Shown: piece by piece, positions 1 to 64,000 of the stretch
Position numbering within the stretch: the first letter of the stretch is position 1
Layout: each line of letters starts with the position of its first letter
Source: Actinomycetota bacterium
GTDB taxonomy: Bacteria; Actinomycetota; UBA4738; HRBIN12
NCBI GenBank assembly: GCA_038249195.1
Contig: JBBRWM010000001.1
Location: 395,489-459,488 of the forward strand
Direction of reading: 5' to 3'
Length of the DNA stretch: 64,000 nt
Position numbers and translations under genes: made by a program
Notes under the pieces: model-generated
The model's input: the letters and a program-made list of their open reading frames with translations, nothing else
Database searches by the model: none
Told to the model about the DNA's origin: nothing

Positions 1-713
1 GCCAGGGCGCTGGTCATGGAGGTCATCGTGGCCCGGATGCGCTGCTGGTACTTCCCCTGGCCGAGTTGCACCAGCGACTGCTCGTTCAGGCGGATGAACG
101 GGATGTCACGGGTCAACGCCTCGTCGAGGATGGCCTGCGTCGAAGGACCGAACTGCCGGCGCTCCGCCAACAGGATCAGGCGCTCCAACTCCGCGTCGAA
201 ATCGAATCCGGGCTCCGCCTTGATGAGGTGGTTCAGGAGGCGTACGGCGAGGCGCACGGCCGCGACGCCCACCTGCTCCTCCGCGTACCCGTAGATCACG
301 TTGTACCGGCCCGGGGTCCCCGAGCCCCTCGTCTTCCCGCGGGAGATCTGCGCCCCCGACTCGCGCTGGAGCTCGAGAGCCACGTGTTCGGCCACGTGGC
401 CGAGCCATGTGCCGTCCTGGAGGCGCTCGCGGAACCCACCCCGCTTGCCGAGCGAGCAGGAATGCTCCCCGACGCCCGGCAGCACCTTCAGCAGCTTGTC
501 GTTGAACCTGGGGATCGTGTTCGAGGGCCAGTGTTCGAGCGAACCGAGGTCCACGACCATGCGGATGCACGGCTCGTAGGACCAATAGTTGGGGCCACGG
601 AACGCCTGTGCCTGCACGATCGCGAGGTCGGGCCGCAGGGGAGGCTTCTTGGCCGCGGGCTCCGTCTTGCGCGCGCGCCGCGCCGCGCGGTTCGCGGTGG
701 CTTCCGAGGTCAC
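1..713 (-). CDS. cphA: Cyanophycin synthetase, N-terminal part (gene continues beyond window start)
   Basis: A minus-strand frame absent from the ORF track (no stop inside the window) reads ...DLAIVQAQAFRGPNYWSYEPCIRMVVDLGSLEHWPSNTIPRFNDKLLKVLPGVGEHSCSLGKRGGF..., matching the conserved CphA N-terminus (MKILKxQxLRGPNYWS...). Candidate GTG start at about 711-713 overlaps the cphB stop (GTGA); an alternative GTG lies at about 615-617. GC3 is high. Confidence 0.8.
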   Translation of the reverse strand, partial: MTSEATANRAARRARKTEPAAKKPPLRPDLAIVQAQAFRGPNYWSYEPCIRMVVDLGSLEHWPSNTIPRFNDKLLKVLPGVGEHSCSLGKRGGFRERLQDGTWLGHVAEHVALELQRESGAQISRGKTRGSGTPGRYNVIYGYAEEQVGVAAVRLAVRLLNHLIKAEPGFDFDAELERLILLAERRQFGPSTQAILDEALTRDIPFIRLNEQSLVQLGQGKYQQRIRATMTSMTSAL

Positions 714-1576
714 TCCGAGGCCTCTCGCTCATCCTCGAGCGCGTGCGCTCCCGCGAGCAGCCGGCGGCCTCGGAGGTCATACCAGTAGCCCGACGGCAGG
801 GAGTGCAAGATCGCGCCCGAAACCATGAGCGGTTTATACCCCTTCCCGCGGTAGGCGTCCGTCCGGACCTGCGTGCCGTCCACGATCGTGACGGCGCCGC
901 GCCCGATGACGTGCAGGGTCTGGTCGGCGAAGATGATCGCGCACGTGTCCTCGTCGATCCCGAGCCCGAGGAGCGACGGGGACTGGGCCACGAGGGCGAG
1001 GAGCCTCCCGATGCGGCCCCGCTCGCCGAAGTGCTGGTCGATCACCACGTTCGACACGATGCCGAGGCCGGCGGAGAGCTGGACCATGCGGTTCTTGGGC
1101 GTCGGCCCGGCGTTGCCGAAGGCCACCATGTGGCTGGCCACGGCGCTGGCGCCGGCGGAGGTTCCGGCGATCACGGCCCCGCGGTCGTGCGCGAGGAACA
1201 GGGCGTCGCCGAGCCTCGTTCCGGCTACGACCTGCGTGAGCCGGGACTGGTTGCCGCCCGTGAGGTAGATGCCCGTCGCCTCGCGCAAGATCGCGGCGAC
1301 CTCGGGGTCGTCCGCCTCCTCACGCTCCTCGGGCCGCACCCCGACGATGCGGCCGATCCCCAGCTCCGTGAAGAGCTCGCTGTAGAGGCTGGTCGCCTGG
1401 TCTCCGAGCGAGGATGCCGTCGAGATCACCACCACGGTTCCGGCGTCGCCCCCGGCGAACTTGGCAAAGCGGGAGAGGATCACCTTGTCGCGGAGCTTGT
1501 CCTCGGCGCCTCCGATCACCATCACCGGCCCGGCCGAAAGACCCCCCAGCGCGTGCAGCGAACCCTCATCCTCCAT
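710..1576 (-). CDS. cphB: Cyanophycinase (peptidase S51)
   Basis: 288-aa ORF with cyanophycinase/S51 hallmarks (GGNQSRL, catalytic Ser region GTSAGAS). It lies immediately upstream of cphA on the same strand. Confidence 0.9.
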   Translation of the reverse strand: MEDEGSLHALGGLSAGPVMVIGGAEDKLRDKVILSRFAKFAGGDAGTVVVISTASSLGDQATSLYSELFTELGIGRIVGVRPEEREEADDPEVAAILREATGIYLTGGNQSRLTQVVAGTRLGDALFLAHDRGAVIAGTSAGASAVASHMVAFGNAGPTPKNRMVQLSAGLGIVSNVVIDQHFGERGRIGRLLALVAQSPSLLGLGIDEDTCAIIFADQTLHVIGRGAVTIVDGTQVRTDAYRGKGYKPLMVSGAILHSLPSGYWYDLRGRRLLAGAHALEDEREASE

Positions 1577-1601
1577 GGCCGGATTCTAGCCGCACGTCGA
1601 G

Positions 1602-2609
1602 GTGGATCCGGTGCATCACCGGCACTTCGCGCGCGTGTATCGTGCCCGCCATGGCCGAGGACCCGCCGTCAGCGTCCGACCCCGCGTCGGAATGAGCGCC
1701 GTCGAGATCGCACTCCGCGGACCCGGTGGGGAGCCGGTGGACCTCGCGCGCACCCTGAACTCCCATGGCTTCGCTGAGCTCGCGCCGAACCTCCTCGACG
1801 GGAGCAGGCCCGCCTTGGAAACCACCGTGCGGGTCCCGGCGGGCCGGCCGCGGCGCATCCGGATCGGACCCGGCCGGTCGGGGACCGTCCGGGTGAGCAT
1901 CCTGGGCCCCGCGGCCGGCCCCCGCGTGCAGGCCGCGGTCCGCCACGGGGTCCGCCACGTGCTTCGGCTGGATCAGGACCTCTCCGGCTTCTACGCGCGG
2001 GTCGCCGCGGACGAGGACCTGGCATGGGTGAGCACGGGAGCGGGCCGCATGCTCCAGAGCCCTACCCTGTTCGAGGACATCGTCAAGACGGTCTGCACCA
2101 CGAACTGCGCGTGGAGTGCCACCGAGCGGATGGTCGCCGCGCTCGTGACGCATCTCGGCGACCCGGCCATCGGCGGGACGGGGCCGCTCACGAACGCCTT
2201 CCCGACCCCTTCGGCCATGGCCGAGGCCCCGGCGTCGTTCTACCGCGAAACGGTCCGGGCAGGCTATCGGGGGGCCTACCTCGCATCCCTTGCCCGCCTG
2301 GTCGCGGCCGGCGACCTGAAGCTCGATGGCCTCGCCGACCGGGCGACGGATCGCCTGAGCGACGACGAGGTCGAGGCGCTGCTCCTGGGTCTTCCGGGCG
2401 TGGGACCGTACGCGGCCGCGCACATCATGATGACGATGGGCCGCAACTCCCGCCTCATCCTCGACAGCTGGACGCGCCCGACCTACGCGCGCAGGCTCGG
2501 GCGCGCGAAGCTCGTGCCCGACGCCGCGATCCGCCGTCGGTTCCGAGGCTACGGCGACCAGGCGGGTCTCGCCTTCTGGTTGTTCGTGACGAGCGACTGG
2601 GTGACCTAG
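1602..2609 (+). CDS. DNA-3-methyladenine glycosylase II-like (AlkA N-terminal domain + HhH-GPD)
   Basis: Helix-hairpin-helix motif LLGLPGVGPYAAAHIMM and an AlkA-like N-terminal domain. Alternative ATG start near 1692. Confidence 0.75.
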   Translation: MDPVHHRHFARVYRARHGRGPAVSVRPRVGMSAVEIALRGPGGEPVDLARTLNSHGFAELAPNLLDGSRPALETTVRVPAGRPRRIRIGPGRSGTVRVSILGPAAGPRVQAAVRHGVRHVLRLDQDLSGFYARVAADEDLAWVSTGAGRMLQSPTLFEDIVKTVCTTNCAWSATERMVAALVTHLGDPAIGGTGPLTNAFPTPSAMAEAPASFYRETVRAGYRGAYLASLARLVAAGDLKLDGLADRATDRLSDDEVEALLLGLPGVGPYAAAHIMMTMGRNSRLILDSWTRPTYARRLGRAKLVPDAAIRRRFRGYGDQAGLAFWLFVTSDWVT

Positions 2610-2711
2610 CCTCGGGATGCACCGCGGCGACTCGGTCTTCGTGAGGGCTTCGCGGCGGGGGATGCCTCCTGGAAGGGTTGCCCCGCACCGCGGGCGGAAG
2701 GCATACTGCCC

Positions 2712-4022
2712 GTGGCCGTCCCGGCCGACCGCAGAAACCAGCAGGAACGAGCGAACGATGACGGTGCCCTTATGTCCTCGCGCCGCCGGGCCATCCGGCG
2801 CCGCGCGAACCGACTCTACGGCTACTGGCGGGCCGAACAACGGACCCTCCGCCAGGGCCTGGTTGCGCTCGCCCTCAGCACGGTCGCCGGCTTCATCGCC
2901 GGGCTGACGCTCGCGGGCATCGGCGGCACCCTCGAGAGGCTGCCCGGACTCATCGTGTTGATCCCCGCCGCCGTCGGTATGCGCGGGACCATCTTCGGTG
3001 CGATCGGCGCACGGCTCGGCACGACGAGCGCGGCCGGTACGTTCGAGGTCACGCGGAACAAGGGCAGCGTCCTGTATCAGAACGTGTACGTCGCCATCGT
3101 CACGACGCTGGCGTCGTCGTTGTGGCTCGCCGTGCTCGCACGACTGATGTGCGCCGTGTTCGGGATCGCGTCCATATCCCTGTGGGACCTCGTCACGATC
3201 TCGGTCGTGGGGGGCGCGCTCGGCTCCGTGCTGATCTTGATGGTCACGGTCGGGCTTTCGATCCTGTCCTTCCGCAAGGGCTGGGACCTCGACTCCGTCT
3301 CCACGCCGATGGTCACGGCCCTCGGCGACATGGTCACGATCCCGACGCTCTTCCTGGCGACCTTCCTCCTCGACAACCAGGCCGTGAGCACCGTCGCGTT
3401 CGCGATCTGCCTCGGGGGGTCCCTGTTCGCGGCGTTCCGGGCGTACGCGGTCAACGACCGCGTCGTGCGCCGCATCATCCTGGAGATGACGGCCGTGATC
3501 CTCCTCACCCCGATCCTCGACGTCCTGTCCGGCCTCCTCCAGCAGCACCGGCTCCCTGAGCTGCTCGCCGTTCCCGCTGTGTTCGCGATGCTCGCGCCCT
3601 TCGTGTCGCAGGCCGGCGCACTCGGCGGCATCTTCGCGTCCCGGATCTCCTCGAAGCTGCAGATCGGCGTCATCACGCCGCGCGGCTTTCCGGAGATCCC
3701 CGCCCTCGTGGACGGCGCCGGCGTGTTCGTGTTGGGCGTCGCTGTGTTCGCGCTCATCGGGATCTTCGCGGTGGGGCTCACGTCGCTGGGCGGCCACGGT
3801 CCGAGCGATCCGGGCGCCGTGATCGGCGCCACGATGGTTGCGGGCTTGATCGCGACTCCCATCACGATCGCGGTGAGCTACTACCTCGCGATCGTGACGT
3901 TTCGCTTCGGGCTAGACCCCGACAATCAGACCGTCCCCATCATCACGAGCGCGATGGACCTGGCAGGGGTCGCATGCGTCCTGTTCGTTATGACATCATT
4001 CGGGGTCCTAGGGCATGGATGA
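2712..4022 (+). CDS. MgtE/SLC41-type divalent cation transporter (duplicated MgtE membrane domain, no CBS domains)
   Basis: Two repeats of the MgtE transmembrane module (PGLIVLIPAAVGMRGTIFGAIGARL ... LAPFVSQAGALGGIFASR), about 10 TM helices. The 8-nt overlap with the next gene suggests coupling. Confidence 0.7.
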   Translation: MAVPADRRNQQERANDDGALMSSRRRAIRRRANRLYGYWRAEQRTLRQGLVALALSTVAGFIAGLTLAGIGGTLERLPGLIVLIPAAVGMRGTIFGAIGARLGTTSAAGTFEVTRNKGSVLYQNVYVAIVTTLASSLWLAVLARLMCAVFGIASISLWDLVTISVVGGALGSVLILMVTVGLSILSFRKGWDLDSVSTPMVTALGDMVTIPTLFLATFLLDNQAVSTVAFAICLGGSLFAAFRAYAVNDRVVRRIILEMTAVILLTPILDVLSGLLQQHRLPELLAVPAVFAMLAPFVSQAGALGGIFASRISSKLQIGVITPRGFPEIPALVDGAGVFVLGVAVFALIGIFAVGLTSLGGHGPSDPGAVIGATMVAGLIATPITIAVSYYLAIVTFRFGLDPDNQTVPIITSAMDLAGVACVLFVMTSFGVLGHG

Positions 4023-5205
4023 TCAACCGAAGAACGTCAAAGAGCTCCTCGTCGAACTGAAGGACGCCTCGGAGCTCATGGTCGACCTCGCGTACGCCGC
4101 GGTCTTCTTCAACGAAGAGAAGCTCGCCCGCGAGGTGGGGCGCCTCGAGCAGCGGATGAACGAGCACCTCCGCCGGCTCCGCATCACGGCCATGCTCGCC
4201 GCACGCTCCCCCGAGGACGCGGAAGGCATGGCCGGCGTCCTGTGGATCGCCGATGCCATCGAGCAGGTCGGCGACGCCGCCTCGGACATCGCGCGGGTGG
4301 TGGCCGCCCGGCTGGGGATCCCGGACGCGCTGCGTCCCGACCTTCGTCACGCCGAAGAGATGACGGCGCGGGTCAAGGTGCGCGACCACGCCGACGCCAC
4401 CGGCCAGTCCCTGCGCGAGCTCTCGCTCCCGACCGAGACCGGGATGTGGGTCATGGCCATTCGCAGCGGTCTGGATTGGGAGTTCGATCCCGGCCCCGAC
4501 GACGTCGTGAGCGGAGGAGACGTCTTGCTCATCCGGGGCCCCGGAGAAGGCGTGAACCGGGTCCGCGCCCTCGCGGGCGCGCCGCCCCTTCCCGCCGCGC
4601 CCGACGACGACCTCCCGGCGCTCTCGGAACTCGATCGCGCCGTCGACATCCTCGTCGAGATGAAGGACCTCGCCGAGGCGGCGGTCGGTCTCGCGTACTC
4701 CTCGCTGCTGTTCAACAACCGGGCCCTCGCCGCCGAGGTGGGCTCGCTCGAGGCGCGGAGCGATCAGCTGCACGACGAGCTCGAGTCCTGGGTGCTGCGC
4801 GCGGCTCCCGAGGCGCGGAACCCCGACGAGCTCCGCGGCCTCTTGCGACTGGGGAGTGCGGGCGAATACATGTGTGATGCGGCGCGCGATATGACGTGGT
4901 ACGTGGAACGGGGCGAGCCGCTGCACCCCGTCGTCCAGATGGCCTTGGAGGAGACGGAGGAGACGAGCGCGGAGACCGTGGTCCAGCCGGGGTCCCCCGC
5001 CGCCGAGGCGTCGCTGAAGGACCTCCGGGTCGAGACCGAAACCGGCATGTTCGTCCTGGCGGTGCAGCGCGGCGCGCGGTGGATCTACCGCCCGCGAGGA
5101 ACGTTCGTGCTGCAAGAGGGCGACCGGATCATCTCGATCGGGCCGGAAGAGGGCGAGGAGGAACTCTGGGCGCTCACCGGTGCACCCGCGCTCGCCGAGG
5201 GGTGA
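4015..5205 (+). CDS. Regulatory protein with PhoU-like helical domains and TrkA-C domains
   Basis: Two PhoU-like helical repeats, each followed by a TrkA-C-like domain (GDVLLIRGPGEGV... / GDRIISIGPEEG). This architecture typically accompanies MgtE/SLC41-type transporters. Confidence 0.65.
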   Translation: MDDQPKNVKELLVELKDASELMVDLAYAAVFFNEEKLAREVGRLEQRMNEHLRRLRITAMLAARSPEDAEGMAGVLWIADAIEQVGDAASDIARVVAARLGIPDALRPDLRHAEEMTARVKVRDHADATGQSLRELSLPTETGMWVMAIRSGLDWEFDPGPDDVVSGGDVLLIRGPGEGVNRVRALAGAPPLPAAPDDDLPALSELDRAVDILVEMKDLAEAAVGLAYSSLLFNNRALAAEVGSLEARSDQLHDELESWVLRAAPEARNPDELRGLLRLGSAGEYMCDAARDMTWYVERGEPLHPVVQMALEETEETSAETVVQPGSPAAEASLKDLRVETETGMFVLAVQRGARWIYRPRGTFVLQEGDRIISIGPEEGEEELWALTGAPALAEG

Positions 5206-5255
5206 GCGGCCCGCGGTCCTTGTGCCCGCCCGGTTCCTGACCTAGCCTCCCGCGC

Positions 5256-5807
5256 ATGGAAGCCTACGTCTACCTGCGGATACGCCCGGGAACCATGGCG
5301 CCGGTGCTCACCGGCCTCGCCACCAAGAGCAACGTGCGCAGGGCGATCGCCGTGGTGGGCGCGTGGGACATCATGGTGCACGTCGACGGCGCCGACTTCG
5401 CGGCCCTCGCCTCCTCGGTGCTCGCGGAGATCCATCACATCGACGGGGTCGAGCGCACGATGACGGCGCCCGTGGTGCCGCCCGACCGCGTCGGCATCGG
5501 CGGCTGGGGCGCGCCGCAGGCACCCGCAATCGTCGGCGACGCCTGCTACGTGCACATCAAGGCCGAGGCCGGCGCCGCGTCCGGGCTCGCGGAGCGGCTC
5601 GGAGAGATCGCGGACGTGAGCGGGGTCGCGGTCCTCGGCGGAGACTACGACCTCATGGCCTGCGTTGCTCACCCGTGGGAGATCGCCAGCGGGATCATCT
5701 TGGAGACGATCCACTCCCTCCCGGAGGTGGTGGCCACGAGCACGCTCGTCTCGATCGTGTTCGAAGAGCCGGAGGAAGACCGGGACCAATTCTCGACCTG
5801 GACCTAG
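5256..5807 (+). CDS. Lrp/AsnC ligand-binding (RAM) domain protein, tandem RAM domains, no HTH
   Basis: Two AsnC_trans_reg-like ligand-binding domains (VYLRIRPG... / VHIKAEAG...). No DNA-binding HTH is detectable. Confidence 0.6.
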   Translation: MEAYVYLRIRPGTMAPVLTGLATKSNVRRAIAVVGAWDIMVHVDGADFAALASSVLAEIHHIDGVERTMTAPVVPPDRVGIGGWGAPQAPAIVGDACYVHIKAEAGAASGLAERLGEIADVSGVAVLGGDYDLMACVAHPWEIASGIILETIHSLPEVVATSTLVSIVFEEPEEDRDQFSTWT

Positions 5808-6766
5808 GCCGGCCTCGCCGCCGAGGGCGCCGGCCGAACACCGGCGGGCAGCGAGAACTTCACATGCTCCTCGGTGAGCGTGACCTCCTCCACGTCGGCG
5901 AAGCCCCGCGCCGCGAGCCAATCGACCATGCGGTGCACGAGCCACTCCGGCGCAGAGGCGCCCGACGTGAGCCCGACGACGGCCGCCTCGTGGAGCCAGC
6001 CGGGGTCGATGGACGTCTCGTCATCTACCAGATGGGCCGGCGTCCCGAGCTCCCGGGAGAGCTCGGCGAGGCGATTCGAGTTGGATGAGTTCCGGGAGCC
6101 GATCACGAGCACGACGTCCGAACGGGGCGCGATCACCTTCACGGCGTCCTGCCGGTTCTGCGTGGCATAGCAGATGTCGTCCCGGGGCGGCCCCTCGATG
6201 GCGGGGAAGCGCTCCCGGAGGATCCGCACGATCTCGTTCGTCTCGTCCACCGAGAGCGTGGTCTGGGTCAGGTAGCGCAGGTTCGATGGATCGGCGACCT
6301 CCACGTCCCGTGCTTCCTGAGGCGATTGCACGAGGAGCGTGCGCTCCGGCGCCTGCCCCTTGGTGCCCACGACCTCCTCGTGTCCCTCGTGGCCGATCAA
6401 GATGATCGTGCGGCCCTGCTCCGCGAACCGGCGCGCCTCCACGTGGACCTTGGTGACGAGGGGACACGTGGCGTCGATCACCTCGAGGTCGCGCGCCCTC
6501 GCGTTGTCATACACCTCCGGGGCAACCCCATGGGCGGACAGGACCACCGCCGCACCTTCGGGCACCTCGGCCTCCTCCTCGACGAAGACCGCTCCCTTCG
6601 ACTCGAGGTCCTGCACGACGTGGAGGTTGTGAACGATCTGCTTGCGAACGAAGACCGGCGCGCCGTGGGCCGCCAGCGCCCGCTCCACGGCGTCGACGGC
6701 CCGCTCGACGCCGGCGCAGTATCCACGGGGGGCCGCGAGGAGGATCCGTCCGCTCATGCCGTCCAT
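5804..6766 (-). CDS. ispH: 4-hydroxy-3-methylbut-2-enyl diphosphate reductase
   Basis: Strong LytB/IspH similarity throughout (GYCAGVERAV, ATCPLVTKVH, ICYATQNRQ, three conserved Cys). Start chosen at MDGMSGRILL; an alternative ATG lies 9 nt downstream. Confidence 0.9.
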   Translation of the reverse strand: MDGMSGRILLAAPRGYCAGVERAVDAVERALAAHGAPVFVRKQIVHNLHVVQDLESKGAVFVEEEAEVPEGAAVVLSAHGVAPEVYDNARARDLEVIDATCPLVTKVHVEARRFAEQGRTIILIGHEGHEEVVGTKGQAPERTLLVQSPQEARDVEVADPSNLRYLTQTTLSVDETNEIVRILRERFPAIEGPPRDDICYATQNRQDAVKVIAPRSDVVLVIGSRNSSNSNRLAELSRELGTPAHLVDDETSIDPGWLHEAAVVGLTSGASAPEWLVHRMVDWLAARGFADVEEVTLTEEHVKFSLPAGVRPAPSAARPA

Positions 6767-6814
6767 GGTAGCGGGGTCCCTCGGCCCGTGGCGGCGGCCA
6801 CGGAACCCGCACAT

Positions 6815-7131
6815 CTCGCGGTTGCCGCAACCTTGACCCTCCCTTTAGGGTTGATGCGTCTGCACCGGACCGTTCGGTCCGCCCTCCCTCCCCGTGCATC
6901 AGCACTCCACCACCTTCCCAAGGCGGTCGAAGCGTGCCCGCGCGCGCGGAGTCGGGATCGGTCGATCCGGGTCAGACGCAGGTCACACAGAGACGATCGA
7001 CACCGAGGAGGTGATGTCCACACCCGCGACCTACCGCGGGGGGCAAGGACCATGGGCGAGAGCCGCCCGGGCCCGACGCCACCCGAACGCAGCGGCCAGC
7101 TGCCGTTCAACCGCGGGGGTGAACCCCACGT
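6815..7131 (+). promoter_or_regulatory. Long 5' leader of the secreted transglycosylase gene; candidate cis-regulatory RNA (riboswitch-like)
   Basis: 317-bp non-coding region with G-rich motifs ACCGCGGGGGGCAAGG ... CCACCCGAACG ... CGCGGGGGUGAACCCCACG. The last forms a GGGGG-UGAA-CCCC hairpin ending 5 nt before the ATG, able to sequester a G-rich SD. Resemblance to ydaO (c-di-AMP) riboswitches is tentative. Confidence 0.2.
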
Positions 7132-7572
7132 ATGACCCATGCCACCACGACGCGCCACAACCTCCCCGTGGCGCTGCTCCTGACCGCCGTGCTCCTGATC
7201 GTCCCGGCCGCCTCGGCCAGCGCGTCGATCGAACGCCACACGAGCCGGGTTCCCGCGAAGATGTGCCCCATCCCATGGCAGCGGGGCCCCTGGTTCGTGA
7301 GGCAGATGATCCGGTGCGCGGCACAGCACTACCAGGTTCCCGGAGGCGCCCTTAAGGCGCTGTCCATCGCGGGTCGCGAGTCGCATTTCCGCCCAACCGC
7401 GTACAACTCCTACAGCGGAGCCCTGGGGATCTATCAGCACCTGAGCCGGTACTGGCCGGGTCGCGCCACCGCCTATGGGTTCCGCGGATGGTCCGGCTTC
7501 AACGCCCGCGCCAACATCATCGTCACGATGCGGATGGTGAGACAGACCGGTTGGTATCCCTGGGGGGGCTGA
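7132..7572 (+). CDS. Secreted lytic transglycosylase-like (SLT/lysozyme-like) protein
   Basis: N-terminal signal peptide (LLLTAVLLIVPAASASA). SLT-type motif AGRESHF...YSGALGIYQ (E-S ... GA-G-xxQ). Confidence 0.55.
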   Translation: MTHATTTRHNLPVALLLTAVLLIVPAASASASIERHTSRVPAKMCPIPWQRGPWFVRQMIRCAAQHYQVPGGALKALSIAGRESHFRPTAYNSYSGALGIYQHLSRYWPGRATAYGFRGWSGFNARANIIVTMRMVRQTGWYPWGG

Positions 7573-7577
7573 GCCCC

Positions 7578-7907
7578 CTACCGAACCGGACCGCCCGGGC
7601 GCGGGGCTCCTTCGAGGAGACCGCGCACCTCCTCCGCGGAGGTGGCCACGGCGGTGGCCCCGGGCGCGTCGCGGTCGACCACGATGCGCATGCTCGGGAA
7701 CCGAGCGGCGATCGAGGAGACGAGCGCCTCGAACGGCCCGAACACCACCATCATGTGCGGCCGCTCGGCCTCGAGCTGTCGCAGCGCCGACGGCCCGTCC
7801 GTCGCCCCTGCCGTGAGCTCCCACTCCGCGGAGACGCTCGCGACCTTCAGGGCGCGGAGCGCGTCGCGATCCGGTGCGACGCAGAGCACCTTGACCGCCC
7901 GGCACAC
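7578..7907 (-). CDS. Hypothetical protein with degenerate receiver (REC)-like fold
   Basis: High-GC3 109-aa ORF with a beta-alpha pattern reminiscent of a receiver domain but no acidic pocket or phospho-Asp. GTG start 1 nt after the stop of the CorA remnant; a GAGGA motif lies upstream. Confidence 0.3.
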   Translation of the reverse strand: MCRAVKVLCVAPDRDALRALKVASVSAEWELTAGATDGPSALRQLEAERPHMMVVFGPFEALVSSIAARFPSMRIVVDRDAPGATAVATSAEEVRGLLEGAPRPGGPVR

Positions 7908-7908
7908 C

Positions 7909-8166
7909 TCAGAACCATCCTCGCCGCTTGAAGACGACGGAGAGCACCACGGCCGAAACCGCCATGAGCCCGAGGGCTCCCGGATACGCGAGCCGCCATC
8001 CCAGCTCGGGCATGTCGTGGAAGTTCATCCCGTAGATGCCCGCGATGAGGGTGGGGACCAGGATGATCCCCGCCCACGTCGTGAGCCGCTTCATTGGTCG
8101 CCGATCCGGGCCAACTCCACCCGCTCATCGGTGGCCAGACCGTCCCGGTACAGACGCCCCTGGATC
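7909..8166 (-). pseudogene. CorA Mg2+/Co2+ transporter, C-terminal remnant (last ~85 aa only)
   Basis: MIQGRLYRDGLATDERVELARIGDMKRLTTWAGIILVPTLIAGIYGMNFHDMPELGWRLAYPGALGLMAVSAVVLSVVFKRRGWF. It contains the CorA signature YGMNF (GMN) and both C-terminal TM helices. An in-frame stop lies just upstream and no N-terminal cytoplasmic domain is present in any frame before the next gene. Confidence 0.65.
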
Positions 8167-8212
8167 ATGGCGGCGAGACTACTGCATCACTCACGAGGCC
8201 TTGGCGACGACC

Positions 8213-9094
8213 TCAGGAGGGCGGCGCGACGTAGCGCGCGACCGAGAAGAGGCCGGCCTCGCGCTCGAGGATCCAGGTGGACCCCTTCTGCCATCGAGGA
8301 GGATCTTGCATCGGGAGCCCGCGCTCGGCCATGTGAAGGACGACCGACGGGATCACGTCGCCGTGCGTGCTGATGACCACGGCGCCCGCGGCGCCGCGCA
8401 AGAACGCGAGGACGGCGGGCAACGATGCGCCTTCCGCGAGCGAGTCGTCCTCCTCCACGCTCAGGCGTCGCGCGATCGCGAGCGGACGCACGGTCTGCAC
8501 GCATCGATCGAACGGACTCGACACGATGCGGTCGACCCTTCGTTCCTCGAATACTTCGACGAGCGCCTCGGCCTGTCGTCGGCCCTTCCCCGTGAGGGGC
8601 CGCAGGCGGTCGTCCTCGGTCCAGGCCTCCCGGTCCCCCGCCTTCGCGTGGCGAACGAGGTACACCGGAGCGTCGAAGGCGAGCATCTTGTGGACCACGT
8701 CGCGGTCGCGAGGGTGGGTGAGCGCTGCGAGCGCCTGCTCGGGAGGCATCCACCGCAGCCGGTCCACCTCGGCGTTGGGGACGAACCCGCCGCTCGCGGG
8801 ATACATCAGCCAGTAGCGGACCACCTTGGGCCGATCGAAGCGGTCCCGGTACCGCACCTGCGTGACCTCGGGCCCGAGCTCGCACCGCAGTCCGGTCTCC
8901 TCGCGGACTTCCCGCAGCGCAGAGGCCACGTCGATCTCCCCCTCATCGGCCTTGCCCTTGGGTAGGGTCCAGTCGTCGTACCGGGGACGGTGCACCAGCG
9001 CGATCTCGGGCCCCTGCGGCCCGCGCCGTCGCACCACGCCTCCGCCGGCACGTACCTCGAGCTCGCCGCCCTGCAGATCGGGAAGGCTGCTCAT
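8213..9094 (-). CDS. NUDIX hydrolase fused to histidine phosphatase domain (MutT1-like)
   Basis: The N-terminal Nudix box (GGVVRRRGPQGPEIALVHRPRYDDWTLPKGKADEGE...REVREETG) is followed by a phosphoglycerate-mutase-family RHG motif (VYLVRHAKAG). The same two-domain architecture and ppk1 adjacency occur in M. tuberculosis MutT1. Confidence 0.8.
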   Translation of the reverse strand: MSSLPDLQGGELEVRAGGGVVRRRGPQGPEIALVHRPRYDDWTLPKGKADEGEIDVASALREVREETGLRCELGPEVTQVRYRDRFDRPKVVRYWLMYPASGGFVPNAEVDRLRWMPPEQALAALTHPRDRDVVHKMLAFDAPVYLVRHAKAGDREAWTEDDRLRPLTGKGRRQAEALVEVFEERRVDRIVSSPFDRCVQTVRPLAIARRLSVEEDDSLAEGASLPAVLAFLRGAAGAVVISTHGDVIPSVVLHMAERGLPMQDPPRWQKGSTWILEREAGLFSVARYVAPPS

Positions 9095-9095
9095 C

Positions 9096-10589
9096 TCATG
9101 GCCGCCAGAATCGATACTTCTTGGGCCGCAGGGCCTTCCACGCACCAGGCCACGCGGAACGCGCCTCGGACTGCGCGAGGTGCTCCAGCCCAGCCAGCTC
9201 TCCGGCCACGAACGCGCCGCGCGCCGCGGTCCCGCCCGCCTGGGCGCGCAGCCAAGCGATGGCCACGACGGCATCCTGGTGCTCACCGAGGACGGTCTGC
9301 AGGTCCGCCGCGCGACGGGCGAACCGGCGGGCAGGCTTGCCGAAGATCGGGGTCATCGCCTCCGCGGCGTACCGGACCCGTTTCGCACGGATCCGCGCCT
9401 TGTGAAGCTCTCCGTCGGTCGACGCGGGGCCGAGCTCGCGGCAGATCCGCCGCAGATGGGCCCAGGGCCCCTCCATGAGTTCCCCCATGAACTCGTCGGC
9501 GGGGCGTCGCGTGAACTCGGGCAGCACCGCGGGCTCGGCCGCGGCGGCGACCACACGGTCGAGCAACGAGAGGTAGCGCGGTTCGCGCATCGCCGACATG
9601 AGGTCCATGCGGGCCGCGTCCCGCTCCGTGCGCACGCGATCCAAGAGCTTAGGAGCCGCCTCGACGTCGTCGTCCGGAAGCGATCTGATCCGCAGGCGGA
9701 GGCGTTCGTCCAACACGTCGAGGTCCCGCACGGTCCCCAACTCCCGGCCGAACCACTCCAGTTCCTCTCGCAGGTCCGCGACCCACGAGGGATCCAGGAG
9801 GGACCGATACGTCCGAAGGTCCGAGCGCAAACGCCGGGTCGCCACCCGCGCCTGGTGCACCGCCTCCGGATCCTCGCCCAACCGCACGCCCGCGTCGTGA
9901 CGAAGCATCCGCTCGGCCGAGCCCGCGATGGACGCGCGCACGACGTCGACGACGGCGGCGCCGGGCACGGGCTCGGCGGTGTGTACCTCGGGGGCTTCCG
10001 CCGAACGCGGCTGAAGGGCTCGCACGAACTTGGGAACCTCGCTGCGAGCCTCCGTCCCGCCGGAGTCCAGACGCGCCACGATCGATCTCAGGACATCGTC
10101 GTCGGCGTCGGGGGCGAGCTCGACCTCGACCTCGCGGAAGCGCCCGGCGACCCGTCTCCCGTCCAGTACCGACACCTCGTCGTCCACGACCTCCGCGACC
10201 CGACCGTTGCCGTTCACCTCGATCCCCAACCGACGGCGCACCGTCTGCAGGCGAACGGCGAGCCGCACGGGCGCGGTGCGAACGTACCCGCGCACCAGAT
10301 CCACCGCGCCTTCCGGGGGCCGTCCCGGGCCCGCCTCGAAGGAACGCTCGTCACGATCGAACCGCCCTTCGTTCACCGAGATCGGCAGCTTGACCGTCCA
10401 GCCCTCCCCCGTCCGGTACCGGAGAGCGCACCCCCATCGCGCGAGCCGCAGATCGGGTGTGTCGTAGTAGCTCGCCATGAACCGGCTCGAGCCCTCGTCG
10501 ACGGCGACGGCGCCGGGCACGACCTCGGTGAGATCGGGGATCTGGAACATCGGCCCCACCGCGAGCTTGACCTCACGCTCGACGGTCAT
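9096..10589 (-). CDS. CYTH (triphosphate tunnel metalloenzyme) + CHAD domain protein
   Basis: N-terminal CYTH (EREVKLAV...). The C-terminal CHAD helical domain carries conserved His/Arg (HQARVATRRLRSDLRTY ... HKARIRAKRVRYAAE). Its ATGA overlap with the ppk1 stop suggests an operon. Confidence 0.85.
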   Translation of the reverse strand: MTVEREVKLAVGPMFQIPDLTEVVPGAVAVDEGSSRFMASYYDTPDLRLARWGCALRYRTGEGWTVKLPISVNEGRFDRDERSFEAGPGRPPEGAVDLVRGYVRTAPVRLAVRLQTVRRRLGIEVNGNGRVAEVVDDEVSVLDGRRVAGRFREVEVELAPDADDDVLRSIVARLDSGGTEARSEVPKFVRALQPRSAEAPEVHTAEPVPGAAVVDVVRASIAGSAERMLRHDAGVRLGEDPEAVHQARVATRRLRSDLRTYRSLLDPSWVADLREELEWFGRELGTVRDLDVLDERLRLRIRSLPDDDVEAAPKLLDRVRTERDAARMDLMSAMREPRYLSLLDRVVAAAAEPAVLPEFTRRPADEFMGELMEGPWAHLRRICRELGPASTDGELHKARIRAKRVRYAAEAMTPIFGKPARRFARRAADLQTVLGEHQDAVVAIAWLRAQAGGTAARGAFVAGELAGLEHLAQSEARSAWPGAWKALRPKKYRFWRP

Positions 10590-12661
10590 GACGCCCCCAG
10601 GGCCCGGGCCACGGCGAGCTCCTGGAGCGTCCGGTGGGCGTTCACACCACGCGTCGTGGGCACGCGGTGCCAGTTCCCTCCTCCGTCAAGCTCCCACGCC
10701 AGTTCGTCGTCCTCGAGCTCGATGCGCAGCACCTCGTCGACGCGCACCTGCAAGGCGGGGTCGAGCACGGGCGTGAGCGCCTCCACGCGCCGGTCGAGGT
10801 TGCGCGGCATCATGTCGGCCGACCCGATGAGGTAGTCGTAGCCTCGATCCACGCTGCCGAACCGGTAGACCCGCGAGTGCTCCAAGAATCGTCCCACGAG
10901 CGATCGCGCTCGGATGGTCTCCGACATGCCGGGCACGCCCGGGCGCAGACAGCAGATCCCGCGAACGAGCAGGTCGATCTGCGCGCCCTGCTGCGAGGCC
11001 TCGTACAGGGCGTCGATCAGGTCGACGTCCACCAGGCTGTTCATCTTCAGCACGATGGAGCCATCCTCGTGCTGCGCCTCGCGCCGGATCAACGCCTCCA
11101 GGCCCGGACGCATGGACACCGGCGCGACCAGCAGCTTGCGGTACTCGCGCTGTCGGCTGTACCCCGTGAGGAGGTTGAAGAGGTCGGTGAGGTCGGCGCC
11201 GAGGTCGGGGTCGGAGGTGAGCAGCCCGAAGTCCTCGTAGAGGCGCGCCGTCTTTGGGTTGTAGTTGCCCGTTCCGATGTGGGCGTAGCGTCGGATGCCC
11301 TCCTCTTCCTGGCGCACGACGAGGCAGGTCTTCGCGTGCGTCTTCAGCCCCACCACCCCGTACACGACGTGGACGCCCGCGTGCTCCAGCTCGCGAGCGA
11401 AGGTGATGTTGGCCTCCTCGTCGAAGCGCGCCTTGAGCTCCACCAACGCCACGACCTGCTTGCCGGACTGCGAGGCTCGGATCAAGGCCCTGATGATCCG
11501 GCTCTCCGACGACGTCCGATACAGCGTCTGCTTGATGGCCAACACGTTGGGATCGGCGGCCGCCTGCGCCACGAACTCCTCCACGGTGCCGGAGAACGAC
11601 TCGTAGGGATGGTGCACCAAGATGTCGTGATCTCGCAGCGTGGCAAGGATGTCCGGGGGGACGTCGGTCGCCTGCAGCTCGAGGGGTGTGACCGGCGTCC
11701 AGGGATCGTCCTTCAGGTCCGGGCGGTCCAGCTCGACGAAGAACCAGAGCCCCGCGGTGTCGATCAGTCCCTCGGTAACGAACACCTGCGGCTCGTCCAG
11801 ACCCATCTCCCGCATGAGCAAGCTCCGCACCTCGTCCGTCATGCCCGGATCGATCTCCAGGCGGATCGGGGTGGCGCCCCGCTGCCGTCGCTGCAGGACC
11901 GTTTCGATCGCGGCCAGGAGGTCATCGGCCTCCTCCTCCTCCACCTCCACGTCGGCGTCGCGCGTCACACGGAACACGTGGAACGTGACGAGGTCCATGC
12001 CTGGGAAGAGCTGGTCGAGGTGCGCCGCGATGACCTGCTCGAGCGGAACGAAACGCTCCCCGTCGGGCAGCGCCGTGAACCGTGGCAGCAACGGGGGGAC
12101 CTTGACGCGCGCGAACCGACGCAGACCCGTGTGAGGGTCGCGCACCACCGCGGCGAGGTTCAGGGAAAGGTTCGAGATGTAGGGGAACGGATGCGCAGGA
12201 TCCACGGACAGAGGCGTGAGCACGGGGAAGATCCGGTCGCGGAACCGCCGGGCGAGGAACGCCCGGTCGTCCTCGTCGAGCTGTTCCCAGTCCATGATGC
12301 GGATCCGGTGTTTCTCGAGGGCGGGCTTCAGCTCCGTGAGCCACACCGCCTCCGCCCGGTCGGACAGTTCCACCACTTTGCGGCGGACGCCCTCCAGCTG
12401 TTCGGCGGGGGTCATCCCATCCGGGGCAACGACCGTCACTCCCGCCTCGACCTGCTCCTCGAGCCCGGACACCCGGATCTGGAAGAACTCATCGAGGTTG
12501 CTCGCGTAGATCGAGAGGAACCTCACCCGCTCCAACGGCGGCCGATCCGGATCCTCGGCCAGCGCCAGGACCCGCGCGTCGAACTCCAGCCACGACAGCT
12601 CGCGGTTGATGAAGCGGTTGATCGCGGAGCCGGCGAGATCAGGGAAGGCGCTATCGGTCAT
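10586..12661 (-). CDS. ppk: Polyphosphate kinase 1
   Basis: 691 aa with full-length PPK1 similarity (NRELSWLEFDARVL, LDEFFQIRV, two PLD-like HKD regions). Confidence 0.95.
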   Translation of the reverse strand: MTDSAFPDLAGSAINRFINRELSWLEFDARVLALAEDPDRPPLERVRFLSIYASNLDEFFQIRVSGLEEQVEAGVTVVAPDGMTPAEQLEGVRRKVVELSDRAEAVWLTELKPALEKHRIRIMDWEQLDEDDRAFLARRFRDRIFPVLTPLSVDPAHPFPYISNLSLNLAAVVRDPHTGLRRFARVKVPPLLPRFTALPDGERFVPLEQVIAAHLDQLFPGMDLVTFHVFRVTRDADVEVEEEEADDLLAAIETVLQRRQRGATPIRLEIDPGMTDEVRSLLMREMGLDEPQVFVTEGLIDTAGLWFFVELDRPDLKDDPWTPVTPLELQATDVPPDILATLRDHDILVHHPYESFSGTVEEFVAQAAADPNVLAIKQTLYRTSSESRIIRALIRASQSGKQVVALVELKARFDEEANITFARELEHAGVHVVYGVVGLKTHAKTCLVVRQEEEGIRRYAHIGTGNYNPKTARLYEDFGLLTSDPDLGADLTDLFNLLTGYSRQREYRKLLVAPVSMRPGLEALIRREAQHEDGSIVLKMNSLVDVDLIDALYEASQQGAQIDLLVRGICCLRPGVPGMSETIRARSLVGRFLEHSRVYRFGSVDRGYDYLIGSADMMPRNLDRRVEALTPVLDPALQVRVDEVLRIELEDDELAWELDGGGNWHRVPTTRGVNAHRTLQELAVARALGAS

Positions 12662-12787
12662 AGGCAGGCCTCCTATCGTAGGGGTCGCGCCACCAACGCT
12701 GCAATGGTCATCCGCCGCCTGACGCTCGCCTCAGCGGGCGTCTGGCATGATGTCGCCCTGCAACCGCCGGGAGCGACAGGAGGCCGC

Positions 12788-13411
12788 TTGAAGCTCAAAG
12801 TTTCCCAGCGTCCCGAGGCATTCTTCGACCTCTTCGTCGAGTCCGGGGAAAACCTTCGCGCCGCCTCGAGCGAGCTCCGGGCGATGGTCCACGATTACCA
12901 AGACGTCGAACTGAAGGCTCGAAGGATCCAAGAACGGGAGCACGAGGGCGACGAGGTTACCCACGCCATCATCCGCCGCCTCAACACCACGTTCGTCACC
13001 CCGATGGACCGCGAGGACATCCACCAACTGGCCACGGCGCTGGACGACGTGATGGACGCCATCGAGGCGGCCGCAGATCTCTTCGTACTGCATAACATCG
13101 AGACGCCGCTGCCCGAGATGAAGCTGCAGGTCGACGTGCTCGATCGTGCTGCCGAGCAGACCGACCAGGCCCTGCGCGCGTTCCGCAGCCTCAAGCGAGA
13201 CGAGCTCGAGCCCTATTGGGTCGAGATCAACAGCTTGGAGAACGAAGGGGACCAGATCTATCGGCGCGCGGTGGCCGGCCTGTTCTCCGGCGACTACCGA
13301 GCGATGGACGTCCTGCGCTGGAAAGAGGTCATCGAGACGCTCGAGGAGGCCCTCGACGGACTCGAGAACGTCGCGAACGTGATCGAATCGGCGGTGCTCA
13401 AGCACGCCTGA
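12788..13411 (+). CDS. DUF47 (PhoU-superfamily) phosphate-transport-associated protein
   Basis: TTG start about 5 nt after AGGAGG. The sequence (AFFDLFVESGENL...GDEVTHAIIRRLNTTFVTPMDREDI) matches the DUF47/Pit-accessory family. It sits in-frame inside a longer spurious ORF antisense to ppk. Confidence 0.8.
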   Translation: MKLKVSQRPEAFFDLFVESGENLRAASSELRAMVHDYQDVELKARRIQEREHEGDEVTHAIIRRLNTTFVTPMDREDIHQLATALDDVMDAIEAAADLFVLHNIETPLPEMKLQVDVLDRAAEQTDQALRAFRSLKRDELEPYWVEINSLENEGDQIYRRAVAGLFSGDYRAMDVLRWKEVIETLEEALDGLENVANVIESAVLKHA

Positions 13412-13418
13412 ACGGGTG

Positions 13419-13646
13419 TCACGTCCTCGCGTCTCGACGGGCGTTCTTCCTCGGTGTGTGGGCAGGGCGGAGCGGCGTGGCCTTGCGGAGGGACCGTTCC
13501 TCCAGGTACAACGCGACAGCCCAGAACAGCGCCAGCCCGGCCGCGAACAGGTTGACCCATCGATACTCAGGCGGCGTGGGCTCCAAGATCAACAGGCAAA
13601 GGAACGCCAGGGCGGCGAAGAATAAGGGGCGGCGTCCGATCCTCAC
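13419..13646 (-). CDS. Small predicted 2-TM membrane protein (75 aa), translationally coupled to pitA
   Basis: GTG start overlaps the pitA stop (GTGA). VRIGRRPLFFAALAFLCLLILEPTPPEYRWVNLFAAGLALFWAVALYLEERSLRKATPLRPAHTPRKNARRDART has two hydrophobic helices and a basic tail, with high GC3. Confidence 0.35.
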   Translation of the reverse strand: MRIGRRPLFFAALAFLCLLILEPTPPEYRWVNLFAAGLALFWAVALYLEERSLRKATPLRPAHTPRKNARRDART

Positions 13647-14632
13647 GTGACCGCCTTGATCGGTAGGTACACGAGATAGCTGATCACGAACGCCCCCGGG
13701 ATCGTCAGGACCCAGGCCCACACGACCCGTTGGGCGACCCCCCATCGCACCGCCGACAAGCGCTGCGTGGTGCCCACACCCACGATGCCGCCCGTGATCG
13801 TGTGCGTGGTCGACACGGGGATCCCCGCGAGGGTAGTGGCCATGATGGTGACCGCCGCCGCCGACTCGGCGGCCACCCCCTGCGCCGGCTGGATCTTGGT
13901 GATCTTCGAGCCCATCGTGTGAACGATGCGCCAGCCCCCGAACAGCGTGCCGAGCGCGATCGCCGTGTGCGCACTCAACACCACCCAGAGCGGGACACCC
14001 TCGGCCTTGGTGCGTAGGCCGTTCGCGACGAGAAGAGCGAACACGACGCCCATCGTCTTCTGCGCGTCGTTGGCCCCATGGGCGAGGCTGAACGCCGCGG
14101 CCGAGAACAACTGCCCGTGGCGGAAGCCACGATGCAGCCGCTCCTGGCGTTTGGCCCGATGGAAGAGCCAATAGATCGCCACCATGAACGTGAATCCCAA
14201 CAGCAGCCCCAGCACGGGGGAGAGCACGATGAATACCGCGATCTTCTGGAACTCGGATGCAACGAGGGCCCCCCAGCCCGCCTCCGCCACCGCCGCGCCC
14301 GCCATCGCCCCGACGAGAGCATGGGAGCTGGAGGTCGGAAGGCCGAACAGCCATGTGATGAGATCCCAAGCGATCGCTCCCGCGAGGCCCGCGAAGATCA
14401 CCCCGTTGTTGAAGACCCCCGGCTTGACCGTGTTCGCGATCGTAGCGGCCACCTTCGTGCCGAACACGAGGAACGCAACGAAGTTGAAGAATGCCGCCCA
14501 TGCCACGGCTTGGCGAGGAGACAGCACCCGCGTCGACACGACGGTGGCGATCGAGTTGGCCGCATCGTGGAAACCGTTGAAGAAATCGAACCCGAACGCC
14601 ACCACGACGATGACGGCGATCGCAGGCGTCAT
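13643..14632 (-). CDS. pitA: Inorganic phosphate transporter, PiT family
   Basis: PHO4/PiT signatures (GFHDAANSIATVVST ... GANDAQKTMGV), about 10 TM helices. Start chosen at MTPAIAVIVVV; 4-nt overlap with the upstream DUF47 gene. Confidence 0.9.
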   Translation of the reverse strand: MTPAIAVIVVVAFGFDFFNGFHDAANSIATVVSTRVLSPRQAVAWAAFFNFVAFLVFGTKVAATIANTVKPGVFNNGVIFAGLAGAIAWDLITWLFGLPTSSSHALVGAMAGAAVAEAGWGALVASEFQKIAVFIVLSPVLGLLLGFTFMVAIYWLFHRAKRQERLHRGFRHGQLFSAAAFSLAHGANDAQKTMGVVFALLVANGLRTKAEGVPLWVVLSAHTAIALGTLFGGWRIVHTMGSKITKIQPAQGVAAESAAAVTIMATTLAGIPVSTTHTITGGIVGVGTTQRLSAVRWGVAQRVVWAWVLTIPGAFVISYLVYLPIKAVT

Positions 14633-15246
14633 GCGAACTTGAGCGCCACGGACTCGAGCGTGTTCGCGATGTCCTCGCAACGGTCCACAGCCGCCTCAGC
14701 CTCGCGGAGCAGATCCTTCCACATGATGACCTCGAGAGGTCGGAAGTCTCCCGAGTACAGGGTTGCGACCCCGCGGCGATACACCCAGTCCCCTTCGCGT
14801 TCGTTCCGCTTGATCTCGGCGATGGCCTTCTCCAGTCCTTGGAAATGCCTGAGGTCCCTGACGGCGAACGCCACGGACGTAGCCGTCCGGCGAAGGACGT
14901 CGACGAGCTGGAGGAACTGCGGGAGCGGCTCGCGGATCTGGAGGAGCACGAGCAGGTCGGCCAAAGCCTCTTCGGAATCCAAGACATCGTCGAGCGAGGA
15001 CGCGAGTGCGTGGATGTCCTTACGATCGATCGGGACGACGAAGGTCGTATTCAGGAGGTTCAAGATCTGGTGGGTCAGGTCGTCGCCGTCGTGTTCGAGA
15101 TCGCGGATCCGGTCGCCATAGCCTTCCGCGTTACCCAGGTCGGTGATCATCGCGGAGAGGTCCACGACCCCCCGGACGACCGTATCGGCGAGCTGATCGA
15201 ACAGATCGAAGAAGGCGAGTTCGCGGGGGATGACTTGGAACGGCAT
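14629..15246 (-). CDS. DUF47 (PhoU-superfamily) Pit accessory protein
   Basis: LAFFDLFDQLADTVV...GDDLTHQILNLLNTTFVVPIDRKDI. This is the classic DUF47 partner immediately upstream of pitA. Confidence 0.85.
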   Translation of the reverse strand: MPFQVIPRELAFFDLFDQLADTVVRGVVDLSAMITDLGNAEGYGDRIRDLEHDGDDLTHQILNLLNTTFVVPIDRKDIHALASSLDDVLDSEEALADLLVLLQIREPLPQFLQLVDVLRRTATSVAFAVRDLRHFQGLEKAIAEIKRNEREGDWVYRRGVATLYSGDFRPLEVIMWKDLLREAEAAVDRCEDIANTLESVALKFA

Positions 15247-15302
15247 GTCCTCGAACCCTCCCGCCAGCCGATAGCGGAGCGACGGTACCGGGCGGCAGCG
15301 GA

Positions 15303-15342
15303 GGTGTCCACTGGGTGAACACGAAGGGAACGAGAGGTGTCG
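15303..15342 (-). promoter_or_regulatory. PHO box array (four 11-nt direct repeat units) upstream of DUF47-pitA
   Basis: The minus strand reads CGACACCtctc GTTCCCTtcgt GTTCACCcagt GGACACC, i.e. four units in strict 11-nt register. The third is the canonical GTTCACC. The array is centred about 70 nt upstream of the DUF47 start. Confidence 0.55.
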
Positions 15343-16038
15343 CTAATCGACGAACTTGTAGCCCAACCCTCGCACCGTGATCAGGTGCTCGGGGTCGTGC
15401 GGATCGTCCTCGACCTTCTGCCGGATCCGCTTCACGTGCACGTCGAGCGTCTTGGTGTCCCCCACGTAGTCACTCCCCCACACGTCTTCGATCAAGAACA
15501 GGCGGGTGAGCAGACGATCCTTCCGGCGCAGGAACGCCTCCAGCAGCTCGAACTCCTTGGGTGGGAACGCCACGAGGTCCCCCTGGACCGATACCTCGTG
15601 GCGGGCCACGTCCATCCGCACGGGACCGCCGGTGAGGACCTCCTCGGGCGGAAGCGCGGTTCCCATCGCCGCCCGGCGCAGGTGCGCCCGGACCCGCGAG
15701 ACCAGTTCGCGCACCGAGAATGGCTTCGTGACGTAGTCGTCCGCCCCCAATTCGAGCCCCGTCACCTTGTCGGCCTCGGCGTCCTTGGCCGTGACCATGA
15801 TGATCGGCACGGCGGAGTCCTGACGGATGAGGCGGCACACGTCCAGTCCGGACATCTCAGGGAGCATCAGGTCCAAGATCACGAGCGCGGGATGGAACTC
15901 GGCGAAGCGCTCCATGGCCCGTCGTCCGTCCGAGGCGACTGCCACATCGAAGCCTTCCCGCTCGAGGTTGTAGCGGACCGAGTCGGCGAGCGACTCTTCA
16001 TCTTCAACGATCAGGATCCGCGGCGACGGGCCGTTCAT
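15343..16038 (-). CDS. regX3: OmpR-family response regulator, RegX3/PhoP-like
   Basis: RILIVEDEESLADS...LDLMLPEMSGLDVC...VPIIMVTAKD...LELGADDYVTKPFSVRELVSRVRAHLRR is near-identical in pattern to mycobacterial RegX3. ATGA overlap with phoU. Confidence 0.9.
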   Translation of the reverse strand: MNGPSPRILIVEDEESLADSVRYNLEREGFDVAVASDGRRAMERFAEFHPALVILDLMLPEMSGLDVCRLIRQDSAVPIIMVTAKDAEADKVTGLELGADDYVTKPFSVRELVSRVRAHLRRAAMGTALPPEEVLTGGPVRMDVARHEVSVQGDLVAFPPKEFELLEAFLRRKDRLLTRLFLIEDVWGSDYVGDTKTLDVHVKRIRQKVEDDPHDPEHLITVRGLGYKFVD

Positions 16039-16715
16039 GCATCCTCGTGCGAGGCGTCCGTGAACTCCCGGAATTCCCCCGTGATGAGGTAGGCGACCTG
16101 CTCGCCGATGTCCACCGCGTTGTCGCCCACACGCTCGAGGGCGCGGGCCGCGACGTTCATGTGCATGCCCCAGTCCAGCGCGGCGGGATCGTCGGCGAGC
16201 TTGAGCGCCTCGAGATGCGTCGCGCGATTCAGGCGGTCGACGGGGTCGTCCATGGTGGTGAGGGTGCCGCACAGTTCGAAATCCCTGCTGGCGAGGGCCT
16301 CCATCGCGGTGCGGACCATCCGCACGACGATGGTCCCCATCTCCCCCAGCTGCTGACGCAGCGGATCGCTCCCAGGGAGGCTCGACGTGGCGAGATGGAG
16401 CTTGGCGACGTTCACCGCCTGGTCGCCGATGCGCTCCAGGTGCAGGCAGCAGTGCATGAGCGTCGAGACGAGCCGCAGGTCGGAGGCCACGGGTGCTTGG
16501 AGAGCGAGCAACGCCAGCACGCCCTGATCGATCTGCAGGTAGAGGGTGTCGATCGCGTCGTCGCCAACGATCACCCGCTTCGAACGCCCGGCGTCGTTCT
16601 CGACCAACGCCGCCACCGCCTCGTGTACCGCGTTCCCGGCGAGTTCGCCGAGCCGCTGCAGGTCGCCCTCGAGGTTGTCGAGCTCTTCGTGGAACTTCTT
16701 GCGTGTTCCCTGCAT
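16035..16715 (-). CDS. phoU: Phosphate-specific transport system regulator PhoU
   Basis: 226 aa with two PhoU repeats (ERIGDQAVNVAK ... ERVGDNAVDIGE). Confidence 0.9.
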   Translation of the reverse strand: MQGTRKKFHEELDNLEGDLQRLGELAGNAVHEAVAALVENDAGRSKRVIVGDDAIDTLYLQIDQGVLALLALQAPVASDLRLVSTLMHCCLHLERIGDQAVNVAKLHLATSSLPGSDPLRQQLGEMGTIVVRMVRTAMEALASRDFELCGTLTTMDDPVDRLNRATHLEALKLADDPAALDWGMHMNVAARALERVGDNAVDIGEQVAYLITGEFREFTDASHEDA

Positions 16716-17473
16716 CAGCCGAACCTCCCGGTCACGTAGTCCTCCGTTCGATGGTCGTCGGGATTTGTGAACACCTTCTCTGTGGGCGCGAACTCGACGG
16801 CCTCGCCCAGCAGCATGAAGAGGGTCCAGTCCGAGACGCGGGAAGCCTGTTGCATGTTGTGCGTGACGATCACGACCGTGTACTGCTCCTTCAGCTCGGT
16901 CACGAGCTCCTCGATCCGAAGCGTCGAGGCCGGGTCGAGGGCGGACGCAGGCTCGTCCATCAGGAGCACCTCCGGATCGACGGCCAGCGCGCGCGCCACG
17001 CAGAGGCGCTGTTGCTGACCACCGGAGAGCCGTCCGCCAGGCGTCTGCAGCCGATCCTTGACCTCGTCCCACAGGCCGGCCGATCGCAACGCCTTCTCGG
17101 CCCGATCCTGGAGGTCTGCCTTGGACATCCGGCCGCCCCCCAGCCGCGCGCCCGCGACGGCGTTGTCGAAGATGCTCATCGTGGGAAACGGATTCGGGCG
17201 TTGGAAGACCATCCCGATGCGCCGGCGCACCTCGACCGGGTCGACGTCGGAGCCGTAGATGTCCTGACCGTCGAAGAGGATCTTCCCTTCGACCCTGGCT
17301 CCCTGCACCTCCTCGTGCATGCGGTTCATGCAGCGAACGAGGGTGGACTTGCCACATCCGGACGGGCCGATGATGGCGGTGACCGTCTTCGGCTCGGCCA
17401 CCACGTTCACGTCCTGCAAGACGTGGGCGGCGCCGAACCACGCGTTGAGACCCGATGCTTCGATCCTTCTCAC
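16715..17473 (-). CDS. pstB: Phosphate ABC transporter ATP-binding protein
   Basis: Walker [13 protein letters not shown] signature LSGGQQQRL, Walker B LLMDEP. GTG start overlaps the pstA stop (GTGA). Confidence 0.95.
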
Positions 17474-18360
17474 GAGAGCCTCTTCCGTTGTCGGTGGCTG
17501 ACATAGCGGGCGCCGATCGACAGCGCGAGCACGAACGCGAGCAGCGTGATCGCCCCGCCCCAGGCGATCGTGTGCAGCGCCTCCACGGGCGTTCGAGCGT
17601 ACGCGTACAGGCGCAGCGTCACCGAGTCCGTCGTCTTCGTCGGATCGAAGTTGATGAAGTTGCTGCCCAGGGTGGTGAGCAGGAGCGGCGCGGTCTCTCC
17701 CAGTCCGCGGGCGACGGCGAGCATGATAGCGGTCAGGATGCCTGCTCCCGCGGTGGGGATCACCACCCTCACGATCACCTTCCAGCGCGGTAGCCCGAGC
17801 GCGAGCCCCGCCTCGCGCAGCTCGTTGGGAACCAGACGCAGGATCTCTTCCGTGGCGCGCGTGATGATGGGCCACATCAAGAACGCGAGCGCGAGCGCCC
17901 CGGCGATCGCCGAAAAGCTGCCCATCCACACGACCACCACGGCCCAGATGAACGCGCCGGCGATGATGGACGGGGTGGATAGGAGCACCTCGGCTACGAA
18001 GCGCACCGCGCCGGCGAATCGTCCGCGCCCGTACTCCGCGAGGTACACGGCCGCGAGCAGCCCCAAGGGGATCGAGATGGCCGCGGCCATCCCCGTGATG
18101 ATGGCGGTGCCGATGAACGACTGCACGATCCCTCCCGCCGAGGGATTGAGCGGTCCAGCGGGCTCCTTCGTGAAGAAGTTGACGGTGAGCGCCGACCAGC
18201 CCCGCATCACCACGTAGCCGATGATCAGGGCGAGCGGGATGAAGACGAGGATCGCGCACGCGATCATGAAGACCCCATACGCCCGGTCCTTGGTTCGGCG
18301 GCGCCCGCTCACCTTCCCCGCGAGCAGCGACGGCGCGGTCGCGACGGCAATCGCGCTCAT
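17470..18360 (-). CDS. pstA: Phosphate ABC transporter permease
   Basis: PstA-type permease with the EAA-like motif region ([11 protein letters not shown]). ATGA overlap with pstC. Confidence 0.9.
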
Positions 18361-19397
18361 CGATCCCTCCCTCCGCGGCCCTCTTCGGCCTCCGCGACCG
18401 CCACCTCGACGGTCGCGCTCACGGAGATACGCGGGTCGCGGCCCACGAGGACGCGCGACAGCGCCGCGAACCCGAACGTCAAGGCGATCAGGATCAGCGC
18501 CAGCCCAAGCAAGGCGGAACGATGCAGGCCGACGCTGGTGGCGTCGCGGAAGCTGCTCGCGATCCACGAAGGGATCGTCACGCCGGCGCCGAAGAGGCTC
18601 GTGCTGATCCGCGTGGTGTTGCCGACGAGCAACGAGACCGCGATCGTTTCGCCGAGCGCTCGGCCAAGCCCAAGCATGGTCGCCCCGACGATGCCGCTGC
18701 GCGCATACGGCAGGACCGCGATGCGTGTGGTCTCGTAGCGCGTCGCGCCGATGGCCTTGGCGGCCTCACGGAGGTCTCGCGGCACGGTGGCCACGACCTC
18801 CCGCGTGACCGCCGTGACGATCGGGATGATCATGATCGCCAAGATCACGCCGGCGCTGAACAGGTCCGGACCGACCGTGTTGCCGGAGAAGAGCTTGCCG
18901 ACCACGGGGATCCACCCCAGCGTGGTGTGCATGAACGGCTCGATGTACTTGTCGAGGAACGGCTTCAGGATGAACAGCCCCCATAGTCCGTAGACGATGC
19001 TCGGGATCGCCGCGAGCACGTCGACGAACGTGGCCAGGGGGTTGCTCACCCACCCCGAACGGACCTCGTTGAGCAGCAGGGCGAGCCCTACGGATACGGG
19101 GACCGCCAGCACCACGGCCACGAACGAGGTCACGAGCGTGCCGTACACGAAGGGCAAAGCGCCGAACGACTCCCGCCCCGCCACCGTGTTCCAGTCGGTC
19201 CCCGTGAAGAAGGAGAATCCGAACGTGGAGAAGATCCTGGAGCTGCCGTCGATGAGCTCGAGGATCAGGGCGATCAGCAGCAGGATCAGGCCGGCGGCGA
19301 CCACCGCCGTGGTCCATCTGAAGGCCCTGTCCACGACCTGGGAGCGCCGCCCGATGGGCGGCGCTCCCTCGGCTGCGATCAGGCCGCCTGACTCCAT
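18357..19397 (-). CDS. pstC: Phosphate ABC transporter permease
   Basis: PstC-type permease ([13 protein letters not shown]..., [17 protein letters not shown]). Confidence 0.9.
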
Positions 19398-19404
19398 GGA
19401 ACCC

Positions 19405-20517
19405 CTAGCCGGTCACGTTCGACGATGCTTGGATCGGAGTGCCCTGGTAGGAGACCTTTGCCAGCTGCGCGAGTCCCCCCTGCGCGATCTCCGTCGGTAG
19501 CGGAGAGTAGTTCAACTGCGTCGCCGTGTCCTGACCGGGCCCCAGGGCCCAGGTCACGAAGTCCACGAGGGTCTTCCCCTTGGACTGATCCGTCTGATCC
19601 AGGTAGATGAGCAGGTAGGTCGTGCTCGCGATCGGGTACGCGCCCTCGGCCGGGGAATTCAGGATGTTGGTGTCCGGGCTGATGGGGAACTTCAGGATGC
19701 CCCCCGCGGCGCTGATGCTCTCGATCGACGGTGCGACGTAGGTGCCGTCGTCGCGCTTGATCGCACCCACCCGGAGGTCGCTCTTGAGCGCGAAGTCGAA
19801 CGACAGGTACCCGATGGAGCCCTGCGTCTGGGTCATCGCAGCCGCGACGCCGTCGTTCCCGTCGCCGCCCTGCCCGGCCGGCCACTGGACCGCCTTGTCC
19901 GCACCCACGTCCTTCTTCCACGACGGGCTCTCGTCGGACAGCCACGAGGTGAACACGAACGTGGTCCCGGACTCGTCGGAACGGTGCACGACACTGATGT
20001 CCATGTCGGGAAGGCTGACGCCGGCGTTCTGGCCGGCGATCGCGGAGTCATTCCACTTCGTGATCGTGCCGGCGAAGATGTCGGCCACGGTCGAGCCGTC
20101 GAGCTTCAGCCCGTCGTCGACGCCCGGGACGTTGTACGAGACGGCCACGCCGCCGAGCACCGTCGGGATCTCGATCGCATCGCCAGGGAGGGCCGCGATC
20201 TCGTCGGACTGCAACGGGGCGTCCGACGCGCCGAAGTCGACGGTCTGGGCGGTGAATTGCTCCACCCCACCGCCCGAGCCGATCGCCTGATAGTTGATCT
20301 GCGCGCCCGATTCGACGCTCGGGAAGTCCTGGAACCACTGCTCGTAGATGGGATCGGGGAACGTCGCGCCGGCGCCCGTCAGGGCCACGCCGTCGAAGCT
20401 GCCACCAGACGAGCTCGAACCCGATGAGGAGCTGTCGTTGTTGCTGCTACAGGCGGCGGCGGCCAACGCCAAGATCATCCCCGCCGCGACCACGCTGGCC
20501 CTGGTTCGCTTCACCAT
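19405..20517 (-). CDS. pstS: Phosphate-binding lipoprotein PstS
   Basis: Signal peptide with lipobox (LALAAAACS) and a Ser/Gly-rich linker. PstS fold motifs (TGAGATFP, IAYRSDxSGTT-like HRSDESGTTFVFT). Confidence 0.9.
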   Translation of the reverse strand: MVKRTRASVVAAGMILALAAAACSSNNDSSSSGSSSSGGSFDGVALTGAGATFPDPIYEQWFQDFPSVESGAQINYQAIGSGGGVEQFTAQTVDFGASDAPLQSDEIAALPGDAIEIPTVLGGVAVSYNVPGVDDGLKLDGSTVADIFAGTITKWNDSAIAGQNAGVSLPDMDISVVHRSDESGTTFVFTSWLSDESPSWKKDVGADKAVQWPAGQGGDGNDGVAAAMTQTQGSIGYLSFDFALKSDLRVGAIKRDDGTYVAPSIESISAAGGILKFPISPDTNILNSPAEGAYPIASTTYLLIYLDQTDQSKGKTLVDFVTWALGPGQDTATQLNYSPLPTEIAQGGLAQLAKVSYQGTPIQASSNVTG

Positions 20518-20596
20518 GTCGATCTCGACCTCCTCGTCGTGAGTTGTCCGCCCGTGGGAACGCTAGGAGTTGGGCATGGACACCTGATTGCGCGAG

Positions 20597-20634
20597 CGTG
20601 AACGCAACGTGAACGCCGCTCTCACGATGAACGG
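20597..20634 (-). promoter_or_regulatory. PHO box (PhoP/RegX3-type direct repeats) upstream of pstS, shared with divergent sensor kinase gene
   Basis: On the minus strand there are two perfect heptamers CGTTCAC (core GTTCAC) spaced exactly 11 nt apart, about 80-100 nt upstream of the pstS start. A third, degenerate GTTCATC unit lies 19 nt further upstream. Coordinates +-2. Confidence 0.55.
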
Positions 20635-20692
20635 GCCGGGAACGAGGACAACAGGAGAAGAAGGGGAAGCAGCCGCGACATGAACGGCTCAC

Positions 20693-21895
20693 GTGTCCCG
20701 TCGGGACGGATCGGGCAGACCCTACACTGCCGCCATGGACGGTCTCGGATGGATCGTGGCCGTGGTGGTCGGGGGACTCGCCGTGGCGGCGGGCATCGCG
20801 CTCGGCCGGAGCTCTCGGGCTCACGCCCTGAGCAGGTCGCAGGAGCGAGCGTCCGCGGCCGAGGCGGCGCTCGAGCGCATCGATCGTTCCTCAAAACACG
20901 ACCGACGCGTTCAGGACCTGATCCTGGCGACCATGCAGGAAGGGATCCTGCTGCTGGACGACGGGGGGCGGCTCGCGTTCGCCAACGATGCCGTCGCACG
21001 ACACCTCGGCAGGCGCCCCGCCACGATCCACCAGCTCCTACCCATGGCCGCACGAGATCTGGTCGAACGCGTCGCCGTCACGGGGGAGGGTGAGAGCTGC
21101 GAGGCTGCCTACGGGAGCCCCACACGATGGTTGCGGGTCACCGCGACACCGGCGGGCGCGGACGGGTCGCTGCTGGTGGTCGTTCGCGACGTCACCGAGT
21201 CCCGTCGCATCGAACACATCCGCCGCGATTTCGTCGCGAACGCCTCGCACGAACTGAAGACACCGGCGGCAACCATCCAGGCGGCCGCGGAGACCCTCCA
21301 CGACGCGGCCCAGGACGACCCCGCTGCCGTGCGGCGTTTCGCGACCCAACTCGATCGTGACGCCCGGCGATTGTCCCGCATCGTCGCCGACCTCCTCGAC
21401 CTGTCTCGGCTCGAGACAGGGAGCGAACTCGATCAAGACGTGCGGCTCGAGACGGTCGTCAACGACGAGGCGGGCCGCTTCGAAGCGGCCGCACGGGAGG
21501 CTGGTCTTGCCCTCGTCGTCGACCCGCATCGCGCCGGGCGCGTGCGGGGGTCCTCCCGGGACCTCTCCCTGCTGGTGCGCAACCTCATCGACAATGCGGT
21601 CCGGTACACGCCGCGGGGAGGGACCGTGCGTGTCGAGCTCACCGAGGACGACGACGTGGTCCACCTGTCGGTGTGCGACGACGGGGCGGGGATCCCCACG
21701 AGGGATCTCCCGCGGGTCTTCGAGCGGTTCTACCGCGTGGATCGGGCTCGCTCCCGGGAAACGGGGGGCACCGGTCTCGGCCTGTCCATCGTCAGGCACG
21801 TGGCGGAGAACCACGGCGGCAACGTCCACGTCACGAGCGAGCTGGGCCGAGGGTCGACCTTCGTCGTGACCATCCCGCTCGCGCCGCCCGCCTAG
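20693..21895 (+). CDS. Sensor histidine kinase, SenX3/PhoR-like (TM + PAS + HisKA + HATPase)
   Basis: One N-terminal TM helix, a PAS-like segment, H-box ANASHELKTP, N/G boxes (NLIDNAVRYT, DDGAGIP, GGTGLGLSIV). Divergent from pstS. Alternative ATG start near 20735. Confidence 0.85.
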   Translation: MSRRDGSGRPYTAAMDGLGWIVAVVVGGLAVAAGIALGRSSRAHALSRSQERASAAEAALERIDRSSKHDRRVQDLILATMQEGILLLDDGGRLAFANDAVARHLGRRPATIHQLLPMAARDLVERVAVTGEGESCEAAYGSPTRWLRVTATPAGADGSLLVVVRDVTESRRIEHIRRDFVANASHELKTPAATIQAAAETLHDAAQDDPAAVRRFATQLDRDARRLSRIVADLLDLSRLETGSELDQDVRLETVVNDEAGRFEAAAREAGLALVVDPHRAGRVRGSSRDLSLLVRNLIDNAVRYTPRGGTVRVELTEDDDVVHLSVCDDGAGIPTRDLPRVFERFYRVDRARSRETGGTGLGLSIVRHVAENHGGNVHVTSELGRGSTFVVTIPLAPPA

Positions 21896-21916
21896 GCACC
21901 CGTATGCTGCGGGCCG

Positions 21917-22597
21917 ATGACCACACTCTTCCTCATCCGGCACGGGCTCACGGGACAGACCGGCACCACGCTGTACGGCCGCACAACGGGGATCGAGCTG
22001 GACCATCGGGGGCAGGAGCAGGCCCGTGTCCTCGCCGAGCGGTTCGCCTCGGTGCGGCTCACGGCCATCTACTCGAGCCCTCTCGAACGCTGCCGGCAGA
22101 CCGTGGAGCCGCTGGCGGCGGCGCATCGCCTCACGGTGGCCGAGCGGCAGGGCCTCATCGAGATGGACGCCGGTTCATGGACCGGGAAGACGCTCGCCCG
22201 GCTGCGGCGGAACAAGGCGTGGGCGCAGGTGCAGACCGCGCCGTCCACCTTCCGTTTCCCCGGCGGCGAGAGTTTCGCGGAGGCGTGGGACCGGGCCGGC
22301 GCGGAGATGGACGCGATCGCGCGGCGCCACCCCCGGGGCCGGATCGCCGTCGCCACCCACGGGGACGTCGCGAGGCTGATCCTCGGTCGGTACCTCGGCG
22401 CTCCCCTTGACGCCTTCCAACGGATCGTGGTCGACACCGCATCCGTCTCTGTGGTCCATGTCGTATCCGGCGGGCGTCCTCACGTGCTGCTGATGAACGA
22501 CGCCGGGGGCCTCGATCGCTTCGGACCCAAGGGCGCGACACCCCCGTGGGAGACGCGTCAGCCGCCCACTCGCGCCGGTAGGAACCTGCGAGGATAG
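21917..22597 (+). CDS. Histidine phosphatase (phosphoglycerate mutase family), MSMEG_4193-like
   Basis: RHG motif LFLIRHGLT and a catalytic His region (IAVATHGDV). It is the first gene of the conserved actinobacterial trio. Confidence 0.75.
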   Translation: MTTLFLIRHGLTGQTGTTLYGRTTGIELDHRGQEQARVLAERFASVRLTAIYSSPLERCRQTVEPLAAAHRLTVAERQGLIEMDAGSWTGKTLARLRRNKAWAQVQTAPSTFRFPGGESFAEAWDRAGAEMDAIARRHPRGRIAVATHGDVARLILGRYLGAPLDAFQRIVVDTASVSVVHVVSGGRPHVLLMNDAGGLDRFGPKGATPPWETRQPPTRAGRNLRG

Positions 22598-22603
22598 AAC
22601 GCC

Positions 22604-23125
22604 ATGGAGCTCGGACCCGTCGATCGCATCACCGCCGATGCCGTGGGCGAACCCGGTGCTCGCACGTTCTACATCCAGGCCCGCCACGGCGATCAAGTCG
22701 TCAGCGTGATCGTGGAGAAGCAACAGGTGCAGCTCCTGGCGGCCTCGGTCCTTGACCTGCTGGCCGACCTCGACGTCGAGACGGGACTCGGGCCCGGCGA
22801 TCAGCTGATGGAGCTGGAGACTCCGGTCGACCCGCTCTGGCGCGCGGGCCGGCTGTCCATCGGGTTCGACCAGGAGCGCCGCCTCTTCCAACTCGAGGTC
22901 GAGGAGTTCCAGCCGGAGGTGGAGGACGACGACCCTCGCTCGCTGCTCGCCGAGGAACCGCAGACGATCCGGATCTGGGCCAGCACCGAGCAGATGCTGG
23001 CGTTGTCCCGCCATGGGTCCGAGGCCGTGGAACGGGGGCGGCCCGCCTGCCAGTACTGCGGGAACCCAATGGATCCGGAAGGACACGCGTGTCCCGCGAT
23101 GAACGGGCACTCGAAGCGGGACTGA
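22604..23125 (+). CDS. DUF3090 family protein
   Basis: ITADAVGEPGARTFYIQ ... C-terminal CQYCGNPMDPEGHAC Cys cluster. Always paired with an SCO1664-family gene. Confidence 0.7.
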   Translation: MELGPVDRITADAVGEPGARTFYIQARHGDQVVSVIVEKQQVQLLAASVLDLLADLDVETGLGPGDQLMELETPVDPLWRAGRLSIGFDQERRLFQLEVEEFQPEVEDDDPRSLLAEEPQTIRIWASTEQMLALSRHGSEAVERGRPACQYCGNPMDPEGHACPAMNGHSKRD

Positions 23126-23838
23126 TCGATCCCGCGGTGCCTCGCGCGCTCGCCCGCGGCGAGCTGACGATCCTTGGACTGATGCCCAACTCGTCCAACT
23201 ACACGTTCCTCACGAAGGCCGAGACCTCCGAGGAGTCGGTCCTCGCGATCTACAAGCCGCGCCGTGGAGAGATCCCGTTGTGGGATTTCCCCGAGGGGAC
23301 CCTCGCGCAGCGTGAGGTGGCCGCCTACGTCGTGGCGCGCGCCCTGGGGTGGCCCAACGTGCCGCCCACGATCCTTCGCGACGGACCGGAGGGGGTCGGC
23401 TCGGCGCAGCTCTTCGTCGCCTTCGACCCGGGGCAGCACTACTTCACCCTGCAGGAGGAGCATGAAGACACGTTCGTCGACGTCGCCCTCTTCGACGCCG
23501 TGATCAACAACGCCGATCGGAAAGGAGGCCACTGCCTCTTGGGCGAGGACGGCTCCATCTTCCTGATCGATCACGGCGTGTGCTTCAACGTGGACGACAA
23601 GCTGCGCACCGTCATCTGGGACCACGCGGGTGAGCCGATCGACGCCGCGCGCCTCGAGGACCTCCGGCGATTCGGCGCCGGGCTCGACGATCCTCGGGAC
23701 CCCGTCGGCGCCGAGCTCGGGGCCCTGCTCGATCCGGAGGAAACGCAGGCGCTGCGCCGGCGCCTGCGATCCCTGATCGCCGGCCGCGTGCTCCCCCGGC
23801 CGGAGCTGGATCGCCCCTTCCCCTGGCCCCCCGTGTGA
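23089..23838 (+). CDS. SCO1664-family protein (PI3/4-kinase-like fold)
   Basis: GTG start overlaps the DUF3090 gene end. Conserved SCO1664/TIGR03843-type regions (SNYTFL, IYKPRRGE, NNADRKGGH, LIDHGVCF). Confidence 0.7.
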   Translation: MSRDERALEAGLIDPAVPRALARGELTILGLMPNSSNYTFLTKAETSEESVLAIYKPRRGEIPLWDFPEGTLAQREVAAYVVARALGWPNVPPTILRDGPEGVGSAQLFVAFDPGQHYFTLQEEHEDTFVDVALFDAVINNADRKGGHCLLGEDGSIFLIDHGVCFNVDDKLRTVIWDHAGEPIDAARLEDLRRFGAGLDDPRDPVGAELGALLDPEETQALRRRLRSLIAGRVLPRPELDRPFPWPPV

Positions 23839-24407
23839 TGAGGCCGCGTGATGGTGCCTCCGTGAGGGAGCCCCTGCGGTTGGTGCGCGTGCCCACCCCC
23901 ATCGGGTCGTTCTGCGTTGCGTGCTCTGCAGACGGCGTGATCGCCACGGAATTCGCGTCCGAGCACGACGACCCGCGGGCGTTCGGGGACCGCTTGGGGG
24001 AGCTTTATGACGTCCCCGTCGTGCGATCCGGCGCGGATCTCGCGGACGTGCGTCGGGAGGTCCGTGACTACTTCGGGGGTCGCATCCGCGCGTTCTCGAC
24101 CCCCGTGGACCTCGGCCGGGCTGGCACGGGGTTCGGCCGCCGGGTGCTGGCGACGACGGCCACGATCCCGTTCGGCGAGCTGTGGACCTACGGGGACGTG
24201 GCCGCGATGGCGGGCACCCCCCGCGGCGGCAGGGCTGCGGGCAATGCCCTTCGCCGCTGCCCGATCGAGCTGTTCGTCCCGTGTCATCGGGTCGTGCACG
24301 CCGGCGGCGGCATCGGCGGCTACGGCAGCCACGACGAGCGGAAGCGGTGGCTGATCAGGTTCGAGACCGCGGGCGAGCACCGAACCGGACGCTCGCGGGT
24401 GCCGTAG
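23835..24407 (+). CDS. ogt: Methylated-DNA--protein-cysteine methyltransferase
   Basis: Active-site motif PCHRVV and the DNA-binding helix region (YGDVAAMAGTPRGGRAAGNAL). ATGA overlap with the previous gene. Confidence 0.85.
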   Translation: MMRPRDGASVREPLRLVRVPTPIGSFCVACSADGVIATEFASEHDDPRAFGDRLGELYDVPVVRSGADLADVRREVRDYFGGRIRAFSTPVDLGRAGTGFGRRVLATTATIPFGELWTYGDVAAMAGTPRGGRAAGNALRRCPIELFVPCHRVVHAGGGIGGYGSHDERKRWLIRFETAGEHRTGRSRVP

Positions 24408-24413
24408 GAGAAG

Positions 24414-25400
24414 ATGGAGCCCATGAAGGACCGTCGGACCTCCCTGCTCGCGCTCGCCTTACTCACGCTCGCCGCGGCGTGCAGCAAAAGCACGGACGCC
24501 GCCGCCCCCTCGACGCCGGTCTCGAGCGGCGCGTCCACGTTCGCCATCGAGGTGGCCACCACCGATCTGTACATCCATACCCCCCAGCGCGTCGAGGTAG
24601 GGGTGCTGTCCACCACGACGAACGGCGTGCAACTGGTGAGCTTCGGCGAGGTGCCACTTGCGTTCACGTACCTCGGAACGAACGGTTCCGCCACCCCAGA
24701 GCCGGGCCCGACGGCGACCGCCACGTACCTCGGCACCCCAGGGACCCAGATGGATGGGACTGGGCCGGCCATCACGGACGCGGCGACCGCCCGGGGCGTG
24801 TATCAGGCGCAGCACGTCGTGTTCGACGAGCCGGGCACGTGGCAGGTCCAGGTGACGGCCGACGTCGTGGGCGTCGGGAAGCAGGTCCTCACGAGCGCCT
24901 TCCCGGTGGCGTCGAAGCCCGCGCTGCCGGCGCCGGGCGACGCGGCCCTGCGCACCCAGAACCTCACGGTGGCCTCCAAAGGCGTGCCTCGCTCGGCGAT
25001 CGATTCGAGGGCCCAGGACGGCGCCGCGATCCCCGACCCCGAGCTGCACGGGACGACCATCGCGAAGGCGCTGCGAGCCGGCAAGCCCATCCTTGCGTTG
25101 TTCGCGACCCCTCTGTACTGCACCAGCCGCTTCTGCGGGCCGACGACCGATGCCCTGCAGGCGATGGCCGACGCCCACCCCGATGCGGCCTCCTACATCC
25201 ACATCGAGATCTGGAAGGACTACCAGAAGAGCGTCCTGAACAAGGCCGCGGCCGATTGGCTCTACCGCAACGGCGACCTCCGGGAGCCCAGGCTGTTCCT
25301 GATCGGCACGGACGGGCGCATCGCCGATCGCTGGGCGCCGCTGTTCGACCCCGCGCAGGTCATGCGAGAGCTCGACGCGCTGCCCAACACCGGGGATTGA
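24414..25400 (+). CDS. Lipoprotein with C-terminal thioredoxin-like domain (C-x4-C)
   Basis: Lipobox LTLAAACS. The C-terminal segment has a thioredoxin-like pattern with YCTSRFC. Function unknown; it precedes a CDF transporter. Confidence 0.5.
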   Translation: MEPMKDRRTSLLALALLTLAAACSKSTDAAAPSTPVSSGASTFAIEVATTDLYIHTPQRVEVGVLSTTTNGVQLVSFGEVPLAFTYLGTNGSATPEPGPTATATYLGTPGTQMDGTGPAITDAATARGVYQAQHVVFDEPGTWQVQVTADVVGVGKQVLTSAFPVASKPALPAPGDAALRTQNLTVASKGVPRSAIDSRAQDGAAIPDPELHGTTIAKALRAGKPILALFATPLYCTSRFCGPTTDALQAMADAHPDAASYIHIEIWKDYQKSVLNKAAADWLYRNGDLREPRLFLIGTDGRIADRWAPLFDPAQVMRELDALPNTGD

Positions 25401-25442
25401 CCTCCTGGGCCGACAACCTCCGGGGGCTATCATCGCCTCCGG

Positions 25443-26423
25443 ATGCGAGAGCCGGACGCGCAACACCACCACCCCCATCGACACGACCAGCCGCAGGAAG
25501 CCGGGGACCGCCACGAGCACTTCGGTCCGGTCGACGCCGCAACGATCGCGACCCGCAGGGGCGTCCGCGCCACCTGGATCTCCCTTATCGCCTTGCTGTG
25601 GACGGCGTTGATGCAGCTCCTCATCGTGTCTGCCACGGGCTCGGTGGCCCTCCTCGCGGACACGATCCACAACTTCACGGACGCCCTGACCGCCATCCCG
25701 CTGCTGATCGCCTTCCGCCTGGCGCGGCGGCCTCCCACGAGGCGATATTCCTACGGGTACCACCGAGCGGAGGATCTCGCGGGCGTCGTGATCGTCGCCG
25801 TGATCCTCGTCTCAGCCGTGGTGGCCGCCGCCGAGGCCGTCGGCCGGCTGATCCATCCCCAGCCGGTCGACCACGTCGGGTGGCTCCTGGCCGCAGGGGC
25901 CGTGGGCGCCATCGGCAACGAGGCCGTGGCGCTGTACCGCATCCGCGTGGGCCGCTCGATCGGCTCGGCCGCGATGGTGGCCGACGGCCTCCACGCCCGC
26001 ACCGACGGGCTCACGTCTCTGGCCGTGATCGGGTCGGCACTCGCGGTACTCGCCGGGTTCCCGCGTGCCGACCCGCTGATCGGGCTCGCCATCACCGTCG
26101 TGATCTTCTGGACGCTTGTCCAGGCCGCGCGCGCCGTCATCCATCGCGTCCTCGACGGGACCGACGAGCAGACGATCGCCCTGATCCAGGAGGTGGCGGC
26201 CTCCGTCGCCGGGGTCGAGCACGTGGGCGACACCCGCGCGCGCTGGACCGGGCATCAGCTGCTCACCGAGCTCAGCATCGACGTGGAGGCGACCCTGTCG
26301 GTGCAGGACGGGCACGAGGTCGCCGAACGGGTGCGCGAGGAGCTCCTCGAGCACGTGCCTCGGCTCGCCGGCGCCTCGGTCCACGTCGACCCGCACGAGC
26401 ACGAGTCCCACACCCCCGCGTAG
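25443..26423 (+). CDS. Cation diffusion facilitator (CDF) metal efflux transporter with His-rich N-terminus
   Basis: Six-TM CDF core (LLADTIHNFTDALTAI, HARTDGLTSLAV), a C-terminal cytoplasmic domain, and an N-terminal HHHPHRHD stretch. Confidence 0.85.
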   Translation: MREPDAQHHHPHRHDQPQEAGDRHEHFGPVDAATIATRRGVRATWISLIALLWTALMQLLIVSATGSVALLADTIHNFTDALTAIPLLIAFRLARRPPTRRYSYGYHRAEDLAGVVIVAVILVSAVVAAAEAVGRLIHPQPVDHVGWLLAAGAVGAIGNEAVALYRIRVGRSIGSAAMVADGLHARTDGLTSLAVIGSALAVLAGFPRADPLIGLAITVVIFWTLVQAARAVIHRVLDGTDEQTIALIQEVAASVAGVEHVGDTRARWTGHQLLTELSIDVEATLSVQDGHEVAERVREELLEHVPRLAGASVHVDPHEHESHTPA

Positions 26424-26439
26424 CGCTCGGGCCCGTAGC

Positions 26440-27420
26440 ATGGTGCCCATGGATCCGCAGGACACCATGCCGCCGCCGCCCACCACGCAGTATTGCTATC
26501 GCCACCCAGCGGTCGCCACCGGCATCCGCTGTACGCGCTGCGGCCGTCCCATCTGCACGGATTGCATGGTGCAGGCGCCCGTGGGCTACCACTGCCCCAC
26601 GTGCGTGAGCGAAGCGCGCCGGGAGTTCCGCAAGGGACCGGGGCGTCGCATCGCCGTCGCCAACGCACGGTCCACCTCCGTCACCGTGCTCATCCTCGGC
26701 GCGATCGTGGCGATGTACGTGGTGGAGGTGGTGGTGGGCGGGCCCGGCTCGTTGTTCGGGGGGCCGAACTCGAACCAACTCGTGAGGCTGGGCGGGTCGG
26801 TTGCCGCCTGGCCCACGCCGACGGGGGTCGTCGGGATCGCCGAGGGCCAGTACTGGCGGCTGTTCACGTCCATGTTCCTGCACGCAGGGCTGATCCACCT
26901 CGCGTTCAACGCCTACGCACTCTGGATCTTCGGACGCGTGATGGAAGAAGAGTTCGGCCGCGTGCGCTTCTCGCTGTTGTACGTGCTGACGGGCCTGTTC
27001 GGAGGCGCGGTCTCCTACGCGTTCGTCACGTTCGACGTGTTGGCGAACGGACAGGTGGTGATCCCAGCGGTGGCCGTGGGGGCCTCGGGCGCGATCTTCG
27101 GCATCTTCGGCGCGTTCGTCGCCTTCAACTGGCGACGGCGCCACACGCCAGTAGCGGCCGCCCGCCTGCGCATGGCGGTGACCCTGATCCTGATCAACGC
27201 GCTCATCGGATTCTCCTCGGGTGGCGCCATCGATTGGCGCGCCCACGCGGGCGGTTTCGTGGCCGGTCTGTTCGCAGGCTACGCGGCCGAGGGCTTCGGG
27301 CGTCTGCGCGACGAGCGCGTGAGCTTCGCGATCGGTTGCGTCGCCCTCGCCGCCGCGACGGTCGCGATCGCGCTGTGGAAGACGGCCTCGATACACCAGC
27401 GGTTCCCCGGCCTGCTGTGA
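26440..27420 (+). CDS. Rhomboid-family intramembrane serine protease with N-terminal zinc-ribbon
   Basis: N-terminal C-x2-C...C-x2-C twice (CYRHP..CTRCGRPICTDC..CPTC). Rhomboid core with GASGAIFG (catalytic Ser) and a downstream His (AHAGG). Confidence 0.8.
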   Translation: MVPMDPQDTMPPPPTTQYCYRHPAVATGIRCTRCGRPICTDCMVQAPVGYHCPTCVSEARREFRKGPGRRIAVANARSTSVTVLILGAIVAMYVVEVVVGGPGSLFGGPNSNQLVRLGGSVAAWPTPTGVVGIAEGQYWRLFTSMFLHAGLIHLAFNAYALWIFGRVMEEEFGRVRFSLLYVLTGLFGGAVSYAFVTFDVLANGQVVIPAVAVGASGAIFGIFGAFVAFNWRRRHTPVAAARLRMAVTLILINALIGFSSGGAIDWRAHAGGFVAGLFAGYAAEGFGRLRDERVSFAIGCVALAAATVAIALWKTASIHQRFPGLL

Positions 27421-27426
27421 GGAGGG

Positions 27427-28929
27427 CTACTTCGCCCGTGCGTCGGCGAGTCCGAAGACGTAGCCCTCCCGGGTGCCGAGGTAGAGCCATCCGTGCCACA
27501 CGGCGGGCGTGGATTCGATGCACCCGTTCAGGTTGAGCTTCCAGATGAGCCCCGGCGGTTGAGAAGCGTCCGCGATGTTCCAGGCGTAGAGATCGCCCGC
27601 GCAATCGCCCTGGATCAAGACGCCGTCCACCACCACGGGTGAGCCGATGGACGGGGCGCTCACGTGGACCTCCCACAGGATCTTCCCCGTGACGCGGTCG
27701 ACCTCGAGCACGCGGCCGGCGGCGGTGGTGAAGAACACCCGGTTGCCGTAGAGGGCGGGAGTGGACCAGCTGCCCCCCGCTCCCTCGAACCCGATCTGAC
27801 GCGCCGGGAGGCTCCACACCAAGGGGTCGTCGGGGCGCGACGGATCGAGCTTCATCAGCTGGCCGACCTCGCGGGAACGTTCGTTGAACCGCTGGTACTC
27901 GCTCGCGAGGTACAGGTATCCCTGCTGGTCGATCACGACCGTAGCGTCCGTATCGTCGCCGGTCCAGAAGCGGAACACCTGGTGGTAGTCGGACCCGCCG
28001 GCGAGCAATCCCGAGATATCCCACCCCTGGACGAGGCCCCCCGAGTTCGCGAAGTAGGCGACGCCGTCGCGGAACGCCACGGAGCTCTCGATCGAAACCT
28101 CTCGGTCCCCGAGGTCGGACAGGAGCTGGTCATCGAAGCCGGCGATCGTGGCGACCACCTTCGGATGGACCTCAACGAGTCCCTGCTCGTCGTAGCCTCG
28201 ATGGAGCCGGATCACGTAGAACCAGCCGTTCTCGCCGCCCTCCAGCAGATAGTCGCCGACGACGAGCGGCGCCCCGTCCCAATCGTTGTTGCGGAGTGGA
28301 TCGGTCGCCGACGTGTCGGCGTTCAACTCCCACAGCACCTCCGGGGCGGACCGGTCCAGCGCGATCACCCGGAGGTAATTGTCCCTCGAGCCCCCGTAGT
28401 AGAGGGGGAAGCCGTCGGGGTCCGAGGTCGCCGAACCCTTCGCGAGGTCGCGCGTCACGAGGTCGGGCCTGGTGGGCTGGCCCGTCCGCCCGTCGAGGAA
28501 GTGGTACTTCCCGTCGTAGGCGCCTTCGCGCACCTCGACGCCGCCCCCCGGCGACTGGATCACGTTGGGCTGCCCGGTCCATCCGGTGCCGCACCATTCG
28601 CTCGAGTCCAGCCCCACGATCGACGTGCTGCACAGCTTGTTCTGGGGCTCCCGCCAGCGGATCACGGGGTCGCCAGGCACCGGGCCTTCGCCGTAGTACG
28701 AGCGTGAGAGGTTCCCCCGGAACGTCGTGAGGCCCTGCACCTTCGTGTTCACGGGCCCGGGCGTCTTCACACCTCCGCGCGGCGGAAGCGACGCCCCCCC
28801 GCCCGAACCAGCCGATGGCCGGACCATCGCGAACCCCACCCCCGCCACCAGCAGCGCGGCAACCACCCCGAGGATGAGCGCCACGGTGGAGCGGGGAAGC
28901 GTGGGGAAGCGACCGGCCATACGTCGCAT
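27427..28929 (-). CDS. Membrane-anchored PQQ-like beta-propeller repeat protein
   Basis: N-terminal TM anchor. Repeated W-containing propeller blades (VLWEL, GWFYV, VQGWDI, KILWEV, LIWKL, GWLYLG) typical of PQQ/BamB-like propellers. Confidence 0.7.
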   Translation of the reverse strand: MRRMAGRFPTLPRSTVALILGVVAALLVAGVGFAMVRPSAGSGGGASLPPRGGVKTPGPVNTKVQGLTTFRGNLSRSYYGEGPVPGDPVIRWREPQNKLCSTSIVGLDSSEWCGTGWTGQPNVIQSPGGGVEVREGAYDGKYHFLDGRTGQPTRPDLVTRDLAKGSATSDPDGFPLYYGGSRDNYLRVIALDRSAPEVLWELNADTSATDPLRNNDWDGAPLVVGDYLLEGGENGWFYVIRLHRGYDEQGLVEVHPKVVATIAGFDDQLLSDLGDREVSIESSVAFRDGVAYFANSGGLVQGWDISGLLAGGSDYHQVFRFWTGDDTDATVVIDQQGYLYLASEYQRFNERSREVGQLMKLDPSRPDDPLVWSLPARQIGFEGAGGSWSTPALYGNRVFFTTAAGRVLEVDRVTGKILWEVHVSAPSIGSPVVVDGVLIQGDCAGDLYAWNIADASQPPGLIWKLNLNGCIESTPAVWHGWLYLGTREGYVFGLADARAK

Positions 28930-28951
28930 CCTAATTCCCCCCGGCGTTCGC

Positions 28952-29776
28952 TCAGACGGGCTCGCCGGCGGCTCGGTAGGACCCGAGGACCCGCAGGAGC
29001 GACGTGTGAACCGCGACGTCTGTGAGGGCAGACTTCACCTGCGGATCGTCGGCGGCCGCCATGAGGTCGACGTAGAACACGTACTCGAACGGCTTGCCTC
29101 GGCGAGGACGGGACTCCAGCTTGTGCAGGTTGATCTCACGTACGGCGAAGGGCTGGAGCGAGGCGAGCAGCGACCCGGGTTCGTCGGAGACCGCCATCAC
29201 CAGCGAGGTTTTGTCGGGGACCCCAAGATGCGGGTCCGTGCTGCCGATGGCGGCGAACTTCGTGAGGTTCTCCTTCTCCGTCTGGATGCGTTCGGCCAGT
29301 ACCGCGAGTCCGAACCGCTTGCCCGCCTCCACGCCGGCCACGGCCGCCTGCGCGGGGTCACCCGTCTCGGCCACCATCCGCGCGGCGCCCGCCGTATCGT
29401 TCACGGGGACGGCCTCGATCCCCATCGCCGCCAAGAACTCCTCGCATTGTGCGAGCGCCTGCCAATGAGAATGGGCTCGGCGCACCCCCTCGAGGCGAGC
29501 CCCGGGAGGGCCGAGCAGCGCGTGGTCGATCCGCACCAAGACCTCCCCCACCACGTGCAGCAGGGCCGTGTGCTGCAGCAGTTCGTAGGTCTCGTTCACC
29601 GAACCCGCTTGCGAGTTCTCCAACGGGACCACGCCATAGGCGGCCTCCCCGCTCGTGACCCGCGAGAACACGAGTCGCACGGTCTCGCACGGCATGGGAT
29701 GGGCGTCGGGGAAGAGCGCGCGGACGGCCCGCTCGCTGTAGGCGCCGGGCTCCCCCTGATAGGCCACCTCACTCAT
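28952..29776 (-). CDS. pheA: Prephenate dehydratase
   Basis: PDT catalytic domain (AYQGEPGAYSE, conserved TRF-like region) plus a C-terminal ACT domain (ESRPRRGKPFEYVFYVDL). Confidence 0.9.
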   Translation of the reverse strand: MSEVAYQGEPGAYSERAVRALFPDAHPMPCETVRLVFSRVTSGEAAYGVVPLENSQAGSVNETYELLQHTALLHVVGEVLVRIDHALLGPPGARLEGVRRAHSHWQALAQCEEFLAAMGIEAVPVNDTAGAARMVAETGDPAQAAVAGVEAGKRFGLAVLAERIQTEKENLTKFAAIGSTDPHLGVPDKTSLVMAVSDEPGSLLASLQPFAVREINLHKLESRPRRGKPFEYVFYVDLMAAADDPQVKSALTDVAVHTSLLRVLGSYRAAGEPV

Positions 29777-29915
29777 GGCCGCAGAGCCTAGCAGTGGCTC
29801 CGATCCGCCCTTGTCCCTAGGTAGGGAGGCCTGGGGAGGCGATGATAGGCTTCGGTCGTTGGCGCGGTCCGGGGCGGCTCGCCCGCCCGGAGTTCCCCCG
29901 GTGCCATCGCAGCTG

Positions 29916-31931
29916 ATGGAGATACCCACCCGCGCCGAGATGCCCGAGCATGCCCCGCCGACCCATGCCGGGGACGACCCTCGCGCGCGGAAGCCGCGGC
30001 GGCGCTGGCCTCGCCTTGTCGGCTGGTTCCTCTCCGCCTTCGCCGCCCTCGCGCTGGTGCTGGGCGCCCTCACCCTCGTGGCGTCACTCGGGGTGCGATC
30101 GGAGCTCAAACGGGGAGCGGACGAGCTCAAGGCGGGGAAACGGTCGCTCGCCGACGGCGACCTCGCACGAGCAACGGACGCGTTCGCCGGTGCCGGGGCG
30201 ACCTTCTCGACGGCAGAGGACCGAGCCTCGGGCGGGCTCGCCCGCGTCGTGCGCGCGGTGCCGATCCTTGGCCGCAACCTGGACGTGGCGGCGGGTACCG
30301 CAACCGCGGGACGAGAGCTCTCGATGGCGGGATCCCAGCTGGCCGGCGCGGTCGACGGACTCCCCGACGGAATCGGGTCGCTCGCCCCCCGGGACGGGAC
30401 GATTCCGGTCGCAGCCATCGCCACGCTCACCGACGAGGTCGCCTCGGCCGAAGCTCACGCCGACGCGGCGCTCGCCGCGATCGACGCCACCCCCTCCACG
30501 CTCCTCGTCGGCCCAGTGGCGACCGCGCGTCTGGACGCCCGCCAGCAGGTGATCGAGGCCGCGACATCCTTGCGCTCGGCCTCCGAGCTGCTGGGGGCGT
30601 TCCCGGCGTTCGCGGGCGCCGACGGGCCGCGCCACTATCTCCTCGTGGCCGAGAGCCCGGCGGAGCAGCGAGGGACCGGAGGGATCTGGGGCGCGTTCGC
30701 GATCCTCACCGCCGACGCCGGCCGGATCTCCGTCTCGCCGTTCCGCGGCGTCCTCACCCTGCCGCAGCTGCGCCCCGACCAGGTGCCCGCCCCCAACCCG
30801 GACTACCGCAGGAACTACGACGCTTACGGCGGGGCCGGATCATTCCGCGATCTCAACATGACCCCCGACTTCCCCTCGGCGGCACGCGCCGCCCTGTCGA
30901 ACTACCTCGTGAGCACCGGCACGCAACTCGACGGCGTCCTCAGCGCCGACCCGTTCGCGCTCCAGGAGTTGTTCAAGGTCACCGGGCCGGCCACCATCCC
31001 CTCCCTCGGTGTCACGGTGGATGCCTCCAACCTCGTCGACTTCACCACGAACGAGGCGTACATCCGCTTCGCGAACCAGGGGAAGGTACGCAAAGGAGTC
31101 CTCGGCGCGGTAGCGGGGGCCGCGTTCGAGGAGTTCCTGGCCCAGCCGGGTGAGGCGCTCCCCAAGCTGAAGGCCATCGGGCGCGCGGTGGCGAACGGCA
31201 ACCTCAAGGTGTTCAGCACGGATCCCTCATTCGAACAGGGATTGCACACGGCCGGTCGGGACGGCGCCCTCGCCACCGCTCCCGGCGAGGATCTCCTCTC
31301 GGTGGTCGTGAACAACGTGGCCGCCAGCAAGATCGACTATTACGTGCGCAGGGCCGTGGACTACGACGTCCAGCTGGGCGGCAAGGGACAGGCCTTCGCG
31401 ACCACGGATGTCACGCTCCACAACGAAGCCCCCGACACGCCCATCCCGGGCGACGTGATCAACCCGGCCACGCCCGGGTACCGTCGAGGGGAGGCGGCGA
31501 ACCTGATCACGGTGTCCTGCCCCGGACCCTGCGGGCTGGAAGAAGCCCAGCGCGACGGGAGGGACGCCCAGCTGCGCGTAGGATCCGAGCTGGGCCATGC
31601 CTGGTACCAAGACGTCATGGTCGTGCCGGCGGGCAGTACGCGTTCCTTGCACCTGGTCACGTCCCGGAACGACGCCTGGAGCGGGAACGACACGGGTGGG
31701 TCCTATCGCCTGAGGATCCTCCCCCAGACCACGGTCCACCCCACGTCGTTCCGGGCGACGATCCACGCTCCCGCGGGCACGAGGATCAGCTGGACGAGCG
31801 AGCCGATGCAGGTGAACGGCGCGACGGCCGTGTGGAGCGGGCAACCGCGAGGACCGGTTACGCTCGAGGTGCGCTTCGGGGCAACGATCCCGTTGAGTTG
31901 GTGGCGGAACCTGATCCGTCCCCTGAGCTAA
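29916..31931 (+). CDS. DUF4012 domain membrane-anchored protein
   Basis: N-terminal TM helix (LVGWFLSAFAALALVLGALTLV) followed by a large extracytoplasmic domain with the DUF4012 pattern. Start uncertain (ORF opens at 29775; ATGs at 29916 and 29940). Confidence 0.55.
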   Translation: MEIPTRAEMPEHAPPTHAGDDPRARKPRRRWPRLVGWFLSAFAALALVLGALTLVASLGVRSELKRGADELKAGKRSLADGDLARATDAFAGAGATFSTAEDRASGGLARVVRAVPILGRNLDVAAGTATAGRELSMAGSQLAGAVDGLPDGIGSLAPRDGTIPVAAIATLTDEVASAEAHADAALAAIDATPSTLLVGPVATARLDARQQVIEAATSLRSASELLGAFPAFAGADGPRHYLLVAESPAEQRGTGGIWGAFAILTADAGRISVSPFRGVLTLPQLRPDQVPAPNPDYRRNYDAYGGAGSFRDLNMTPDFPSAARAALSNYLVSTGTQLDGVLSADPFALQELFKVTGPATIPSLGVTVDASNLVDFTTNEAYIRFANQGKVRKGVLGAVAGAAFEEFLAQPGEALPKLKAIGRAVANGNLKVFSTDPSFEQGLHTAGRDGALATAPGEDLLSVVVNNVAASKIDYYVRRAVDYDVQLGGKGQAFATTDVTLHNEAPDTPIPGDVINPATPGYRRGEAANLITVSCPGPCGLEEAQRDGRDAQLRVGSELGHAWYQDVMVVPAGSTRSLHLVTSRNDAWSGNDTGGSYRLRILPQTTVHPTSFRATIHAPAGTRISWTSEPMQVNGATAVWSGQPRGPVTLEVRFGATIPLSWWRNLIRPLS

Positions 31932-32021
31932 GGCCACTTCGGAGATTTCCGAGCCGGCATGCAGAAGCGCCCCGGGCTCGCCGGGGCGCCTCACGATCTT
32001 CGTTTCCGCTGGTCGTTGCGG

Positions 32022-32258
32022 CTACGCCTGGCTTGCTGAGCGACGCCGGGCGAGGAGGAGCGCACCCAGGCCGACCACCAACAGCACCACCGCGACGATC
32101 GCGGCCATTGAGACGTTCCCGCCCGTGAAGGCCGTACCGCCGCCGTTCCCCTTGACCACCGTGGTGGGGGGTGGAGCGGTGGAATAGGCCAGGGCGGAGC
32201 CCGCCAACGTGGTCACGAGCGCCATGGCACCCGCGAACACTGCGGCCATCCTCTTCAT
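32022..32258 (-). CDS. Small secreted protein (78 aa) with C-terminal Gly-rich motif + TM + RRR tail (sorting-signal-like)
   Basis: N-terminal signal peptide (AMALVTTLAGSALA). The C-terminus GNGGGTAFTGGNVSMAAIVAVVLLVVGLGALLLARRRSASQA resembles sortase or GlyGly-CTERM type tripartite sorting signals. High GC3. Confidence 0.5.
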   Translation of the reverse strand: MKRMAAVFAGAMALVTTLAGSALAYSTAPPPTTVVKGNGGGTAFTGGNVSMAAIVAVVLLVVGLGALLLARRRSASQA

Positions 32259-32285
32259 CGCCGTTCCCTTCTGTCGCCCTGACGT

Positions 32286-32303
32286 CGTACGGATCCCCGT
32301 ACG
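32286..32303. promoter_or_regulatory. Inverted repeat CGTACGG-atcc-CCGTACG upstream of the small secreted protein gene
   Basis: Perfect 7-nt arms with a 4-nt spacer, about 30-45 nt upstream of the 32258 start codon, in a lower-GC region. It shares the CGTACG..ATCC..CGTAC core with the flp-upstream palindrome. Confidence 0.4.
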
Positions 32304-32443
32304 TGTCCTACGAACTACCGACGAGATGATAGGGCGTTCGGGCTACGCGTAGCAACTAGCCGAAGGACCAATATCTGGCATCCGCCCTTCGGACCGCTGG
32401 TCAAACGCTTCAGTTCCCTGGTCGCGGGGCCGATACCACAGAA

Positions 32444-32638
32444 GTGAAGCTCCGCGCGTCCACGATCGATCGCATCGAGCAGGCCTTTGCCGAGGCCGTT
32501 GCTTCTGGGGACTACGACGCTGCCGACGGTTGGCTGACCACGGCACGCTACGTCACAGAGCGGGCCGACCCGAAGCGTCGGGTCGCCGGGACCCGGCGTC
32601 GCTCCGGGCGGGTTCGCGTCCTCGACGCTCCTCAGTAG
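32444..32638 (+). CDS. Possible small protein (64 aa), low confidence
   Basis: GTG-initiated ORF in the lower-GC intergenic region, with a protein-like composition (IDRIEQAFAEAVASGDYDAADGWLTTARYVTE). No clear RBS; its 3' end overlaps the convergent glycosyltransferase gene. Confidence 0.2.
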   Translation: MKLRASTIDRIEQAFAEAVASGDYDAADGWLTTARYVTERADPKRRVAGTRRRSGRVRVLDAPQ

Positions 32639-34212
32639 GCGCCGCGGCGCGACAACAACACCGGGACGGTCTTCACGAGGATGTACAGGTCGTAGGCGAG
32701 CGACCAGTTCTCGACGTAGAAGAGATCGAGGCGGACGCAGTCGTCGAAGGACAGGTCGCTGCGGCCGCTGACCTGCCAGAGCCCGCTGATGCCGGGCGGG
32801 ACCTCCAGGCGATCGAACTGCCAGTCCTCGTAGCGGTTGACCTCTTGGGGCAGCGGAGGGCGCGGACCCACGAGGCTCATCTGACCCCGGATCACGTTGA
32901 ACAGCTGCGGCAGTTCGTCGAGGCTCCATCGGCGGAGGAAGCGCCCCACCGGCGTCACCCGTGGGTCACGCGGGAGTTTGAACATCAGGTCGTTGACCCC
33001 GTGCTGGGCCCTGAGGCCCTCCACCATGGAGTCGGCGCCGACGCGCATGGTGCGGAACTTCAACATCGTGAAGGGACGGCCGCGCTGGCCCACCCGCGTG
33101 GCTCGGTACAAGGCAGGCCCCGGGGACGTGAGACGCACGGCCAGCGCCACGATGGCGAGCACCGGCGACAGGACGACCGCGATCGCGCCCGCCACGATGA
33201 CATCGAACACGCGCTTCACCACTGCCTGCGTACCGCTCAGGCGCACCGGTCGCAGGGACAGCGCAGTAACCCCCCCGAGTGATTGCACTGCAACACGAGA
33301 GGAGAGCACCTCGGGCAGCGTGGCCGTGATCCGGACCTCGACCCCCTCGAGGCGGACCGCCTTCGCGACGTGGCCCATCTCCTGCCCCGAGAGCGCGGAG
33401 GAGGCAACGAACACGCACTCGGCGCTCACCTCGCGGATGACGTCGCGCAGCTGCGATACCGAGCCGAGCACCGGGAAGTTCGGTCCCTCCTCGTCCGAGC
33501 TCTCCGTTGCGGTCGCGACCATCCCGATGGGGCGGAACCCGAAGGAAGGGAGCTGCATGAGCTCCACCAGATGCTCCGCCTCCTCGTTCGTGCCGACCAC
33601 GAGCGTTGGGAAGGCGAGGGACCCGTCGCGCCGACCCCGGCCGATCCGCTTGTGCCACAAGCGTCGGGACGCGAGCGCGGCCACGATCGCGAGCGCCCAG
33701 GACGCGGCGAGCCACTGTCGCGAATAGTCGGTCTTGGACGCGAACGCCAGGGCAAGGATGGCGAACAACCCCATGGAGACCGCCAGGATGATCCGGCGGA
33801 ATTCCTCGGCGGGCGTATACCGGTAGGCGTCGTACAGGTGGAACGCCTGGTAGGCCACCACCATCACCACGGGGGTGCCCACGAGCACCCACACGAAATA
33901 CGGCTGGGGGGATCGGAACCCGAAGCGCAGCCAGTAGGCGGCCAGGAGCGCGGCGCCGATGGCGAGAGCGTCCGTGAGCGCCACGGCTCGATACAGGCGG
34001 CGATAGGCGGCCCGCGTGGACGTGCCGGAGACCGCGCCCGTGATCTCCGTCCGCGGCGCAGCGCCGTGCTCAGCCTCACCGAGCATGGCTTCCTCGTAGC
34101 GACCCTGCAATGCGCGCCTCTCGTCTTGCGCGGCCGGGACCGGGGAAGGCAACGAGCCTCCGGGCGACGACCCTGTGCCGTGACGATAGCGGGTTGGCCC
34201 GCCCGATGCCAT
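32632..34212 (-). CDS. Polyprenyl-phosphate hexose-1-phosphate transferase (WbaP/EpsB-type priming glycosyltransferase)
   Basis: N-terminal TM bundle plus a C-terminal bacterial sugar transferase domain (KRVFDVIVAG..., MLKFRTM, SLVGPRP, DLFYVENWSL). Alternative start MLGEAEH near 34086. Confidence 0.85.
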   Translation of the reverse strand: MASGGPTRYRHGTGSSPGGSLPSPVPAAQDERRALQGRYEEAMLGEAEHGAAPRTEITGAVSGTSTRAAYRRLYRAVALTDALAIGAALLAAYWLRFGFRSPQPYFVWVLVGTPVVMVVAYQAFHLYDAYRYTPAEEFRRIILAVSMGLFAILALAFASKTDYSRQWLAASWALAIVAALASRRLWHKRIGRGRRDGSLAFPTLVVGTNEEAEHLVELMQLPSFGFRPIGMVATATESSDEEGPNFPVLGSVSQLRDVIREVSAECVFVASSALSGQEMGHVAKAVRLEGVEVRITATLPEVLSSRVAVQSLGGVTALSLRPVRLSGTQAVVKRVFDVIVAGAIAVVLSPVLAIVALAVRLTSPGPALYRATRVGQRGRPFTMLKFRTMRVGADSMVEGLRAQHGVNDLMFKLPRDPRVTPVGRFLRRWSLDELPQLFNVIRGQMSLVGPRPPLPQEVNRYEDWQFDRLEVPPGISGLWQVSGRSDLSFDDCVRLDLFYVENWSLAYDLYILVKTVPVLLSRRGAY

Positions 34213-34269
34213 CTGAAGACGGCGATGAGCCCAAGAAGTCGGCCGCGGAGACCGGGTGGGGCCTTCGAG

Positions 34270-35205
34270 CTAGCTGAAGCTCTGGAAGATGCGGATGGCG
34301 CCGGGCCCGATGATGACCACGAACAACGCCGGCAACACGCACAGCACGAGCGGGAAGACGATCTTCACGGGGGTCTGCTGGGCCTTCGCCTCGGCTCGCT
34401 GCCGACGCTTGATGCGGAGTTGTTGCGCCTGCGTACGCAGGACGCTCGCGATCGAAACGCCGAAGACGTCGGCCTGGATCATCGCGAGGGCGAAGGCGTT
34501 GAGCTCATCCACATCGGTGCGGTCCGCCAGGTGCCGGAACGCGTCCGAGCGTGGCACGCCCAGCTGGATCTCCTGGAGCATGCGCGCGAACTCCGAGGAA
34601 AGGACGCCGGGAACGTTGTGGACGACCTGCGCGATGGCCGCGTTGAGCGACAGCCCTGCCTCGACGCTGATCGTGAGCAGGTCCAGTGTGTCCGAGAGGG
34701 TCCGGAGGATCTCGCGCTGGCGTTCCTCGACCTTTCGGTTCAAGACGGAGTCCGGCACGACGAATCCGACGAAGGTCAGCAGCCCCATGATGACGATGGC
34801 GACGAACGGTGTCGGGTGCATGATCCCGATGGCGGCCAGGCCGCCGACCACGCCCCCGACGGCGCCGATGACCTTGAACGCCAGCACGCGCTCGGCGTCC
34901 CACCCCAGCGGGCTCCCCGCGACCTGGAGCTTCTTCGTCAATCGCTCGCGAGCATCGATCGGAGTGATGCGGCGCGCGATCCTTCCGGCGCGCGACACGA
35001 TGGGGACCATGACGCGCGAGCCGAAGCCCTCGCTCATGGATCGTTCGCGCAGGTCGACCGGCTGGTCGAGCGAGCCCGACACCTGCGACTCGAGCATGCG
35101 CACGGCGCGCTTGCGCTCGGATTGTGCGCCCTCCAGGGCCACGCCGACGAGCAGGATGGCGAAGAACACACTGGCGACGGCGAGCACGAGCAAGATCTCA
35201 GACAT
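34270..35205 (-). CDS. tadC: Tad pilus assembly membrane protein TadC (T2SS F family)
   Basis: T2SSF-family helices (LRTLSDTLDLLTISVEAGLSL...). Follows tadB with an 8-nt overlap. Confidence 0.8.
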   Translation of the reverse strand: MSEILLVLAVASVFFAILLVGVALEGAQSERKRAVRMLESQVSGSLDQPVDLRERSMSEGFGSRVMVPIVSRAGRIARRITPIDARERLTKKLQVAGSPLGWDAERVLAFKVIGAVGGVVGGLAAIGIMHPTPFVAIVIMGLLTFVGFVVPDSVLNRKVEERQREILRTLSDTLDLLTISVEAGLSLNAAIAQVVHNVPGVLSSEFARMLQEIQLGVPRSDAFRHLADRTDVDELNAFALAMIQADVFGVSIASVLRTQAQQLRIKRRQRAEAKAQQTPVKIVFPLVLCVLPALFVVIIGPGAIRIFQSFS

Positions 35206-36211
35206 CGATGTTCACGATCTTTCTCATCCAGGCGACCCCGACGCCGAGCAGGCCCAAGGCGCCGCCCAGCATGAAGAGGCCGATTCGGGTAGTGACGAGG
35301 AGCCCGATGTAGCTGGGGTTGGACAGGAAGAGGTAGGTACCGATCCCGACCGGCAGCAAGGCGAGCACCCACGCGGACAGCCGACCCTCGGCGGTGAGGA
35401 CCTGGATCTGTCGGCGCATCATCGCCCGCTCGCGCAGCGTGTCGGCCACGTTGTCGAGGATCTCTGCCAGGTTCCCGCCGACCTCGCGCTGGATGTTGAC
35501 GGCCAGGACCGCCCAGCGGAAGTCATCGCTGCCCACGCGCTCGGCCAGGGCCTCGAGGGCCTCCTCCGTGGCGCGGCCCAGCCGGATCTCGGCCACAACG
35601 CGCTGGAACTCCAGGCAGGCCGGCTGCGGGATCTCCTTGGCGACGGTGTCCAGGGATTGCATGAAGCTGTGGCCGGCGCGCAACGAGCTCGCCATGATGG
35701 TGAGGACGTCGGGCAGCTGATCTCGCAACTTCTCCGCGCGCTTCTTGATGGCCGTCCGCAGGAAGAACCATGGTCCCAGGCCGGCAACCCCGCCCACGAG
35801 GAGCGCCATGGACGGTTTGCGCAGGAGTGCCGCGCCGAGCACGGCCCCCAACAGGGCCGCGCCCACGGAGATCACGACGAACTCCCCGACACGGATGCTC
35901 ATGCCGGCCGCTTCGAGCTCCGCATCCACGCGCGCGCTGAACCCGCGCGAGTCCGCGAAACGACGCCCGAACGAGCTCACACGCTCGGGGATCCATCCGG
36001 TGCCGGGGCGGTTGTCCGAGGCCGCCACCGGCTGGGAGTTCGGCCGAGCCACGGAGGCCATGCGCGCCGCCATCTCGCGGTCGCTCTTGGCCCTGATCGC
36101 CGTGCCGAACAGCAGCCAGCCGACGACGAACGCGGCCAGGCCCACCAGGGCCACGACCACGATCTGGGCCATCGGACCCGTCCAGAATTCGACCGCGAGC
36201 AGCGCCTGCAT
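35198..36211 (-). CDS. tadB: Tad pilus assembly membrane protein TadB (T2SS F family)
   Basis: T2SSF domain (LPDVLTIMASSLRAGHSFMQSL...). 1-nt overlap with the tadA stop. Confidence 0.8.
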   Translation of the reverse strand: MQALLAVEFWTGPMAQIVVVALVGLAAFVVGWLLFGTAIRAKSDREMAARMASVARPNSQPVAASDNRPGTGWIPERVSSFGRRFADSRGFSARVDAELEAAGMSIRVGEFVVISVGAALLGAVLGAALLRKPSMALLVGGVAGLGPWFFLRTAIKKRAEKLRDQLPDVLTIMASSLRAGHSFMQSLDTVAKEIPQPACLEFQRVVAEIRLGRATEEALEALAERVGSDDFRWAVLAVNIQREVGGNLAEILDNVADTLRERAMMRRQIQVLTAEGRLSAWVLALLPVGIGTYLFLSNPSYIGLLVTTRIGLFMLGGALGLLGVGVAWMRKIVNIDV

Positions 36212-37530
36212 CAGCGGCTCCCCTTGGGCTCCAGGGCGAAGGTCTCGGCGTCCACGAAGACGCCGCGCTCCGCGAGCTTCTCGATGAACTTCGGCCGCAA
36301 CCCGGTGGACTTCAGGCGCCCTCGCATGCGGCCCTCGTCGTCGATCCCGGCCGAGTAATCGAAGGCGAACAGGTCCTGCAGCGTGATCACGTCGCTCTCC
36401 ATGCCCGCGACCTCGGTCACGTGCGTGACCCGGCGCGTGCCGTCCTTCATCCGGGACTGGTGCACGATGAGCTGGATCGCCGAGGAGATCTGCTCACGAA
36501 CGGATCGGGGCGAGAGCTCCATCCCGGCCATCATCGTGATGGTCTCCAGGCGTGAGAGCGAATCTCGCGGCGAGTTCGAGTGGATGGTGCTGATCGAGCC
36601 GTCGTGGCCCGTGTTCATGGCCTGGAGCATGTCGAGCGCCTCGGGGCCACGACACTCGCCGACCACGATGCGGTCGGGCCGCATGCGCAGCGAGTTCCGG
36701 ACGAGGTCACGGATCGTGACCGCCCCCTTGCCTTCGATGTTCGGCGGCCGCGCTTCGAGCCGCACCACATGCGGCTGCTGGAGCCGGAGCTCGGCCGCAT
36801 CCTCGATCGTGATGATGCGCTCGTCGTCGGGGATGAACGACGAGAGCACGTTCAGCGTGGTCGTCTTCCCCGCACCGGTCCCGCCGGAGACCATCATGTT
36901 GATGCGGCCGCGAACGCACGCGTCCAGGAACTTCGCCGTGGCGGAGCTCATGGTGCCGAACTCGACGAGGTCCTCGGCCTGGTAGGGGTCGGCGGCGAAC
37001 TTGCGGATGGTGAGCGCGGGACCGTCGACGGCCAGCGGCGGGATCACGGCGTTCACGCGGGAGCCGTCCGGGAGCCGGGCGTCCACGTACGGCGATGCCT
37101 CGTCAACGCGTCGGCCCACCTTGCCCACGATCTTGTCGATCGTGCGGCGCAGCTGCGACTCGTCGTGGAACTTCGTGCCGGTCCAATACAGCTTCCCCGC
37201 GCGCTCGACATAGATGGTGTCCCACTTGTTGACCATGATCTCCGTGACCTCGGGGTCGCGGACGTAGGGCTCGAGCGGGCCGAGGCCGAGGACGCTGTCG
37301 CCGATCTGACGCACGATCAGCAGCTTCTCCTGCGCGGAGAGCGGGCCTTCCTCGTCGTCGAGCAGCTCGCGCAGGCGCTGGTGGACCAGGCCCTCGAGCT
37401 CGCTGTCGGACAACGTCGCGTCGTACAGGCGCGGTCCGAGCACCTCGACGAGGCGCTCCTGCACCTTCACGCGGACCTCCGAGATCCGGTCCTTCTGCTG
37501 GGCCTTCGCCAGCCGGTCTGCCAGGGACAT
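36211..37530 (-). CDS. tadA: Tad pilus assembly ATPase CpaF/TadA
   Basis: VirB11/CpaF-family ATPase: Walker A GGTGAGKTT, Asp box, Walker B IVVGECRG, His box TGHDGSISTIHSN. Confidence 0.9.
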   Translation of the reverse strand: MSLADRLAKAQQKDRISEVRVKVQERLVEVLGPRLYDATLSDSELEGLVHQRLRELLDDEEGPLSAQEKLLIVRQIGDSVLGLGPLEPYVRDPEVTEIMVNKWDTIYVERAGKLYWTGTKFHDESQLRRTIDKIVGKVGRRVDEASPYVDARLPDGSRVNAVIPPLAVDGPALTIRKFAADPYQAEDLVEFGTMSSATAKFLDACVRGRINMMVSGGTGAGKTTTLNVLSSFIPDDERIITIEDAAELRLQQPHVVRLEARPPNIEGKGAVTIRDLVRNSLRMRPDRIVVGECRGPEALDMLQAMNTGHDGSISTIHSNSPRDSLSRLETITMMAGMELSPRSVREQISSAIQLIVHQSRMKDGTRRVTHVTEVAGMESDVITLQDLFAFDYSAGIDDEGRMRGRLKSTGLRPKFIEKLAERGVFVDAETFALEPKGSR

Positions 37531-37545
37531 GTGGGGTGGCCTCCT

Positions 37546-38757
37546 CTAGCTCCGCGAGAACAACTTGCGCTTCTTCTTGGCCGCCGCGTCCGCGTCGACC
37601 TCGTCCGATACGAGCTGGCCCGTGAACTTCGCGGCGAGCTGTCTGACCGCCACCGCCACCTCGGACCCCGGCTCATCCGTGACGACCGGACGACCCTTGT
37701 TCAAGGACGTGGGGACCAGACGACTCGACGGGATCATCGCGTCAACCTGGATCTTCATCACGCGCTCGACGTCGGTGGCGTCCAACCCCACCTTGCTGTC
37801 CGCGCGATTCAGCACGACGCGGAACCGCTCGCGGGGCAGGCCGATGGTGAGCAGGGTGTCGAGCGCCTTCGAGAGGTGCTTGACGCCGACGACGTCGAGG
37901 CTGGTGACGAGGCAGATCGTGTCCGACAGGTCGAAGCACACGAGCGCAGAGTCCGAGTAGTCGACGGAGGCGTCCACGACCACCCACGGGAAGTCGTTGC
38001 GCAGTCCCCGCAGGAACTTGCCGATCGATTCGCCCGCCGGGGCCTCCGCGGCCGGGTCGGGGGGCGCGCCGTACGCCCACAGGTGGTCGCCCATCTGGGC
38101 TCCCACCTCGCGGATCCGTTCGTGCGTGGCGCCTTCCCCGAGCTCCATCAGCTCGGGGATGTTCGTTGCGGGCTCCGTTCCGAAGTACGTGAAGACGTCG
38201 CCCATGTCGAAGTCGAGGTCCACGGCCGCCGTGTCCTGACCGGAGGTCTCTGCGATGGCTGCGGCGAGGTTGGTGGTGAGGAACGTCTTGCCGGCTCCGC
38301 CCTTGGAGGAGAACACCGAGATGATCCGCCCTCGCTGAGACTGATGGCTCGTCGAGGAGCTCACGCCCACGGACCGCAGGTTCGACGCCCAGACGATGGC
38401 TCGCTCGACGGCGTCCCGCAGCTCTTCGGTCCCCTGGGTCATGTCCACGACGTCGCGGATCCCCGCACGCATGGCGGCGGGAAGGAGTCCGTTCCACGTG
38501 TGGTCGCGCACGAGGACGATCGCGGTGCCGGGGGCCTGACGGCCCACGAACTCCGCCAGGCCGAGCGCATCGGGCTCCTTGACCTCCGGCGAGAGCACGA
38601 GCACGTCGACGGGGTGCATCCCGTGGATGAGGATCTCCTCGGCGGCCGTGGCGGACTGCACCCAGCCGACCTCTTCGGATTCGACTTCCAGCGATCGTGC
38701 GAGCTGCTGGCGGAACGACTGCGGCGTCCCGACGGCGACGACGCTTGCATCGGTCAT
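37546..38757 (-). CDS. cpaE: CpaE/TadZ-like pilus assembly protein (degenerate REC + MinD/ParA-type ATPase)
   Basis: N-terminal receiver-like domain without the canonical acidic pocket. Deviant Walker A SSKGGAGKT typical of CpaE/MinD. Confidence 0.8.
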   Translation of the reverse strand: MTDASVVAVGTPQSFRQQLARSLEVESEEVGWVQSATAAEEILIHGMHPVDVLVLSPEVKEPDALGLAEFVGRQAPGTAIVLVRDHTWNGLLPAAMRAGIRDVVDMTQGTEELRDAVERAIVWASNLRSVGVSSSTSHQSQRGRIISVFSSKGGAGKTFLTTNLAAAIAETSGQDTAAVDLDFDMGDVFTYFGTEPATNIPELMELGEGATHERIREVGAQMGDHLWAYGAPPDPAAEAPAGESIGKFLRGLRNDFPWVVVDASVDYSDSALVCFDLSDTICLVTSLDVVGVKHLSKALDTLLTIGLPRERFRVVLNRADSKVGLDATDVERVMKIQVDAMIPSSRLVPTSLNKGRPVVTDEPGSEVAVAVRQLAAKFTGQLVSDEVDADAAAKKKRKLFSRS

Positions 38758-39020
38758 GGTGCCACCTTCCCAAGCCCTCGTTCGGCGATGGACCGCGGAC
38801 GCGACCGGAGGTCGACGTGCCGCTGTCCACTCCTATCGGCGCTCCGGACGAGTGGTTGAGCCGGGGATGCTGCGCCCGATGGCTCGCGGACCTGGCCTGT
38901 GCTGATCTTCATGACTCCCACCTTGTCCGACGGTGCTGATGGGTTCGCCGGCCCCTCGCTCCCACGGGGATCCCGACCCGGGAGAGCGAGCGACCGGCGA
39001 GGTCGCTCTGAGCCTGGTGC

Positions 39021-39224
39021 TTACGCGCCGGCCACCGCGTTGCCGACCGTCTGGAACTTGTCCTTGGACGACGTTCCGAGGAAGGTCACGGCTCCGATGA
39101 TCACCACGGCGATCAGCGCAACCATCAGCGCGTACTCAACCGCGGTCGCCCCGCCCTCTTCGGTGGCGCGAAGCTTCAGGTCGGCCCACCACGTGGTGAG
39201 GCCGGTGTAGGTGCGAAGGAACAT
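39021..39224 (-). CDS. flp: Flp/Fap family pilin
   Basis: Flp motif EEGGATAVEYALMVALIAVVIIGAV in a 67-aa precursor. Confidence 0.75.
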   Translation of the reverse strand: MFLRTYTGLTTWWADLKLRATEEGGATAVEYALMVALIAVVIIGAVTFLGTSSKDKFQTVGNAVAGA

Positions 39225-39358
39225 TTTTCACCCTCCTTCATCGAGGATCCCGTCCGACCGGCGACCCCCTTTGGTCGCCGGAGCGGTCCTTCGTTACCGC
39301 TTGTCGACACCGTAGGGGTGCGGACTTGAGCAGGGAATTCCGCGTTTCCCTGATGGTG

Positions 39359-39377
39359 CGTACGTATCCATACGTAC
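39359..39377. promoter_or_regulatory. AT-richer inverted repeat cGTACGTAT-cc-ATACGTAC upstream of flp pilin gene
   Basis: Perfect 8-nt arms with a 2-nt spacer in an unusually AT-rich stretch, about 135 nt upstream of the flp start and just downstream of the last LuxR regulator gene. Confidence 0.4.
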
Positions 39378-39399
39378 ACAGCTTCGAGACGTTGCCCCG

Positions 39400-40101
39400 C
39401 TACGGGGCGATCGTCCCGACCGTGACGAGACCCGCTTGGGCCGCCAGGCGGATGGCCGCCAGACGGCTGCCGACCCCGAGCTTTCCGTAGATCCTCGCCA
39501 GGTGCGTCGTGACCGTGCGCTCCCGCACCCCGAGGCGGCCGGCGATCTCCCGGGCTGTGAGACCCTCCGCGGCCACGCTCAACACCTCGCGCTCCCGCTC
39601 GGTGAGCTTCACGTCGAGATCCCGCCGCCGTTCGAGCCCATCGGCGATGTGACCCACCGCGGATGGCTCGGGGCCCGCGAGCACCATCTCGCGGTCCGCC
39701 GCCTTGCGCAGCGATTGCAGGAACACCACCGGGTCGATGTTCTTGTCCACGAACCCGTCCGCGCCCACGAACAGGGACCGGGACACGAGGGACGCATCGG
39801 CGTTCGCGCCGCAGCCAAGCACGGCGTGGCCGGGGAACTGCTGGCGGAGCGTGCGGATGAGCCAGAACGAATCATGGGCGCCCGAGAGCCCAAGGCCCAC
39901 CAGTACGACCACGCGCGAACGGCGGACGCGCTGGATGGCGTCCAGGCACAGATCCGCGTCGCCCGCCTCGGCGAGGACCTCCATGTCGGGACGGTCGTCG
40001 ATCAACATCGCCAGCCCCGCCCGCACGACGGGGAGCGGGTCGACCACGACCACGCCCAGCCGGCGTTTGGGGGCGGGGTGCTCATGGTCGGGGCGCGACA
40101 T
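39400..40101 (-). CDS. LuxR/NarL-family response regulator (receiver lacks phospho-acceptor Asp)
   Basis: REC-like N-terminus (LGVVVVDPLPVVRAG...RVVVLVGLGLSG, no Asp at the expected acceptor position) plus a C-terminal HTH_LuxR (LTEREREVLSVAAEGLTAREIAGRLGVRERTVTTHLARIYGKLGV). Confidence 0.75.
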   Translation of the reverse strand: MSRPDHEHPAPKRRLGVVVVDPLPVVRAGLAMLIDDRPDMEVLAEAGDADLCLDAIQRVRRSRVVVLVGLGLSGAHDSFWLIRTLRQQFPGHAVLGCGANADASLVSRSLFVGADGFVDKNIDPVVFLQSLRKAADREMVLAGPEPSAVGHIADGLERRRDLDVKLTEREREVLSVAAEGLTAREIAGRLGVRERTVTTHLARIYGKLGVGSRLAAIRLAAQAGLVTVGTIAP

Positions 40102-40233
40102 GATGCCTTTCGTGTTCGAGCGGGGAGCCCGGCGAGCCCGAGCGCCGTTCCACCTATCGGCACGGCGGCGCCCGGGGATGAGCCGGAGCCTCGCGGGGAG
40201 AGATCGATCCGGGCCGGGGGAACGCCGGAGGCC

Positions 40234-40929
40234 TCAGCCGAGATCGAGCAACCCGAGCTTCGCGGCCTTGGACACCGCCTGCACCCGGGTGCGGACCCCG
40301 AGCTTCCGATACAGCTTCGCGACGTGCGTTTCCACGGTTCGTGGCGAGATGCCCAGGCGCGTGCCGACCTGGTGCATCGTGAACCCCTCGCTGATGAACC
40401 CGAGGATCTGTTGTTCCCGGGGGGTGAGGGTCGCCTCGATCGCGGAGCCCTCCCGCGTGCGCCGCGCGAACACCCCGAGCTGCATCACGGCGGCCTGCTC
40501 CAGATCGGGCGCGACCACGCGATCGCCCGCCGCCACGCGTCGGATCGCATCGCCCACGGTGCGCAACCCGTCGGCCTTGTCGAGACAGCCCGTCACGCCC
40601 GATCGAAGGATGTCGAGGATCGTCGCGCCGTCGGACCGCCCGCTCAAGACGAGCACGCGCGTCGCGGGCGCCATGGCGAGGACGGCCCGGATGACTGCGA
40701 GCCCGTCGCTCGCCCCGTCGAGGTCCATCACGAGGACCTCCGGCTCGAAACGAATGCAGAGGTCGGCCGCGAGCCCTGCGTCGTCGACCTCGCCGGCGAC
40801 GTCGAGCTCGGGCGCGCCCTCGCACGCCAGGCGCACGACGCCGCGGACCGCCGGGTGCCCCCCCGCGATCGCGACCCGGATCGTGCTCGCCGGCGCCCCC
40901 ATGGGGTGGAGGCTACCCCGCGGTTTCAC
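40234..40929 (-). CDS. LuxR/NarL-family response regulator (receiver lacks N-terminal acidic pair)
   Basis: REC (IRVAIAGGHPAVRG...LVMDLDGASDG...GCLDK) plus HTH_LuxR (LTPREQQILGFISEGFTMHQVGTRLGISPRTVETHVAKLYRKLGV). GTGA overlap with the upstream regulator gene. Confidence 0.75.
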   Translation of the reverse strand: MKPRGSLHPMGAPASTIRVAIAGGHPAVRGVVRLACEGAPELDVAGEVDDAGLAADLCIRFEPEVLVMDLDGASDGLAVIRAVLAMAPATRVLVLSGRSDGATILDILRSGVTGCLDKADGLRTVGDAIRRVAAGDRVVAPDLEQAAVMQLGVFARRTREGSAIEATLTPREQQILGFISEGFTMHQVGTRLGISPRTVETHVAKLYRKLGVRTRVQAVSKAAKLGLLDLG

Positions 40930-41588
40930 GCCGTTCGGGAGCCGGCACGCGCGTGTCGCCAGATCATCCGCACGGCCTCCACCTTGGTATGCACACCCAA
41001 TTTGGCCAGGATGTTCTTGACGTGGCTCTGAACGGTGAGCGGGCTGATGCCGAGCTCGAGCGCGATATCGGCCGTCGCACGCCCCTCGGCGAGCGCGCGA
41101 AGGATCTCGTGCTCGCGCTGGGTCAACATCGCCAACCGCTCGGGCCCGGTGGGCTCCGGGAGGGCGTGGCGGAGTCGATCGACGAGCCGAGGCAGATCCG
41201 CGGCGGGAAGCACGAGCTCGCCGGCCGCGGCTCGGCGGAACACGTCGATCAGGGTGCGGTCGCGCTGCGGCGGCAACATCCCGCAGGCGCCGGCCGCGAG
41301 CGCCAGGGTGACGGTGTCGGGGCCGGCGAGCTGTGAGCTCGCGAGCACCCGGACGAGTTCATCGGCGTCGCGGATCGCGTTCACGATCTCGGCCCCACGC
41401 CCGTCGTCGCGGTCGAGGTCCACCACGACCACGTGGGCGAGGCCATCGTGAACCGCCTCGAGCGCCTCCTCGGAGTCCGCGACTGGCCCGAGCACGCGGA
41501 TCGGACCACGTCGAGGCAACGCCAGCAGCAAGGCCTGGGTGAGACCCGGACTCTCGTCCACGACGAGCACGCGGATGGTGGCGATCAC
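40926..41588 (-). CDS. LuxR/NarL-family response regulator
   Basis: REC (IRVLVVDESPG...VVVVDLDRDDG) plus HTH_LuxR (LTQREHEILRALAEGRATADIALELGISPLTVQSHVKNILAKLGV). The conserved Lys of the receiver appears to be missing. Confidence 0.75.
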   Translation of the reverse strand: MIATIRVLVVDESPGLTQALLLALPRRGPIRVLGPVADSEEALEAVHDGLAHVVVVDLDRDDGRGAEIVNAIRDADELVRVLASSQLAGPDTVTLALAAGACGMLPPQRDRTLIDVFRRAAAGELVLPAADLPRLVDRLRHALPEPTGPERLAMLTQREHEILRALAEGRATADIALELGISPLTVQSHVKNILAKLGVHTKVEAVRMIWRHARAGSRTA

Positions 41589-41670
41589 CCCGTAGACATC
41601 GGCACGGCGGCGGCCTCATCTGAATCGGCGCCGGGATGTTCGTCGCGACCGCACGCGAGACACTGGCGGG

Positions 41671-43719
<2,049 letters not shown>

Positions 43720-43755
43720 GACGACCCGATCCACGCCACCGGCTACGATGGAGGC

Positions 43756-44226
43756 GTGGGTATCCTGCAGGCTGGCGACACCGCACCGACCTTCGCGCTC
43801 ATGGACCAAGGCGGCACGCTCGTGCACCTGGAGGACTACGCGGGCCACAAGCTCCTCGTGTACTTCTATCCCAAGGCCGACACGCCGGGATGCACCACGC
43901 AGTCATGCGCGGTTCGTGACGCGCGGGAGGACCTGCGCGGACTGGGTGTCGACATCGTGGGCGTCTCACCCGACGCACCCGAGGATCAGGCTTCGTTCGA
44001 CCGGAAGTTCTCCCTCGGCTTCCCCCTGCTCTCCGACCCCGACCACGCGGTGGCCGGGGCCTGGGGCGTTTGGGGCGAGAAGTCGATGTACGGCAAGACG
44101 TACGAAGGGATCGTCCGGTCGTCGTTCCTGGTGGACGAGGACGGGAAGATCCTGGAGACCTTCTACAAGGTCGCGCCAACGGCGACCGTGCCGCAGGCGC
44201 AACGAGCGCTGCAGGCGCTCTCGTAA
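43756..44226 (+). CDS. bcp: Thiol peroxidase Bcp (peroxiredoxin)
   Basis: Peroxiredoxin motif FYPKADTPGCTTQ (peroxidatic Cys) and a resolving Cys. Confidence 0.9.
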   Translation: MGILQAGDTAPTFALMDQGGTLVHLEDYAGHKLLVYFYPKADTPGCTTQSCAVRDAREDLRGLGVDIVGVSPDAPEDQASFDRKFSLGFPLLSDPDHAVAGAWGVWGEKSMYGKTYEGIVRSSFLVDEDGKILETFYKVAPTATVPQAQRALQALS

Positions 44227-44231
44227 CCCCG

Positions 44232-45061
44232 GCATGGGCGCGCGCGTGAACGCGGACGGCCGCGCTGCCGCCGACCATGTCTGCCGCCGCCCCGCCCTCG
44301 CGCCGAAGCCGGCCCACGTCAACGGCGTCCGGATCGACCCCCTGGGAGAGCGACGCTTCCTGCAGGTGGTGGAGGATTTTCTCGGCTGCGGCCGCCGGAC
44401 CGGGAACGCGCACGTGATCCACTTCTGCGCCGCGCATCCCACGGTGGAGGCGCGACACGACCCCGGGTATCGGGATCTGTTGAACGAGGGAGATCTCAAC
44501 GTCGCCGACGGGATGCCCGTGGCCTGGGCGGCCCGCCGCCGCGGGCATCCGGCGCAGCGACTTGCGGGCACCGACGGGATGATGGCGCTCTCGGACTGGG
44601 GCAGCGCGCGGGGCCTGCGCCACTACCTCTACGGCGCCACCGAGGACACCCTCGCCGCCATGCGAACGAACCTCGAGCGTCGTCATCCTGACATCCAGGT
44701 CGTGGGCGCCGAGTCGCCGCCCTTCCGCGCGATCGACGACGGCGAGCTCGACGAGACGGTGGCGAGGATCCGCGCCGCCGCGGCCGACACCGTATGGATC
44801 GGGCTGGGAGCCCCCAAGCAAGACGTCATGGCCGCCCGGCTCCGCGAGCGCGAGGCCGCTCCCCTGTTGTTCGCGGTGGGCGCGGCGTTCGATTTCATCG
44901 CCGGGACCAAGAGCCGCGCGCCGGCGTGGATGCAGCGCAGCGGTCTCGAGTGGGCACATCGGCTCGGTTCGGAACCGGGCAGGCTGTGGAGGCGCTACCT
45001 CCTCGGCAACGCGCGGTTCGTGGCCGGGGTAGCGCAGGACCGGGTCCGAGGCCGCACCTAG
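44232..45061 (+). CDS. WecB/TagA/CpsF-family glycosyltransferase
   Basis: VNGVRIDPLGERRFLQVVEDF...VIHFCAAHP...ADGMPVAWAARRRG...WIGLGAPKQD match the UDP-ManNAc(A)-type transferase family. It lies in-frame inside a longer composite ORF, and its start follows the bcp stop. Confidence 0.8.
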
Positions 45062-45066
45062 AAGCT

Positions 45067-45936
45067 TCAGCGTCCGAGGAACCGCTCCGCCAGATGCCGC
45101 GGCATCTGCGCGAGCTTCCCCCAAGGCTGGTAGCGGGCGTTGTCCCGCAGGAACTCGGCTCGGGCCTCCCCGAACCCGGGCCAAGCCCGGATCGTCTCGT
45201 CGAAGCGGGCGGCCGCCCACGCATAGAGCTCGAGGTCGAGCGCGTTCTGTGCTCGGATGTGATCCAGGTCGTCCATGGAGAGCGAGCCGCGGCGGTCGCG
45301 CCCCGGATCGACGTTGACCGATACGTATCGGAGCTTGCGCCAATCGAAGGCTCGCCGCATCAGGACGAGCGACTCATCGAAGCGCTCGGTCAGGCCGACC
45401 ACGGCGAAGGCTCGCTCGAGGTTGGCCTTGGCGTGCACGAGCATCGTCGACGTGCAGCCGCCGAACGACGTGCTGACGTCGCCGGCGAACGCACGGGTCT
45501 GACTGTTGTCCATCTCGAGGGAGATCCCGCTTCGCACGTACGAGGCGAGGTCCGGGAACGCCTTCGCCTCCTCGTGCAGGAGATGGCGCTCGTGTCGTTT
45601 CGCGTGATGGAACTGGGACGCGATGAGGTCGAGCGGCTCACGCAGCAACGTCACGTAGGTGGCCGGCCTCGGCACCACGTCGTGGAGGCCGAACGTCATG
45701 TGACCCATGATCAGGCGGGGGCGGGTCCGTTCCGCCTCGGGGAGGGCGGCGAAGTAGTCGATCGCGCCGTCGCGCCGCAGGCGTCCGGGCACCACCGTCG
45801 GCGCCCTGAGCTCCATGACCTCGGCGGGAGGGAACTCCTTGCGGAGCGCGCGCCGCATCGTGGCTCCGGCCGTCTTCCCGACATGAAGGAAGATGACGGT
45901 GGCGTCCTCCGCGATAGGGTCGTGACTCAGTGACAC
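45067..45936 (-). CDS. Sulfotransferase (Sulfotransfer_2/Golgi-type fold, HxxKTGGT PAPS-binding motif)
   Basis: 5'-PSB-like motif VIFLHVGKTAGATM near the N-terminus. Overall length and pattern fit family-2 carbohydrate sulfotransferases. Confidence 0.6.
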   Translation of the reverse strand: MSLSHDPIAEDATVIFLHVGKTAGATMRRALRKEFPPAEVMELRAPTVVPGRLRRDGAIDYFAALPEAERTRPRLIMGHMTFGLHDVVPRPATYVTLLREPLDLIASQFHHAKRHERHLLHEEAKAFPDLASYVRSGISLEMDNSQTRAFAGDVSTSFGGCTSTMLVHAKANLERAFAVVGLTERFDESLVLMRRAFDWRKLRYVSVNVDPGRDRRGSLSMDDLDHIRAQNALDLELYAWAAARFDETIRAWPGFGEARAEFLRDNARYQPWGKLAQMPRHLAERFLGR

Positions 45937-47048
45937 GGTGTGGGCACCGCGGACGCGTCGTGGAATTGGCCACCGCGCTCGGGGATGAACCGCCAGTCGT
46001 AGCCATCGCGGTGCAGTTGCAGCGTAAGGACCCCGAAGCTGTTGTCGTTGCTCGCCTCGCTGTTCGCGGCGCGCCTCGAGCTCGGGAACCTCGCATGGCT
46101 GGCGCCCCCGGTTCCCACGATGAACTCACGGATGCCGTTGGGCCTGCGCACGGCGTTCGGCGTCTGGCGAGCGAAGCGCTCGTACACGTGCTCGTGTGCA
46201 TTCAGGACGACGTCGACGCCCCGTCGGTAGAGCAGCCGCCAGATGGCATCGTAGGTCGGATCGCTTCCGTGCACGCCCGAGGAGAAACGTGGCCAATGCC
46301 AGAAGGCGAGCGTGCACCCGAAGGTTCGCTGGGGGTGGGTCGCAAGATCCGCCGCGAGCCAGGCGAACTGGCGCGTTCCAGGGGTGCAGCCTTTGGCCTT
46401 CACACAGTTGCCGTTGAGCGCGATGAAGTGCCAGCAGGCGCTGCCGTGCCCCGGCCGGCAACCCTGCGGCACGTTGAAACTGTAGAAGGCGCCCGAGCCG
46501 GGGGTCGGTCCCCGATCCGGTCCCTTCAATGCGGCGAAGTAGGCGAAGAACCCGTTGGCGCTCCCGGGTGGGTCCTGGCAACCCGTCGCCCCGGGGGCGC
46601 TCGCCGTGGTGCGGTAGTCCTTGTCCCCCACCACGGGCTTCGTCACCGCGAACACCCGGCCCCACGTGGGCCGGTACGAGCGACGGAACGCGGACAGGCC
46701 CCCGCACGTGTACTGCGTGTCACCCAGCGCCAGCACCGTTCGGTATCTGGCATGGGTTCCACGCAGCAGGAGGTTCGAAACCGCTTTCATGTGACAACCC
46801 GTGGCGGAACCGCGTCCCCTGTTGAAGGCGGGGTTCGACGGATCGCAAGCGATGTTTCCCGCCGCCGCGATCACGGGATCGTGCTTGGACACGTGCACGC
46901 GGGGGCGCTGGTGGAGGAGGCTCGAACCGCTCGCCCTTCCCGCAGGCGCCGCGCTCGTGATGAGACCGACCATGGCCGCGAACGAAAGCAGGAGCGCGGC
47001 GCCGCGCCCGGTGCGCCGTCGCGCGGTTGATGCGCGAGTCGGCGACAC
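45927..47048 (-). CDS. Secreted purple-acid-phosphatase-like metallophosphoesterase
   Basis: N-terminal signal (possibly Tat-like RRRTGRGAALLL). PAP motifs LALGDTQY (GDxxY), VVLNAHEHVYER (GHxHxYER). Confidence 0.75.
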   Translation of the reverse strand: MSPTRASTARRRTGRGAALLLSFAAMVGLITSAAPAGRASGSSLLHQRPRVHVSKHDPVIAAAGNIACDPSNPAFNRGRGSATGCHMKAVSNLLLRGTHARYRTVLALGDTQYTCGGLSAFRRSYRPTWGRVFAVTKPVVGDKDYRTTASAPGATGCQDPPGSANGFFAYFAALKGPDRGPTPGSGAFYSFNVPQGCRPGHGSACWHFIALNGNCVKAKGCTPGTRQFAWLAADLATHPQRTFGCTLAFWHWPRFSSGVHGSDPTYDAIWRLLYRRGVDVVLNAHEHVYERFARQTPNAVRRPNGIREFIVGTGGASHARFPSSRRAANSEASNDNSFGVLTLQLHRDGYDWRFIPERGGQFHDASAVPTPCH

Positions 47049-47391
47049 GCCGACGGCGATCGGGCAACGTCGGCGAGCGCGCCGCCCACCTGCCGCACGA
47101 GGGTCGGGGCGCGGGCGCGCCCGTTCGAGGTGGTTGCCGGGGGTCGAGATCCACCGAGACTAGGGAGCGCCTTCTCGATGTGTCAAGGAGCGGCCGCGTC
47201 CCGCGACCTTCGGCCCCGTGAAGGACCGATCGGCCCGTTGTCGGGCCGATCGACCGCGGCTAGCGTGGTCCCCTCGGGGCGACCCGGCGACGTCATGCGC
47301 CATAAGAGAAGGGTCTCGGAGGGCACGTGGAACCGACGGCGATCACAACCGAACATCCGAGGCGCCGCGCGCCCCTCGGGGAGGGCGCTTG

Positions 47392-48360
47392 ATGGCGACG
47401 CCGGCGACCGGGGCGTCCGCCGACACGAGCACGCTCCCGAACCTGGTGATCGCGGGCGTGGGCAAGGCCGGGACGACCTCGCTCTTCTGGTACCTCGCGC
47501 AGCACCCGGACGTGTGCGCGTCCGACGTGAAGGAGATCCAGTACTTCACGCCGCTCAGCGAGGGCGACGGGAACCTCCAGCCGCTTGCCGCCTACGCCCA
47601 GCATTTCCGCGGCTGGTCGGGCGAGCGCTACCGGCTGGAGGCGAGCCCGCAGTACTTCCACGGCGGGCAGCCCATCGTGGACGCGATGCGTTCCACCCTG
47701 CGGGACCCGCGCGTCATCGTGATGCTTCGCGATCCCGTCGAGCGGCTCTGGTCGCAGTTCCGCTTCATACGCAGCCGCCTCGCCGGCCTTCCCGATGCCA
47801 TGACGTTCGAGGACTACGTGGAGGCCTGCCGCGGCGTGCGCGAGCGGCGCGAACCCTTCTCCCAGGACAATCGTCTGTACTGGACCATCCAGGGCGGCTT
47901 CTACGACGAGTATCTTCAACCCTGGATCGAGGCGTTCGGCGAGGATCTGCGCATCGTGTTCTTCGAGGACCTGGCCGCTGGCCCCGAACCTACGACGGTC
48001 GAGACGTACGCCTGGCTCGGCCTGGACGCCCCCGCGGAAGGCGCCGTCTCCTACTCGGTGCAGAACCGCACGATCCGCTACCGGAGCAAGCTGATCCAGC
48101 GGGCGGCGCTCGCCGCGAACCGAGAGGGTCGCCTGGGCGACAAGCGACGCTTGAAGGAGCCGCTTCGCAAGCTCTATTACGCCGTGAACCGCCGGCCCGA
48201 GGCCGAGCGCATGGCAACGCACACACGGCGAGAGCTCGCCGCGCTGTTCGCGCCCGGCAACGCGGCCCTGGCTCGACGGTTGCGTTCCCTCGGCTACGAG
48301 CGGCCGCCTGCCTGGGTCGCGGACGCGCCGGCAGCCGAGGCCTCGTCCGACCCGGACTGA
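47392..48360 (+). CDS. Sulfotransferase (cytosolic/Stf-type fold)
   Basis: 5'-PSB motif LVIAGVGKAGTTSL and a 3'-PB region (VIVMLRDPVERLWS). The longer ORF upstream (from 47218) adds only Arg-rich low-complexity sequence. Confidence 0.7.
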   Translation: MATPATGASADTSTLPNLVIAGVGKAGTTSLFWYLAQHPDVCASDVKEIQYFTPLSEGDGNLQPLAAYAQHFRGWSGERYRLEASPQYFHGGQPIVDAMRSTLRDPRVIVMLRDPVERLWSQFRFIRSRLAGLPDAMTFEDYVEACRGVRERREPFSQDNRLYWTIQGGFYDEYLQPWIEAFGEDLRIVFFEDLAAGPEPTTVETYAWLGLDAPAEGAVSYSVQNRTIRYRSKLIQRAALAANREGRLGDKRRLKEPLRKLYYAVNRRPEAERMATHTRRELAALFAPGNAALARRLRSLGYERPPAWVADAPAAEASSDPD

Positions 48361-48367
48361 CCTGAGG

Positions 48368-49336
48368 ATGGCCGCCGCCCCCCTCCCCCGCATCCTGTGC
48401 AGCTCGGTGGTCCGATCCGTCCACCAGGGCGAGAGCCACGGCGGCGTCTACCTCGTCGATCTCGGATCGGGCACGTCCGAACAGGTGCTCGACTGGAAGG
48501 ACACGAACATCGACTGGGAGGGAAGAGGGGGCGACCGCGGGCTGCGGGGGATCGCCTTTCACGAAGGCTCGATCTACCTCGCGGCGAGCGACGAGATCTT
48601 CGTGTTCGACCGCTCGTTCAACCGAACCGGGTCGTTCCGCAACCCGTATCTGAGCATGTGCCACGAGATCTTCGTGCAGGACCACCGGCTGTACCTATCG
48701 TCCACCGGATTTGACGCGGTCCTCGAGTACGACCTGTCGCAGGGGGCGTTCACGCACGGATGGAGCCTGCGCTACGCGAAAGCGTGGAAGCTCCGCCGCA
48801 CCTTGAAGCTCAAGATCCCGCCCGCGCTCAGAACGTTCGATCCCAACGAGCCCGGCGGGCCCGCCCGCGGCGACACGAGTCACGTGAACCACGTGTGGAT
48901 CCATGAAGGAGCGTTGCTCGCGAGCGGCACGAAACTCTCGGGCTTGTGGCAGGTGAACGGCCCCGGACTGAAGCGCTACGCGACGGTCCCGTTCGGCACC
49001 CACAACGCACGACCGTTCCGCGACGGCGTGCTCTTCAACCACACGAAGACCGACCGCATCGCGTACGGCTCGCTGGGAGGCGATGTCCTGGCCTCGGTGT
49101 CGATGCCCACGTACGACAAGGATCGTCTCGAGCACGCGGATCTTCCGGAGGACCTCGCCCGGGCGACGTTCGGCCGCGGCCTCACGGTCCTCGCGGACGG
49201 CCGCGTCGTGGGAGGGTCCTCCCCCGCCACGATCAGCGTGTATGACCTGGATGCGGGCGTCCGCGAGACCTCGGTGAACATCACGATGGACGTGCGAAAC
49301 GCCGTGCACGGCCTCGAGGTCTGGCCGTTCGACTGA
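48368..49336 (+). CDS. Hypothetical protein (possible beta-propeller/lactonase-like fold)
   Basis: High-GC3 322-aa ORF with no recognisable motif, embedded in the glycan locus. Confidence 0.45.
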   Translation: MAAAPLPRILCSSVVRSVHQGESHGGVYLVDLGSGTSEQVLDWKDTNIDWEGRGGDRGLRGIAFHEGSIYLAASDEIFVFDRSFNRTGSFRNPYLSMCHEIFVQDHRLYLSSTGFDAVLEYDLSQGAFTHGWSLRYAKAWKLRRTLKLKIPPALRTFDPNEPGGPARGDTSHVNHVWIHEGALLASGTKLSGLWQVNGPGLKRYATVPFGTHNARPFRDGVLFNHTKTDRIAYGSLGGDVLASVSMPTYDKDRLEHADLPEDLARATFGRGLTVLADGRVVGGSSPATISVYDLDAGVRETSVNITMDVRNAVHGLEVWPFD

Positions 49337-49384
49337 GGAGCGTGGTCTTGGTGATCACCACCCGGCGGATCCGTGTTCGTCCGC

Positions 49385-50311
49385 CTACCAGTCGTCGTCG
49401 GAGTAGAACGCCGCGGCGACGTCTGCCGTCGCCGTGCGGATCCGCGCGACCTCCTCGGACGACAGGCGCGCCTTCCACGCGGTGATGGACCTGGCGCTGT
49501 CGCGCCGATGCGAGGCCGCGTCGGTGGTCTCCTCGGGGTTGTCCACGCCGCTGTGCTCCTCGATCGTGCGTTGCACCGAGGGCGTCCAACTGAAGCCGAA
49601 GCGCTCGTACAGGGCGCGGAAACCGCGGACCGGCTCGCGGGAGAGATCCTCGTGGCGCAGGAAGGTCCAGGTCGGTCGCTCGTCGCGGAACCGCCTGATC
49701 TGCATGTGGATGAGGTTCCACAACAGGATCGCCTGATCGATCAGGGGCTGCTCCACGTCGGCGAAGCGCCGGATCTCCTCCTCGTAGGCGCCGAGCTGAT
49801 CGCGCATCATCAGCGGCTGACGCAGGAAATGGTCGAAGGGATGGTCCCAACCCTGCCGCACGATGCTTCGCACGAAGGCTGCGGGGTGGCGGATGAGCAC
49901 GACCACGTCCATCTCGAACGTGTCGGCGAGCCAACCCGCGGAGAACACGGCGATGGGATCCTTGAGCAGCGGCAGCGCGTGTCGTCGACGATGCTCCTCG
50001 GTGGTCCACCAGTCGCGAGCGAATCGAGCGGTGTCCTTCGGCGAACGCAACGAGCGCAGTTCGGCGACCGGCCGGTAGCGGAACGCGAGCGTATCGGCCA
50101 CCGGTCCGCGGAATGCGCCCTCGTTCTCCTCGCACACGAAGGGGAACCAGTAGCGGAAGGGGGCGTTGCAGATGCCGGGTCGCGCCCGCAGGCTGAACGG
50201 CTCCCACAGGTACGCCAGCCGCGGGCGGGGCGTTGCCGCGAGCATCTCACCGACCCAGCCCGTGCCCGATCGGTGCGAACCCGTCACGAGCAAGGGCCGA
50301 GGAGCGTCCAC
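49385..50311 (-). CDS. Sulfotransferase (Stf0-like)
   Basis: N-terminal PAPS-binding loop LLVTGSHRSGTGWV and a sulfotransferase-like C-terminal region. Confidence 0.6.
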   Translation of the reverse strand: MDAPRPLLVTGSHRSGTGWVGEMLAATPRPRLAYLWEPFSLRARPGICNAPFRYWFPFVCEENEGAFRGPVADTLAFRYRPVAELRSLRSPKDTARFARDWWTTEEHRRRHALPLLKDPIAVFSAGWLADTFEMDVVVLIRHPAAFVRSIVRQGWDHPFDHFLRQPLMMRDQLGAYEEEIRRFADVEQPLIDQAILLWNLIHMQIRRFRDERPTWTFLRHEDLSREPVRGFRALYERFGFSWTPSVQRTIEEHSGVDNPEETTDAASHRRDSARSITAWKARLSSEEVARIRTATADVAAAFYSDDDW

Positions 50312-50462
50312 CGCCTCAGGCTACCCGCCCAGGCCCGATACCCCGCCACGCTGCGGACGTCCGTGCGTTCGATATCGGGCAAAGGGCGTACGGCGCGTGG
50401 CCGTTCGACCTGTGGTGAGATCCGGGCGGGCGATGGTACTGTGGGTCGGCCGAGGTACAGCT

Positions 50463-50491
50463 TTCGGCGCACAGGTATCGGCTGCGCCGAA
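50463..50491. promoter_or_regulatory. Inverted repeat TTCGGCGCA-n11-TGCGCCGAA upstream of secreted beta-propeller gene
   Basis: Perfect 9-nt arms about 30-55 nt upstream of the 50520 ATG. Confidence 0.25.
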
Positions 50492-50519
50492 CGCGGCGCC
50501 CACAAGGAGGTTACGTTCG

Positions 50520-51851
50520 ATGCACATCCCCCGACGTTTGGTTCGCGGCCTGGTGGTCGTAGCCATGATCGCAAGTGGGCTCGCGCTCCTGCCAGCTGCA
50601 CCCGCGCTCGCCTTGTCGAACAACCCCGATACCACCTGGATGACCAACGGAAAAGTGTGGGGGACCGCCCAGTACGGCAACGTCCTGTTCATCGGCGGCA
50701 CGTTCACGCAGGTGCGCAGCGCACCCGTGGGCACCTCCGGTGCCACGAAGATCGCCGTCAACAACCTGGCGGCCATCGACATGACGACGGGCCAAGGCAT
50801 CGCGTCCTTCCACCCCGACGTGGCCGGCTCAGGACTGCAGACGGCGCAGATCCACGCGCTCGCCGTGGCGGGCAACACGCTCTACGTGGGCGGGCAGTTC
50901 AGCTCGATCGACGGCTCGCCGCACTACAACCTCGGCGCGATCGACCTGGACACATCGCCGCTGACGGGGACGGTCGATGACTCGTTCACCGCGGAGGTGG
51001 GGGTGCCCGGCGCCTCGAACGAGAACAAGACCTTCGTGTACGAGATCCTCCCCGGCAACGACGGTCTCTACATCGGCGGGGTCTTCACCAAGGTGGACGC
51101 CCTCGGCCGGAGCAAGGCCGCGAAGGTGACGTTCGGCGGTGCCATCGTAAAGACCTGGAAGGTCCTGAGCGTCAACGGCGCCATCCGGGACATGGCGTTC
51201 TCCACCGACGGCCAGACGATCTTCATCGCCGGCGCGTTCAGCAAGGCGAACAAGGTCGCGCACCAGAGCATCGCCAGGGTCCTCACGTCGACCGGGAAGG
51301 ACGACACCTGGAACGTCTCGGGTGTGATCGTGGACAACGGTCCCACGCACTACGGCATGAGCTGCTGGAGCCTCGCCATCACGCAGACGCGGGTGTTCGC
51401 CGGCTGTGGACGCGGCGCCAACTACGCGGCGGCGTTCCGCCTGGACAACGGGGACACGGGGAACAGGACCTGGTCCTTCGGCACCGTCGGCAACGTGCAG
51501 GCCATCGCCCTCACGTCCGATCGGCAGAGCCTCGTCATCGGCGGGCACTTCGGGACGTTCCTCACGCAGTCGGTCTGCAGCAACAAGTACCTGAAGAACC
51601 TCGGGATCCTGAACAACATCTACGGCACGAGCACCCCGAGCCTGGACTGCAGCTTCCTACCACAGTTCAAGGGGCCGAACCCCTTCGGCGGCGTCTGGGA
51701 GATCCAGGTCACGTCCACCGCGATCTGGGCCGGCGGCGAGTTCCACGACGTCAACTGCGACCCCTCGCGTTCGGACACCGGCGGCGGGCCCGGCAAGTGG
51801 ACCTGCACGAACGGTCGCGGCCAGCAAAGCATCGCCCGGTTCACCCTCTAG
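50520..51851 (+). CDS. Secreted beta-propeller repeat protein
   Basis: AAGGAGG RBS 8 nt upstream of the ATG. Signal peptide (LLPAAPALA); about 7-8 repeats with conserved G-G-x-F / LY(V/I)GG pattern (delta-60/SBBP-like blades). Confidence 0.6.
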   Translation: MHIPRRLVRGLVVVAMIASGLALLPAAPALALSNNPDTTWMTNGKVWGTAQYGNVLFIGGTFTQVRSAPVGTSGATKIAVNNLAAIDMTTGQGIASFHPDVAGSGLQTAQIHALAVAGNTLYVGGQFSSIDGSPHYNLGAIDLDTSPLTGTVDDSFTAEVGVPGASNENKTFVYEILPGNDGLYIGGVFTKVDALGRSKAAKVTFGGAIVKTWKVLSVNGAIRDMAFSTDGQTIFIAGAFSKANKVAHQSIARVLTSTGKDDTWNVSGVIVDNGPTHYGMSCWSLAITQTRVFAGCGRGANYAAAFRLDNGDTGNRTWSFGTVGNVQAIALTSDRQSLVIGGHFGTFLTQSVCSNKYLKNLGILNNIYGTSTPSLDCSFLPQFKGPNPFGGVWEIQVTSTAIWAGGEFHDVNCDPSRSDTGGGPGKWTCTNGRGQQSIARFTL

Positions 51852-51853
51852 GG

Positions 51854-52714
51854 GTGAACCGGGTCGGCGCCCCATCGACCCGATCGAGGCCGAGGCGCAT
51901 CGAGGTTCCCAACGACACCCGGGGCACCACCTTCGGCATCGTCACGCCGACGCTGAACGCCGAGCGCTACCTCGAGGACACCCTGCGCTCGATCTGGGGA
52001 CAGGCCTCGGACGCGGTGCGCATCGACCACGTCCTGGTGGACGGCGGTTCGAAGGACGCGACGCTGGAGATCGCTCGGCGGCATCCGACCCGGATCGTCG
52101 TGAACACCGACGACCGGGGGATGTACGACGCCGTGAACCGGGGGCTCGCGATGGTCGAGGGCGACATCGTGGGCTACCTCAACGCCGACGACGAGCTCCC
52201 ACCCGACACGCTCGCGCGCGTTGCGAAGGCGTTCCGGGGACATCCTGACGCCCGATGGCTCATGGGCACCCGGGAGTTCATCGACGGCGACGGCACGGCT
52301 TTCGCGTGGATGACCCCGGTGCCGTTCACGCTGGAGGAATACCTGGGGCTCGGCTGGTCGTGCGTACCGCAAGAGACCGTGTGGATGCGCCGCTCCTTCT
52401 GGCAGCAGGTGGGTCCGTTCGACACCACGTTCCGCAACACCGGGGACTACGACATGTACGCCCGATGCCGAGCCGTCGCGCGCCCCCTGATCCTCAAGGA
52501 CGTGATCGGACGTTTCCGACTGCACGGCGATCAGTTGTCCTTCAACCCCGGCGTGATGGCCGCCGAGAGCCGCCGGGTGCAGGAGAAGAACGGCACCGTG
52601 TCTCGCGCGGGCTGGGTCCGAGGCAAATACCTGAGCCTGCGTCTCAACGCGCGCAACCCGAGATGGCTCCTGGCCAAGAAGACCGGCAAGATCCGCTTCA
52701 CGCCGCAGTCCTGA
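51854..52714 (+). CDS. Glycosyltransferase family 2
   Basis: GT-A motifs FGIVTPTLNAERYLEDTL, DGGSKD, YLNADD (DxD). GTG start just after the preceding stop (start uncertain). Confidence 0.8.
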   Translation: MNRVGAPSTRSRPRRIEVPNDTRGTTFGIVTPTLNAERYLEDTLRSIWGQASDAVRIDHVLVDGGSKDATLEIARRHPTRIVVNTDDRGMYDAVNRGLAMVEGDIVGYLNADDELPPDTLARVAKAFRGHPDARWLMGTREFIDGDGTAFAWMTPVPFTLEEYLGLGWSCVPQETVWMRRSFWQQVGPFDTTFRNTGDYDMYARCRAVARPLILKDVIGRFRLHGDQLSFNPGVMAAESRRVQEKNGTVSRAGWVRGKYLSLRLNARNPRWLLAKKTGKIRFTPQS

Positions 52715-52800
52715 GGCGCTGCCCGGCGTCGACGGCGGTAACGCCGGGGCCCGTATCATCGAACCGGCCGGGGAACGGACCGAAGAACAGGAGCTGCTGA

Positions 52801-53919
52801 GTGCGGATCGGGGTCGACGCCAGCTTCATCGACCCGGGTCGCGTGGGCGGCGCCGAACACATGCTCACCAACCTCGTGCAGGGGCTGGGCGAGACGGCCG
52901 AGGGCGACGATGAAGTGACGGTCTTCACCGAGCACCCGTGGGCGGCGCCCGCGCCGGTTCACTTCCGCCATCCGCGGGGTCGCGGCGATCGGTTCCGCCG
53001 GATCACACGAACCGTGTGGCCGGAGCTCAGCCGATTCGATGCCTTCCTGTTCGCGAACTACTTCACACCGCCTTTCCCGCGCACGTCCGGCCGGCCGCGG
53101 TTCGTTACCGTCATCCACGATCTGCAGTACCGGCACTTCCCGGAACATTTCAGCCGGCGCAAACGCGCCTGGCTGAGGGGGGCGCACGAGGCCACGCTGC
53201 GCCTCGCGGACGAGACCGTCGCCATCTCCCACGACGTGCGTCGCGACGTGCTCGCGAGCTACGGGGCGCGTTGGGCGGACCGCGTGCGGACGATCCACAA
53301 CCCGGTTTCCTGGACGCGCTTCGACGGCGACGCGCCGGCGCCCATCGAGGAACCGTACGTGCTCGCCGTGGCCGCCCAGTATCCCCACAAGAACCTCGAG
53401 ACCCTCGTCCGGGCCTTCGGGGCGTTGCGGCGGCAGGGCCGCCACCTCGACGCGCGCCTGGTGCTGGCCGGCCAGCTCGGTCACAACCTGCGTGGGGTGG
53501 CGTGGACCCGGCCGCTCGACGACGTGATCGCGTCCGAGGATCTCGGCTCGGCCATCCACGTGACGGGCTACCTCGGCGACGAGCAGCTCGGGGCCGCGTA
53601 TCGCCGCGCACGCATGTTCGCGTTCCCGTCGCGGTTCGAGGGCTTCGCGTTGCCGGTGGTGGAAGCCTTGGGCTTCGGCCTTCCCGTGCTCACGACGCGC
53701 AGCACCGCGATCCCCGAGGTGACGATGGGCCTGGCCACCTACCTCGACGACCCGCTCGACGTCGAGGCCATGGCCGAACGGATCGGATCCATGCTGGACG
53801 ATCCGGCGGCGTTCGAACCCTCGGCCTCCGACGTCGAGCGCGTCCGCGCGGCGTACGCCCCCGCGACGATCGCGACGCGATACCGGGCCGTCCTGCGGGG
53901 CGACGAGGTTGCGGCGTGA
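52801..53919 (+). CDS. Glycosyltransferase family 4 (GT-B)
   Basis: GT4 C-terminal signature FAFPSRFEGFALPVVEALGFGLPVLTT (EX7E). Confidence 0.8.
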   Translation: MRIGVDASFIDPGRVGGAEHMLTNLVQGLGETAEGDDEVTVFTEHPWAAPAPVHFRHPRGRGDRFRRITRTVWPELSRFDAFLFANYFTPPFPRTSGRPRFVTVIHDLQYRHFPEHFSRRKRAWLRGAHEATLRLADETVAISHDVRRDVLASYGARWADRVRTIHNPVSWTRFDGDAPAPIEEPYVLAVAAQYPHKNLETLVRAFGALRRQGRHLDARLVLAGQLGHNLRGVAWTRPLDDVIASEDLGSAIHVTGYLGDEQLGAAYRRARMFAFPSRFEGFALPVVEALGFGLPVLTTRSTAIPEVTMGLATYLDDPLDVEAMAERIGSMLDDPAAFEPSASDVERVRAAYAPATIATRYRAVLRGDEVAA

Positions 53920-54857
53920 TCCAGCCCATCTTCGTCCTCTCGCTGCCTCGATCGGGCTCGACGCTCGTGCAGCGCGTCCTGGGCGCGCACCCCTTGATCG
54001 GCACCGCGGCCGAGCCGTGGCTCCTGCTCCCCCACGCGTACGCGCTGCGCGAGCGGGGGATGGCCGCCGAGTACACGCAGCCGGTAGCCGCGCGCGCGAT
54101 CCGCGAGTTCGTTGCCGGCCTACCCGGAGGCGAGGACGACTATTGGTCGGCCTTGCGCGCCTTCACGCTGAACCTCTACGAGGGGGCGGCCGGGCCCGGC
54201 GCCACGCACTTCTTGGACAAGACACCGCGCTACCACTTCATCACGCCCGAGCTGTTCCGGATGTTCCCCGACGCGAAGGTCATCTTCCTGTGGCGGAACC
54301 CGCTGGCCGTGGTGGCGTCGATCGTGGATACCTGGTGCAAGGGCGCCTGGAACGTGGACCGGTGGCAGGGGGACCTTCTCGGGATCGAGCGGCTGGTGGC
54401 GGCGCGCGAGGAGCACGCCGACCGTTCGCTCGCGGTGAACTTCGAGTCGTTGGTCGGTGAGCCGGGTACGGCCTGGCCCAAGGTCTTCGACTACCTCGAG
54501 CTGCGGTTCGATCCGGAGCTGCTCAACGCCTTCTCCGGCGTGCACCTCGCGGGGTCGATGGGCGACCCCACCGGGGTGCAGCGCTATCACGAGCTCAGCA
54601 CCGAACCATTGGAGAAGTGGAAGGCGACGCTGGGCCACCCGTGGCGGAAGCGGTGGTGTCGCGCCTACCTCGATCGGATCGGACCCGAGCGCCTCGCCGC
54701 CATGGGGTATGACGTCGATGAGCTTCGGGGGCAGCTGGACGACCTGCCGTCCTCACCACGCAGGGCGGTGTCCGACGCGGTGCACGGCACCTACTGGACG
54801 TGGGCACAGCGACGCAAGCGCGCCGCGTTCAAACGTATGGCGCCGCGGGTTCACTGA
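53916..54857 (+). CDS. Sulfotransferase (Stf0-like)
   Basis: GTG start overlapping the GT4 stop (GTGA). PAPS-binding loop IFVLSLPRSGSTLVQ and 3'-PB-like VIFLWRNPLAVVAS. It lies in-frame inside a longer composite ORF. Confidence 0.7.
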   Translation: MIQPIFVLSLPRSGSTLVQRVLGAHPLIGTAAEPWLLLPHAYALRERGMAAEYTQPVAARAIREFVAGLPGGEDDYWSALRAFTLNLYEGAAGPGATHFLDKTPRYHFITPELFRMFPDAKVIFLWRNPLAVVASIVDTWCKGAWNVDRWQGDLLGIERLVAAREEHADRSLAVNFESLVGEPGTAWPKVFDYLELRFDPELLNAFSGVHLAGSMGDPTGVQRYHELSTEPLEKWKATLGHPWRKRWCRAYLDRIGPERLAAMGYDVDELRGQLDDLPSSPRRAVSDAVHGTYWTWAQRRKRAAFKRMAPRVH

Positions 54858-56109
54858 TGCCGAGCGCACGCACGGCGTCGGCCGCCTCCGCGCGTCGCGG
54901 GAGGCCGGGGTCACCCAGCGACATGGCGATGGCGTAGAGCCCGAACACGGTGGCCGATCGCGACGCGCCCGGGAGCACCGGGTTGAACAGCATGGCCACG
55001 AACACGGCGTTGAGGCACACCAGGATCACGCGAAGGAGATCCGCTCGATCCTGCTGCCCCACCCGGATGAAGCGTCGATATCGCCGCACGATCACGATCT
55101 CGGTGAGCACGATCCAGCCCAGGAGGAGGCCCAGTCCCAGCAGGCCGCCTTCCGCAGCGAAGAGCACGAAGTCGTTGTGGTAGGGCAGCGCCTTCTGGTC
55201 GCGGGCGCGGACCGCCACCGAGCTCCCCGAGAACACCGATCCGACCAGCGGCGACTGTTGGAACTTCTCGATCCCGGAGGTCCACAGGTCGATGCGGCCC
55301 GCGTTCGCGTCGGCCTTGCCGACTGCCGAGAAGTAGTCGCTCGTCAGCTTCACGCCCTCCTGGAAGTTGGCGATGGCGAACACGGCGAAGAGCAGCACGA
55401 GCCCCGTCACCACGAGCGAGCGCAGCCCCGTGGCGCGACGTCCCGTGAGGAAGAGGGTGAGGAACACCGACAGGATGATGAGGAGCGAGGTCGCCGACGG
55501 ATACGTCACGAAGATGATCCCCGTGAGGACCATGATCACCAAGAACCGCCGATACCTGCGCGTCACGAACGCGGCCGCAAGGGCCAGGGCGACGAACGCG
55601 AAGCTCGCGTTGCGGTACTGCTTGTACTGGAGCAGCCCGGGAAGGATCTGCAGATTGACGGCTACGTTCATCGCCACGTACACGAGGCCGATCCACGCGA
55701 GCCAGGTCATCGTGCGTCCGACCTCGCGATCGGTCGGCTCCCGCAGCGTAAAGAGGTAGAGCAGCCCGAGCAGCATCGGGAGGAAGGCCGGGCGCACGGT
55801 GTCCTGTGTCCCGAGGAACGCCACGCCGATGAGGGAGCCGCCCATGCCCAGCACGTAGAGGATCCCCAGCACCACGTCGCTCGAAGCGGGCGATCGGACC
55901 AGCATCGACGGCTCCCGCATCCGGATCGCGACCATCGTGCCGATGGGGATCAACAGGACGAGGTAGCGCATCGCGCCGCCTCGGTCGAGCACGTTGAACG
56001 CGTCCACGACCGTGAGCGACATGAGGAACAGGAACGAACGGGCCAGTCGGTAGGAGTCGGTGTCCCCGGTCACCGAGACGGGCATCGCGCGGGTCTGCGG
56101 GACGCTCAC
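54829..56109 (-). CDS. O-antigen ligase/polymerase (Wzy-like) family membrane protein
   Basis: About 10-12 TM helices with a large periplasmic loop near the C-terminus, typical of the O-antigen polymerase/ligase family. Confidence 0.65.
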   Translation of the reverse strand: MSVPQTRAMPVSVTGDTDSYRLARSFLFLMSLTVVDAFNVLDRGGAMRYLVLLIPIGTMVAIRMREPSMLVRSPASSDVVLGILYVLGMGGSLIGVAFLGTQDTVRPAFLPMLLGLLYLFTLREPTDREVGRTMTWLAWIGLVYVAMNVAVNLQILPGLLQYKQYRNASFAFVALALAAAFVTRRYRRFLVIMVLTGIIFVTYPSATSLLIILSVFLTLFLTGRRATGLRSLVVTGLVLLFAVFAIANFQEGVKLTSDYFSAVGKADANAGRIDLWTSGIEKFQQSPLVGSVFSGSSVAVRARDQKALPYHNDFVLFAAEGGLLGLGLLLGWIVLTEIVIVRRYRRFIRVGQQDRADLLRVILVCLNAVFVAMLFNPVLPGASRSATVFGLYAIAMSLGDPGLPRRAEAADAVRALGISEPAAPYV

Positions 56110-56255
56110 GCGATCCGTCCCGATCGTTGGGGGCTCGGCCCCGCCGGCCCGTCGTACGCTCGCCCCGCGACCGCCGAGGGACGGGACCCTTGCGGCGTCG
56201 GCGTTGGGTAGCCTGTTCGCGGTCGGGCGCGGCGGGCCCGCGGAAAGGTCTGGGG

Positions 56256-57233
56256 ATGGCGGGCAGGGAGGTCGCGGCGCGGCGTTGGATCGTCGCGCTC
56301 GCGTGCATGGCGCTGCTGAGCGCCGCGTGCAGCCGTTCGGAGACGACGCTCGAGGGGAACTCCACGCGGCACTTCGTCGTGGTGGCGACCGGGGACATCG
56401 CCTGCGGACAGGCCCCCACGCCCGACGATCCGGAGCAGAAGTGCCGCTACGACCTGGTCGGTGACCTCGTGCGCAGCCTCGCCCCCGATCGATTCCTCCC
56501 GCTCGGCAATCTCCAGTATTCGCTCTCGGGGCCCCCCGACTACGCCGCCTACTACGACCGGTACTTCGGGGACCTCATGTCCGTGACGAGTCCGACGCCC
56601 GGTGATAGCGACTGGGTCCCGAGCCCCCAGGCCTACCTGGAGGCGTTCGGCAAGGCGGCCGGGGCCCCGGGCGGGTACTACTCCTACGACATCGGTTCCT
56701 GGCACATCATCTCGTTGAACTCCCAAGACTGCTTGGACGAGAGCGGGTGCGGGCCCGGCACCAAGCAGTACGACTGGCTGCTGGGCGACCTCGCCTCGCA
56801 CCCCAACTCCCTGTATCCGTGCACACTCGCCTACTTCCACGACCCTCGGTACCTGTGGGTGACGTGGTGGGCCCTGGACGGCCTTCCCAAGGGAGCGAAC
56901 ACGAAGGTGACCCCGTTCTGGGGGCTGCTCTACGGCGCCGGCGCGGACGTGGTCCTGGGAGCGAGCGCGCACAACTACGAGCGGTGGGCGCCCCAGAACC
57001 TGGAGGGCCAGATCGATCCGGCCAAGGGCATCACCGAGTTCGTCGTGGGCACCGGTGGGCGCAGGATGATGCCGTTCGGCCCCCAGCCGCGGCCCGTGAA
57101 CCTCATGGCCGCCCAAGACACGTCCTACGGGGCGCTCCGACTCGCGCTCGACCCCTCGGGTCTGAGCTACGCCTGGCGTTCGGCACCCGAGCAATCCGCG
57201 TTCCATGATGAAGGTCGCGTGACCTGCCATTGA
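56256..57233 (+). CDS. Purple-acid-phosphatase-like metallophosphoesterase lipoprotein
   Basis: Lipobox LLSAACS. PAP motifs (VVATGDIACG, LPLGNLQY, LGASAHNYERW). Paralog of the gene at 45927-47048. Confidence 0.75.
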   Translation: MAGREVAARRWIVALACMALLSAACSRSETTLEGNSTRHFVVVATGDIACGQAPTPDDPEQKCRYDLVGDLVRSLAPDRFLPLGNLQYSLSGPPDYAAYYDRYFGDLMSVTSPTPGDSDWVPSPQAYLEAFGKAAGAPGGYYSYDIGSWHIISLNSQDCLDESGCGPGTKQYDWLLGDLASHPNSLYPCTLAYFHDPRYLWVTWWALDGLPKGANTKVTPFWGLLYGAGADVVLGASAHNYERWAPQNLEGQIDPAKGITEFVVGTGGRRMMPFGPQPRPVNLMAAQDTSYGALRLALDPSGLSYAWRSAPEQSAFHDEGRVTCH

Positions 57234-57272
57234 CCCGATGACCCACGCCCGCGCCGGCACCGGACGACGAGC

Positions 57273-58970
57273 CTACTGGCGCGTGCCGGGAACACCGCTC
57301 GCGCGATCGCCACTGGACTTCTGCCCGTTGCTGCTCACGCCGACGGAGGAGGCGGGCAGGGCCATGTCGGAGCCTACGGACGGGCGCGACCCGCGGTCTG
57401 GTCCGTAGTACTCGTCGTAGCTCGCGTACCCGAGATAGCTCCGCTGCGCCGCGCTCACGTTGTTGTAGACCCCACCGATGATGGAGCCGCCCGCCGTGCG
57501 CAGCTGGCGAACGGCGTCCTCCAACGCGGTGCGGTTGGAGATGCTGGGGTCGTGAACGAAGAGCACCGCGTCGCTCTCCTCGGCCAGCACCGAGGCGTCG
57601 GCCACGGGCAGCACCGGGGGGGCGTCACACACCACGATGTCGGCGACGCGTCGCAACCCTTCGAACACCGCGTCCGCGTTCGGACCCGCCAGCAAGGAGA
57701 CGGGGTCCGGCGGGATCGAACCTGCGCCCACGATCCACAGGTTCTCCGTGTCCGTAGCCTGGATCACATCGACGAGATCGCGGGCACCCTCGAGGGCCTC
57801 GCGGAGGCCCGCCCGCTCCGTGACGCCGATGAATCGCGAGGCGCGCGGTCGACGCAGGTCGGCGTCCACCAATACGGTGCGCAGGCCCGTCTCGGCGAGG
57901 ATCACCGCGAGGTTCGCCGCCGTTGCGCTCTTGCCCTCCGTGGGCATCGCGCTGGTGACCACGAGGACCCGCAGCGGCTGCTGCGAGCGGAGGAACCGCA
58001 CGTTGGTGGCGAGCGTGCGGTATGCCTCTGAGGCGGGCGCACTGGGTTCCTCGCGCGTGATGAGCTCGGCTCGCTCCGCATGATCCCAGCCTTCGACGCG
58101 CGGGATCACGGCCATCACCGGGGCGCCGAGGTGCTGGGCGAGCTCGTCGCGACCGCCCACCTTGTTGTCGCGCAAGCCACGCACGATGGCCAGCGCGGCA
58201 CCGAGGATCGCGCCCACCACCAGGCCAAGCAGGACGGCGAGGGGCAGGTTCGGCCCGACCGGACCGCCGGGGGTGACGGCCGCCTGGATCACGCTCCCCC
58301 CTTGGCTCACGCTGCCCTGAGACTCCAGGTCGTCGATGCGCGCCTGCGAGTTGTCGATGCTCGTACTGAGGGTCTGGGCCTGCTGACGAAGCGCGGCGCC
58401 CTGCGCCGGGTTCTTGGTGATGCTGATCTGCCTCTCCAGATCTAAGTAGGCGTCCTGCTTGGTGCGCAGCGAGGTCTGGAGCGGCGTGATGGCCTGGGCG
58501 ACCTGATCGTGCACGATGCTTTGCCGCTGGGCGAGGTAGGCGTTCGCGAACGCGTTCGCGACGTCGGCTGCCACCTTCGGGTCGCTGGAGGTGAAACCGA
58601 TCGTCATCACGGTCGTATCGCGAACGACCGTCACCGAGACGCTCTTCACGAGCGCCTGCGACGATTGCGAGATCCCCAGGCTCTGCCGGACCTTGTCGGC
58701 GATGGTGATCGACTTCGCGACCTCCGCCTCGGTGAGCATGTCCGGCTCGAGCGTGCCCGCCGTGCTCCCGGGAACGGGGGTCACGGCGACGTTGATGAGC
58801 GGCGAGACCGCTACCTTGGCTTGCGCGTAGTAGACCTTGGGCTTGAGCAACACGTAGCCGGCGCTCAAGACCGCGATGATCAAGGCCGCCACGAGGACGG
58901 TGAGTCGCCGCGCCCTGATCATGTTCCAGTAGTCGCTGAGGTCGAGGATCCTGGTGGTTGGTTCGGACAC
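57273..58970 (-). CDS. Polysaccharide co-polymerase/tyrosine autokinase (Wzc-like)
   Basis: N-terminal Wzz-like periplasmic domain between two TM helices. C-terminal CapB/BY-kinase domain (Walker A TSAMPTEGKSATAANLA, Walker A', Walker B VVCDAPP) and a C-terminal Tyr cluster YLGYASYDEYYG. GTG start chosen. Confidence 0.85.
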   Translation of the reverse strand: MSEPTTRILDLSDYWNMIRARRLTVLVAALIIAVLSAGYVLLKPKVYYAQAKVAVSPLINVAVTPVPGSTAGTLEPDMLTEAEVAKSITIADKVRQSLGISQSSQALVKSVSVTVVRDTTVMTIGFTSSDPKVAADVANAFANAYLAQRQSIVHDQVAQAITPLQTSLRTKQDAYLDLERQISITKNPAQGAALRQQAQTLSTSIDNSQARIDDLESQGSVSQGGSVIQAAVTPGGPVGPNLPLAVLLGLVVGAILGAALAIVRGLRDNKVGGRDELAQHLGAPVMAVIPRVEGWDHAERAELITREEPSAPASEAYRTLATNVRFLRSQQPLRVLVVTSAMPTEGKSATAANLAVILAETGLRTVLVDADLRRPRASRFIGVTERAGLREALEGARDLVDVIQATDTENLWIVGAGSIPPDPVSLLAGPNADAVFEGLRRVADIVVCDAPPVLPVADASVLAEESDAVLFVHDPSISNRTALEDAVRQLRTAGGSIIGGVYNNVSAAQRSYLGYASYDEYYGPDRGSRPSVGSDMALPASSVGVSSNGQKSSGDRASGVPGTRQ

Positions 58971-59270
58971 TCCTGCTCCTGACGTGCGGCATCGCGCCCG
59001 GCGGGCGGCGGCCAGGCCGCGCAAGCGCCCATGATATCGGACACGAGCGGCGCTCCGCTCCCCGCTTTGGGCTAACTTCGTGGAGGTTTGTGCCTGTCGC
59101 CCGTCCTAGGTCTTCCGCCGCTCGTGCATCCCCGAAGGGCGAGAGTCCGACCGGGCTGTTGACCCTCCTACGGCGTCTATCGTACGTTTTCGGGCCGAGA
59201 GCACGCCCGCCACCCCGGAGCCGGATCCCGTCCCGTGGCCGAGACACGAACGCGCTGGAGGTTGTTCCCC

Positions 59271-59945
59271 ATGGCTACCACCCCCGAGACCCTGCCGATG
59301 CCCGACCCATCCGAGCGAGATCAGCCCGTGCGGGCGAACGTCGCCGAGCTCTACCTCGTGCGTCACGGAACGACGACCTTGAACGTGCAGAACCGGTACC
59401 GGGGTCGCCGCGACGTCCCGCTCGACGCGCAGGGATGGGCCGACGCGGTCGAGGCAGCACGCGCCCTCTCCCCGCTGAGCCTTGCGGCCGTGTACGCGGG
59501 GCCGCTGCGACGCACCATCAACACGGCACAGGTCATCGCGGACGAATGCAGGATCCCCGACGTGCGCATCTTGCATGGACTCATCAACCTCGACTACGGG
59601 ACGTGGGAGGGCATGACGTCCGAAGAGGCGGCCATGTACGACCCGGAGATGTTCAAGCGCTACAAGTCGGCCCCCGACTCGGCGATCTGCCCGAATGGGG
59701 AACGGCTGGCGGACGCTCAGGGCCGCATGATCGAGGCGGTGCAGTTGATCGGTGAACGGCACAAGGGGGAGCGTGTGGCGGGTATCACACACGCCGTCAT
59801 GATCCGGTTGGTGGCGTCGAAGCTGTTGGACCTGCCCGGTGAGGAGTGGCGCATCCCGGTGGGTCGCGGCTCGCTCACCAAATTCGAGGTAGAGAACGGT
59901 CAGATCCGCCTCGTGGAGATGCCCGCGGGCGACGACGTCGACTAG
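59271..59945 (+). CDS. Histidine phosphatase (phosphoglycerate mutase family)
   Basis: RHG motif LYLVRHGTT and catalytic His (GITHAVM). GGAGG RBS 9 nt upstream of the ATG. Confidence 0.75.
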   Translation: MATTPETLPMPDPSERDQPVRANVAELYLVRHGTTTLNVQNRYRGRRDVPLDAQGWADAVEAARALSPLSLAAVYAGPLRRTINTAQVIADECRIPDVRILHGLINLDYGTWEGMTSEEAAMYDPEMFKRYKSAPDSAICPNGERLADAQGRMIEAVQLIGERHKGERVAGITHAVMIRLVASKLLDLPGEEWRIPVGRGSLTKFEVENGQIRLVEMPAGDDVD

Positions 59946-60008
59946 CGGCCCGGCTCGGCGCGCCATGGCATCTCGAGCCACCGCCGAGCCCGTCGAGGCC
60001 AGAGCATC

Positions 60009-61301
60009 TTGACCTCATTGAGCGCCGAGAACGTCGCGCGGTTCCTGGTGGCACTCACGCTGTTGCTGGCGGCCGCCCACAGCGGTGGGTACCTGTTCGC
60101 GCGCTACCGCCAGCCCCGGGTGATCGGCGAGATCGCGGGCGGCCTGGTCCTGGGCCCGACGGTCCTTGGCGTCCTCGCGCCCGGTGTGGAGGCCTCCCTG
60201 TTCCCGTCCACGGGCGCGGTCCCGGTCGTGCTCGACGCCCTGTCCCAGCTCGGCCTTCTCCTGCTGATGTTCGGTGCCGGCACCGAGATGCGCTCGTCGT
60301 TCCGCACCGGCGAGCGTCGCACGGTCGGGGCCGTCACCATCGTGGGAGTGGCGTTGCCGGCGATCGTCGGCTTCGGGTTCGCCGCGCTGCTGCCCGACGG
60401 CTACGCCGTGGGCACCGCCGACGACCGCACCGCCTTCCTGTTGATCTTCGTCCTCGCGATCGCTGTGACGAGCATCCCGGTGATCTCCCGGATCATGTAC
60501 GACCTCGGCATCCTCGAGACGGCGTTCGCGCGCATCGTGCTCGCCGTGGCGGTCTTGGAGGACGTGATCGTGTACGTGGTCCTTACGATCGCGCTCGGGA
60601 TGGTCGCCTCAGGCTCAGGCGACGCCTTGGGTGTTCCCGCGCTCTTGGGCATCGAGCCGGGATCCGTCGCCAGCAGCGCGTTCCACGTCGTGGCCACGCT
60701 CGGCTTCCTCGGACTGGCGCTGTGGCTCGGCCCGCCGATCTACCGGCGCCTCGGTCGCTTCCGGTTCAACCTGGTGCGCCGGGGCAGCCAGATCGGCTTC
60801 CAGCTGGTCTTCATGCTGAGCGTGACCGTGATCGCGGTCCTGGTCGGGGTGGTCCCGCTGTTCGGGGCCTTCGTGGCGGGCATCGTGGTGGGGGCGTCCT
60901 CGGGGGACAAGGTGGTGGAAGCCCGGGAGACGATCCGCACGTTCTCGTTCGCCTTCTTCATCCCGATCTACTTCGCGATGGTTGGCCTTCGGCTCGACCT
61001 CGTGCACGCATTCAGCCCGTTATTCTTCATCGTGTTCCTCGCCGTGGCCTGCGTCGCGAAGTTCACGAGCGTGTGGATCGGCGCGCGCCTCGCGGGAGAA
61101 TCGGCGACCGGCGCGCGCAACCTCGCTGCCGCGCTGAACGCGCGAGGCGGGCCGGGGATCGTGCTGGCATCGGTGGCGCTGGGCGCCGGCATCATCGATC
61201 AGAGCTTCTACGCCTGTCTCGTCCTGCTCGCCATCCTCACGTCGCTCGCGGCGGGATCTTGGCTCGGCGCGGTGGTGCGCGCGGACAAGCCGTTGCGGTG
61301 A
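60009..61301 (+). CDS. Cation:proton antiporter (CPA2/Na+-H+ exchanger family)
   Basis: 12-13 TM helices with Na_H_Exchanger family patterns (IAGGLVLGPTVLG, LLLMFGAGTEM). TTG start. Confidence 0.85.
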   Translation: MTSLSAENVARFLVALTLLLAAAHSGGYLFARYRQPRVIGEIAGGLVLGPTVLGVLAPGVEASLFPSTGAVPVVLDALSQLGLLLLMFGAGTEMRSSFRTGERRTVGAVTIVGVALPAIVGFGFAALLPDGYAVGTADDRTAFLLIFVLAIAVTSIPVISRIMYDLGILETAFARIVLAVAVLEDVIVYVVLTIALGMVASGSGDALGVPALLGIEPGSVASSAFHVVATLGFLGLALWLGPPIYRRLGRFRFNLVRRGSQIGFQLVFMLSVTVIAVLVGVVPLFGAFVAGIVVGASSGDKVVEARETIRTFSFAFFIPIYFAMVGLRLDLVHAFSPLFFIVFLAVACVAKFTSVWIGARLAGESATGARNLAAALNARGGPGIVLASVALGAGIIDQSFYACLVLLAILTSLAAGSWLGAVVRADKPLR

Positions 61302-61365
61302 CCGCGGTAGACTCGGCCACGTTCGACCGCCCGCCCTCCCCCGCCGCACAGGAAGGATCCGAGCC

Positions 61366-61875
61366 TTGACATCCGCCAGATTCGTTACCTCCAAGGGCAG
61401 CTTCACGGCGCAGCTGATGCCGGAGCACGCCCCCGAAACCGTGCAGAACTTCGTGGATCTCGCTACCGGCGGGCGCGAATGGCAGGATCCTCGCGACGGC
61501 AAGACGAAGACCGATCCGCTCTATCCCGGCACGATCTTCCATCGCGTGATCGACAACTTCATGATCCAGGGCGGCGACCCGGCGGGCACGGGCATGGGCG
61601 GCCCCGGCTACCGGTTCGCCGACGAGTGCCCTGCGGGCGGACCAACCTTCAACCAGGTAGGCCGGCTCGCCATGGCGAACGCAGGTCCCGGCACGAACGG
61701 GAGCCAGTTCTTCGTGACCGTGGCGGAGACGCCGTGGCTGAACGGGAAACACACGATCTTCGGGCAGGTGACCGAGGGCTACGACGTGGTGGAGGCGATC
61801 ACCGCCGTGCCCAAAGGCTCCCAGGACCGCCCGGTCGAAGACGTGGTGATCGAGCGGATCGAGATCGCGGACTAG
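61366..61875 (+). CDS. Peptidyl-prolyl cis-trans isomerase, cyclophilin type
   Basis: Cyclophilin signatures FHRVIDNFMIQGGD, SQFFVT, HTIFGQV. TTG start. Confidence 0.9.
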   Translation: MTSARFVTSKGSFTAQLMPEHAPETVQNFVDLATGGREWQDPRDGKTKTDPLYPGTIFHRVIDNFMIQGGDPAGTGMGGPGYRFADECPAGGPTFNQVGRLAMANAGPGTNGSQFFVTVAETPWLNGKHTIFGQVTEGYDVVEAITAVPKGSQDRPVEDVVIERIEIAD

Positions 61876-62435
61876 TCGATATCAGACTCGAGGCCCCGCG
61901 ACCGCTCGGCGCCGTCGCGATCCCGTCGGTAGAGCAGGTGCAGGTGCGGCTGCGAACCCCAGATCGTCTCGCGCCACACCGTCATCCCGAGGTTGCGCGC
62001 GACACCGGCCGAGGGTGTGTTCGCGGGCAGGACCAACGCCACGACGTGGTCGATCGCGAGCGTCTCGAATACCCAGTCACGGCACGCGATCGCGGCCTCC
62101 GTCGCGATGCCCTGGCGGGCCCGCGCGGGGGTGATGGACCAGCCCAGCTCGACCTCGCTCACGCCATCGATCGACTGGGTCGCGGGACCGACGTTCCCCA
62201 GGAAGGCTCCCGAGCCGCGATCCTCCACGGCGAGCAACGCGAACCCGTCTCGCTCGTAGCGGGCCAGCATCCCATCGATCCACGCGCGGCTCTCCTCGAG
62301 CGAGAACGGGTGCGGGTAGAACCGCATGTGATGGGGATCGGCCTGGATCGCGTTGAGCGCTTCGGCGTCGCCGGGGACGAGGGGACGCAGGAGCAGGCGC
62401 TCGGTGTCGAGCGTGGGAGGCGACACGGGAGCCAT
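61872..62435 (-). CDS. GNAT-family N-acetyltransferase (RimJ/RimL-like)
   Basis: Acetyltransf_3-type pattern LLLRPLVPGDAEAL...ELGWSITPARARQGIATEA. Its 3' end overlaps the PPIase stop convergently. Confidence 0.8.
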   Translation of the reverse strand: MAPVSPPTLDTERLLLRPLVPGDAEALNAIQADPHHMRFYPHPFSLEESRAWIDGMLARYERDGFALLAVEDRGSGAFLGNVGPATQSIDGVSEVELGWSITPARARQGIATEAAIACRDWVFETLAIDHVVALVLPANTPSAGVARNLGMTVWRETIWGSQPHLHLLYRRDRDGAERSRGLESDID

Positions 62436-62482
62436 CCCGCGATGCTCCCATGGCGCGGTCTCGGCCGGACGGTGCGGCGCGG

Positions 62483-62527
62483 CCCACGGCTCGCTCGGTC
62501 GGCTCAGTCGGCTCAGTCGGCTCAGTC
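62483..62527. repeat. Tandem 9-bp repeat (GGCTCAGTC)x3 plus 1-2 degenerate copies
   Basis: ggctcgctc-ggtcggctc?.. then GGCTCAGTC GGCTCAGTC GGCTCAGTC. It spans the stop codon and 3' flank of the ferritin-like gene and sits upstream of the GNAT gene. Confidence 0.6.
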
Positions 62528-63580
62528 AGGGAAGAGCTGCGCAACCTGATCCAGCGTTTCCACCGTTGGCCCCAGATCGAAGTGCTCGGCGAGCCCGGCC
62601 GCGGACACCCGCATCTCGGCGAGCGGCATCGGCGCCCACGCGAACGGCGGCCCGGCGTGGTCCCCGCTGCCGTCCGGGATCGGCGTGCGGAGCAACGCCA
62701 TGGCGACGGGCTTCTGCACGTGGTTCATCAACGGAACCATGGCGTCGTCGATCAGCGGGCTCGCATCGCCCTCGACCCAGACCCGCTCCATGACTCGCAA
62801 CTGCAGGCCGTACGCGGCATCGAACAGCGCCGAGAGATCGCGCAGCGACCCGCCGGGCAGATCCTGCGTCCGCGGGTCACGGCGCATCGGGTAGACCTCG
62901 TCGATCGGGATCTCCCCGTCGACGATCCGGCGGAACCGCCAGTAGTGCGCGGGTTCCATCGCGCCCTCGAAGCCGTAGGGCTCAAGCGCGGCCTGCCCCG
63001 ACCCCTCGCCCTGTTCCACGACCTCCTCCACGGCCCGCAACGCGGACGCGGCGTCGCTGACGGCGAAGAGCGTTCCTCCGCCGTGCCCTTCGTAGCCCTT
63101 CGTGATCTGCCGCCCCGGGTCGCCGGTGAAGACGCCGTCCCCGAGGCGTTCGATCCCGCCCGATACGGCGTCGTAGAACTGACCCAGCGTGTCGTAGCGA
63201 TCCGTCTGCGGGCGCGAGCCGCGCAACTCGGGCTGCTCGATGCGCAGGAACACGTCGCGAACGAGGTCCACGGAGGCGCGTTCGAGATGCAGCACGAGGG
63301 GTGGATCCGGGTCGTGGTGCGGCATCGGTCCCGGGTATCGGGGCATCACATCGGGTCCCGCGAATCGTGGCTCGCCGCCCACCGCGGCCAGGACGTTCGC
63401 CGCCAGGGCCATGTGGAGCATCTCCTCGCGCACGACGTACTTGAACGTGAGGAACGACTCGGACTCCTGATCGCACACCGAGAGCATCGCGCACTGGTAC
63501 GGCGGGATGGTGGCGTGCTCCACCGTGATGGCCCACTGGAGGTGTCGCCGCAGGTCAGCGACGTCCGTGATCGGCATCAA
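62522..63580 (-). CDS. Ferritin-like domain protein
   Basis: N-terminal ferritin-like four-helix pattern (WAITVEHATIPPY...EEMLHMALAANVL). Function unknown. Confidence 0.55.
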   Translation of the reverse strand: MMPITDVADLRRHLQWAITVEHATIPPYQCAMLSVCDQESESFLTFKYVVREEMLHMALAANVLAAVGGEPRFAGPDVMPRYPGPMPHHDPDPPLVLHLERASVDLVRDVFLRIEQPELRGSRPQTDRYDTLGQFYDAVSGGIERLGDGVFTGDPGRQITKGYEGHGGGTLFAVSDAASALRAVEEVVEQGEGSGQAALEPYGFEGAMEPAHYWRFRRIVDGEIPIDEVYPMRRDPRTQDLPGGSLRDLSALFDAAYGLQLRVMERVWVEGDASPLIDDAMVPLMNHVQKPVAMALLRTPIPDGSGDHAGPPFAWAPMPLAEMRVSAAGLAEHFDLGPTVETLDQVAQLFPD

Positions 63581-63614
63581 CGATCGCCTCGTTCCGCTGC
63601 ACGACCCGACCCTA

Positions 63615-63645
63615 CCCGAGCCGGGACGCGCCTACCCGGCTCGGG
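63615..63645 (-). terminator. GC-rich hairpin immediately after typA stop (candidate terminator)
   Basis: CCCGAGCCGGG - 9-nt loop - CCCGGCTCGGG: a perfect 11-bp stem beginning at the typA stop codon. No U-tract, as is common in high-GC actinobacteria. Confidence 0.35.
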
Positions 63646-64000
63646 ACGACGCGCCGCGGCGTGCGGCCTTCGCGCGTTCTGACCGTCCGAGGGTCACCTT
63701 GCGCAGGCGCACATGGCTCGGCGTAACCTCCACGCATTCGTCCTCGCGGATGAACTCGAGCGCCTGTTCCAGCGACAGCTGGAGCTTCGGGATCAGCCGC
63801 ACCAGCTCCTCGGCGTTGGCCTTGCGCATGTTGGTCAGCTGCTTCTCCTTGGTGGGGTTCACGTCCATGTCGTCGGGGCGCGCGTTCTCACCCACGATCA
63901 TGCCCTCGTACACGTCCTCGCCCGGCCCCACGAACATCGCGCCACGCTCCTGCAGGTTCAGCAGCGCGAAGTTGGTGGTGACGCCCGCGCGATCCGCGAG
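63632..64000 (-). CDS. typA: GTP-binding protein TypA/BipA, C-terminal part (gene continues beyond window end)
   Basis: The C-terminus [37 protein letters not shown]...LRK matches the BipA C-terminal domain. The frame stays open upstream to the window edge. Confidence 0.85.

Follow-up and report, generated by a model that had tools for sequence, protein, structure and literature searches.

In Mycobacterium tuberculosis, the senX3 and regX3 genes are adjacent to one another and lie apart from the pst operon, and phoR and phoP are likewise adjacent in Streptomyces. In Mycobacterium smegmatis, only phoU1 adjoins pstSCAB, and signaling is modeled as running from PhoU to the PAS domain of SenX3 (PMC12301784). 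[quoted passage not shown] For the Actinomycetota, we found no paper in the literature that describes the layout analyzed here, in which the regulator gene follows phoU and the kinase gene is divergent.

The locus lies within a 64-kb stretch of DNA that was analyzed as a whole and that we refer to as the window. Domain and family matches confirm the minus-strand order read initially from sequence alone, pstS-pstC-pstA-pstB-phoU-regulator-DUF47-pit-small ORF, as well as the proposed co-localization of high-affinity (Pst) and low-affinity (Pit) phosphate uptake (Table 1). PstS, PstC, PstA, PstB, and PhoU all exceed their NCBIfam equivalog cut-offs, and the N terminus of PstS carries a signal-like sequence with a cysteine. 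A PhoU_div/DUF47 gene precedes the PHO4-family transporter gene. The 75-residue product of the small ORF matches no family in Pfam or NCBIfam, and homologs with 50 to 74% identity follow pit in four related loci (L001, L002, L007, and L016). The second DUF47 gene is convergent with this ORF rather than on the minus strand, and it has a TTG start with AGGAGG upstream; the two DUF47 paralogs are 45% identical to each other. Beyond it, the tightly packed ppk1, CYTH-CHAD, and MutT1-like genes (8213..12661, minus strand) form a left-hand extension of the phosphate cluster, and in one related locus (L081), this trio comes directly after the regulator. A scan of the window against Rfam gave no match.

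Table 1. Features of the phosphate locus in the window. Junctions, as read from the sequence, are those with the next gene downstream on the same strand.
Feature	Coordinates	Strand	Junction	Supporting match or description
MutT1-like NUDIX/His-phosphatase protein	8213-9094	-		Pfam/NCBIfam matches
CYTH-CHAD protein	9096-10589	-		Pfam/NCBIfam matches
ppk1	10586-12661	-		Pfam/NCBIfam matches
Second DUF47 (PhoU_div) paralog	12788..13411	+		Pfam PF01865, E 1.7e-26
75-aa ORF, GTG start	13419..13646	-		Conserved; two hydrophobic segments (hydropathy)
Pit/PHO4-family low-affinity phosphate transporter	13643..14632	-	GTGA, GTG start of small ORF overlaps pit stop	Pfam PF01384, E 3.6e-94
DUF47 (PhoU_div) protein, usual Pit partner	14629..15246	-	ATGA, 4-nt overlap	Pfam PF01865, E 3.6e-24
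Second candidate PHO-box set, in the gap before DUF47-pit	15304..15331	-		GTTCCCttcgtGTTCACccagtGGACAC
RegX3-type OmpR-family response regulator, 231 aa	15343..16038	-	96-nt gap	Pfam Response_reg and Trans_reg_C
phoU	16035..16715	-	ATGA, 4-nt overlap	TIGR02135, 162.9 bits (cut-off 130); two Pfam PhoU domains
pstB ATPase, GTG start	16715..17473	-	TGATG, 1-nt overlap	TIGR00972, 367 bits (cut-off 343)
pstA permease	17470..18360	-	GTGA, 4-nt overlap	TIGR00974, 255 bits (cut-off 193)
pstC permease	18357..19397	-	ATGA, 4-nt overlap	TIGR02138, 281 bits (cut-off 196)
pstS, phosphate-binding protein	19405..20517	-	7-nt gap	TIGR00975, 345.8 bits (cut-off 205); Pfam PBP_like_2
Candidate PHO boxes upstream of pstS	20598..20643	-		Two pairs of 11-nt direct repeats: GTTCCCggcccGTTCAT and GTTCACgttgcGTTCAC
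TACACT, -10-like hexamer	20721..20726	+		8 nt before kinase ATG
SenX3/PhoR-type histidine kinase, 386 aa	20735..21895	+		Pfam PAS_4, HisKA, HATPase_c

The regulator is an OmpR-family protein, with a receiver and a winged helix, and its closest relative is RegX3. Among solved structures, its best match is M. tuberculosis RegX3 (2oqr; E 2.3e-83, 283 bits), followed by MtrA (215 bits); M. tuberculosis PhoP scores 160 bits. The alignment to RegX3 runs without gaps over 223 residues at 60% identity, the recognition-helix region is near-identical, and the acceptor-aspartate motif ILDLMLP aligns with LLDLMLP. RegX3 is also the name given in JGI to nearly all named close homologs. Assignment as a PhoB ortholog was ruled out, with the TIGR02154 PhoB model reaching 221.5 bits against a cut-off of 296.2 and RegX3 being the best match.

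The kinase probably starts at the ATG at 20735 (386 residues) and not at the GTG at 20693 because a public collection contains an identical 386-residue protein, and the same ATG was chosen when genes were called independently on its contig. The protein consists of a single N-terminal membrane anchor (residues 4–24 are hydrophobic) followed by PAS, HisKA, and HATPase domains, and it has no external domain. This is the architecture described for SenX3, which combines a membrane anchor with a cytoplasmic PAS domain followed by DHp and CA domains and lacks an external sensor (PMC12301784). The NCBIfam models that fit best, PnpS and PhoR, do not reach their cut-offs, and the JGI names of close homologs include many SenX3, other generic names, and two PhoR. 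Just before the start codon, at a distance of 6 to 11 nt that leaves no room for a ribosome-binding site, a TA[CG]ACT hexamer is present in 11 of 11 sequences (the window and 10 related loci). This −10-like element suggests that the kinase transcript may be leaderless and made from its own promoter. The sequence-only reading placed a SenX3/PhoR-type kinase on the other strand, divergent from pstS, as the PAS-HisKA-HATPase protein on the plus strand indeed is. Its description of the kinase as split off does not stand, however, as only ≈215 bp separate the gene from pstS and the intergenic control region is common to both.

No two-component genes turned up in the 64 kb other than the plus-strand kinase and the minus-strand regulator, which have five genes between them, and we infer that the two are partners. 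Conceivably, though improbably, the regulator instead has its partner kinase elsewhere in the genome and the adjacent kinase controls another regulator, perhaps one linked to a trio of unrelated-looking genes (a MSMEG_4193-like phosphomutase, DUF3090, and the SCO1664 family) beside which the kinase is also conserved. These genes have the same orientation as the kinase in every related locus, the first of them is just 21 nt from it in the window, and one related locus (L012) retains pstSCAB-phoU-regulator with no kinase within its 20 kb, so kinase adjacency is not obligatory. Against this stand the lack of any other two-component gene in the window and the persistence of the divergent kinase near the regulator in 11 related loci and the window, although all else has been rearranged. 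The SenX3 architecture of the kinase (PMC12301784) and the public annotation of the homologs as SenX3 and RegX3, a known cognate pair, also favor partnership. The approximately 12 kinase–regulator pairs belong to a single clade in which the regulators share at least 71% identity, and any correlation between their interface residues would mirror common descent and not pairing.

Upstream of the pst operon, we identified direct repeats of the type bound by such regulators. The candidate boxes before pstS are the only exact match to G[TG]TCA[CT]-N5-G[TG]TCA[CT] in the 64 kb (0.10 expected), and the repeats are followed ≈32 nt downstream by a TAGCGT −10-like hexamer. Of 14 related loci, 12 carry the same motif ahead of their pst operon (binomial P about 3.5e-29); across these 14 loci, 17 of 25 motif matches fall within 0.9% of the sequence. 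In the closest relative (L001), a matching box is found at the same place as the second set, before DUF47-pit. By eye, the region before ppk and the plus-strand DUF47 gene (12662-12787) contains only a single GGTCAT unit as a possible PHO box. The boxes comprise at least two 11-nt direct repeats with the core G(T/G)TCA(C/T), upstream of Pho genes and in the same orientation as the gene. The RegX3 site in the literature, G(T/G)TCAcc-n4 (PMC7884335), agrees with them, as do the GTTCACC repeat unit of Streptomyces PhoP (PMC4415409) and GTTCACnnnnnGTTCaC, which precedes pstS, pit, and ppk in Microlunatus (PMC6754071). Judged by their sequence, the GTTCAC-N5-GTTCAC boxes are canonical actinobacterial PHO boxes, and the regulator would be expected to bind them.

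The genes pstSCAB and phoU are contiguous on one strand without room for separate promoters (pstS and pstC are 7 nt apart, and the next three junctions overlap by 4, 4, and 1 nt), and the 1–4 nt overlaps claimed from pstC through the regulator are all present (4, 4, 1, and 4 nt). The genes from pstC through the regulator make up one overlapping, presumably translationally coupled unit, and pstS-pstC-pstA-pstB-phoU-regulator are predicted to be co-transcribed. A consensus scan of the window, of a kind ill-suited to actinobacteria, returned 0 promoters (sigma-70 type) and no canonical terminators; terminator-like sites numbered 2 versus 4.1 expected. Overlaps of 4 nt are common in high-GC genomes, and long operons frequently have internal promoters. 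Both points would fit a regulator transcribed mainly alone from a promoter inside phoU, with the overlaps reflecting genome compaction and no functional coupling between regulator and PhoU levels. We regard this as unlikely: the regulator start could be placed in 13 of the 16 related loci, in all of which the phoU/regulator junction falls between −20 and +4 nt, and its abutting or overlapping form is kept in relatives with PhoU identity down to 52%. It persists even where a different cassette replaces pstS, pstC, and pstA. Furthermore, the operon's PHO boxes lie solely upstream of pstS, with none seen inside phoU at up to one mismatch.

A search of related genomes for the split arrangement, suggested along with the original reading, recovered the same layout from genomes or metagenomes of the uncultured Actinomycetota clade to which the window belongs, in no fewer than 16 independent loci. 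Gene calling done independently on related contigs gives an identical order, which is therefore neither chance nor an assembly artifact. The window does come from an uncultured organism, and no contig with the exact regulator protein was present in the contig index, as might be seen had a one-off rearrangement or a metagenomic mis-assembly created the layout. That explanation, to which we assign a negligible probability, is already refuted by the related loci: the order is shared by 16 or more independent loci that come from separate studies and assemblers, and the exact kinase and pst genes occur together on a separately assembled contig.

Compared with the mycobacterial SenX3-RegX3 system, the locus shares the regulator type and the kinase architecture described above, the target-site type (PMC7884335), and the control of pstSCAB with a role for PhoU (PMC12301784). 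The arrangement differs in that regX3 is here joined to pstSCAB-phoU with senX3 on the other strand, so the two are not adjacent on the same strand. With Streptomyces PhoR-PhoP and with Microlunatus phosphovorus, it has in common the 11-nt direct-repeat PHO boxes with a GTTCAC(C) core (PMC4415409, PMC6754071) and Pst, Pit, and Ppk genes as targets, whereas the gene layout differs and the regulator is far closer to RegX3 (283 bits) than to PhoP (160 bits, with M. tuberculosis PhoP as the reference). The wiring, which the sequence-only reading called unusual, is so relative to the Mycobacterium and Streptomyces models but not in general, as it matches Caulobacter (PMC11208175) and Sinorhizobium (PMC8857273). 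As in the alphaproteobacterial pst-phoU-phoB loci, the regulator gene closes a pst-phoU operon whose promoter is, here by prediction, regulator-dependent, and the kinase gene forms its own unit within the locus (PMC11208175, PMC8857273). Here, phoU is followed immediately by the regulator gene on one strand, and the kinase forms a unit on the other, an arrangement like the alphaproteobacterial one (PMC11208175). The differences are a regulator of RegX3 type rather than PhoB, a PHO box of the actinobacterial GTTCAC type, and a kinase that is divergent and probably leaderless. The phylum also differs, and the layout therefore most likely arose independently of the alphaproteobacterial one.

Among the loci retrieved for comparison, pst loci of the Gaiellales and Solirubrobacteraceae types also integrate two-component genes with pstB-phoU and split them between strands. 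The Gaiellales type is a mirror image, in which it is the kinase that immediately precedes pstB-phoU and the regulator that is divergent; its proteins are only ≈34% identical to those of the window and are not clearly RegX3 or SenX3. One speculative idea, to which we give little credence, is that in this part of the Actinomycetota, selection has repeatedly favored linking pstB-phoU to exactly one of the two-component partners (the regulator in this clade and the Solirubrobacteraceae, the kinase in the Gaiellales) and that co-translation beside PhoU could matter. If so, one option would be that the PhoU:regulator ratio is fixed, with positive and negative feedback hard-wired into one mRNA; another would be a direct contact between the regulator and PhoU or PstB, in addition to contact with the kinase.

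Taken together, we consider it likely that an uncultured high-GC soil actinobacterium uses this locus for Pho (phosphate-starvation) control and phosphate uptake and that the locus works as follows. A membrane-anchored SenX3-like kinase with a cytoplasmic PAS domain would be made from its own, probably leaderless, promoter, and under low phosphate, it would phosphorylate the RegX3-like regulator. The regulator would then bind the 11-bp-spaced GTTCAC direct repeats in the shared intergenic region and turn on one long transcript, pstS-pstC-pstA-pstB-phoU-regX3. Because its gene would sit on the pst-phoU transcript that it activates, the regulator would raise its own level along with those of the high-affinity transporter and of PhoU, its inhibitor. 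When phosphate returns, PhoU would push the kinase into phosphatase mode, by analogy with Escherichia coli and M. smegmatis. A second PHO-box promoter would drive DUF47-pit-small ORF, and the polyphosphate genes ppk, CHAD, and mutT1 are located next to it.

The cluster is real but essentially ordinary, in that its layout is already standard in alphaproteobacteria and it contains no new component or mechanism. It provides a compact, sequence-defined Pho circuit for an abundant uncultured lineage of soil actinobacteria, with the sensor, regulator, operator sites, both uptake systems, and polyphosphate genes all within about 14 kb. The design in which the regulator follows phoU and the kinase is separate exists outside the alphaproteobacteria, here with a RegX3-type regulator, and offers a natural comparison for how regulator-only autoregulation tied to the PhoU/Pst brake shapes the phosphate response.

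A gene model from codon-position G+C (the window is ~69% G+C) and family searches, with junctions read from the sequence, bears out the gene content and order, the overlapping junctions and the divergent kinase described in the sequence-only reading of 13419-21895. All five Pst/PhoU proteins surpass their NCBIfam equivalog cut-offs. Both DUF47 genes of that reading are present, but the second lies on the other strand; the kinase gene, placed at 20693-21895, is there and divergent from pstS, but most likely starts at ATG 20735, because the corresponding 386-aa form is recorded in public data. The phosphate cluster also extends farther on the left side, where ppk1 and its two neighbors are tightly packed (one 4-nt overlap, one 1-nt gap). 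In L081, a contig reached via regulator homologues, these three genes stand directly behind the regulator.

Genes of the phosphate cluster, with the junction to the following gene as read from the sequence
Gene	Position	Strand	Junction or placement
pstS	19405-20517	minus	7-nt gap to pstC
pstC	18357-19397	minus	ATGA overlap with pstA
pstA	17470-18360	minus	GTGA overlap with pstB
pstB	16715-17473	minus	TGATG, 1 nt shared with phoU
phoU	16035-16715	minus	ATGA overlap with regulator
OmpR-family response regulator	15343-16038	minus	96-nt gap to DUF47
DUF47/PhoU_div	14629-15246	minus	ATGA overlap with pit
PHO4/Pit transporter	13643-14632	minus	GTGA overlap with small ORF
75-aa ORF	13419-13646	minus	
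Second DUF47	12788-13411	plus	convergent with small ORF
ppk1	10586-12661	minus	directly left of cluster
CYTH-CHAD protein	9096-10589	minus	
MutT1-like NUDIX/His-phosphatase protein	8213-9094	minus	
PAS-HisKA-HATPase kinase		plus	divergent from pstS

The regulator aligns end-to-end and ungapped with Mycobacterium tuberculosis RegX3 (PDB 2oqr; 60% identity, 283 bits, E 2.3e-83); MtrA scores 215 bits and the PhoP of the same organism 160. Its acceptor-Asp motif and recognition-helix region (DTKTLDVHVKR) are conserved, and nearly all close homologues that bear a JGI name are called RegX3. The kinase has one hydrophobic anchor (residues 4-24) and no external domain, followed by PAS, HisKA and HATPase domains, as described for SenX3 (PMC12301784). 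JGI names many of its homologues SenX3 and others merely generically, and no second gene for a regulator or kinase of either type occurs in the 64 kb; that the neighboring kinase is non-cognate to the regulator seems to us improbable, and the two are the presumptive pair.

Scanning for PhoU relatives gave 80 loci (L001-L080), to which, with L081 and a second such contig, L082, the window proteins were aligned. The split arrangement, which the sequence-only reading had proposed seeking in related genomes, recurs: pst genes, phoU and the regulator occur together in L001-L004, L006-L016, L021, L081 and L082 (PhoU 52-85% and regulator 56-87% identical), and L001, L002, L004, L005, L007, L008, L010, L013, L015, L021 and L082 have the kinase in divergent orientation to the pst operon, the kinase call in L081 being truncated. 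This layout is clade-conserved, and an assembly artefact is exceedingly improbable. A regulator start could be assigned in 13 of 16 loci, and in these 13 the phoU/regulator junction measures -20 to +4 nt; an internal promoter driving the regulator is an unlikely alternative to the co-transcription that we favor. In L012, where pstSCAB-phoU-regulator comes with a perfect PHO box, no kinase was found in the 20-kb locus, and the divergent neighbor of pstS is ppk. The loci sharing the layout are uncultured Actinomycetota from soil metagenomes, and the closest PhoU relatives that carry a name come from Thermoleophilia (44-49% identity).

In seven loci (L002, L003, L005, L008, L010, L013 and L015), identity to the window is just 23-36% for pstS, pstC and pstA but 54-78% for pstB, phoU and the regulator; the transport genes seem to have been swapped as a cassette and the pstB-phoU-regulator signaling module retained. 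The small ORF, whose start overlaps the pit stop, encodes two hydrophobic segments and matches no Pfam or NCBIfam family. Because homologues recur after pit in L001, L002, L007 and L016 (50-74% identity), it probably encodes a genuine small membrane protein that partners Pit. Behind the kinase, after 21 nt, lie genes for an MSMEG_4193-like phosphomutase, a TIGR03847/DUF3090 protein and a TIGR03843/SCO1664-family protein (21917-23838, plus strand). The first two stand behind the kinase in all related loci with that flank present, and an SCO1664-type gene was observed in three independently annotated contigs (L081, L082 and L083); since the same genes trail the kinase across related loci, it may head an operon with them.

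Between pstS and the kinase, the pst strand contains direct repeats with 11-nt spacing, arranged as two pairs, GTTCCCggcccGTTCAT and GTTCACgttgcGTTCAC (20598-20643); a -10-like hexamer, TAGCGT, comes after them. The perfect pair is the sole window match to G[TG]TCA[CT]-N5-G[TG]TCA[CT], against 0.10 expected, and a three-unit set (15304-15331) occupies the 96-nt gap ahead of DUF47-pit. Three sites known from the literature equal the motif: in Microlunatus, GTTCACnnnnnGTTCaC, which precedes pstS, pit and ppk (PMC6754071); in Streptomyces, the PHO-box unit GTTCACC (PMC4415409); and for RegX3, G(T/G)TCAcc-n4-cG, as cited from Glover et al. 2007 in PMC7884335. Allowing ≤1 mismatch, the motif matched 25 times in 14 related loci; 17 of these matches lay in the 350 nt ahead of the pst operon, which make up 0.9% of the searched sequence (binomial P ~3.5e-29), and 12 of the loci had at least one match there. 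Ahead of ppk, the window has no convincing PHO box; in L021, a perfect GTTCACCTCCCGTTCAC box (11382-11398) lies downstream of the regulator stop and ahead of the ppk start, a position that suggests direct Pho control of ppk there. In 10 relatives, as in the window, the kinase start codon is preceded at a distance of 6-11 nt by a TA[CG]ACT hexamer, which leaves no room for a ribosome-binding site, and we infer a conserved promoter yielding a leaderless kinase mRNA.

In the proposed mechanism, the kinase would be made separately from the pst operon, and the phosphorylated regulator would bind the PHO boxes to drive pstSCAB-phoU-regX3 as one translationally coupled message. Regulator, transporter and the inhibitor PhoU would then increase together, tying positive autoregulation to negative feedback, while a second PHO-box promoter would serve DUF47-pit-small ORF.

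The sequence-only reading had called this wiring unusual. It does differ from the layouts of M. tuberculosis, where senX3 and regX3 are adjacent and away from pst, and of Streptomyces, where phoR and phoP are adjacent. In M. smegmatis, the gene adjoining pstSCAB is phoU1, not regX3 (PMC12301784). [quoted passage not shown] The window differs from both in its RegX3-type regulator, its actinobacterial PHO boxes and its phylum, and our literature search found no paper on this layout in Actinomycetota.

Among the fetched loci, two further groups are variations on one theme. Gaiellales-type loci (L017, L018, L026-L029, L036, L039, L042, L044, L047 and L080; e.g., L027 7117-10663) show mirror-image wiring, in which a PAS-HisKA-HATPase kinase without membrane anchor lies ~100 nt upstream of pstB-phoU, then pstS-pstC-pstA, and an OmpR-type regulator is divergent from it on the opposite strand. 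Solirubrobacteraceae loci (L070 and L075-L077; e.g., L075 10828-11751) carry a different OmpR-type regulator, 27-32% identical to that of the window, ahead of ppk and ~150-450 nt beyond phoU. Overall, the original observation is confirmed and its interpretation partly supported: the cluster combines a pst-phoU-regulator operon and a separate kinase, and it is mechanistically conventional.

What the first reader, a model, noticed from the sequence alone, without database searches (positions are those of the whole stretch)
15303..15342. Second PHO box: four 11-nt direct repeat units including canonical GTTCACC upstream of DUF47-pitA
Between the regulator stop and the DUF47 start, the minus strand has CGACACC/GTTCCCT/GTTCACC/GGACACC in perfect 11-nt register. 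Such multi-unit arrays are typical of strongly regulated PHO promoters. This suggests the Pit system here has its own Pho-dependent promoter inside the large cluster rather than simply reading through from pst; pitH2 of Streptomyces is PhoP-activated.
Basis: partly seen in the sequence, partly recalled or inferred. Interest (0 to 1): 0.55.

Follow-up and report, generated by a model that had tools for sequence, protein, structure and literature searches.

The report
Pho box at internal pit promoter
The short gap between a phosphate-response regulator gene and a DUF47-Pit phosphate-transporter operon holds a conserved internal promoter. Two binding-site repeats of the actinobacterial phosphate regulator sit directly against it, which is an ordinary but well-supported Pho-regulon promoter in an uncultured actinobacterium.

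Summary
Units 2 and 3 (GTTCCCTtcgt GTTCACCcagt, 15331-15310) form a real PHO-box core. The tandem pattern occurs only 3 times in 64 kb (0.02 expected); the other two are at pstS. The pair is conserved with fixed spacing in 24 other distinct relatives, while the bases between the heptamers vary.

Unit 4 (GGACACC) overlaps the -35 hexamer TGGACA of a conserved promoter, TGGACA-N17-TACCGT. That promoter persists in relatives lacking the repeats, and in some it drives leaderless transcripts. Unit 4 may also be a weak extension site. Unit 1 scores at background level and is not conserved.

The adjacent regulator is a RegX3/PhoP orthologue with a near-identical recognition helix. In relatives where DUF47-pit is unlinked from pst, the same repeats and promoter are present, so this is an independent promoter.

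The best model is RegX3/PhoP-type control, probably activation, layered on a self-sufficient internal promoter; no binding or direction was tested. The pitH2 analogy is imprecise: this is a pap-pitH1-type operon, which in Streptomyces lacks PHO boxes. This is a new member of a known kind, of modest interest.

The parts
15343..16035 (-). OmpR-family response regulator, RegX3/PhoP orthologue. It is the last gene of the pstSCAB-phoU-RR run; stop TAG at 15345-15343. The start is approximate.
   Evidence: Pfam Response_reg + Trans_reg_C. The best solved-structure hit is M. tuberculosis RegX3 2oqr (E 2.3e-83, full length), with the recognition helix TKTLDVHVKRIRQK against TKTLDVHVKRLRSK.
15332..15342 (-). 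It is not supported as a repeat unit.
   Evidence: PWM score -4.8 bits. The column consensus in 25 distinct promoters is not DRu-like. It shares the 8-mer GACACCTC with unit 4 at 33-nt spacing, and that repeat is not conserved.
15321..15331 (-). This is a weakened variant with A5 changed to C.
   Evidence: It is part of the tandem pattern found 3 times in the window against 0.02 expected. Positions 1-5 and 7 of this unit are 92-100% conserved in relatives. The GTTCCC variant also pairs with a canonical unit at pstS in the window and in L095.
15310..15320 (-).
   Evidence: PWM score 12.7 bits, top 3e-5 of window 11-mers. Heptamer columns are 88-100% conserved across 25 distinct promoters.
15299..15309 (-). 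It overlaps the -35 hexamer and may be a weak extension unit.
   Evidence: PWM score 0.2 bits. GGACA is followed by two pyrimidines in 21/23 promoters with repeats against 4/18 without (Fisher p = 1e-5, not corrected for phylogeny).
15305..15310 (-). -35 hexamer TGGACA of the internal promoter.
   Evidence: Conserved in about 50 relatives, with or without repeats. TGGACA-N17/18-TASNNT occurs once in the window, here, against 0.02 expected.
15282..15287 (-). -10 hexamer TACCGT (TANNNT type), 17 nt after the -35. The inferred transcription start is near 15275.
   Evidence: In L028, L031, L032, L080 and L084 the homologous -10 lies 6-7 nt from the start codon (leaderless). The generic E. coli-type promoter scan did not call it.
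15256..15262 (-). Ribosome-binding site GGGAGGG.
   Evidence: Read directly from the sequence.
14629..15246 (-). DUF47 / PhoU_div gene (the 'pap' Pit ancillary protein type), first gene of the regulated operon.
   Evidence: Pfam PF01865, E 3.6e-24. The N-terminus MPFQVIPRE is conserved in homologues.
13643..14632 (-). Pit (PHO4 family) phosphate transporter, 329 aa. Its ATG overlaps the DUF47 stop (ATGA).
   Evidence: Pfam PF01384, E 3.6e-94; sequence.
20593..20643 (-). pstS-promoter PHO boxes used as the in-genome reference: GTTCCCGgcccGTTCATCgtga (20643-20622) and GTTCACGttgcGTTCACGctcg (20614-20593).
   Evidence: The homologous pairs at pstS in L010, L094 and L095 lie 27 nt from a TANNNT.
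20693..21895 (+). PhoR/PnpS/SenX3-like sensor kinase, divergent from pstS.
   Evidence: NCBIfam best hits are PnpS (5.7e-90) and PhoR (1.1e-84), both below the curated cut-offs.

Best explanation
The 96-nt gap between the RegX3/PhoP-type regulator gene and DUF47 holds a sigma-A-type internal promoter: -35 TGGACA (15310-15305), a 17-nt spacer and -10 TACCGT (15287-15282). Two head-to-tail 11-nt repeat units of the actinobacterial PHO-box type (15331-15310) are fused to its upstream edge.

When phosphate is limiting, the kinase encoded next to pstS phosphorylates the regulator, and a regulator dimer binds the two core units. It may extend cooperatively onto the weaker GGACACC unit that overlaps the -35. 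Bound regulator then contacts RNA polymerase and raises transcription of DUF47-pit above the promoter's basal level, adding to any read-through from pst.

Shown here: the motif, its statistical excess, its conservation and fixed geometry, the promoter, and the regulator's orthology. Inferred: binding, phosphate dependence and the direction of the effect (activation).
For: 1. The tandem pattern occurs 3 times in the window against 0.02 expected, and all three are upstream of pstS or DUF47. These are also the top three PWM pairs.
2. In relatives the pattern is about 200-fold denser in the 120 nt upstream of DUF47 than elsewhere. Five of the nine other hits are pstS promoters and three more lie in other Pho-type upstream regions.
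3. In 25 distinct promoters the heptamers are 88-100% conserved (apart from the C/T position 6 of the first unit), while several of the intervening bases are only about 45-55% conserved. The distance to TGGACA never varies.
4. The promoter is conserved without the repeats and drives leaderless genes in five loci. It is unique in the window.
5. L011 and L025 carry the same module although they are not linked to pst or the regulator.
6. The regulator is 2oqr RegX3-like, E 2.3e-83, with a near-identical recognition helix. The published RegX3 box is G(T/G)TCAcc-n4-cG (PMC7884335, citing Glover 2007), and the S. coelicolor PhoP unit is G(G/T)TCAYYYR(G/C)G with at least two units required (PMC2275107).
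7. Microlunatus PolR binds GTTCACn5GTTCaC at pit, ppk and pstS promoters and acts positively (PMC6754071).
8. The core ends about 35 nt before the inferred start. Activated S. coelicolor pstS and phoU have 39 and 38 nt, on the coding strand.
9. There is no terminator between the regulator gene and DUF47, and the pst-phoU-RR-DUF47-pit order is conserved. This fits co-induction under phosphate limitation.
Against: - There are no binding or expression data.
- The core promoter has a near-consensus -35 and survives without repeats in many relatives (for example L094, whose pstS still has them). It therefore does not need an activator.
- The repeats abut, and may overlap, the -35, which could equally mean repression.
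- The core lies 5 nt closer to the -10 than at the pstS promoters of the same lineage (22 against 27 nt). That is about half a helical turn.
- Unit 2 carries C at position 5 and is weak.
- In Streptomyces the homologous pap-pitH1 operon is not Pho-regulated (PMC7866108). In S. meliloti orfA-pit is repressed on phosphate starvation (PMC3131613).
- Many relatives are close to one another, so the counts are not independent events.
Confidence: 0.6

Rival explanations
1. The binding site and regulator are the same, but the effect is opposite or biphasic. The phosphorylated regulator on units 2-3-4 occludes the good -35 hexamer and represses the otherwise constitutive internal Pit promoter under phosphate limitation. 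Alternatively it activates at low occupancy and represses at high occupancy.
For: - The core promoter looks self-sufficient and is kept without repeats in relatives.
- The third unit overlapping the -35 shows repeat-like constraint only where repeats are present.
- S. coelicolor pitH2 is listed as 'Activation/repression'.
- S. meliloti orfA-pit is repressed on phosphate starvation (PMC3131613).
- L086 has three GTTCAC units between the -10 and the start codon, which is a repressor-type position.
Against: - The box is upstream of the -35, not over the -10, the start site or the 5' UTR as in S. meliloti.
- Its strand, orientation and distance match activated Streptomyces promoters.
- Repression would work against the conserved position directly downstream of the induced pst operon with no terminator.
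- Microlunatus PolR acts positively on pit (PMC6754071).
Confidence: 0.22
2. This is a full four-unit operator. Two regulator dimers occupy units 1-2 and units 3-4, with the downstream dimer replacing sigma region 4 at the -35, as in the 4PhoP activation complex.
For: - All four units are in exact 11-nt register.
- Poorly conserved extension units are footprinted in S. coelicolor class III operators (PMC2275107).
- Tandem dimers overlapping the -35 are seen in PhoP activation complexes (PMC11825685).
- Some relatives have a recognisable GTTC unit at the unit-1 position (L013, L025) or 3-4 units (L034, L036).
- Unit 4 matches the IUPAC consensus at 9 of 11 positions (counted directly from the sequence).
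Against: - Unit 1 scores -4.8 bits and is not conserved. The closest relative, L092, has a different spacing there.
- Unit 4's conservation is mostly explained by its role as the -35, since TGGACA is kept where no repeats exist.
Confidence: 0.15
3. The repeats are bound by a different OmpR-family regulator (GlnR-, MtrA- or AfsR-like), or by none. The promoter is then simply constitutive and DUF47-pit phosphate responsiveness comes only from pst read-through.
For: - No experimental binding data exist.
- Several relatives manage without the repeats.
- Actinobacterial OmpR-family boxes can overlap; PhoP/GlnR competition is an example (PMC3561978, title and abstract only).
Against: - The same motif marks the pstS promoters in the window and in relatives.
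- It matches the published PhoP/RegX3/PolR boxes.
- The heptamers are conserved while the bases between them vary, and the spacing is fixed. This argues for selection.
- The chance expectation is 0.02 per window.
Confidence: 0.05

Closest known systems
Streptomyces coelicolor PHO boxes (PhoP direct-repeat units; pstS, phoU and pitH2 operators)
   Same: - 11-nt head-to-tail units with a conserved 7-nt core GTTCAYC.
- At least two consecutive units, with weaker extension units possible.
- Coding strand, ending about 35-40 nt before the transcription start.
- The regulator is the RegX3/PhoP orthologue (PMC2275107).
   Different: - The host is an uncultured Actinomycetota lineage.
- The regulated operon is DUF47(pap)-pit, not the monocistronic 423-aa pitH2.
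- The box abuts a near-consensus -35 rather than standing in for a missing one.
- The regulator gene sits inside the pst cluster, and the kinase gene is separate.
Microlunatus phosphovorus PolR box GTTCACnnnnnGTTCaC at pit, ppk and pstS promoters
   Same: The 17-bp tandem motif is essentially identical, it lies upstream of pit and pstS genes, and it is bound by a PhoP/RegX3-family regulator (EMSA, footprint, ChIP; PMC6754071).
   Different: PolR was linked to the aerobic/anaerobic shift. No PHO-type pair was found at the ppk promoter in this window. Gene contexts differ.
Streptomyces pap-pitH1 operon
   Same: The operon type is the same: a DUF47 (~206 aa) gene followed by a ~330-aa Pit, co-transcribed from a promoter upstream of pap, within a pst/ppk phosphate supercluster (PMC7866108).
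   Different: In Streptomyces it has no PHO box, is not PhoP-regulated and is oriented opposite to pstSCAB. Here it carries a PHO-box core and lies co-directionally downstream of pstSCAB-phoU-RR.
Sinorhizobium meliloti orfA-pit
   Same: A DUF47-type orfA plus a pit operon under Pho-regulator control (PMC3131613, citing Bardin et al.; PMC7866108).
   Different: It is repressed on phosphate starvation, with the PHO box just upstream of the start codon. The PhoB box sequence is different. Here the box lies upstream of the -35.
Mycobacterium SenX3-RegX3
   Same: RegX3 is the closest solved homologue of the regulator. The RegX3 box G(T/G)TCAcc-n4-cG matches the units here (PMC7884335).
   Different: senX3 and regX3 are adjacent in mycobacteria (from my own knowledge). 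Here the kinase and regulator genes are separated by pstSCAB-phoU.

Membership tests
Actinobacterial PHO box (PhoP/RegX3/PolR direct-repeat operator) | At least two consecutive 11-nt direct-repeat units with core G(G/T)TCAYY | tested here: met
   GTTCCCTtcgt and GTTCACCcagt at 15331-15310. The pattern occurs 3 times in the window against 0.02 expected. Criterion taken from PMC2275107.
Actinobacterial PHO box (PhoP/RegX3/PolR direct-repeat operator) | At least one well-conserved unit (GTTCAY) in the core | tested here: met
   Unit 3, GTTCACC: 12.7 of about 13 bits on the lineage 7-mer PWM and 10 of 11 matches to the published IUPAC consensus (counted directly from the sequence).
Actinobacterial PHO box (PhoP/RegX3/PolR direct-repeat operator) | The same motif is present at the canonical Pho-regulon promoter (pstS) of the same genome | tested here: met
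   Window 20614-20593 and 20643-20622. Also found at pstS in L010, L094 and L095.
Actinobacterial PHO box (PhoP/RegX3/PolR direct-repeat operator) | A cognate PhoP/RegX3-type regulator and a PhoR-type kinase are encoded | tested here: met
   The regulator's best hit is RegX3 2oqr, E 2.3e-83, against MtrA at 1.5e-62, with a near-identical recognition helix. The kinase's best hits are PnpS and PhoR, below the curated cut-offs.
Actinobacterial PHO box (PhoP/RegX3/PolR direct-repeat operator) | The site is conserved at orthologous promoters (phylogenetic footprint) | tested here: met
   25 distinct promoters with heptamers 88-100% conserved (apart from one C/T position), several spacer positions about 45-55% conserved and a fixed distance to the -35. 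The site is absent in some lineages.
Actinobacterial PHO box (PhoP/RegX3/PolR direct-repeat operator) | Specific binding by the phosphorylated regulator (EMSA or footprint) and phosphate- and regulator-dependent transcription | not testable with these tools
   This needs purified protein, reporter fusions or RNA data from an uncultured organism or a heterologous host.
   Unit 1 scores -4.8 bits and is not conserved, so it is not met by sequence. Unit 4 scores 0.2 bits and is also the -35 hexamer, but it shows the YY bias only in promoters with repeats. Extension units can only be settled by footprinting.
Sigma-A (housekeeping) actinobacterial promoter | A -35 like TTGACA, a 16-18 nt spacer and a TANNNT -10, conserved at orthologous positions | tested here: met
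   TGGACA-17-TACCGT is unique in the window. It is conserved in about 50 loci and sits 6-7 nt from the start codon in five leaderless cases. The transcription start itself was not mapped.
Streptomyces pitH2-type PhoP-activated transporter gene | A monocistronic ~423-aa PitH2 without a DUF47 partner | tested here: not met
   The Pit here is 329 aa, translationally coupled to an upstream DUF47 gene. This is the pap-pitH1 architecture (PMC7866108).
S. meliloti-type PhoB-repressed orfA-pit | The PHO box lies just upstream of the translation start, downstream of the promoter | tested here: not met
   In the window the box lies upstream of the -35, 64-85 nt before the ATG. A geometry of that kind is seen only in the distant locus L086.

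The most novel reading that the evidence does not exclude
The DUF47-pit promoter is a natural case of modular regulon rewiring. A fixed, self-sufficient core promoter has repeatedly gained and lost PhoP/RegX3 repeats placed exactly against its -35, and in one lineage (L086) downstream of its -10. The same low-affinity phosphate transporter would then be constitutive, Pho-activated or Pho-repressed in closely related uncultured Actinomycetota. In the window itself the -35-overlapping third unit could make the response biphasic: activation at low regulator occupancy and repression at high occupancy.
Probability: 0.25. Interest if true: 0.45.

Novelty: new member of a known kind. Interest (0 to 1): 0.3.

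Why it matters
It extends the well-studied Streptomyces/Mycobacterium PHO-box model to an uncultured Actinomycetota lineage. It also shows that the DUF47(pap)-pit operon, which is not Pho-regulated in Streptomyces, can carry a PHO box.

For annotation, it splits the pstSCAB-phoU-regulator-DUF47-pit run into at least two transcription units, and it gives a lineage-specific motif and geometry for predicting the Pho regulon in these genomes. Presence or absence of the repeats on an otherwise unchanged promoter among relatives offers a simple system for studying gain and loss of regulator sites. None of this would surprise a specialist.

Tried and rejected
- **Generic promoter/terminator scan of 15000-15600.** It found nothing. 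Its E. coli-type -10 criterion (TATAAT-like) misses the actinobacterial TANNNT; the promoter was found by comparison instead. The absence of a terminator was kept as a result.
- **Genome-collection scan with the DUF47 protein.** It returned only relatives at 41% identity or less, with a different gene order (PhoU directly upstream, no regulator).
- **11-mer PWMs including the four weak positions.** They over-fitted the small training sets, for example penalising unit 3 on the pstS-trained matrix. A 7-mer core PWM replaced them.
- **Rfam scan of the whole window.** No RNA family was found, so no known riboswitch or leader lies in the gap.
- **Folding of the 5' UTRs of 40 relatives.** GC-rich hairpins are frequent but not consistently placed. 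I did not pursue a conserved leader structure.
- **Units 1 and 4 as a meaningful 8-nt direct repeat, GACACCTC at 33 nt.** By my rough estimate about 0.2 such repeats are expected by chance in a stretch this size, and it is not conserved, so I rejected it as a feature.
- **Glover 2007 (PMC1951828).** The paper is not held, so the RegX3 box is cited second-hand from PMC7884335.

Full report
**Context.** The window has 69% G+C. On the minus strand it carries a phosphate supercluster, in this order:
- pstS (20517-19405), pstC, pstA, pstB and phoU;
- an OmpR-family response regulator with stop TAG at 15345-15343;
- a 96-nt gap;
- a DUF47/PhoU_div gene (15246-14629);
- a 329-aa PHO4-family Pit transporter whose ATG overlaps the DUF47 stop (14632-13643);
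- a small ORF, then ppk (12661-10586) and a CYTH-CHAD gene.

A second DUF47 gene lies on the plus strand (about 12785-13411). A PhoR/PnpS-like kinase gene (20693-21895, plus strand) diverges from pstS. DUF47 homologues of 60-91% identity come from metagenomes and from genomes labelled Actinomycetota bacterium. The same gene order recurs in L010, L094 and L095.

**Observation.** They are not equally credible.
- The tandem pattern GTTCMYN5GTTCMY occurs three times on both strands of the 64-kb window against 0.02 expected. The sites are units 2-3 here and two pairs upstream of pstS.
- A 7-mer weight matrix trained only on sequences from relatives scores the units at -4.8, 2.3, 12.7 and 0.2 bits.
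- The three best tandem pairs in the window are again these three sites, with 0.57 pairs of this site's score or better expected per window.

**Comparative evidence.** I collected about 80 loci encoding DUF47 relatives and aligned their upstream regions on the promoter.
1. About 50 loci share TGGACA-N17/18-TA(C/G)NNT upstream of DUF47. In L028, L031, L032, L080 and L084 the -10 is 6-7 nt from the start codon. That is the leaderless arrangement common in actinobacteria and is hard to explain unless this is a real promoter. In the window the pattern occurs once, at 15310-15282, against 0.02 expected.
2. In 25 distinct promoters, counting the window, two units GTTCAYCnnnnGTTCACCnnn abut the T of TGGACA with no variation in spacing. 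The heptamer columns are 88-100% conserved apart from the C/T position 6 of the first unit. Several of the intervening positions are only about 45-55% conserved, and the flanks vary freely.
3. Across all loci the tandem pattern is about 200-fold denser in the 120 nt upstream of DUF47 than elsewhere. Of the nine other hits, five are pstS promoters.
4. L011 (upstream gene divergent, SnoaL-like) and L025 carry the same repeats and promoter although DUF47-pit is not downstream of pst or the regulator. The module therefore works as an independent promoter.
5. Other relatives keep the core promoter but have no repeats. L094 is one, and its pstS promoter still has a canonical pair. The repeats are thus an optional regulatory layer on a promoter that appears self-sufficient.

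**The four units.**
- Units 2 and 3 are the conserved core.
- Unit 4 is first of all the -35 hexamer, since TGGACA is retained where there are no repeats. However, GGACA is followed by two pyrimidines, as a repeat unit would require, in 21 of 23 promoters with repeats against 4 of 18 without (p = 1e-5, uncorrected for relatedness). By my own grouping of near-identical promoters into lineages this is roughly 13 of 15 against 4 of 18. A weak extension unit overlapping the -35 is therefore plausible.
- Unit 1 has no support. Its column consensus is not repeat-like, and the closest relative (L092, 91% identical DUF47) has a different spacing there. Its 8-nt identity with unit 4 is not conserved. 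Some relatives do have a third or fourth GTTC unit upstream (L013, L025, L034, L036), so the number of units varies between lineages.

**Regulator.** The adjacent response regulator's best solved homologue is M. tuberculosis RegX3 (E 2.3e-83, full length), ahead of MtrA at 1.5e-62. The recognition helix is almost identical. The published sites agree with the motif here:
- the RegX3 box is G(T/G)TCAcc-n4-cG (PMC7884335, citing Glover et al. 2007);
- the S. coelicolor PhoP unit is G(G/T)TCAYYYR(G/C)G, with at least two units required and weak extension units bound cooperatively (PMC2275107);
- Microlunatus PolR binds GTTCACnnnnnGTTCaC at pit, ppk and pstS promoters (PMC6754071).

**Mechanism.** The most likely model is that the phosphorylated regulator binds units 2-3, possibly spreading onto unit 4, and stimulates the internal promoter.
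- The core ends about 35 nt before the inferred start near 15275. Activated S. coelicolor pstS and phoU have 39 and 38 nt, on the coding strand.
- Structures of PhoP activation complexes show tandem dimers at and upstream of the -35 contacting sigma region 4 and the beta flap (PMC11825685).
- No terminator separates the regulator gene from DUF47, so read-through from pst probably adds to this promoter.

The direction is not settled. The promoter has a good -35 of its own. The core is 5 nt closer to the -10 than at this lineage's pstS promoters, which lack a -35 (22 against 27 nt). Pho regulators repress orfA-pit in S. meliloti (PMC3131613), and S. coelicolor pitH2 is listed as 'Activation/repression'. 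My estimates are about 0.85 that the cluster's regulator binds this site, about 0.6 for the full activation model and about 0.2 for repression or a biphasic response.

**Comparison with known systems.** This is a PHO box of the actinobacterial PhoP/RegX3/PolR kind, and every sequence-level criterion I could test is met. The analogy to pitH2 is only functional. The operon here is the pap-pitH1 type, which in Streptomyces has no PHO box and is not PhoP-regulated (PMC7866108). The S. meliloti arrangement, with the box next to the start codon, is not what the window shows.

**Verdict.** This is a real, conserved and statistically well-supported feature. It is a new member of a known kind, with a minor twist: a PHO box on a pap-pit operon, placed on a self-sufficient internal promoter, with evolutionary gain and loss among relatives. 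Interest is modest.

Noticed in passing
window 20693-21895 (+) and 15343-16035 (-): The phosphate two-component system is split. The PhoR/PnpS-like kinase gene diverges from pstS, while the RegX3-like regulator gene is the sixth gene of the pstSCAB-phoU run, about 4.7 kb away. The arrangement is conserved in L010, L094 and L095.
   Followed up: partly
window 20560-20690 (-): The pstS/kinase divergent region holds at least five GTTCA/GTTCC units, as two in-register pairs 18 nt apart plus GTTCATG at 20685. In-register weaker units (CGCAATC, GTCCATG) follow the strong pair. There is no -35 hexamer, and a TAGCGT -10 lies 27 nt after the pair. This geometry is conserved in L010, L094 and L095.
   Followed up: partly
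L086 2440-2500: In a distant, unlinked DUF47-pit locus, three GTTCAC units in 11-nt register lie on the opposite strand, between the predicted -10 and the GTG start of DUF47. The divergent upstream gene is a PhoX-like alkaline phosphatase. For pit this is a repression-type position.
   Followed up: partly
L058, L065, L071, L073-L075, L085: 5' UTR between the -10 and the DUF47 start: A 9-nt tandem repeat (CCGGAGATG-like) is present in different copy numbers, roughly one to four, in otherwise near-identical relatives. It lengthens the leader from 38 to 56-65 nt.
   Followed up: no
window about 12785-13411 (+) and 12662-12790: A second DUF47/PhoU_div gene lies on the plus strand, divergent from ppk. 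The longer minus-strand ORF 12731-13405 is spurious. The shared gap has no GTTCA pair but contains a conserved CCATTGCRGC ... CTACGATRG promoter-like stretch, also seen in L010, L094 and L095.
   Followed up: partly
It is not conserved in relatives and is probably chance.
   Followed up: yes
L010 9582-13334; window 9096-12661 (-): In L010, PPK, CYTH and CHAD are called as one 1250-aa product. In the window ppk and the CYTH-CHAD gene are separate and overlap by 4 nt (10586-10589). In L094 the CHAD gene lacks CYTH.
   Followed up: no
window 15247-15281 (-) and homologous leaders: The first bases after the -10 are conserved, (C/G)CGC(A/T)C(C/G)GC, and often form the 5' arm of a short GC-rich hairpin ahead of the ribosome-binding site. 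The placement is not consistent enough to call a conserved RNA structure, and there is no Rfam hit.
   Followed up: partly

Follow-up and report, generated by a model that had tools for sequence, protein, structure and literature searches.

A histidine phosphatase, DUF3090 and PI 4-kinase-like gene trio with a predicted promoter of its own beside a PhoR/SenX3-like kinase gene

In model actinomycetes, a trio of genes for a histidine phosphatase, a DUF3090 protein and a SCO1664-family kinase-like protein is flanked by uppP and mshC (PMC3866925, PMC4255298). The sole experimental datum that we found on this trio concerns its phosphatase: Rv2135c has acid phosphatase rather than mutase activity (PMC3866925). 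Two further bodies of knowledge bear on the locus described here. In Streptomyces, the DRu consensus of PHO boxes is G(G/T)TCAYYYR(G/C)G, in which the first six positions are critical (PMC2275107). In mycobacteria, the SigA -10 element is TANNNT at -6 to -13, and leaderless mRNAs are common (PMC6448022).

In the 64-kb stretch of Actinomycetota DNA analyzed here (the window), the trio lies between a sensor kinase gene and ogt. All five genes are on the + strand, and encode a PhoR/SenX3-like sensor histidine kinase (20735..21895), a histidine phosphatase of the MSMEG_4193/Rv2135c type (21917..22597), a DUF3090/TIGR03847 protein (22604..23125), an atypical kinase of the SCO1664 family (TIGR03843) whose modeled fold is type II PI4K-like (23089..23838) and the O6-alkylguanine-DNA alkyltransferase Ogt (23835..24407). 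Consecutive spacings are 21, 6, -37 and -4 nt, and these ORF coordinates agree with the gene order, short gaps and 37- and 4-nt overlaps given in the initial annotation. The family names proposed there for the trio and ogt were likewise upheld by profile HMM scores. The phosphatase reaches 174 bits with PF00300 (His_Phos_1) and narrowly misses the TIGR03848 cutoff (192.9 versus 203.85 bits), a score far ahead of those for other families, and its gene adjoins TIGR03847 and TIGR03843 genes. Over their full lengths, the DUF3090 protein exceeds the cutoffs of TIGR03847 (151.4 versus 117.25 bits) and PF11290 (148.4 versus 27), and the SCO1664-family protein that of TIGR03843 (270 versus 172.4). Ogt scores 77 bits with TIGR00589 (cutoff 46.4) and carries VPCHRV, with the PCHR active-site cysteine, in its translation; with the start chosen in the public gene call, ATG 23838, its gene overlaps the preceding one by only 1 nt.

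Close gene packing is the norm for this window and genome, and the spacing of the trio is unexceptional: same-strand gaps in the window have a median of 11 nt, and 62% are 25 nt or less. The packed + strand run continues beyond ogt (24414..27420) through genes for a lipoprotein (328 aa, with CxxxC), a CDF transporter (25443-26423; a separate TATCAT lies 9 nt ahead of this gene) and a rhomboid protease (26440-27420), separated by gaps of 6, 42 and 16 nt. These three genes are syntenic in the related clade, where ogt also lies directly 3' of the trio.

The sensor kinase belongs to a phosphate island in the window that includes a MutT1-like gene, CYTH-CHAD, ppk1, two DUF47 genes, one Pit gene and pstSCAB-phoU with a response regulator, from which the kinase gene diverges. 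On the - strand (16035..20517) lie pstS (19405-20517), pstC (18357-19397), pstA (17470-18360), pstB (16715-17473) and phoU (16035-16715); PstS (TIGR00975, 346 bits) and PhoU (TIGR02135, 163 bits) both exceed their cutoffs. The operon ends with an OmpR/PhoB-family response regulator (15343..16038, - strand), whose ATG overlaps the phoU stop codon (ATGA). Its translation matches MtrA, YycF and PhoB best in NCBIfam, each below its cutoff, and the related locus L082 encodes a Response_reg plus Trans_reg_C protein at the matching position. The kinase has the Pfam architecture TM-PAS-HisKA-HATPase_c, and misses the NCBIfam equivalog cutoffs for PnpS (302 bits versus 400) and PhoR (284 versus 334). 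By its domains and its genomic context of pst-phoU, an OmpR-type regulator and four DRus between it and the divergent pstS, it is predicted to be a PhoR/SenX3-like phosphate sensor. Its most likely start is ATG 20735 rather than 20693, because a conserved leaderless-type -10 element (TACACT, 20723..20728, + strand) lies 6 nt upstream and would form a leaderless promoter. Of 12 related loci, 10 have a counterpart of this element, and the resulting protein of 386 aa has the length of the public gene call.

A motif search located a candidate PHO-box array (20593..20643) on the strand of pstS, in the region between pstS and the kinase gene, in keeping with the PHO-box promoter named in the initial annotation. 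It consists of four 11-nt direct repeats, GTTCCCGGCCC and GTTCATCGTGA followed by a 7-nt spacer and then GTTCACGTTGC and GTTCACGCTCG. By sequence, this array would qualify as a PHO box, with at least two tandem 11-nt repeats and conserved first six bases (GTTCAC). The motif GTGAAC-N5-GTGAAC has a single exact match across the 64 kb, at 20598-20614; with up to two mismatches allowed there are nine matches, a number that none of 100 shuffles attained. In 10 related loci, the motif likewise precedes the kinase gene in identical orientation.

The reading we prefer, by a modest balance of the evidence, is that the trio is a self-contained phosphatase/DUF3090/PI4KII-like kinase module with its own promoter, whose kinase and phosphatase act on a non-protein substrate. 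The 21-nt gap between the sensor kinase and phosphatase genes contains TATGCT (21903..21908, + strand), 8 nt before the phosphatase ATG, and has no Shine-Dalgarno sequence. The trio thus probably carries an independent leaderless-type promoter, as predicted from this 6-nt motif and its conservation. Of the 16 closest related loci, 15 share the element, which also marks the putative leaderless promoters of this genome: TANNNT lies 5-10 nt ahead of 9 of the window's 57 gene starts, compared with 0.7% of all ATG or GTG triplets. Window genes with this arrangement are mostly first in their strand runs. The 8-nt spacing for the trio is somewhat above the commonest spacing of 6-7 nt. Among Chloroflexota homologs, the phosphatase gene has an extended -10 element (TGnTAtcAT) 31-44 nt ahead of it.

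The initial annotation had instead proposed a single operon of sensor kinase, trio and ogt that is driven from the PHO-box promoter, with the trio serving phosphate or phospho-metabolite homeostasis. Several observations are compatible with this arrangement. We found no terminator-like site on the + strand from the kinase gene to the trio, as that proposal had presumed, so read-through across the 21-nt gap is possible. In addition, one relative (L013) has a Shine-Dalgarno sequence and lacks TANNNT before the phosphatase gene, and some level of cotranscription with the kinase gene is therefore likely. Phosphate genes abound in the neighborhood (ppk1, CYTH-CHAD, Pit/DUF47 and pst-phoU), the PHO repeats upstream of the kinase gene are conserved, and two related loci (L004 and L006) have a ppx gene interposed at the junction of kinase and trio. 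However, the orientation and position of the PHO repeats suit pstS, with the kinase start 92-142 nt away from them; across 66 loci, the 300 nt preceding the trio contained no PHO box; and a separate -10 element precedes the kinase gene. Moreover, the Ppx/GppA gene in L004 and L006 is on the minus strand and convergent, which rules out obligatory cotranscription of kinase gene and trio, and the -10 element before the trio is still there in both loci. The single PHO-driven transcript is thereby weakened to an unlikely reading. Indeed, an intervening promoter ahead of the trio, named at the outset as an observation that would speak against this reading, is probably present. Direct Pho control of the trio is not indicated. 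The insertion of ppx exactly between kinase and trio is also what a functional phosphate theme would predict.

Comparison of 80 loci places the association with the sensor gene in a narrow lineage. Adjacency of kinase gene and trio occurs only in approximately 12-14 closely related genomes, in which it holds across kinase identities of 52% to 93%. Since the conserved block runs on through unrelated genes (ogt, the CDF and rhomboid genes and pheA), this proximity reflects general synteny, and the position of the trio beside the sensor gene is synteny common to one uncultured Actinomycetota lineage. In contrast, the order of the trio itself is constant in approximately 70 of the 80 loci, which span two phyla, and no other gene family recurs beside it among them. 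Many Chloroflexota genomes carry the trio in identical gene order. Thus, its earlier description as conserved and without known function stands, and its restriction to actinobacteria does not. Similarly, the claimed physical linkage to the phosphate sensor was observed, whereas no linkage of the trio to Pho genes was seen in Chloroflexota or in other Actinomycetota loci. A role for the trio in phosphate control is possible.

Structure prediction gives the SCO1664-family protein the form of a minimal kinase resembling type II PI 4-kinases. Its AF2 model (pLDDT 85, pTM 0.87) has PI4KII-alpha and PI4KII-beta (E 5e-7, TMq 0.60) as best Foldseek matches, followed by CtkA, in agreement with the PI3/4-kinase-like fold suggested previously. 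Its PF00454 score is 20.2 bits, under the Pfam gathering score of 27.1, although most of its close homologs do have a precomputed PF00454 match. Across 63-74 sequences, K56, D143-R144-K145, H148 and D161-H162-G163 are conserved, with K56, D143 and D161 invariant in 73.

These fold matches raise the question of whether the kinase and phosphatase act on a phosphatidylinositol/PIM or inositol-phosphate intermediate, with the phosphatase possibly being MshA2 or a PIP phosphatase. The range of the trio, Actinomycetota and Chloroflexota, agrees with phyla known for making inositol lipids. One report describes SCO1664 and mshC as linked without exception in actinomycetes (PMC4255298), and recent mycothiol papers name MshA2 only as "a phosphatase" (PMC13156731). 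This substrate class nevertheless appears quite improbable, given that the window has no mshC, ino1 or PI-synthase gene, neither dephosphorylation step requires a kinase, and no membrane anchor is evident in the kinase. Moreover, mycothiol production is not known from Chloroflexota, so the trio cannot have a function specific to mycothiol.

The AF2 model of the DUF3090 protein comprises two beta-beta-beta-beta-alpha repeats, followed by a C-terminal CxxC...HxC...H tail in the sequence. Its top Foldseek match is repeats I-II of PUR-alpha. This could indicate a nucleic-acid end-processing or repair system, in which DUF3090 binds ssDNA or RNA, the two enzymes of the trio heal 5'-OH and 3'-phosphate termini, and ogt is coexpressed. 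The Cys/His knuckle, the overlap of ogt with the kinase gene and its conserved downstream position in the clade would fit such a system. Going by NCBIfam names, a histidine-phosphatase domain also has nucleotides as substrates in MutT1 and forms a fusion with RNase H in Rv2228c, and a transposon mutant of Rv2134c is sensitized to rifampicin and listed with those of rnhC and uvrA (PMC11329110). However, the PUR-alpha match is marginal (E 2.7e-3, TM 0.42-0.50, rmsd 13 A), one Anaerolineae subgroup lacks the Cys motif and the ogt linkage is clade specific. To our knowledge, no polynucleotide kinase has a PI4K fold, and we regard this function as highly improbable.

Several features tie the three products to each other, as expected for the self-contained module. 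The GAGGA ribosome-binding site for DUF3090 falls within the phosphatase stop region, where its bases also specify the C-terminal LRG* of the phosphatase. The overlap of the DUF3090 and kinase genes is kept at 36-48 nt across the clade. In addition, proteins that join His_Phos_1 to DUF3090 account for at least 120 distinct clusters at 90% identity, with fusions in Chloroflexota. The phosphatase retains catalytic residues R8, H9, R58, E82 and H148, which are conserved in 63 homologs. The trio would most likely be a kinase/phosphatase module with a non-protein substrate. We infer that this substrate, for example a sugar, inositol, lipid head group or nucleotide-type molecule, receives a phosphate from the small kinase and that the histidine phosphatase takes off or relocates the phosphate so added. 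DUF3090 may be the physical partner of the phosphatase, as a substrate-binding or regulatory subunit made in step with the kinase, and ogt, probably with the lipoprotein gene, would ride on the transcript from the trio promoter.

A more specific form of this chemistry, to which we assign very little weight, is that the trio makes and removes a phosphorylated signaling metabolite or lipid, for example of inositol type, and is wired in this lineage to the PhoR/pst locus. If so, the module would report or buffer cellular phosphate status. A eukaryotic analog exists in the PPIP5K/Vip1 kinase and histidine-phosphatase pair, which sets the level of a Pi-signaling inositol pyrophosphate. Least probable of all is a protein phospho-switch in which DUF3090 or another protein would gain a phosphate from the kinase and lose it through the phosphatase, because, although the Foldseek matches include protein kinases of this fold (CtkA and eukaryote-like kinases) and the three genes are always together, no Ser, Thr, Tyr or His of DUF3090 is conserved at 93% or more among 63-74 homologs across phyla, making it an unlikely phospho-acceptor, and the closest branch-1 histidine phosphatases (PspA, PhoE, CobC and Rv3214) are small-molecule enzymes.

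Comparisons with known systems show which features of the locus are shared and which are particular to it. Like PhoR and SenX3, the local sensor has a PAS-HisKA-HATPase arrangement, and the local repeats agree with the Streptomyces DRu consensus (PMC2275107) at the critical first six positions. As in the PhoR-PhoP system of Streptomyces and the SenX3-RegX3 system of Mycobacterium, 11-nt direct repeats starting GTTCAC lie upstream of pstS, but here the regulator ends the pstSCAB-phoU operon and the kinase gene is split off and transcribed divergently on its own. The SCO1664-family protein has in common with PI4KII-alpha and -beta (PDB 4hne, 4wtv) the ATP-binding Lys of YKP, the DR catalytic loop and the DFG-like IDHG, all invariant in its family; unlike these enzymes it is prokaryotic, and it has only 249 aa and is 16-18% identical to them. 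The DUF3090 model, with its two beta4-alpha repeats, resembles PUR-alpha and Whirly-type domains at a marginal score, whereas the extra Cys/His tail and, in many Chloroflexota, the fusion to the phosphatase are its own. The trio corresponds in families, order and intact catalytic residues to Rv2135c-Rv2134c-Rv2133c of M. tuberculosis, MSMEG_4193-4191 of M. smegmatis and the SCO1664 region of S. coelicolor, with RHG in the local phosphatase where Rv2135c has RHA. The DUF3090 and kinase genes are tightly coupled here too, and RNA-seq groups MSMEG_4192-4191 of M. smegmatis as a single operon. In place of the uppP and mshC flanks of model actinomycetes, the local trio has a PhoR-like kinase gene on one side and ogt on the other.

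All five open reading frames that the initial annotation had joined into one probable transcript driven from a PHO-box promoter were recovered, with positions and spacings as described there. The first encodes a PhoR/SenX3-like sensor histidine kinase with PAS, HisKA, and HATPase_c domains (20693/20735-21895, +), for which the top NCBIfam families are PnpS and PhoR, both scoring below their cutoffs. It precedes a conserved trio of genes for a His_Phos_1 phosphatase (21917-22597, +), a DUF3090 protein (22604-23125, +), and a SCO1664-family kinase (23089-23838, +), referred to here as the trio kinase, which are followed by ogt (23835-24407, +; Ogt HMM 77 bits, with a PCHR site). From the sensor kinase gene to ogt, successive junctions consist of gaps of 21 and 6 nt and then overlaps of 37 and 4 nt. 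HMM scans likewise upheld the family names, with the phosphatase (192.9 bits) falling narrowly under the TIGR03848 cutoff of 203.85, DUF3090 matching TIGR03847 (151.4 bits) and PF11290 (148.4 bits), and the trio kinase matching TIGR03843 (270 bits). Gene calls for the matching Logan metagenome contig SRR19962012 agree with these ORFs, and the layout is identical in a 93%-identical relative (2.66-Mb MAG contig).

Tight spacing is the norm in the window and therefore carries no special functional message. Gaps between same-strand genes have a median of 11 nt, 62% are 25 nt or shorter, and ~90% of the sequence is coding. The same-strand run goes on beyond ogt with genes for a lipoprotein, a CDF transporter, and a rhomboid protein (gaps of 6, 42, and 16 nt). 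The lipoprotein (24414-25400; 328 aa) has no family match except a faint one to YtkA, carries a CTSRFC (CxxxC) motif, is kept in the clade, and is encoded immediately upstream of the CDF metal-efflux gene. Farther along the window are a Tad/T2SSE-type pilus ATPase cluster (34270-38757) and then a polysaccharide cluster (45067-59024) whose genes include several resembling sulfotransferases, one that is Wzy-like, and one that is Wzz/tyrosine-kinase-like.

A scan of 20300-24700 for sigma-70 consensus sequences returned no promoters. Because such a scan is uninformative in an actinobacterium with 69% GC, TANNNT elements and leaderless starts were analyzed instead. The mycobacterial SigA -10 element is ANNNT/TANNNT at -6 to -13, a leaderless signature (PMC6448022) that certain gene starts in the window resemble. 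Of 57 gene starts, 9 lack a Shine-Dalgarno sequence and have a TANNNT 5-10 nt ahead of the start codon, compared with a background of 0.7% of all ATG/GTG triplets, and the nine genes so marked are mostly the first in their strand runs. The sensor kinase gene has TACACT 6 nt before the ATG at 20735, and an equivalent element is kept in 10 of 12 relatives, which argues that translation starts at this position. Its neighbor, the phosphatase gene, has TATGCT (21903-21908) 8 nt before its ATG. Of the 16 closest related loci, 15 also have a -10-like element, 6-11 nt ahead of the phosphatase start. Thus, a candidate independent promoter resides within the 21-nt gap between the sensor kinase gene and the trio, contrary to the single-transcript proposal.

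Two of the related loci (L004 and L006, from a genome scan with the SCO1664 profile) keep the -10-like element of the phosphatase gene despite an opposite-strand gene that separates the sensor kinase from the trio. This Ppx/GppA-like gene (520 aa; L004 7179-8741, and at the same position in L006) was called by sequence inspection, and its orientation means that the trio there must have its own promoter. In Chloroflexota, an extended -10 (TGnTAtcAT) is found 31-44 nt upstream of the homologous phosphatase gene in at least 13 loci. The genes for DUF3090, the trio kinase, and the lipoprotein have Shine-Dalgarno sequences or overlaps in place of TANNNT, and a separate TATCAT precedes the CDF gene. 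The transcription units predicted from these elements are the sensor kinase gene alone, phosphatase-DUF3090-trio kinase-ogt (perhaps with the lipoprotein gene), and CDF-rhomboid. No terminator-like structure was seen between the sensor kinase gene and the trio, and so transcription from the former may read through into the latter. The window has no Rfam match at the gathering threshold.

The genes upstream of the sensor kinase form a phosphate island. On the minus strand are pstS, pstC, pstA, pstB, and phoU, followed by a gene for an OmpR-type response regulator (15343-16038, -), whose ATG overlaps the phoU stop codon (ATGA) and which is translationally coupled to phoU. The two-component genes are split, here and in relatives, with the regulator ending the pst-phoU operon and the sensor kinase (20735-21895) divergent and alone on the other strand. 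The island also includes genes for a DUF47-Pit pair (DUF47, 14629-15246, -; Pit/PHO4, 13643-14680, -), a second DUF47 paralogue 45% identical to the first (12788-13411, +), ppk1 (10586-12661, -), a CYTH-CHAD protein (9096-10589, -), and a MutT1-like NUDIX protein with a His_Phos domain (8213-9286, -). Three tandem genes for LuxR/GerE-type response regulators are located at 39400-41588 (-); their receiver-domain scores are weak, and two of these scores do not exceed the Pfam gathering score.

Could the trio nevertheless be under Pho control? This hypothesis is favored by its conserved adjacency to the sensor kinase gene, by the lack of a terminator between them, and by the insertion of the Ppx/GppA-like gene at this same spot. 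The only exact match to GTGAAC-N5-GTGAAC in 64 kb is at 20598-20614, with a weaker pair at 20627-20643 and a PHO-box-like triple repeat at 15304-15331, just upstream of DUF47-Pit; the observed motif count was reached by 0 of 100 shuffles. Read on the pstS strand, the site comprises four 11-nt repeats, GTTCCCGGCCC and GTTCATCGTGA, then a 7-nt spacer, and GTTCACGTTGC and GTTCACGCTCG, which agree with the Streptomyces PhoP repeat consensus at its critical first six bases (PMC2275107). A PHO motif is present upstream of the sensor kinase gene, with its orientation kept, in 10 related loci. However, the repeats appear to face pstS, 40-90 nt upstream of its candidate -10 (TAGCGT, 20565-20560), and would lie inverted at -92 to -142 relative to the sensor kinase start. 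Moreover, in none of 66 loci do the 300 nt preceding the phosphatase gene contain a PHO box (one mismatch or fewer), and the module has its own predicted promoter.

The genomic distribution of the trio also weighs against a Pho role, as no Pho linkage is evident elsewhere. Our scan of species-representative genomes with the SCO1664 profile yielded at least 80 loci, and the gene order of the trio is kept in ~70 of 80 among the matches listed. Many belong to Chloroflexota (Anaerolineae, Caldilineae, Chloroflexia, Herpetosiphon, and Dehalococcoidia). Thus, the earlier description of a broadly conserved and uncharacterised system stands, but its restriction to actinobacteria does not. The full block, in which pst-phoU and the response regulator gene diverge from sensor kinase-trio-ogt-lipoprotein-CDF-rhomboid, was encountered among the matches listed only in 13 loci of the nearest uncultured Actinomycetota (sensor kinase identity 52-93%). 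Its conservation extends to unrelated flanks (PQQ-like, pheA) and so reflects general synteny, with the trio bordering a phosphate island in one lineage. Caldilineae have a nucleotidyltransferase/phosphomannomutase fusion and TsaE beside the trio, and neighbors elsewhere include acyl-CoA synthetases, genes that are Gmd-like or fumarase-like, and kinases not of the PhoR type. Two Anaerolineae loci have a histidine kinase adjoining the trio, in one case a TPR kinase and in the other a hybrid receiver-kinase, and neither is PhoR-type.

The best-supported reading is that the trio constitutes an autonomous kinase/phosphatase module that would act on a substrate other than protein and in which DUF3090 is the partner of the phosphatase. 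An AF2 model of the trio kinase (pLDDT 85, pTM 0.87) has as its best fold matches the type II PI 4-kinases 4hne (E 5e-7, TMq 0.60) and 4wtv, followed by H. pylori CtkA, in keeping with the PI3/4-kinase-like fold of the initial annotation. Across 73 sequences that represent the two phyla, there is no variation at K56 (within a YKP motif), D143-R144-K145-x-H148, or D161-H162-G163. The modeled protein retains its catalytic residues and appears to be a minimal type II PI4K-like enzyme. Its family is very large (at least 8000 members, as all 8000 scored candidates were below E 1e-5), and a PDB sequence search found no solved homologue of the trio kinase or DUF3090, only chance-level matches to FAM20A and FADD.

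All of R8, H9, R58, E82, and H148 are kept in the phosphatase, and its nearest characterised relatives (PspA, PhoE, Rv3214, and CobC) are small-molecule phosphatases. Rv2135c acts as an acid phosphatase rather than a mutase (PMC3866925). A role as a SixA-like phospho-histidine phosphatase, with the adjoining sensor kinase as the target, was rejected; the SixA match is marginal (E 8e-4), and the phosphatase accompanies DUF3090 and the trio kinase, not histidine kinases. A second, unrelated His_Phos_1 gene (59235-59945; CobC/PspA-like, just 88 bits to TIGR03848) adjoins a Na+/H+ exchanger gene.

Physical partnership between the phosphatase and DUF3090 is suggested by recurrent natural fusion. 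In one locus of the scan (L059 8699-9880) the two form a single 393-aa ORF, and no fewer than 120 separate clusters at 90% identity (388-457 aa) combine PF00300 and PF11290 in one protein; these fusions are common in Chloroflexota metagenome bins. Within the clade, the last codons of the phosphatase gene contain the ribosome-binding site for DUF3090, and an overlap of 36-48 nt joins the DUF3090 and trio kinase genes at most loci. A C-terminal 'LRG' of the phosphatase was discarded as a docking motif, its conservation being explained by the embedded GAGGA of that ribosome-binding site. The AF2 model of DUF3090 (pLDDT 85) has two beta4-alpha repeats and a poorly modeled Cys/His tail, with PUR-alpha repeats I-II as a marginal top fold match (E 2.7e-3). 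In an Anaerolineae subgroup (14 loci) the CxxC...HxC...H tail is missing and the protein terminates in GRxDPxQNGRxxYYWT, so that not every family member has the zinc-knuckle-like motif. Among 74 sequences, only G15, G18, R20, F22, Q25, E38, K39, L45, P74, Q130, G145, and R146 are conserved at 93% or above. This set includes no His and no residue with a hydroxyl group, and DUF3090 is unlikely to be a phospho-acceptor.

As for the substrate of such a module, inositol lipids or mycothiol intermediates might be considered. In model actinomycetes the trio is flanked by uppP and mshC (PMC3866925; PMC4255298), and no mshC is found within the window. An autonomous trio common to Chloroflexota cannot be mycothiol-specific in function. 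Nucleic-acid end healing or a protein switch are further conceivable roles, and each of these readings has weak support.

The families of the trio and their co-occurrence have already been catalogued, and the trio examined here is a member of a known, uncharacterised system in a lineage-specific setting. Our literature search on these families found no functional study beyond the acid phosphatase work on Rv2135c, and other mentions are incidental screen listings. To this record are added structural assignments, the recurrent fusion, the reach into Chloroflexota, and a promoter analysis that tests the operon claim. The counterpart of the trio in M. tuberculosis, Rv2133c-Rv2135c, belongs to those widely conserved gene sets of actinobacteria that still lack a function. 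Were the trio kinase found to use inositol lipids or inositol metabolites as substrates, it would represent a bacterial kinase of the phosphoinositide type.

Follow-up and report, generated by a model that had tools for sequence, protein, structure and literature searches.

The output domains of NarL bind as dimers to inverted heptamers lying 2 bp apart, for example TACCCCT-AA-AGGGGTA, and at some promoters NarL represses from inverted-heptamer sites (PMC4549865). The atypical orphan regulator BldM of Streptomyces binds a 16-bp palindrome of inverted-heptamer layout, TCACcCgnncGgGTGA, and a half-changed version of this site is bound by BldM-WhiI heterodimers (PMC4125116). In Streptomyces the sigma factor WhiG drives the orphan regulator gene whiI, and in Rubrobacter and Actinoplanes it drives the type IV pilus genes directly (PMC8325347, PMC12871210); the published -35 element of WhiG1 is CTCA and the -10 element of WhiG2 is GCCGATAA (PMC12871210). 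For Flp pili themselves, PprB of Pseudomonas aeruginosa, a response regulator of the tad/flp neighbourhood, is found to activate the Flp pilin promoter (PMC6821963).

In our study, a palindrome lying between three tandem response regulator genes and the flp pilin gene of an Actinomycetota bacterium has been analysed by comparison with related loci. The loci compared belong to uncultured soil actinobacteria that are abundant, and in at least 80 of these the site keeps a fixed position in the Flp pilin promoter. The comparison points to the palindrome as a well-supported cis-regulatory element of the flp promoter region, and one of the neighbouring regulators, somewhat more probably than any other protein, may be what binds there.

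Materials and methods

The window is the whole 64-kb stretch of DNA that was analysed (64,000 nucleotides). The comparative sample was obtained by a protein search with RR-C, the regulator encoded next to the palindrome, keeping one genome per species, which gave 80 loci comprising 826 kb. These loci, labelled with L and a number like the metagenome contigs, were chosen by RR-C homology alone and without reference to the palindrome; all of them come from metagenome-assembled genomes (MAGs) of uncultured Actinomycetota/Actinomycetes, and their RR-C identity is 68-99%. The degenerate form of the site is GTACGTAKNNMTACGTA; the metagenome sampling used the exact commonest 16-mer instead. Promoter positions refer to the flp-sense strand, with the first T of the conserved core (window 39376) as position 0. 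The coordinates of all features are collected in Table 1.

Table 1. Genes, promoter elements and other features around the palindrome, in window coordinates.
Feature	Position	Strand	Remarks
TadA/CpaF	37530-36211	-	followed by TadB and TadC
TadZ/CpaE-like ATPase	38757-37546	-	
Sigma-28-like motif upstream of tadZ	38835-38860	-	CTCAACCACTCGTCCGGAGCGCCGAT; 77 nt upstream of tadZ
Hairpin past flp	38988-39008		GAGCGACC-ggcga-GGTCGCTC
flp, 67-aa Flp/Fap pilin	39021..39224	-	Pfam Flp_Fap, E = 2e-13
Two leader hairpins	39282-39301, 39258-39281	-	predicted flp 5' leader; begin at the predicted start
Predicted transcription start	about 39301-39303	-	positions 73-75
-10-like hexamer TACGGT	39309..39314	-	positions 62-67; actinobacterial TAnnnT pattern; recognised through conservation
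Second promoter box	39333..39355	-	positions 21-43; reads CATCAGGGAAACGCGGAATTCCC; consensus CC-TCnGnGAAAcnCGGAATtCC
Palindrome GTACGTAT-CC-ATACGTAC	39360..39377	.	sequence and conservation in related loci
Conserved 16-bp core	39361-39376	-	TACGTAT-GG-ATACGTA (flp-sense); within the palindrome
RR-C, REC+GerE response regulator	39400..40101	-	Pfam
Sigma-28/WhiG-like motif upstream of RR-C	40156..40182	-	CTCAT-N16-TGCCGAT(AG)
RR-B, REC+GerE response regulator	40234..40929	-	Pfam
RR-A, REC+GerE response regulator	40926..41588	-	Pfam
Sigma-28/WhiG-like motif upstream of RR-A	41598..41624	-	TTCAG-N16-TGCCGAT(G)

Results

All the relevant genes around the palindrome, namely the regulator, flp and tad genes, lie on the minus strand, and flp is preceded by a GGAGGG ribosome-binding site. 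The block that is conserved among the relatives reads DUF255 (divergent) / RR-A RR-B RR-C / (membrane protein) / site / flp ... tadZ tadA, and the regulator triplet is always syntenic with the site, in the loci selected by RR-C as well as in the longer contigs selected by the motif. No histidine kinase was found in the conserved block and no other conserved DNA-binding gene near the site in the neighbourhoods compared. A search for tRNA genes found none, and Rfam gave no match, either for the region at E <= 1 or for the whole window at gathering thresholds.

Most relatives have a divergent gene, coding for a membrane protein of 498 amino acids, between RR-C and the site, which remains next to flp. 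This polytopic protein (L001 6709-8205, minus strand) is encoded at the same position in about 50 loci and is absent from the window; Pfam and NCBIfam searches with it gave no match. Its gene starts 50-110 nt from the palindrome, and where it adjoins the site, the site may serve both directions.

Pfam identified only the Response_reg and GerE domains in all three regulators, with no autoinducer-binding domain. The best solved homologue of RR-C is Escherichia coli NarL (E = 3.5e-19). In the alignment of RR-C with NarL (1a04), the phospho-acceptor Asp (D59) is changed to Gly and D14 to Pro, and both changes are kept across 78 unique orthologues; RR-C is also the most conserved of the three. The acidic pocket of RR-B shows GG in place of DD in the window, and in RR-A the conserved Lys is replaced by Pro. 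Judged from their sequences, the three proteins are atypical, orphan response regulators of the NarL/FixJ family. NCBIfam has no equivalogue for them and gave only sub-threshold matches to generic NarL-family models. Their recognition helices are almost invariant, which matches the invariance of the promoter DNA elements described below, and the base-contacting residues of NarL (K188, V189 and K192) are conserved in none of the three. RR-C has 3489 metagenome homologues at E <= 1e-10, and the best 120 of these 3489 are all 74-92% identical to it.

The stop codon of RR-A overlaps the GTG start of RR-B in the sequence GTGA (40926-40929), which suggests translational coupling of the two genes. 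RR-B shows no conservation over its N-terminal 17 or so residues, and its translation may really begin at the internal Met. Upstream of RR-A and RR-C there is in general no autoregulatory copy of the site, the exceptions being L015, L077, L030 and L055. Palindromes rich in TACGT and similar to the flp site lie upstream of RR-C in L077 (5870-5925) and L015 (175-190), and L030 and L055 have a single TACGTAG hexamer upstream of the RR-A promoter. These copies hint at autoregulation in some lineages only.

The preliminary description of the window had placed a palindrome with perfect 8-nt arms at 39359-39377, between the last regulator gene and flp. Such a palindrome is present, starting one base later, at 39360; it lies 22 nt beyond the RR-C stop codon and 135 nt 5' of the flp ATG (39224), and the CC spacer between its arms is non-symmetric. 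The AT-richer pocket mentioned in that description was also borne out, the local GC content being 0.58 against 0.69 in the window. Two arguments for its being unusual did not survive simulation and counting. Perfect 8-nt-arm palindromes with spacers of 0-4 nt number 17 in the window against 17.9 +/- 4.7 in Markov-1 simulations, and for AT-rich ones a single case was observed where 0.67 were expected. GTAC words, which had been called scarce, are over-represented (148 copies where 83 are expected); it is TACGTA that is rare, occurring 3 times in the window, 2 of these inside the palindrome. By the window statistics alone the palindrome is within chance, and a scan of the 64-kb window found no second match to it even with up to 3 mismatches. 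Its non-randomness follows from comparative conservation and not from these statistics.

Among the 80 related loci flp is present in 68, and TACGTA-N4-TACGTA occurs 5' of the first flp in all 68 of them. The flp site has no mismatch in 38 loci, one in 18, two in 9 and three in 2; the site of L053 is also perfect and fell outside the scoring window through the distance filter, and that of L063 is degenerate yet recognisable. The few loci without a site are those where the contig stretch stops before flp. With up to 2 mismatches allowed, the rest of the 826 kb yielded only about 3 further matches. The flanking intergenic sequence is otherwise unalignable across these genomes. A chance palindrome without function would agree with the 17 perfect palindromes seen in the window where about 18 are expected, but the positional conservation between such unalignable flanks speaks against it, and we regard this explanation as hardly credible.

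The commonest form of the site among the relatives is TACGTAG-GA-CTACGTA, their consensus is TACGTAG-RA-CTACGTA and the general form is TACGTAK-NN-MTACGTA. The aligned loci indicate that the conserved unit is two inverted heptamers 2 bp apart, 16 bp in total, and that the palindrome first described is one lineage's version of this 16-bp TACGTA-N4-TACGTA site. The inner flanking pair is T...A instead of G...C in the window, in its conspecific L004 (with a TCGA centre) and in L001/L002, and it is this change that gives the window its perfect 8-nt arms. The pair is complementary in 52/76 unique sites, the switch from G-C to T-A in the window's clade included. All 81 unique promoters have TACG in the distal hexamer, which is kept more strictly than the proximal one, a pattern common for protein sites. 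The centre of the site is asymmetric, position 8 being A in 65/76 sites; since TACGTA is its own reverse complement, a second reading of the site is that of a direct repeat of 10-bp period.

The position 22 nt past the RR-C stop codon, together with an intergenic RNA that folds better than its shuffles (z = -3.6), would suit a hairpin acting in the transcript, either as the terminator of RR-C or as a stem in read-through or leader RNA. However, a terminator scan of 38800-41800 was negative, the stem is A+T-rich with no T run, a loop of 2 nt cannot form, and Rfam holds no matching family. The palindrome is not the RR-C terminator because the site stays with flp past the intervening divergent gene, and it is not an RNA stem because the half-site mutations are uncompensated: changes in the hexamers left 27 broken pairs against 2 double changes, which rejects an RNA or DNA stem. 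A role in the transcript is therefore very improbable. In our assessment the element is very probably a site for a transcription factor.

Conservation in the promoter region sets in abruptly at position -4, and nothing is conserved upstream of the site. The conserved elements are the site itself (positions 0-15), the second box (21-43) and a TAnnnT hexamer (62-67), and the spacing between them shows no variation. In loci selected on the palindrome only, the second box is conserved at 1.5-2.0 bits per position; its sequence TCnGnGAAAcnCGGAATtCC contains a palindrome of its own, GGAATTCC. In 67 of the 81 unique promoters TAnnnT stands at exactly position 62, and in another 5 it is shifted downstream by one base. 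A scan of 38800-41800 for sigma-70 consensus promoters gave no match, the -10 element being recognised through conservation alone. Nearly all of the 81 promoters have a stable leader hairpin that begins within positions 70-76 and whose stem sequence varies from lineage to lineage, and the two hairpins of the window may act as a 5' stabiliser of the pilin mRNA. From the conservation and the onset of the hairpin, transcription is predicted to start at positions 73-75. In most loci the distance from position 0 to the flp start codon is 126-152 nt.

On this map the site would be centred near -66 relative to the predicted start, with its hexamers about one helical turn apart, and the second box, called the GGAAT box hereafter, covers about -51 to -31. 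The GGAAT box could be bound by a different one of the three regulators, or it could serve as an unusual -35 element. An invertible promoter of the phase-variation type was rejected, as the flanking repeat (39310-39321/39394-39405) is not conserved and no recombinase gene lies nearby.

Motifs resembling sigma-28/WhiG promoters lie upstream of RR-C and RR-A. The pattern (C/T)TCA-N14-18-GCCGA(T/A) is present in 66/78 of the intergenic regions between RR-B and RR-C and in 56/62 of those between DUF255 and RR-A. It combines the -35 element of WhiG1 with the -10 element of WhiG2, and it suggests that the regulator genes are under a flagellar-type sigma factor. A third sigma-28-like motif, upstream of tadZ, is kept only in the subclade of the window (the window, L001, L002 and L004).

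The exact commonest 16-mer was found in 120 metagenome contigs, of which 21 are flp promoters with the GGAAT box. RR-C lies upstream in 10/10 of these motif-first flp promoters with enough upstream DNA, and the seven longest have the triplet RR-A/RR-B/RR-C. Most of the 120 matches stand in unrelated contexts, at near the chance rate for so large a collection, and no regulon could be derived from them. In four contigs of about 66% GC that are unrelated to the flp loci (L086, L106, L135 and L148), the exact 16-mer TACGTAGGACTACGTA lies in the divergent intergenic region between an operon for an sCache/HisKA_3 kinase and a REC-GerE protein and cstA, a carbon starvation transporter gene. This arrangement appears to be an independent association of the site with a GerE regulator.

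In two further contigs, L110 (about 2855) and L170 (8096, in reversed orientation), the 16-mer is accompanied by a related box, GGGAAAGTCGGCTTTCC, and by TAnnnT at the same offset as in the flp promoter. The module precedes a gene for a secreted or membrane M23 peptidase, with a tadZ-like gene (49% identity) 2.4 kb away, and the peptidase gene possibly belongs, in a more distant lineage, to the same regulon.

Three pairs of loci (L010/L011, L029/L041 and L057/L059) each come from a single MAG with two full modules of triplet, site and flp on different contigs, which indicates that the regulators and the site were duplicated together.

Discussion

The heptamer consensus of NarL is TACYYMT. The site described here shares with the 7-2-7 sites of NarL/NarP in Escherichia coli the length of 16 bp, the inverted heptamers and the identical outer triplets TAC...GTA; those sites are bound by a GerE-type helix-turn-helix dimer, and NarL is the best solved homologue of RR-C. 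On the other hand, positions 4-6 of the heptamer are GTA here and YYM in NarL, the regulators of this locus are without a working phosphorylation pocket and without a nearby partner kinase, and the presumed target encodes a pilin instead of a respiratory function. A site of the NarL/NarP regulon in the strict sense was rejected on its heptamer, TACGTAK against TACYYMT, which differ at position 4 (G) and position 6 (A).

The regulators themselves can also be compared with BldM and WhiI of Streptomyces. Both cases concern orphan regulators of Actinomycetota with atypical receivers; those of Streptomyces act without phosphorylation and cooperate as paralogues at promoters, as those described here may also do. 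In our loci the receivers lack essential residues of the phosphorylation pocket and the conserved block holds no kinase gene. Moreover, whiI has a WhiG promoter, and RR-A and RR-C have WhiG-like motifs (PMC4125116, PMC12871210). The site has the length of 16 bp and the layout of the BldM site, but its sequence is unrelated, three tandem regulators are present here in comparison to two unlinked ones, and the output is Tad pili instead of sporulation. Most likely, by analogy, the site acts in the manner of the inverted-heptamer sites of NarL or of a BldM site, as an ordinary kind of gene switch.

In case of PprA-PprB of Pseudomonas aeruginosa, a regulator encoded near tad/flp likewise acts on the Flp pilin promoter. 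PprB differs in having a partner kinase, a non-palindromic site (GGCTAATAC) and an unrelated host organism, and it serves as a functional precedent. The sites of BldD, CRP/FNR and BlaI/CopY-type regulators were ruled out by sequence, as was that of PprB (PMC6821963). The pili of Rubrobacter and Actinoplanes resemble the present system as actinobacterial pilus systems with promoter motifs of the flagellar sigma type. There the sigma factor reads the pilus promoters directly, whereas here the WhiG-like motifs are found in front of the regulator genes, and the promoter of flp is of another, regulator-dependent type.

The preliminary description had proposed the palindrome as the operator of the adjacent regulator triplet and had likened it to the boxes of the LuxR family, the classic lux box having a GTAC core; the word it proposed for a search was CGTACG. 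A lux box for LuxR/TraR is also a palindrome of about 18-20 bp for a GerE-type dimer, but the similarity of sequence is limited to the GTAC tetramer. This part of the proposal has to be given up: the neighbouring proteins are of the REC+GerE type without an autoinducer-binding domain, the conserved core is TACGTA and neither GTAC nor CGTACG, and the centre near -66 from the predicted start is not the lux-type position of about -42 over the -35 element. The proposed operator itself fares better, with a conserved element of the flp promoter, a 7-2-7 layout and GerE regulators encoded in constant synteny.

Synteny and site geometry are the grounds for linking the regulators with the site, and on these grounds the binder is, at slightly better than an even chance, one of the three regulators encoded next to it. 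Site and regulators occur together within a single clade, so that this association is not phylogenetically independent. Against the link also speak the NarL contact residues that the three proteins lack, the general absence of a matching site before their own genes, the possible direct-repeat reading and the many unrelated metagenome contexts of the exact 16-mer. With moderate confidence, based on the sequence comparison and the analogies above, the site may be read as an upstream activator operator of the flp promoter for the neighbouring regulator or regulators. Within this proposal a GerE-type dimer would read the site as double-stranded DNA, most likely as a homodimer of one of the three orphan regulators or a heterodimer of two. 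RR-C would be the first candidate, given its conservation, which is the highest among the three, its separate promoter and its place beside flp in the window. The dimer at about -66 would then activate RNA polymerase at a weak promoter, with the GGAAT box over the -35 region and TAnnnT as the -10 element, and the GGAAT box would possibly be occupied by a second regulator or regulator pair.

The main competitor is a genuine transcription factor site of flp which is bound by a regulator encoded elsewhere, while the neighbouring regulators act at the GGAAT box or at other genes; candidates would be global factors, factors responding to a second messenger, or a protein of the winged-helix type which reads the 10-bp direct repeat. 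Two separate conserved elements lie upstream of the -10, TACGTA is self-complementary in a site with an asymmetric centre, and the near-identical promoter module before the M23 peptidase gene has no triplet within 13 kb, all of which would suit such a protein. No other conserved DNA-binding gene occurs in the neighbourhood, however, and the 7-2-7 layout and the symmetry-keeping switch from G-C to T-A fit a GerE-type dimer. We consider a regulator from elsewhere doubtful, though it deserves to be kept in view.

That the neighbouring regulators would activate from the site, instead of repressing, is held with somewhat less confidence than the identity of the binder. A bound dimer could also silence flp, for example together with a protein at the GGAAT box, as NarL represses from inverted-heptamer sites at some promoters (PMC4549865), and the -35 region is taken by a conserved box of non-consensus sequence. 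A repressor operator is nevertheless unlikely: no part of the site reaches into the predicted core promoter, which lies downstream of it, a poor -35 is typical of activator-dependent promoters, and the analogues PprB and BldM/WhiI activate (PMC6821963, PMC4125116).

Activation by the neighbouring regulators would place flp at the end of a plausible cascade, leading from a sigma factor to the orphan regulators and from these to the pilin promoter, a logic which derives from the sigma-28/WhiG-like promoters carried by the regulator genes. It can further be speculated that the site makes up half of a composite promoter at which heteromeric combinations of the three phosphorylation-independent regulators bind, in a three-tier Tad-pilus cascade driven by WhiG and maybe controlled by c-di-GMP; this fuller scheme is tentative, and we think it rather improbable as a whole. 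If it were true, the Tad pili of a large clade of uncultured soil Actinomycetota, together with at least one M23 peptidase gene, would have a three-tier cascade to themselves, and the WhiG to WhiI/BldM logic of Streptomyces would be extended to surface adhesion in non-sporulating relatives.

The map of the flp promoter that results from our analysis is precise and testable, and it comprises the 16-bp operator, the GGAAT box, the -10 hexamer and the hairpins of the leader. Three candidate regulators and, acting before them, a likely sigma factor go with it, and each of these parts can be synthesised and tested without culturing the organisms. The regulatory principle is conventional, and the value lies in annotation and experimental design and not in a new concept.

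Beyond the promoter, a hairpin with an 8-bp G+C-rich stem and without a T run lies 13 nt past the flp stop codon and could attenuate or terminate transcription between flp and tadZ. In lower-GC metagenome contigs (L082, L087, L100, L113, L143, L145, L171 and L173), several of them from freshwater samples by name, TACGTA occurs in arrays of at least five copies at a spacing of about 10 bp, which look iteron-like or centromere-like.
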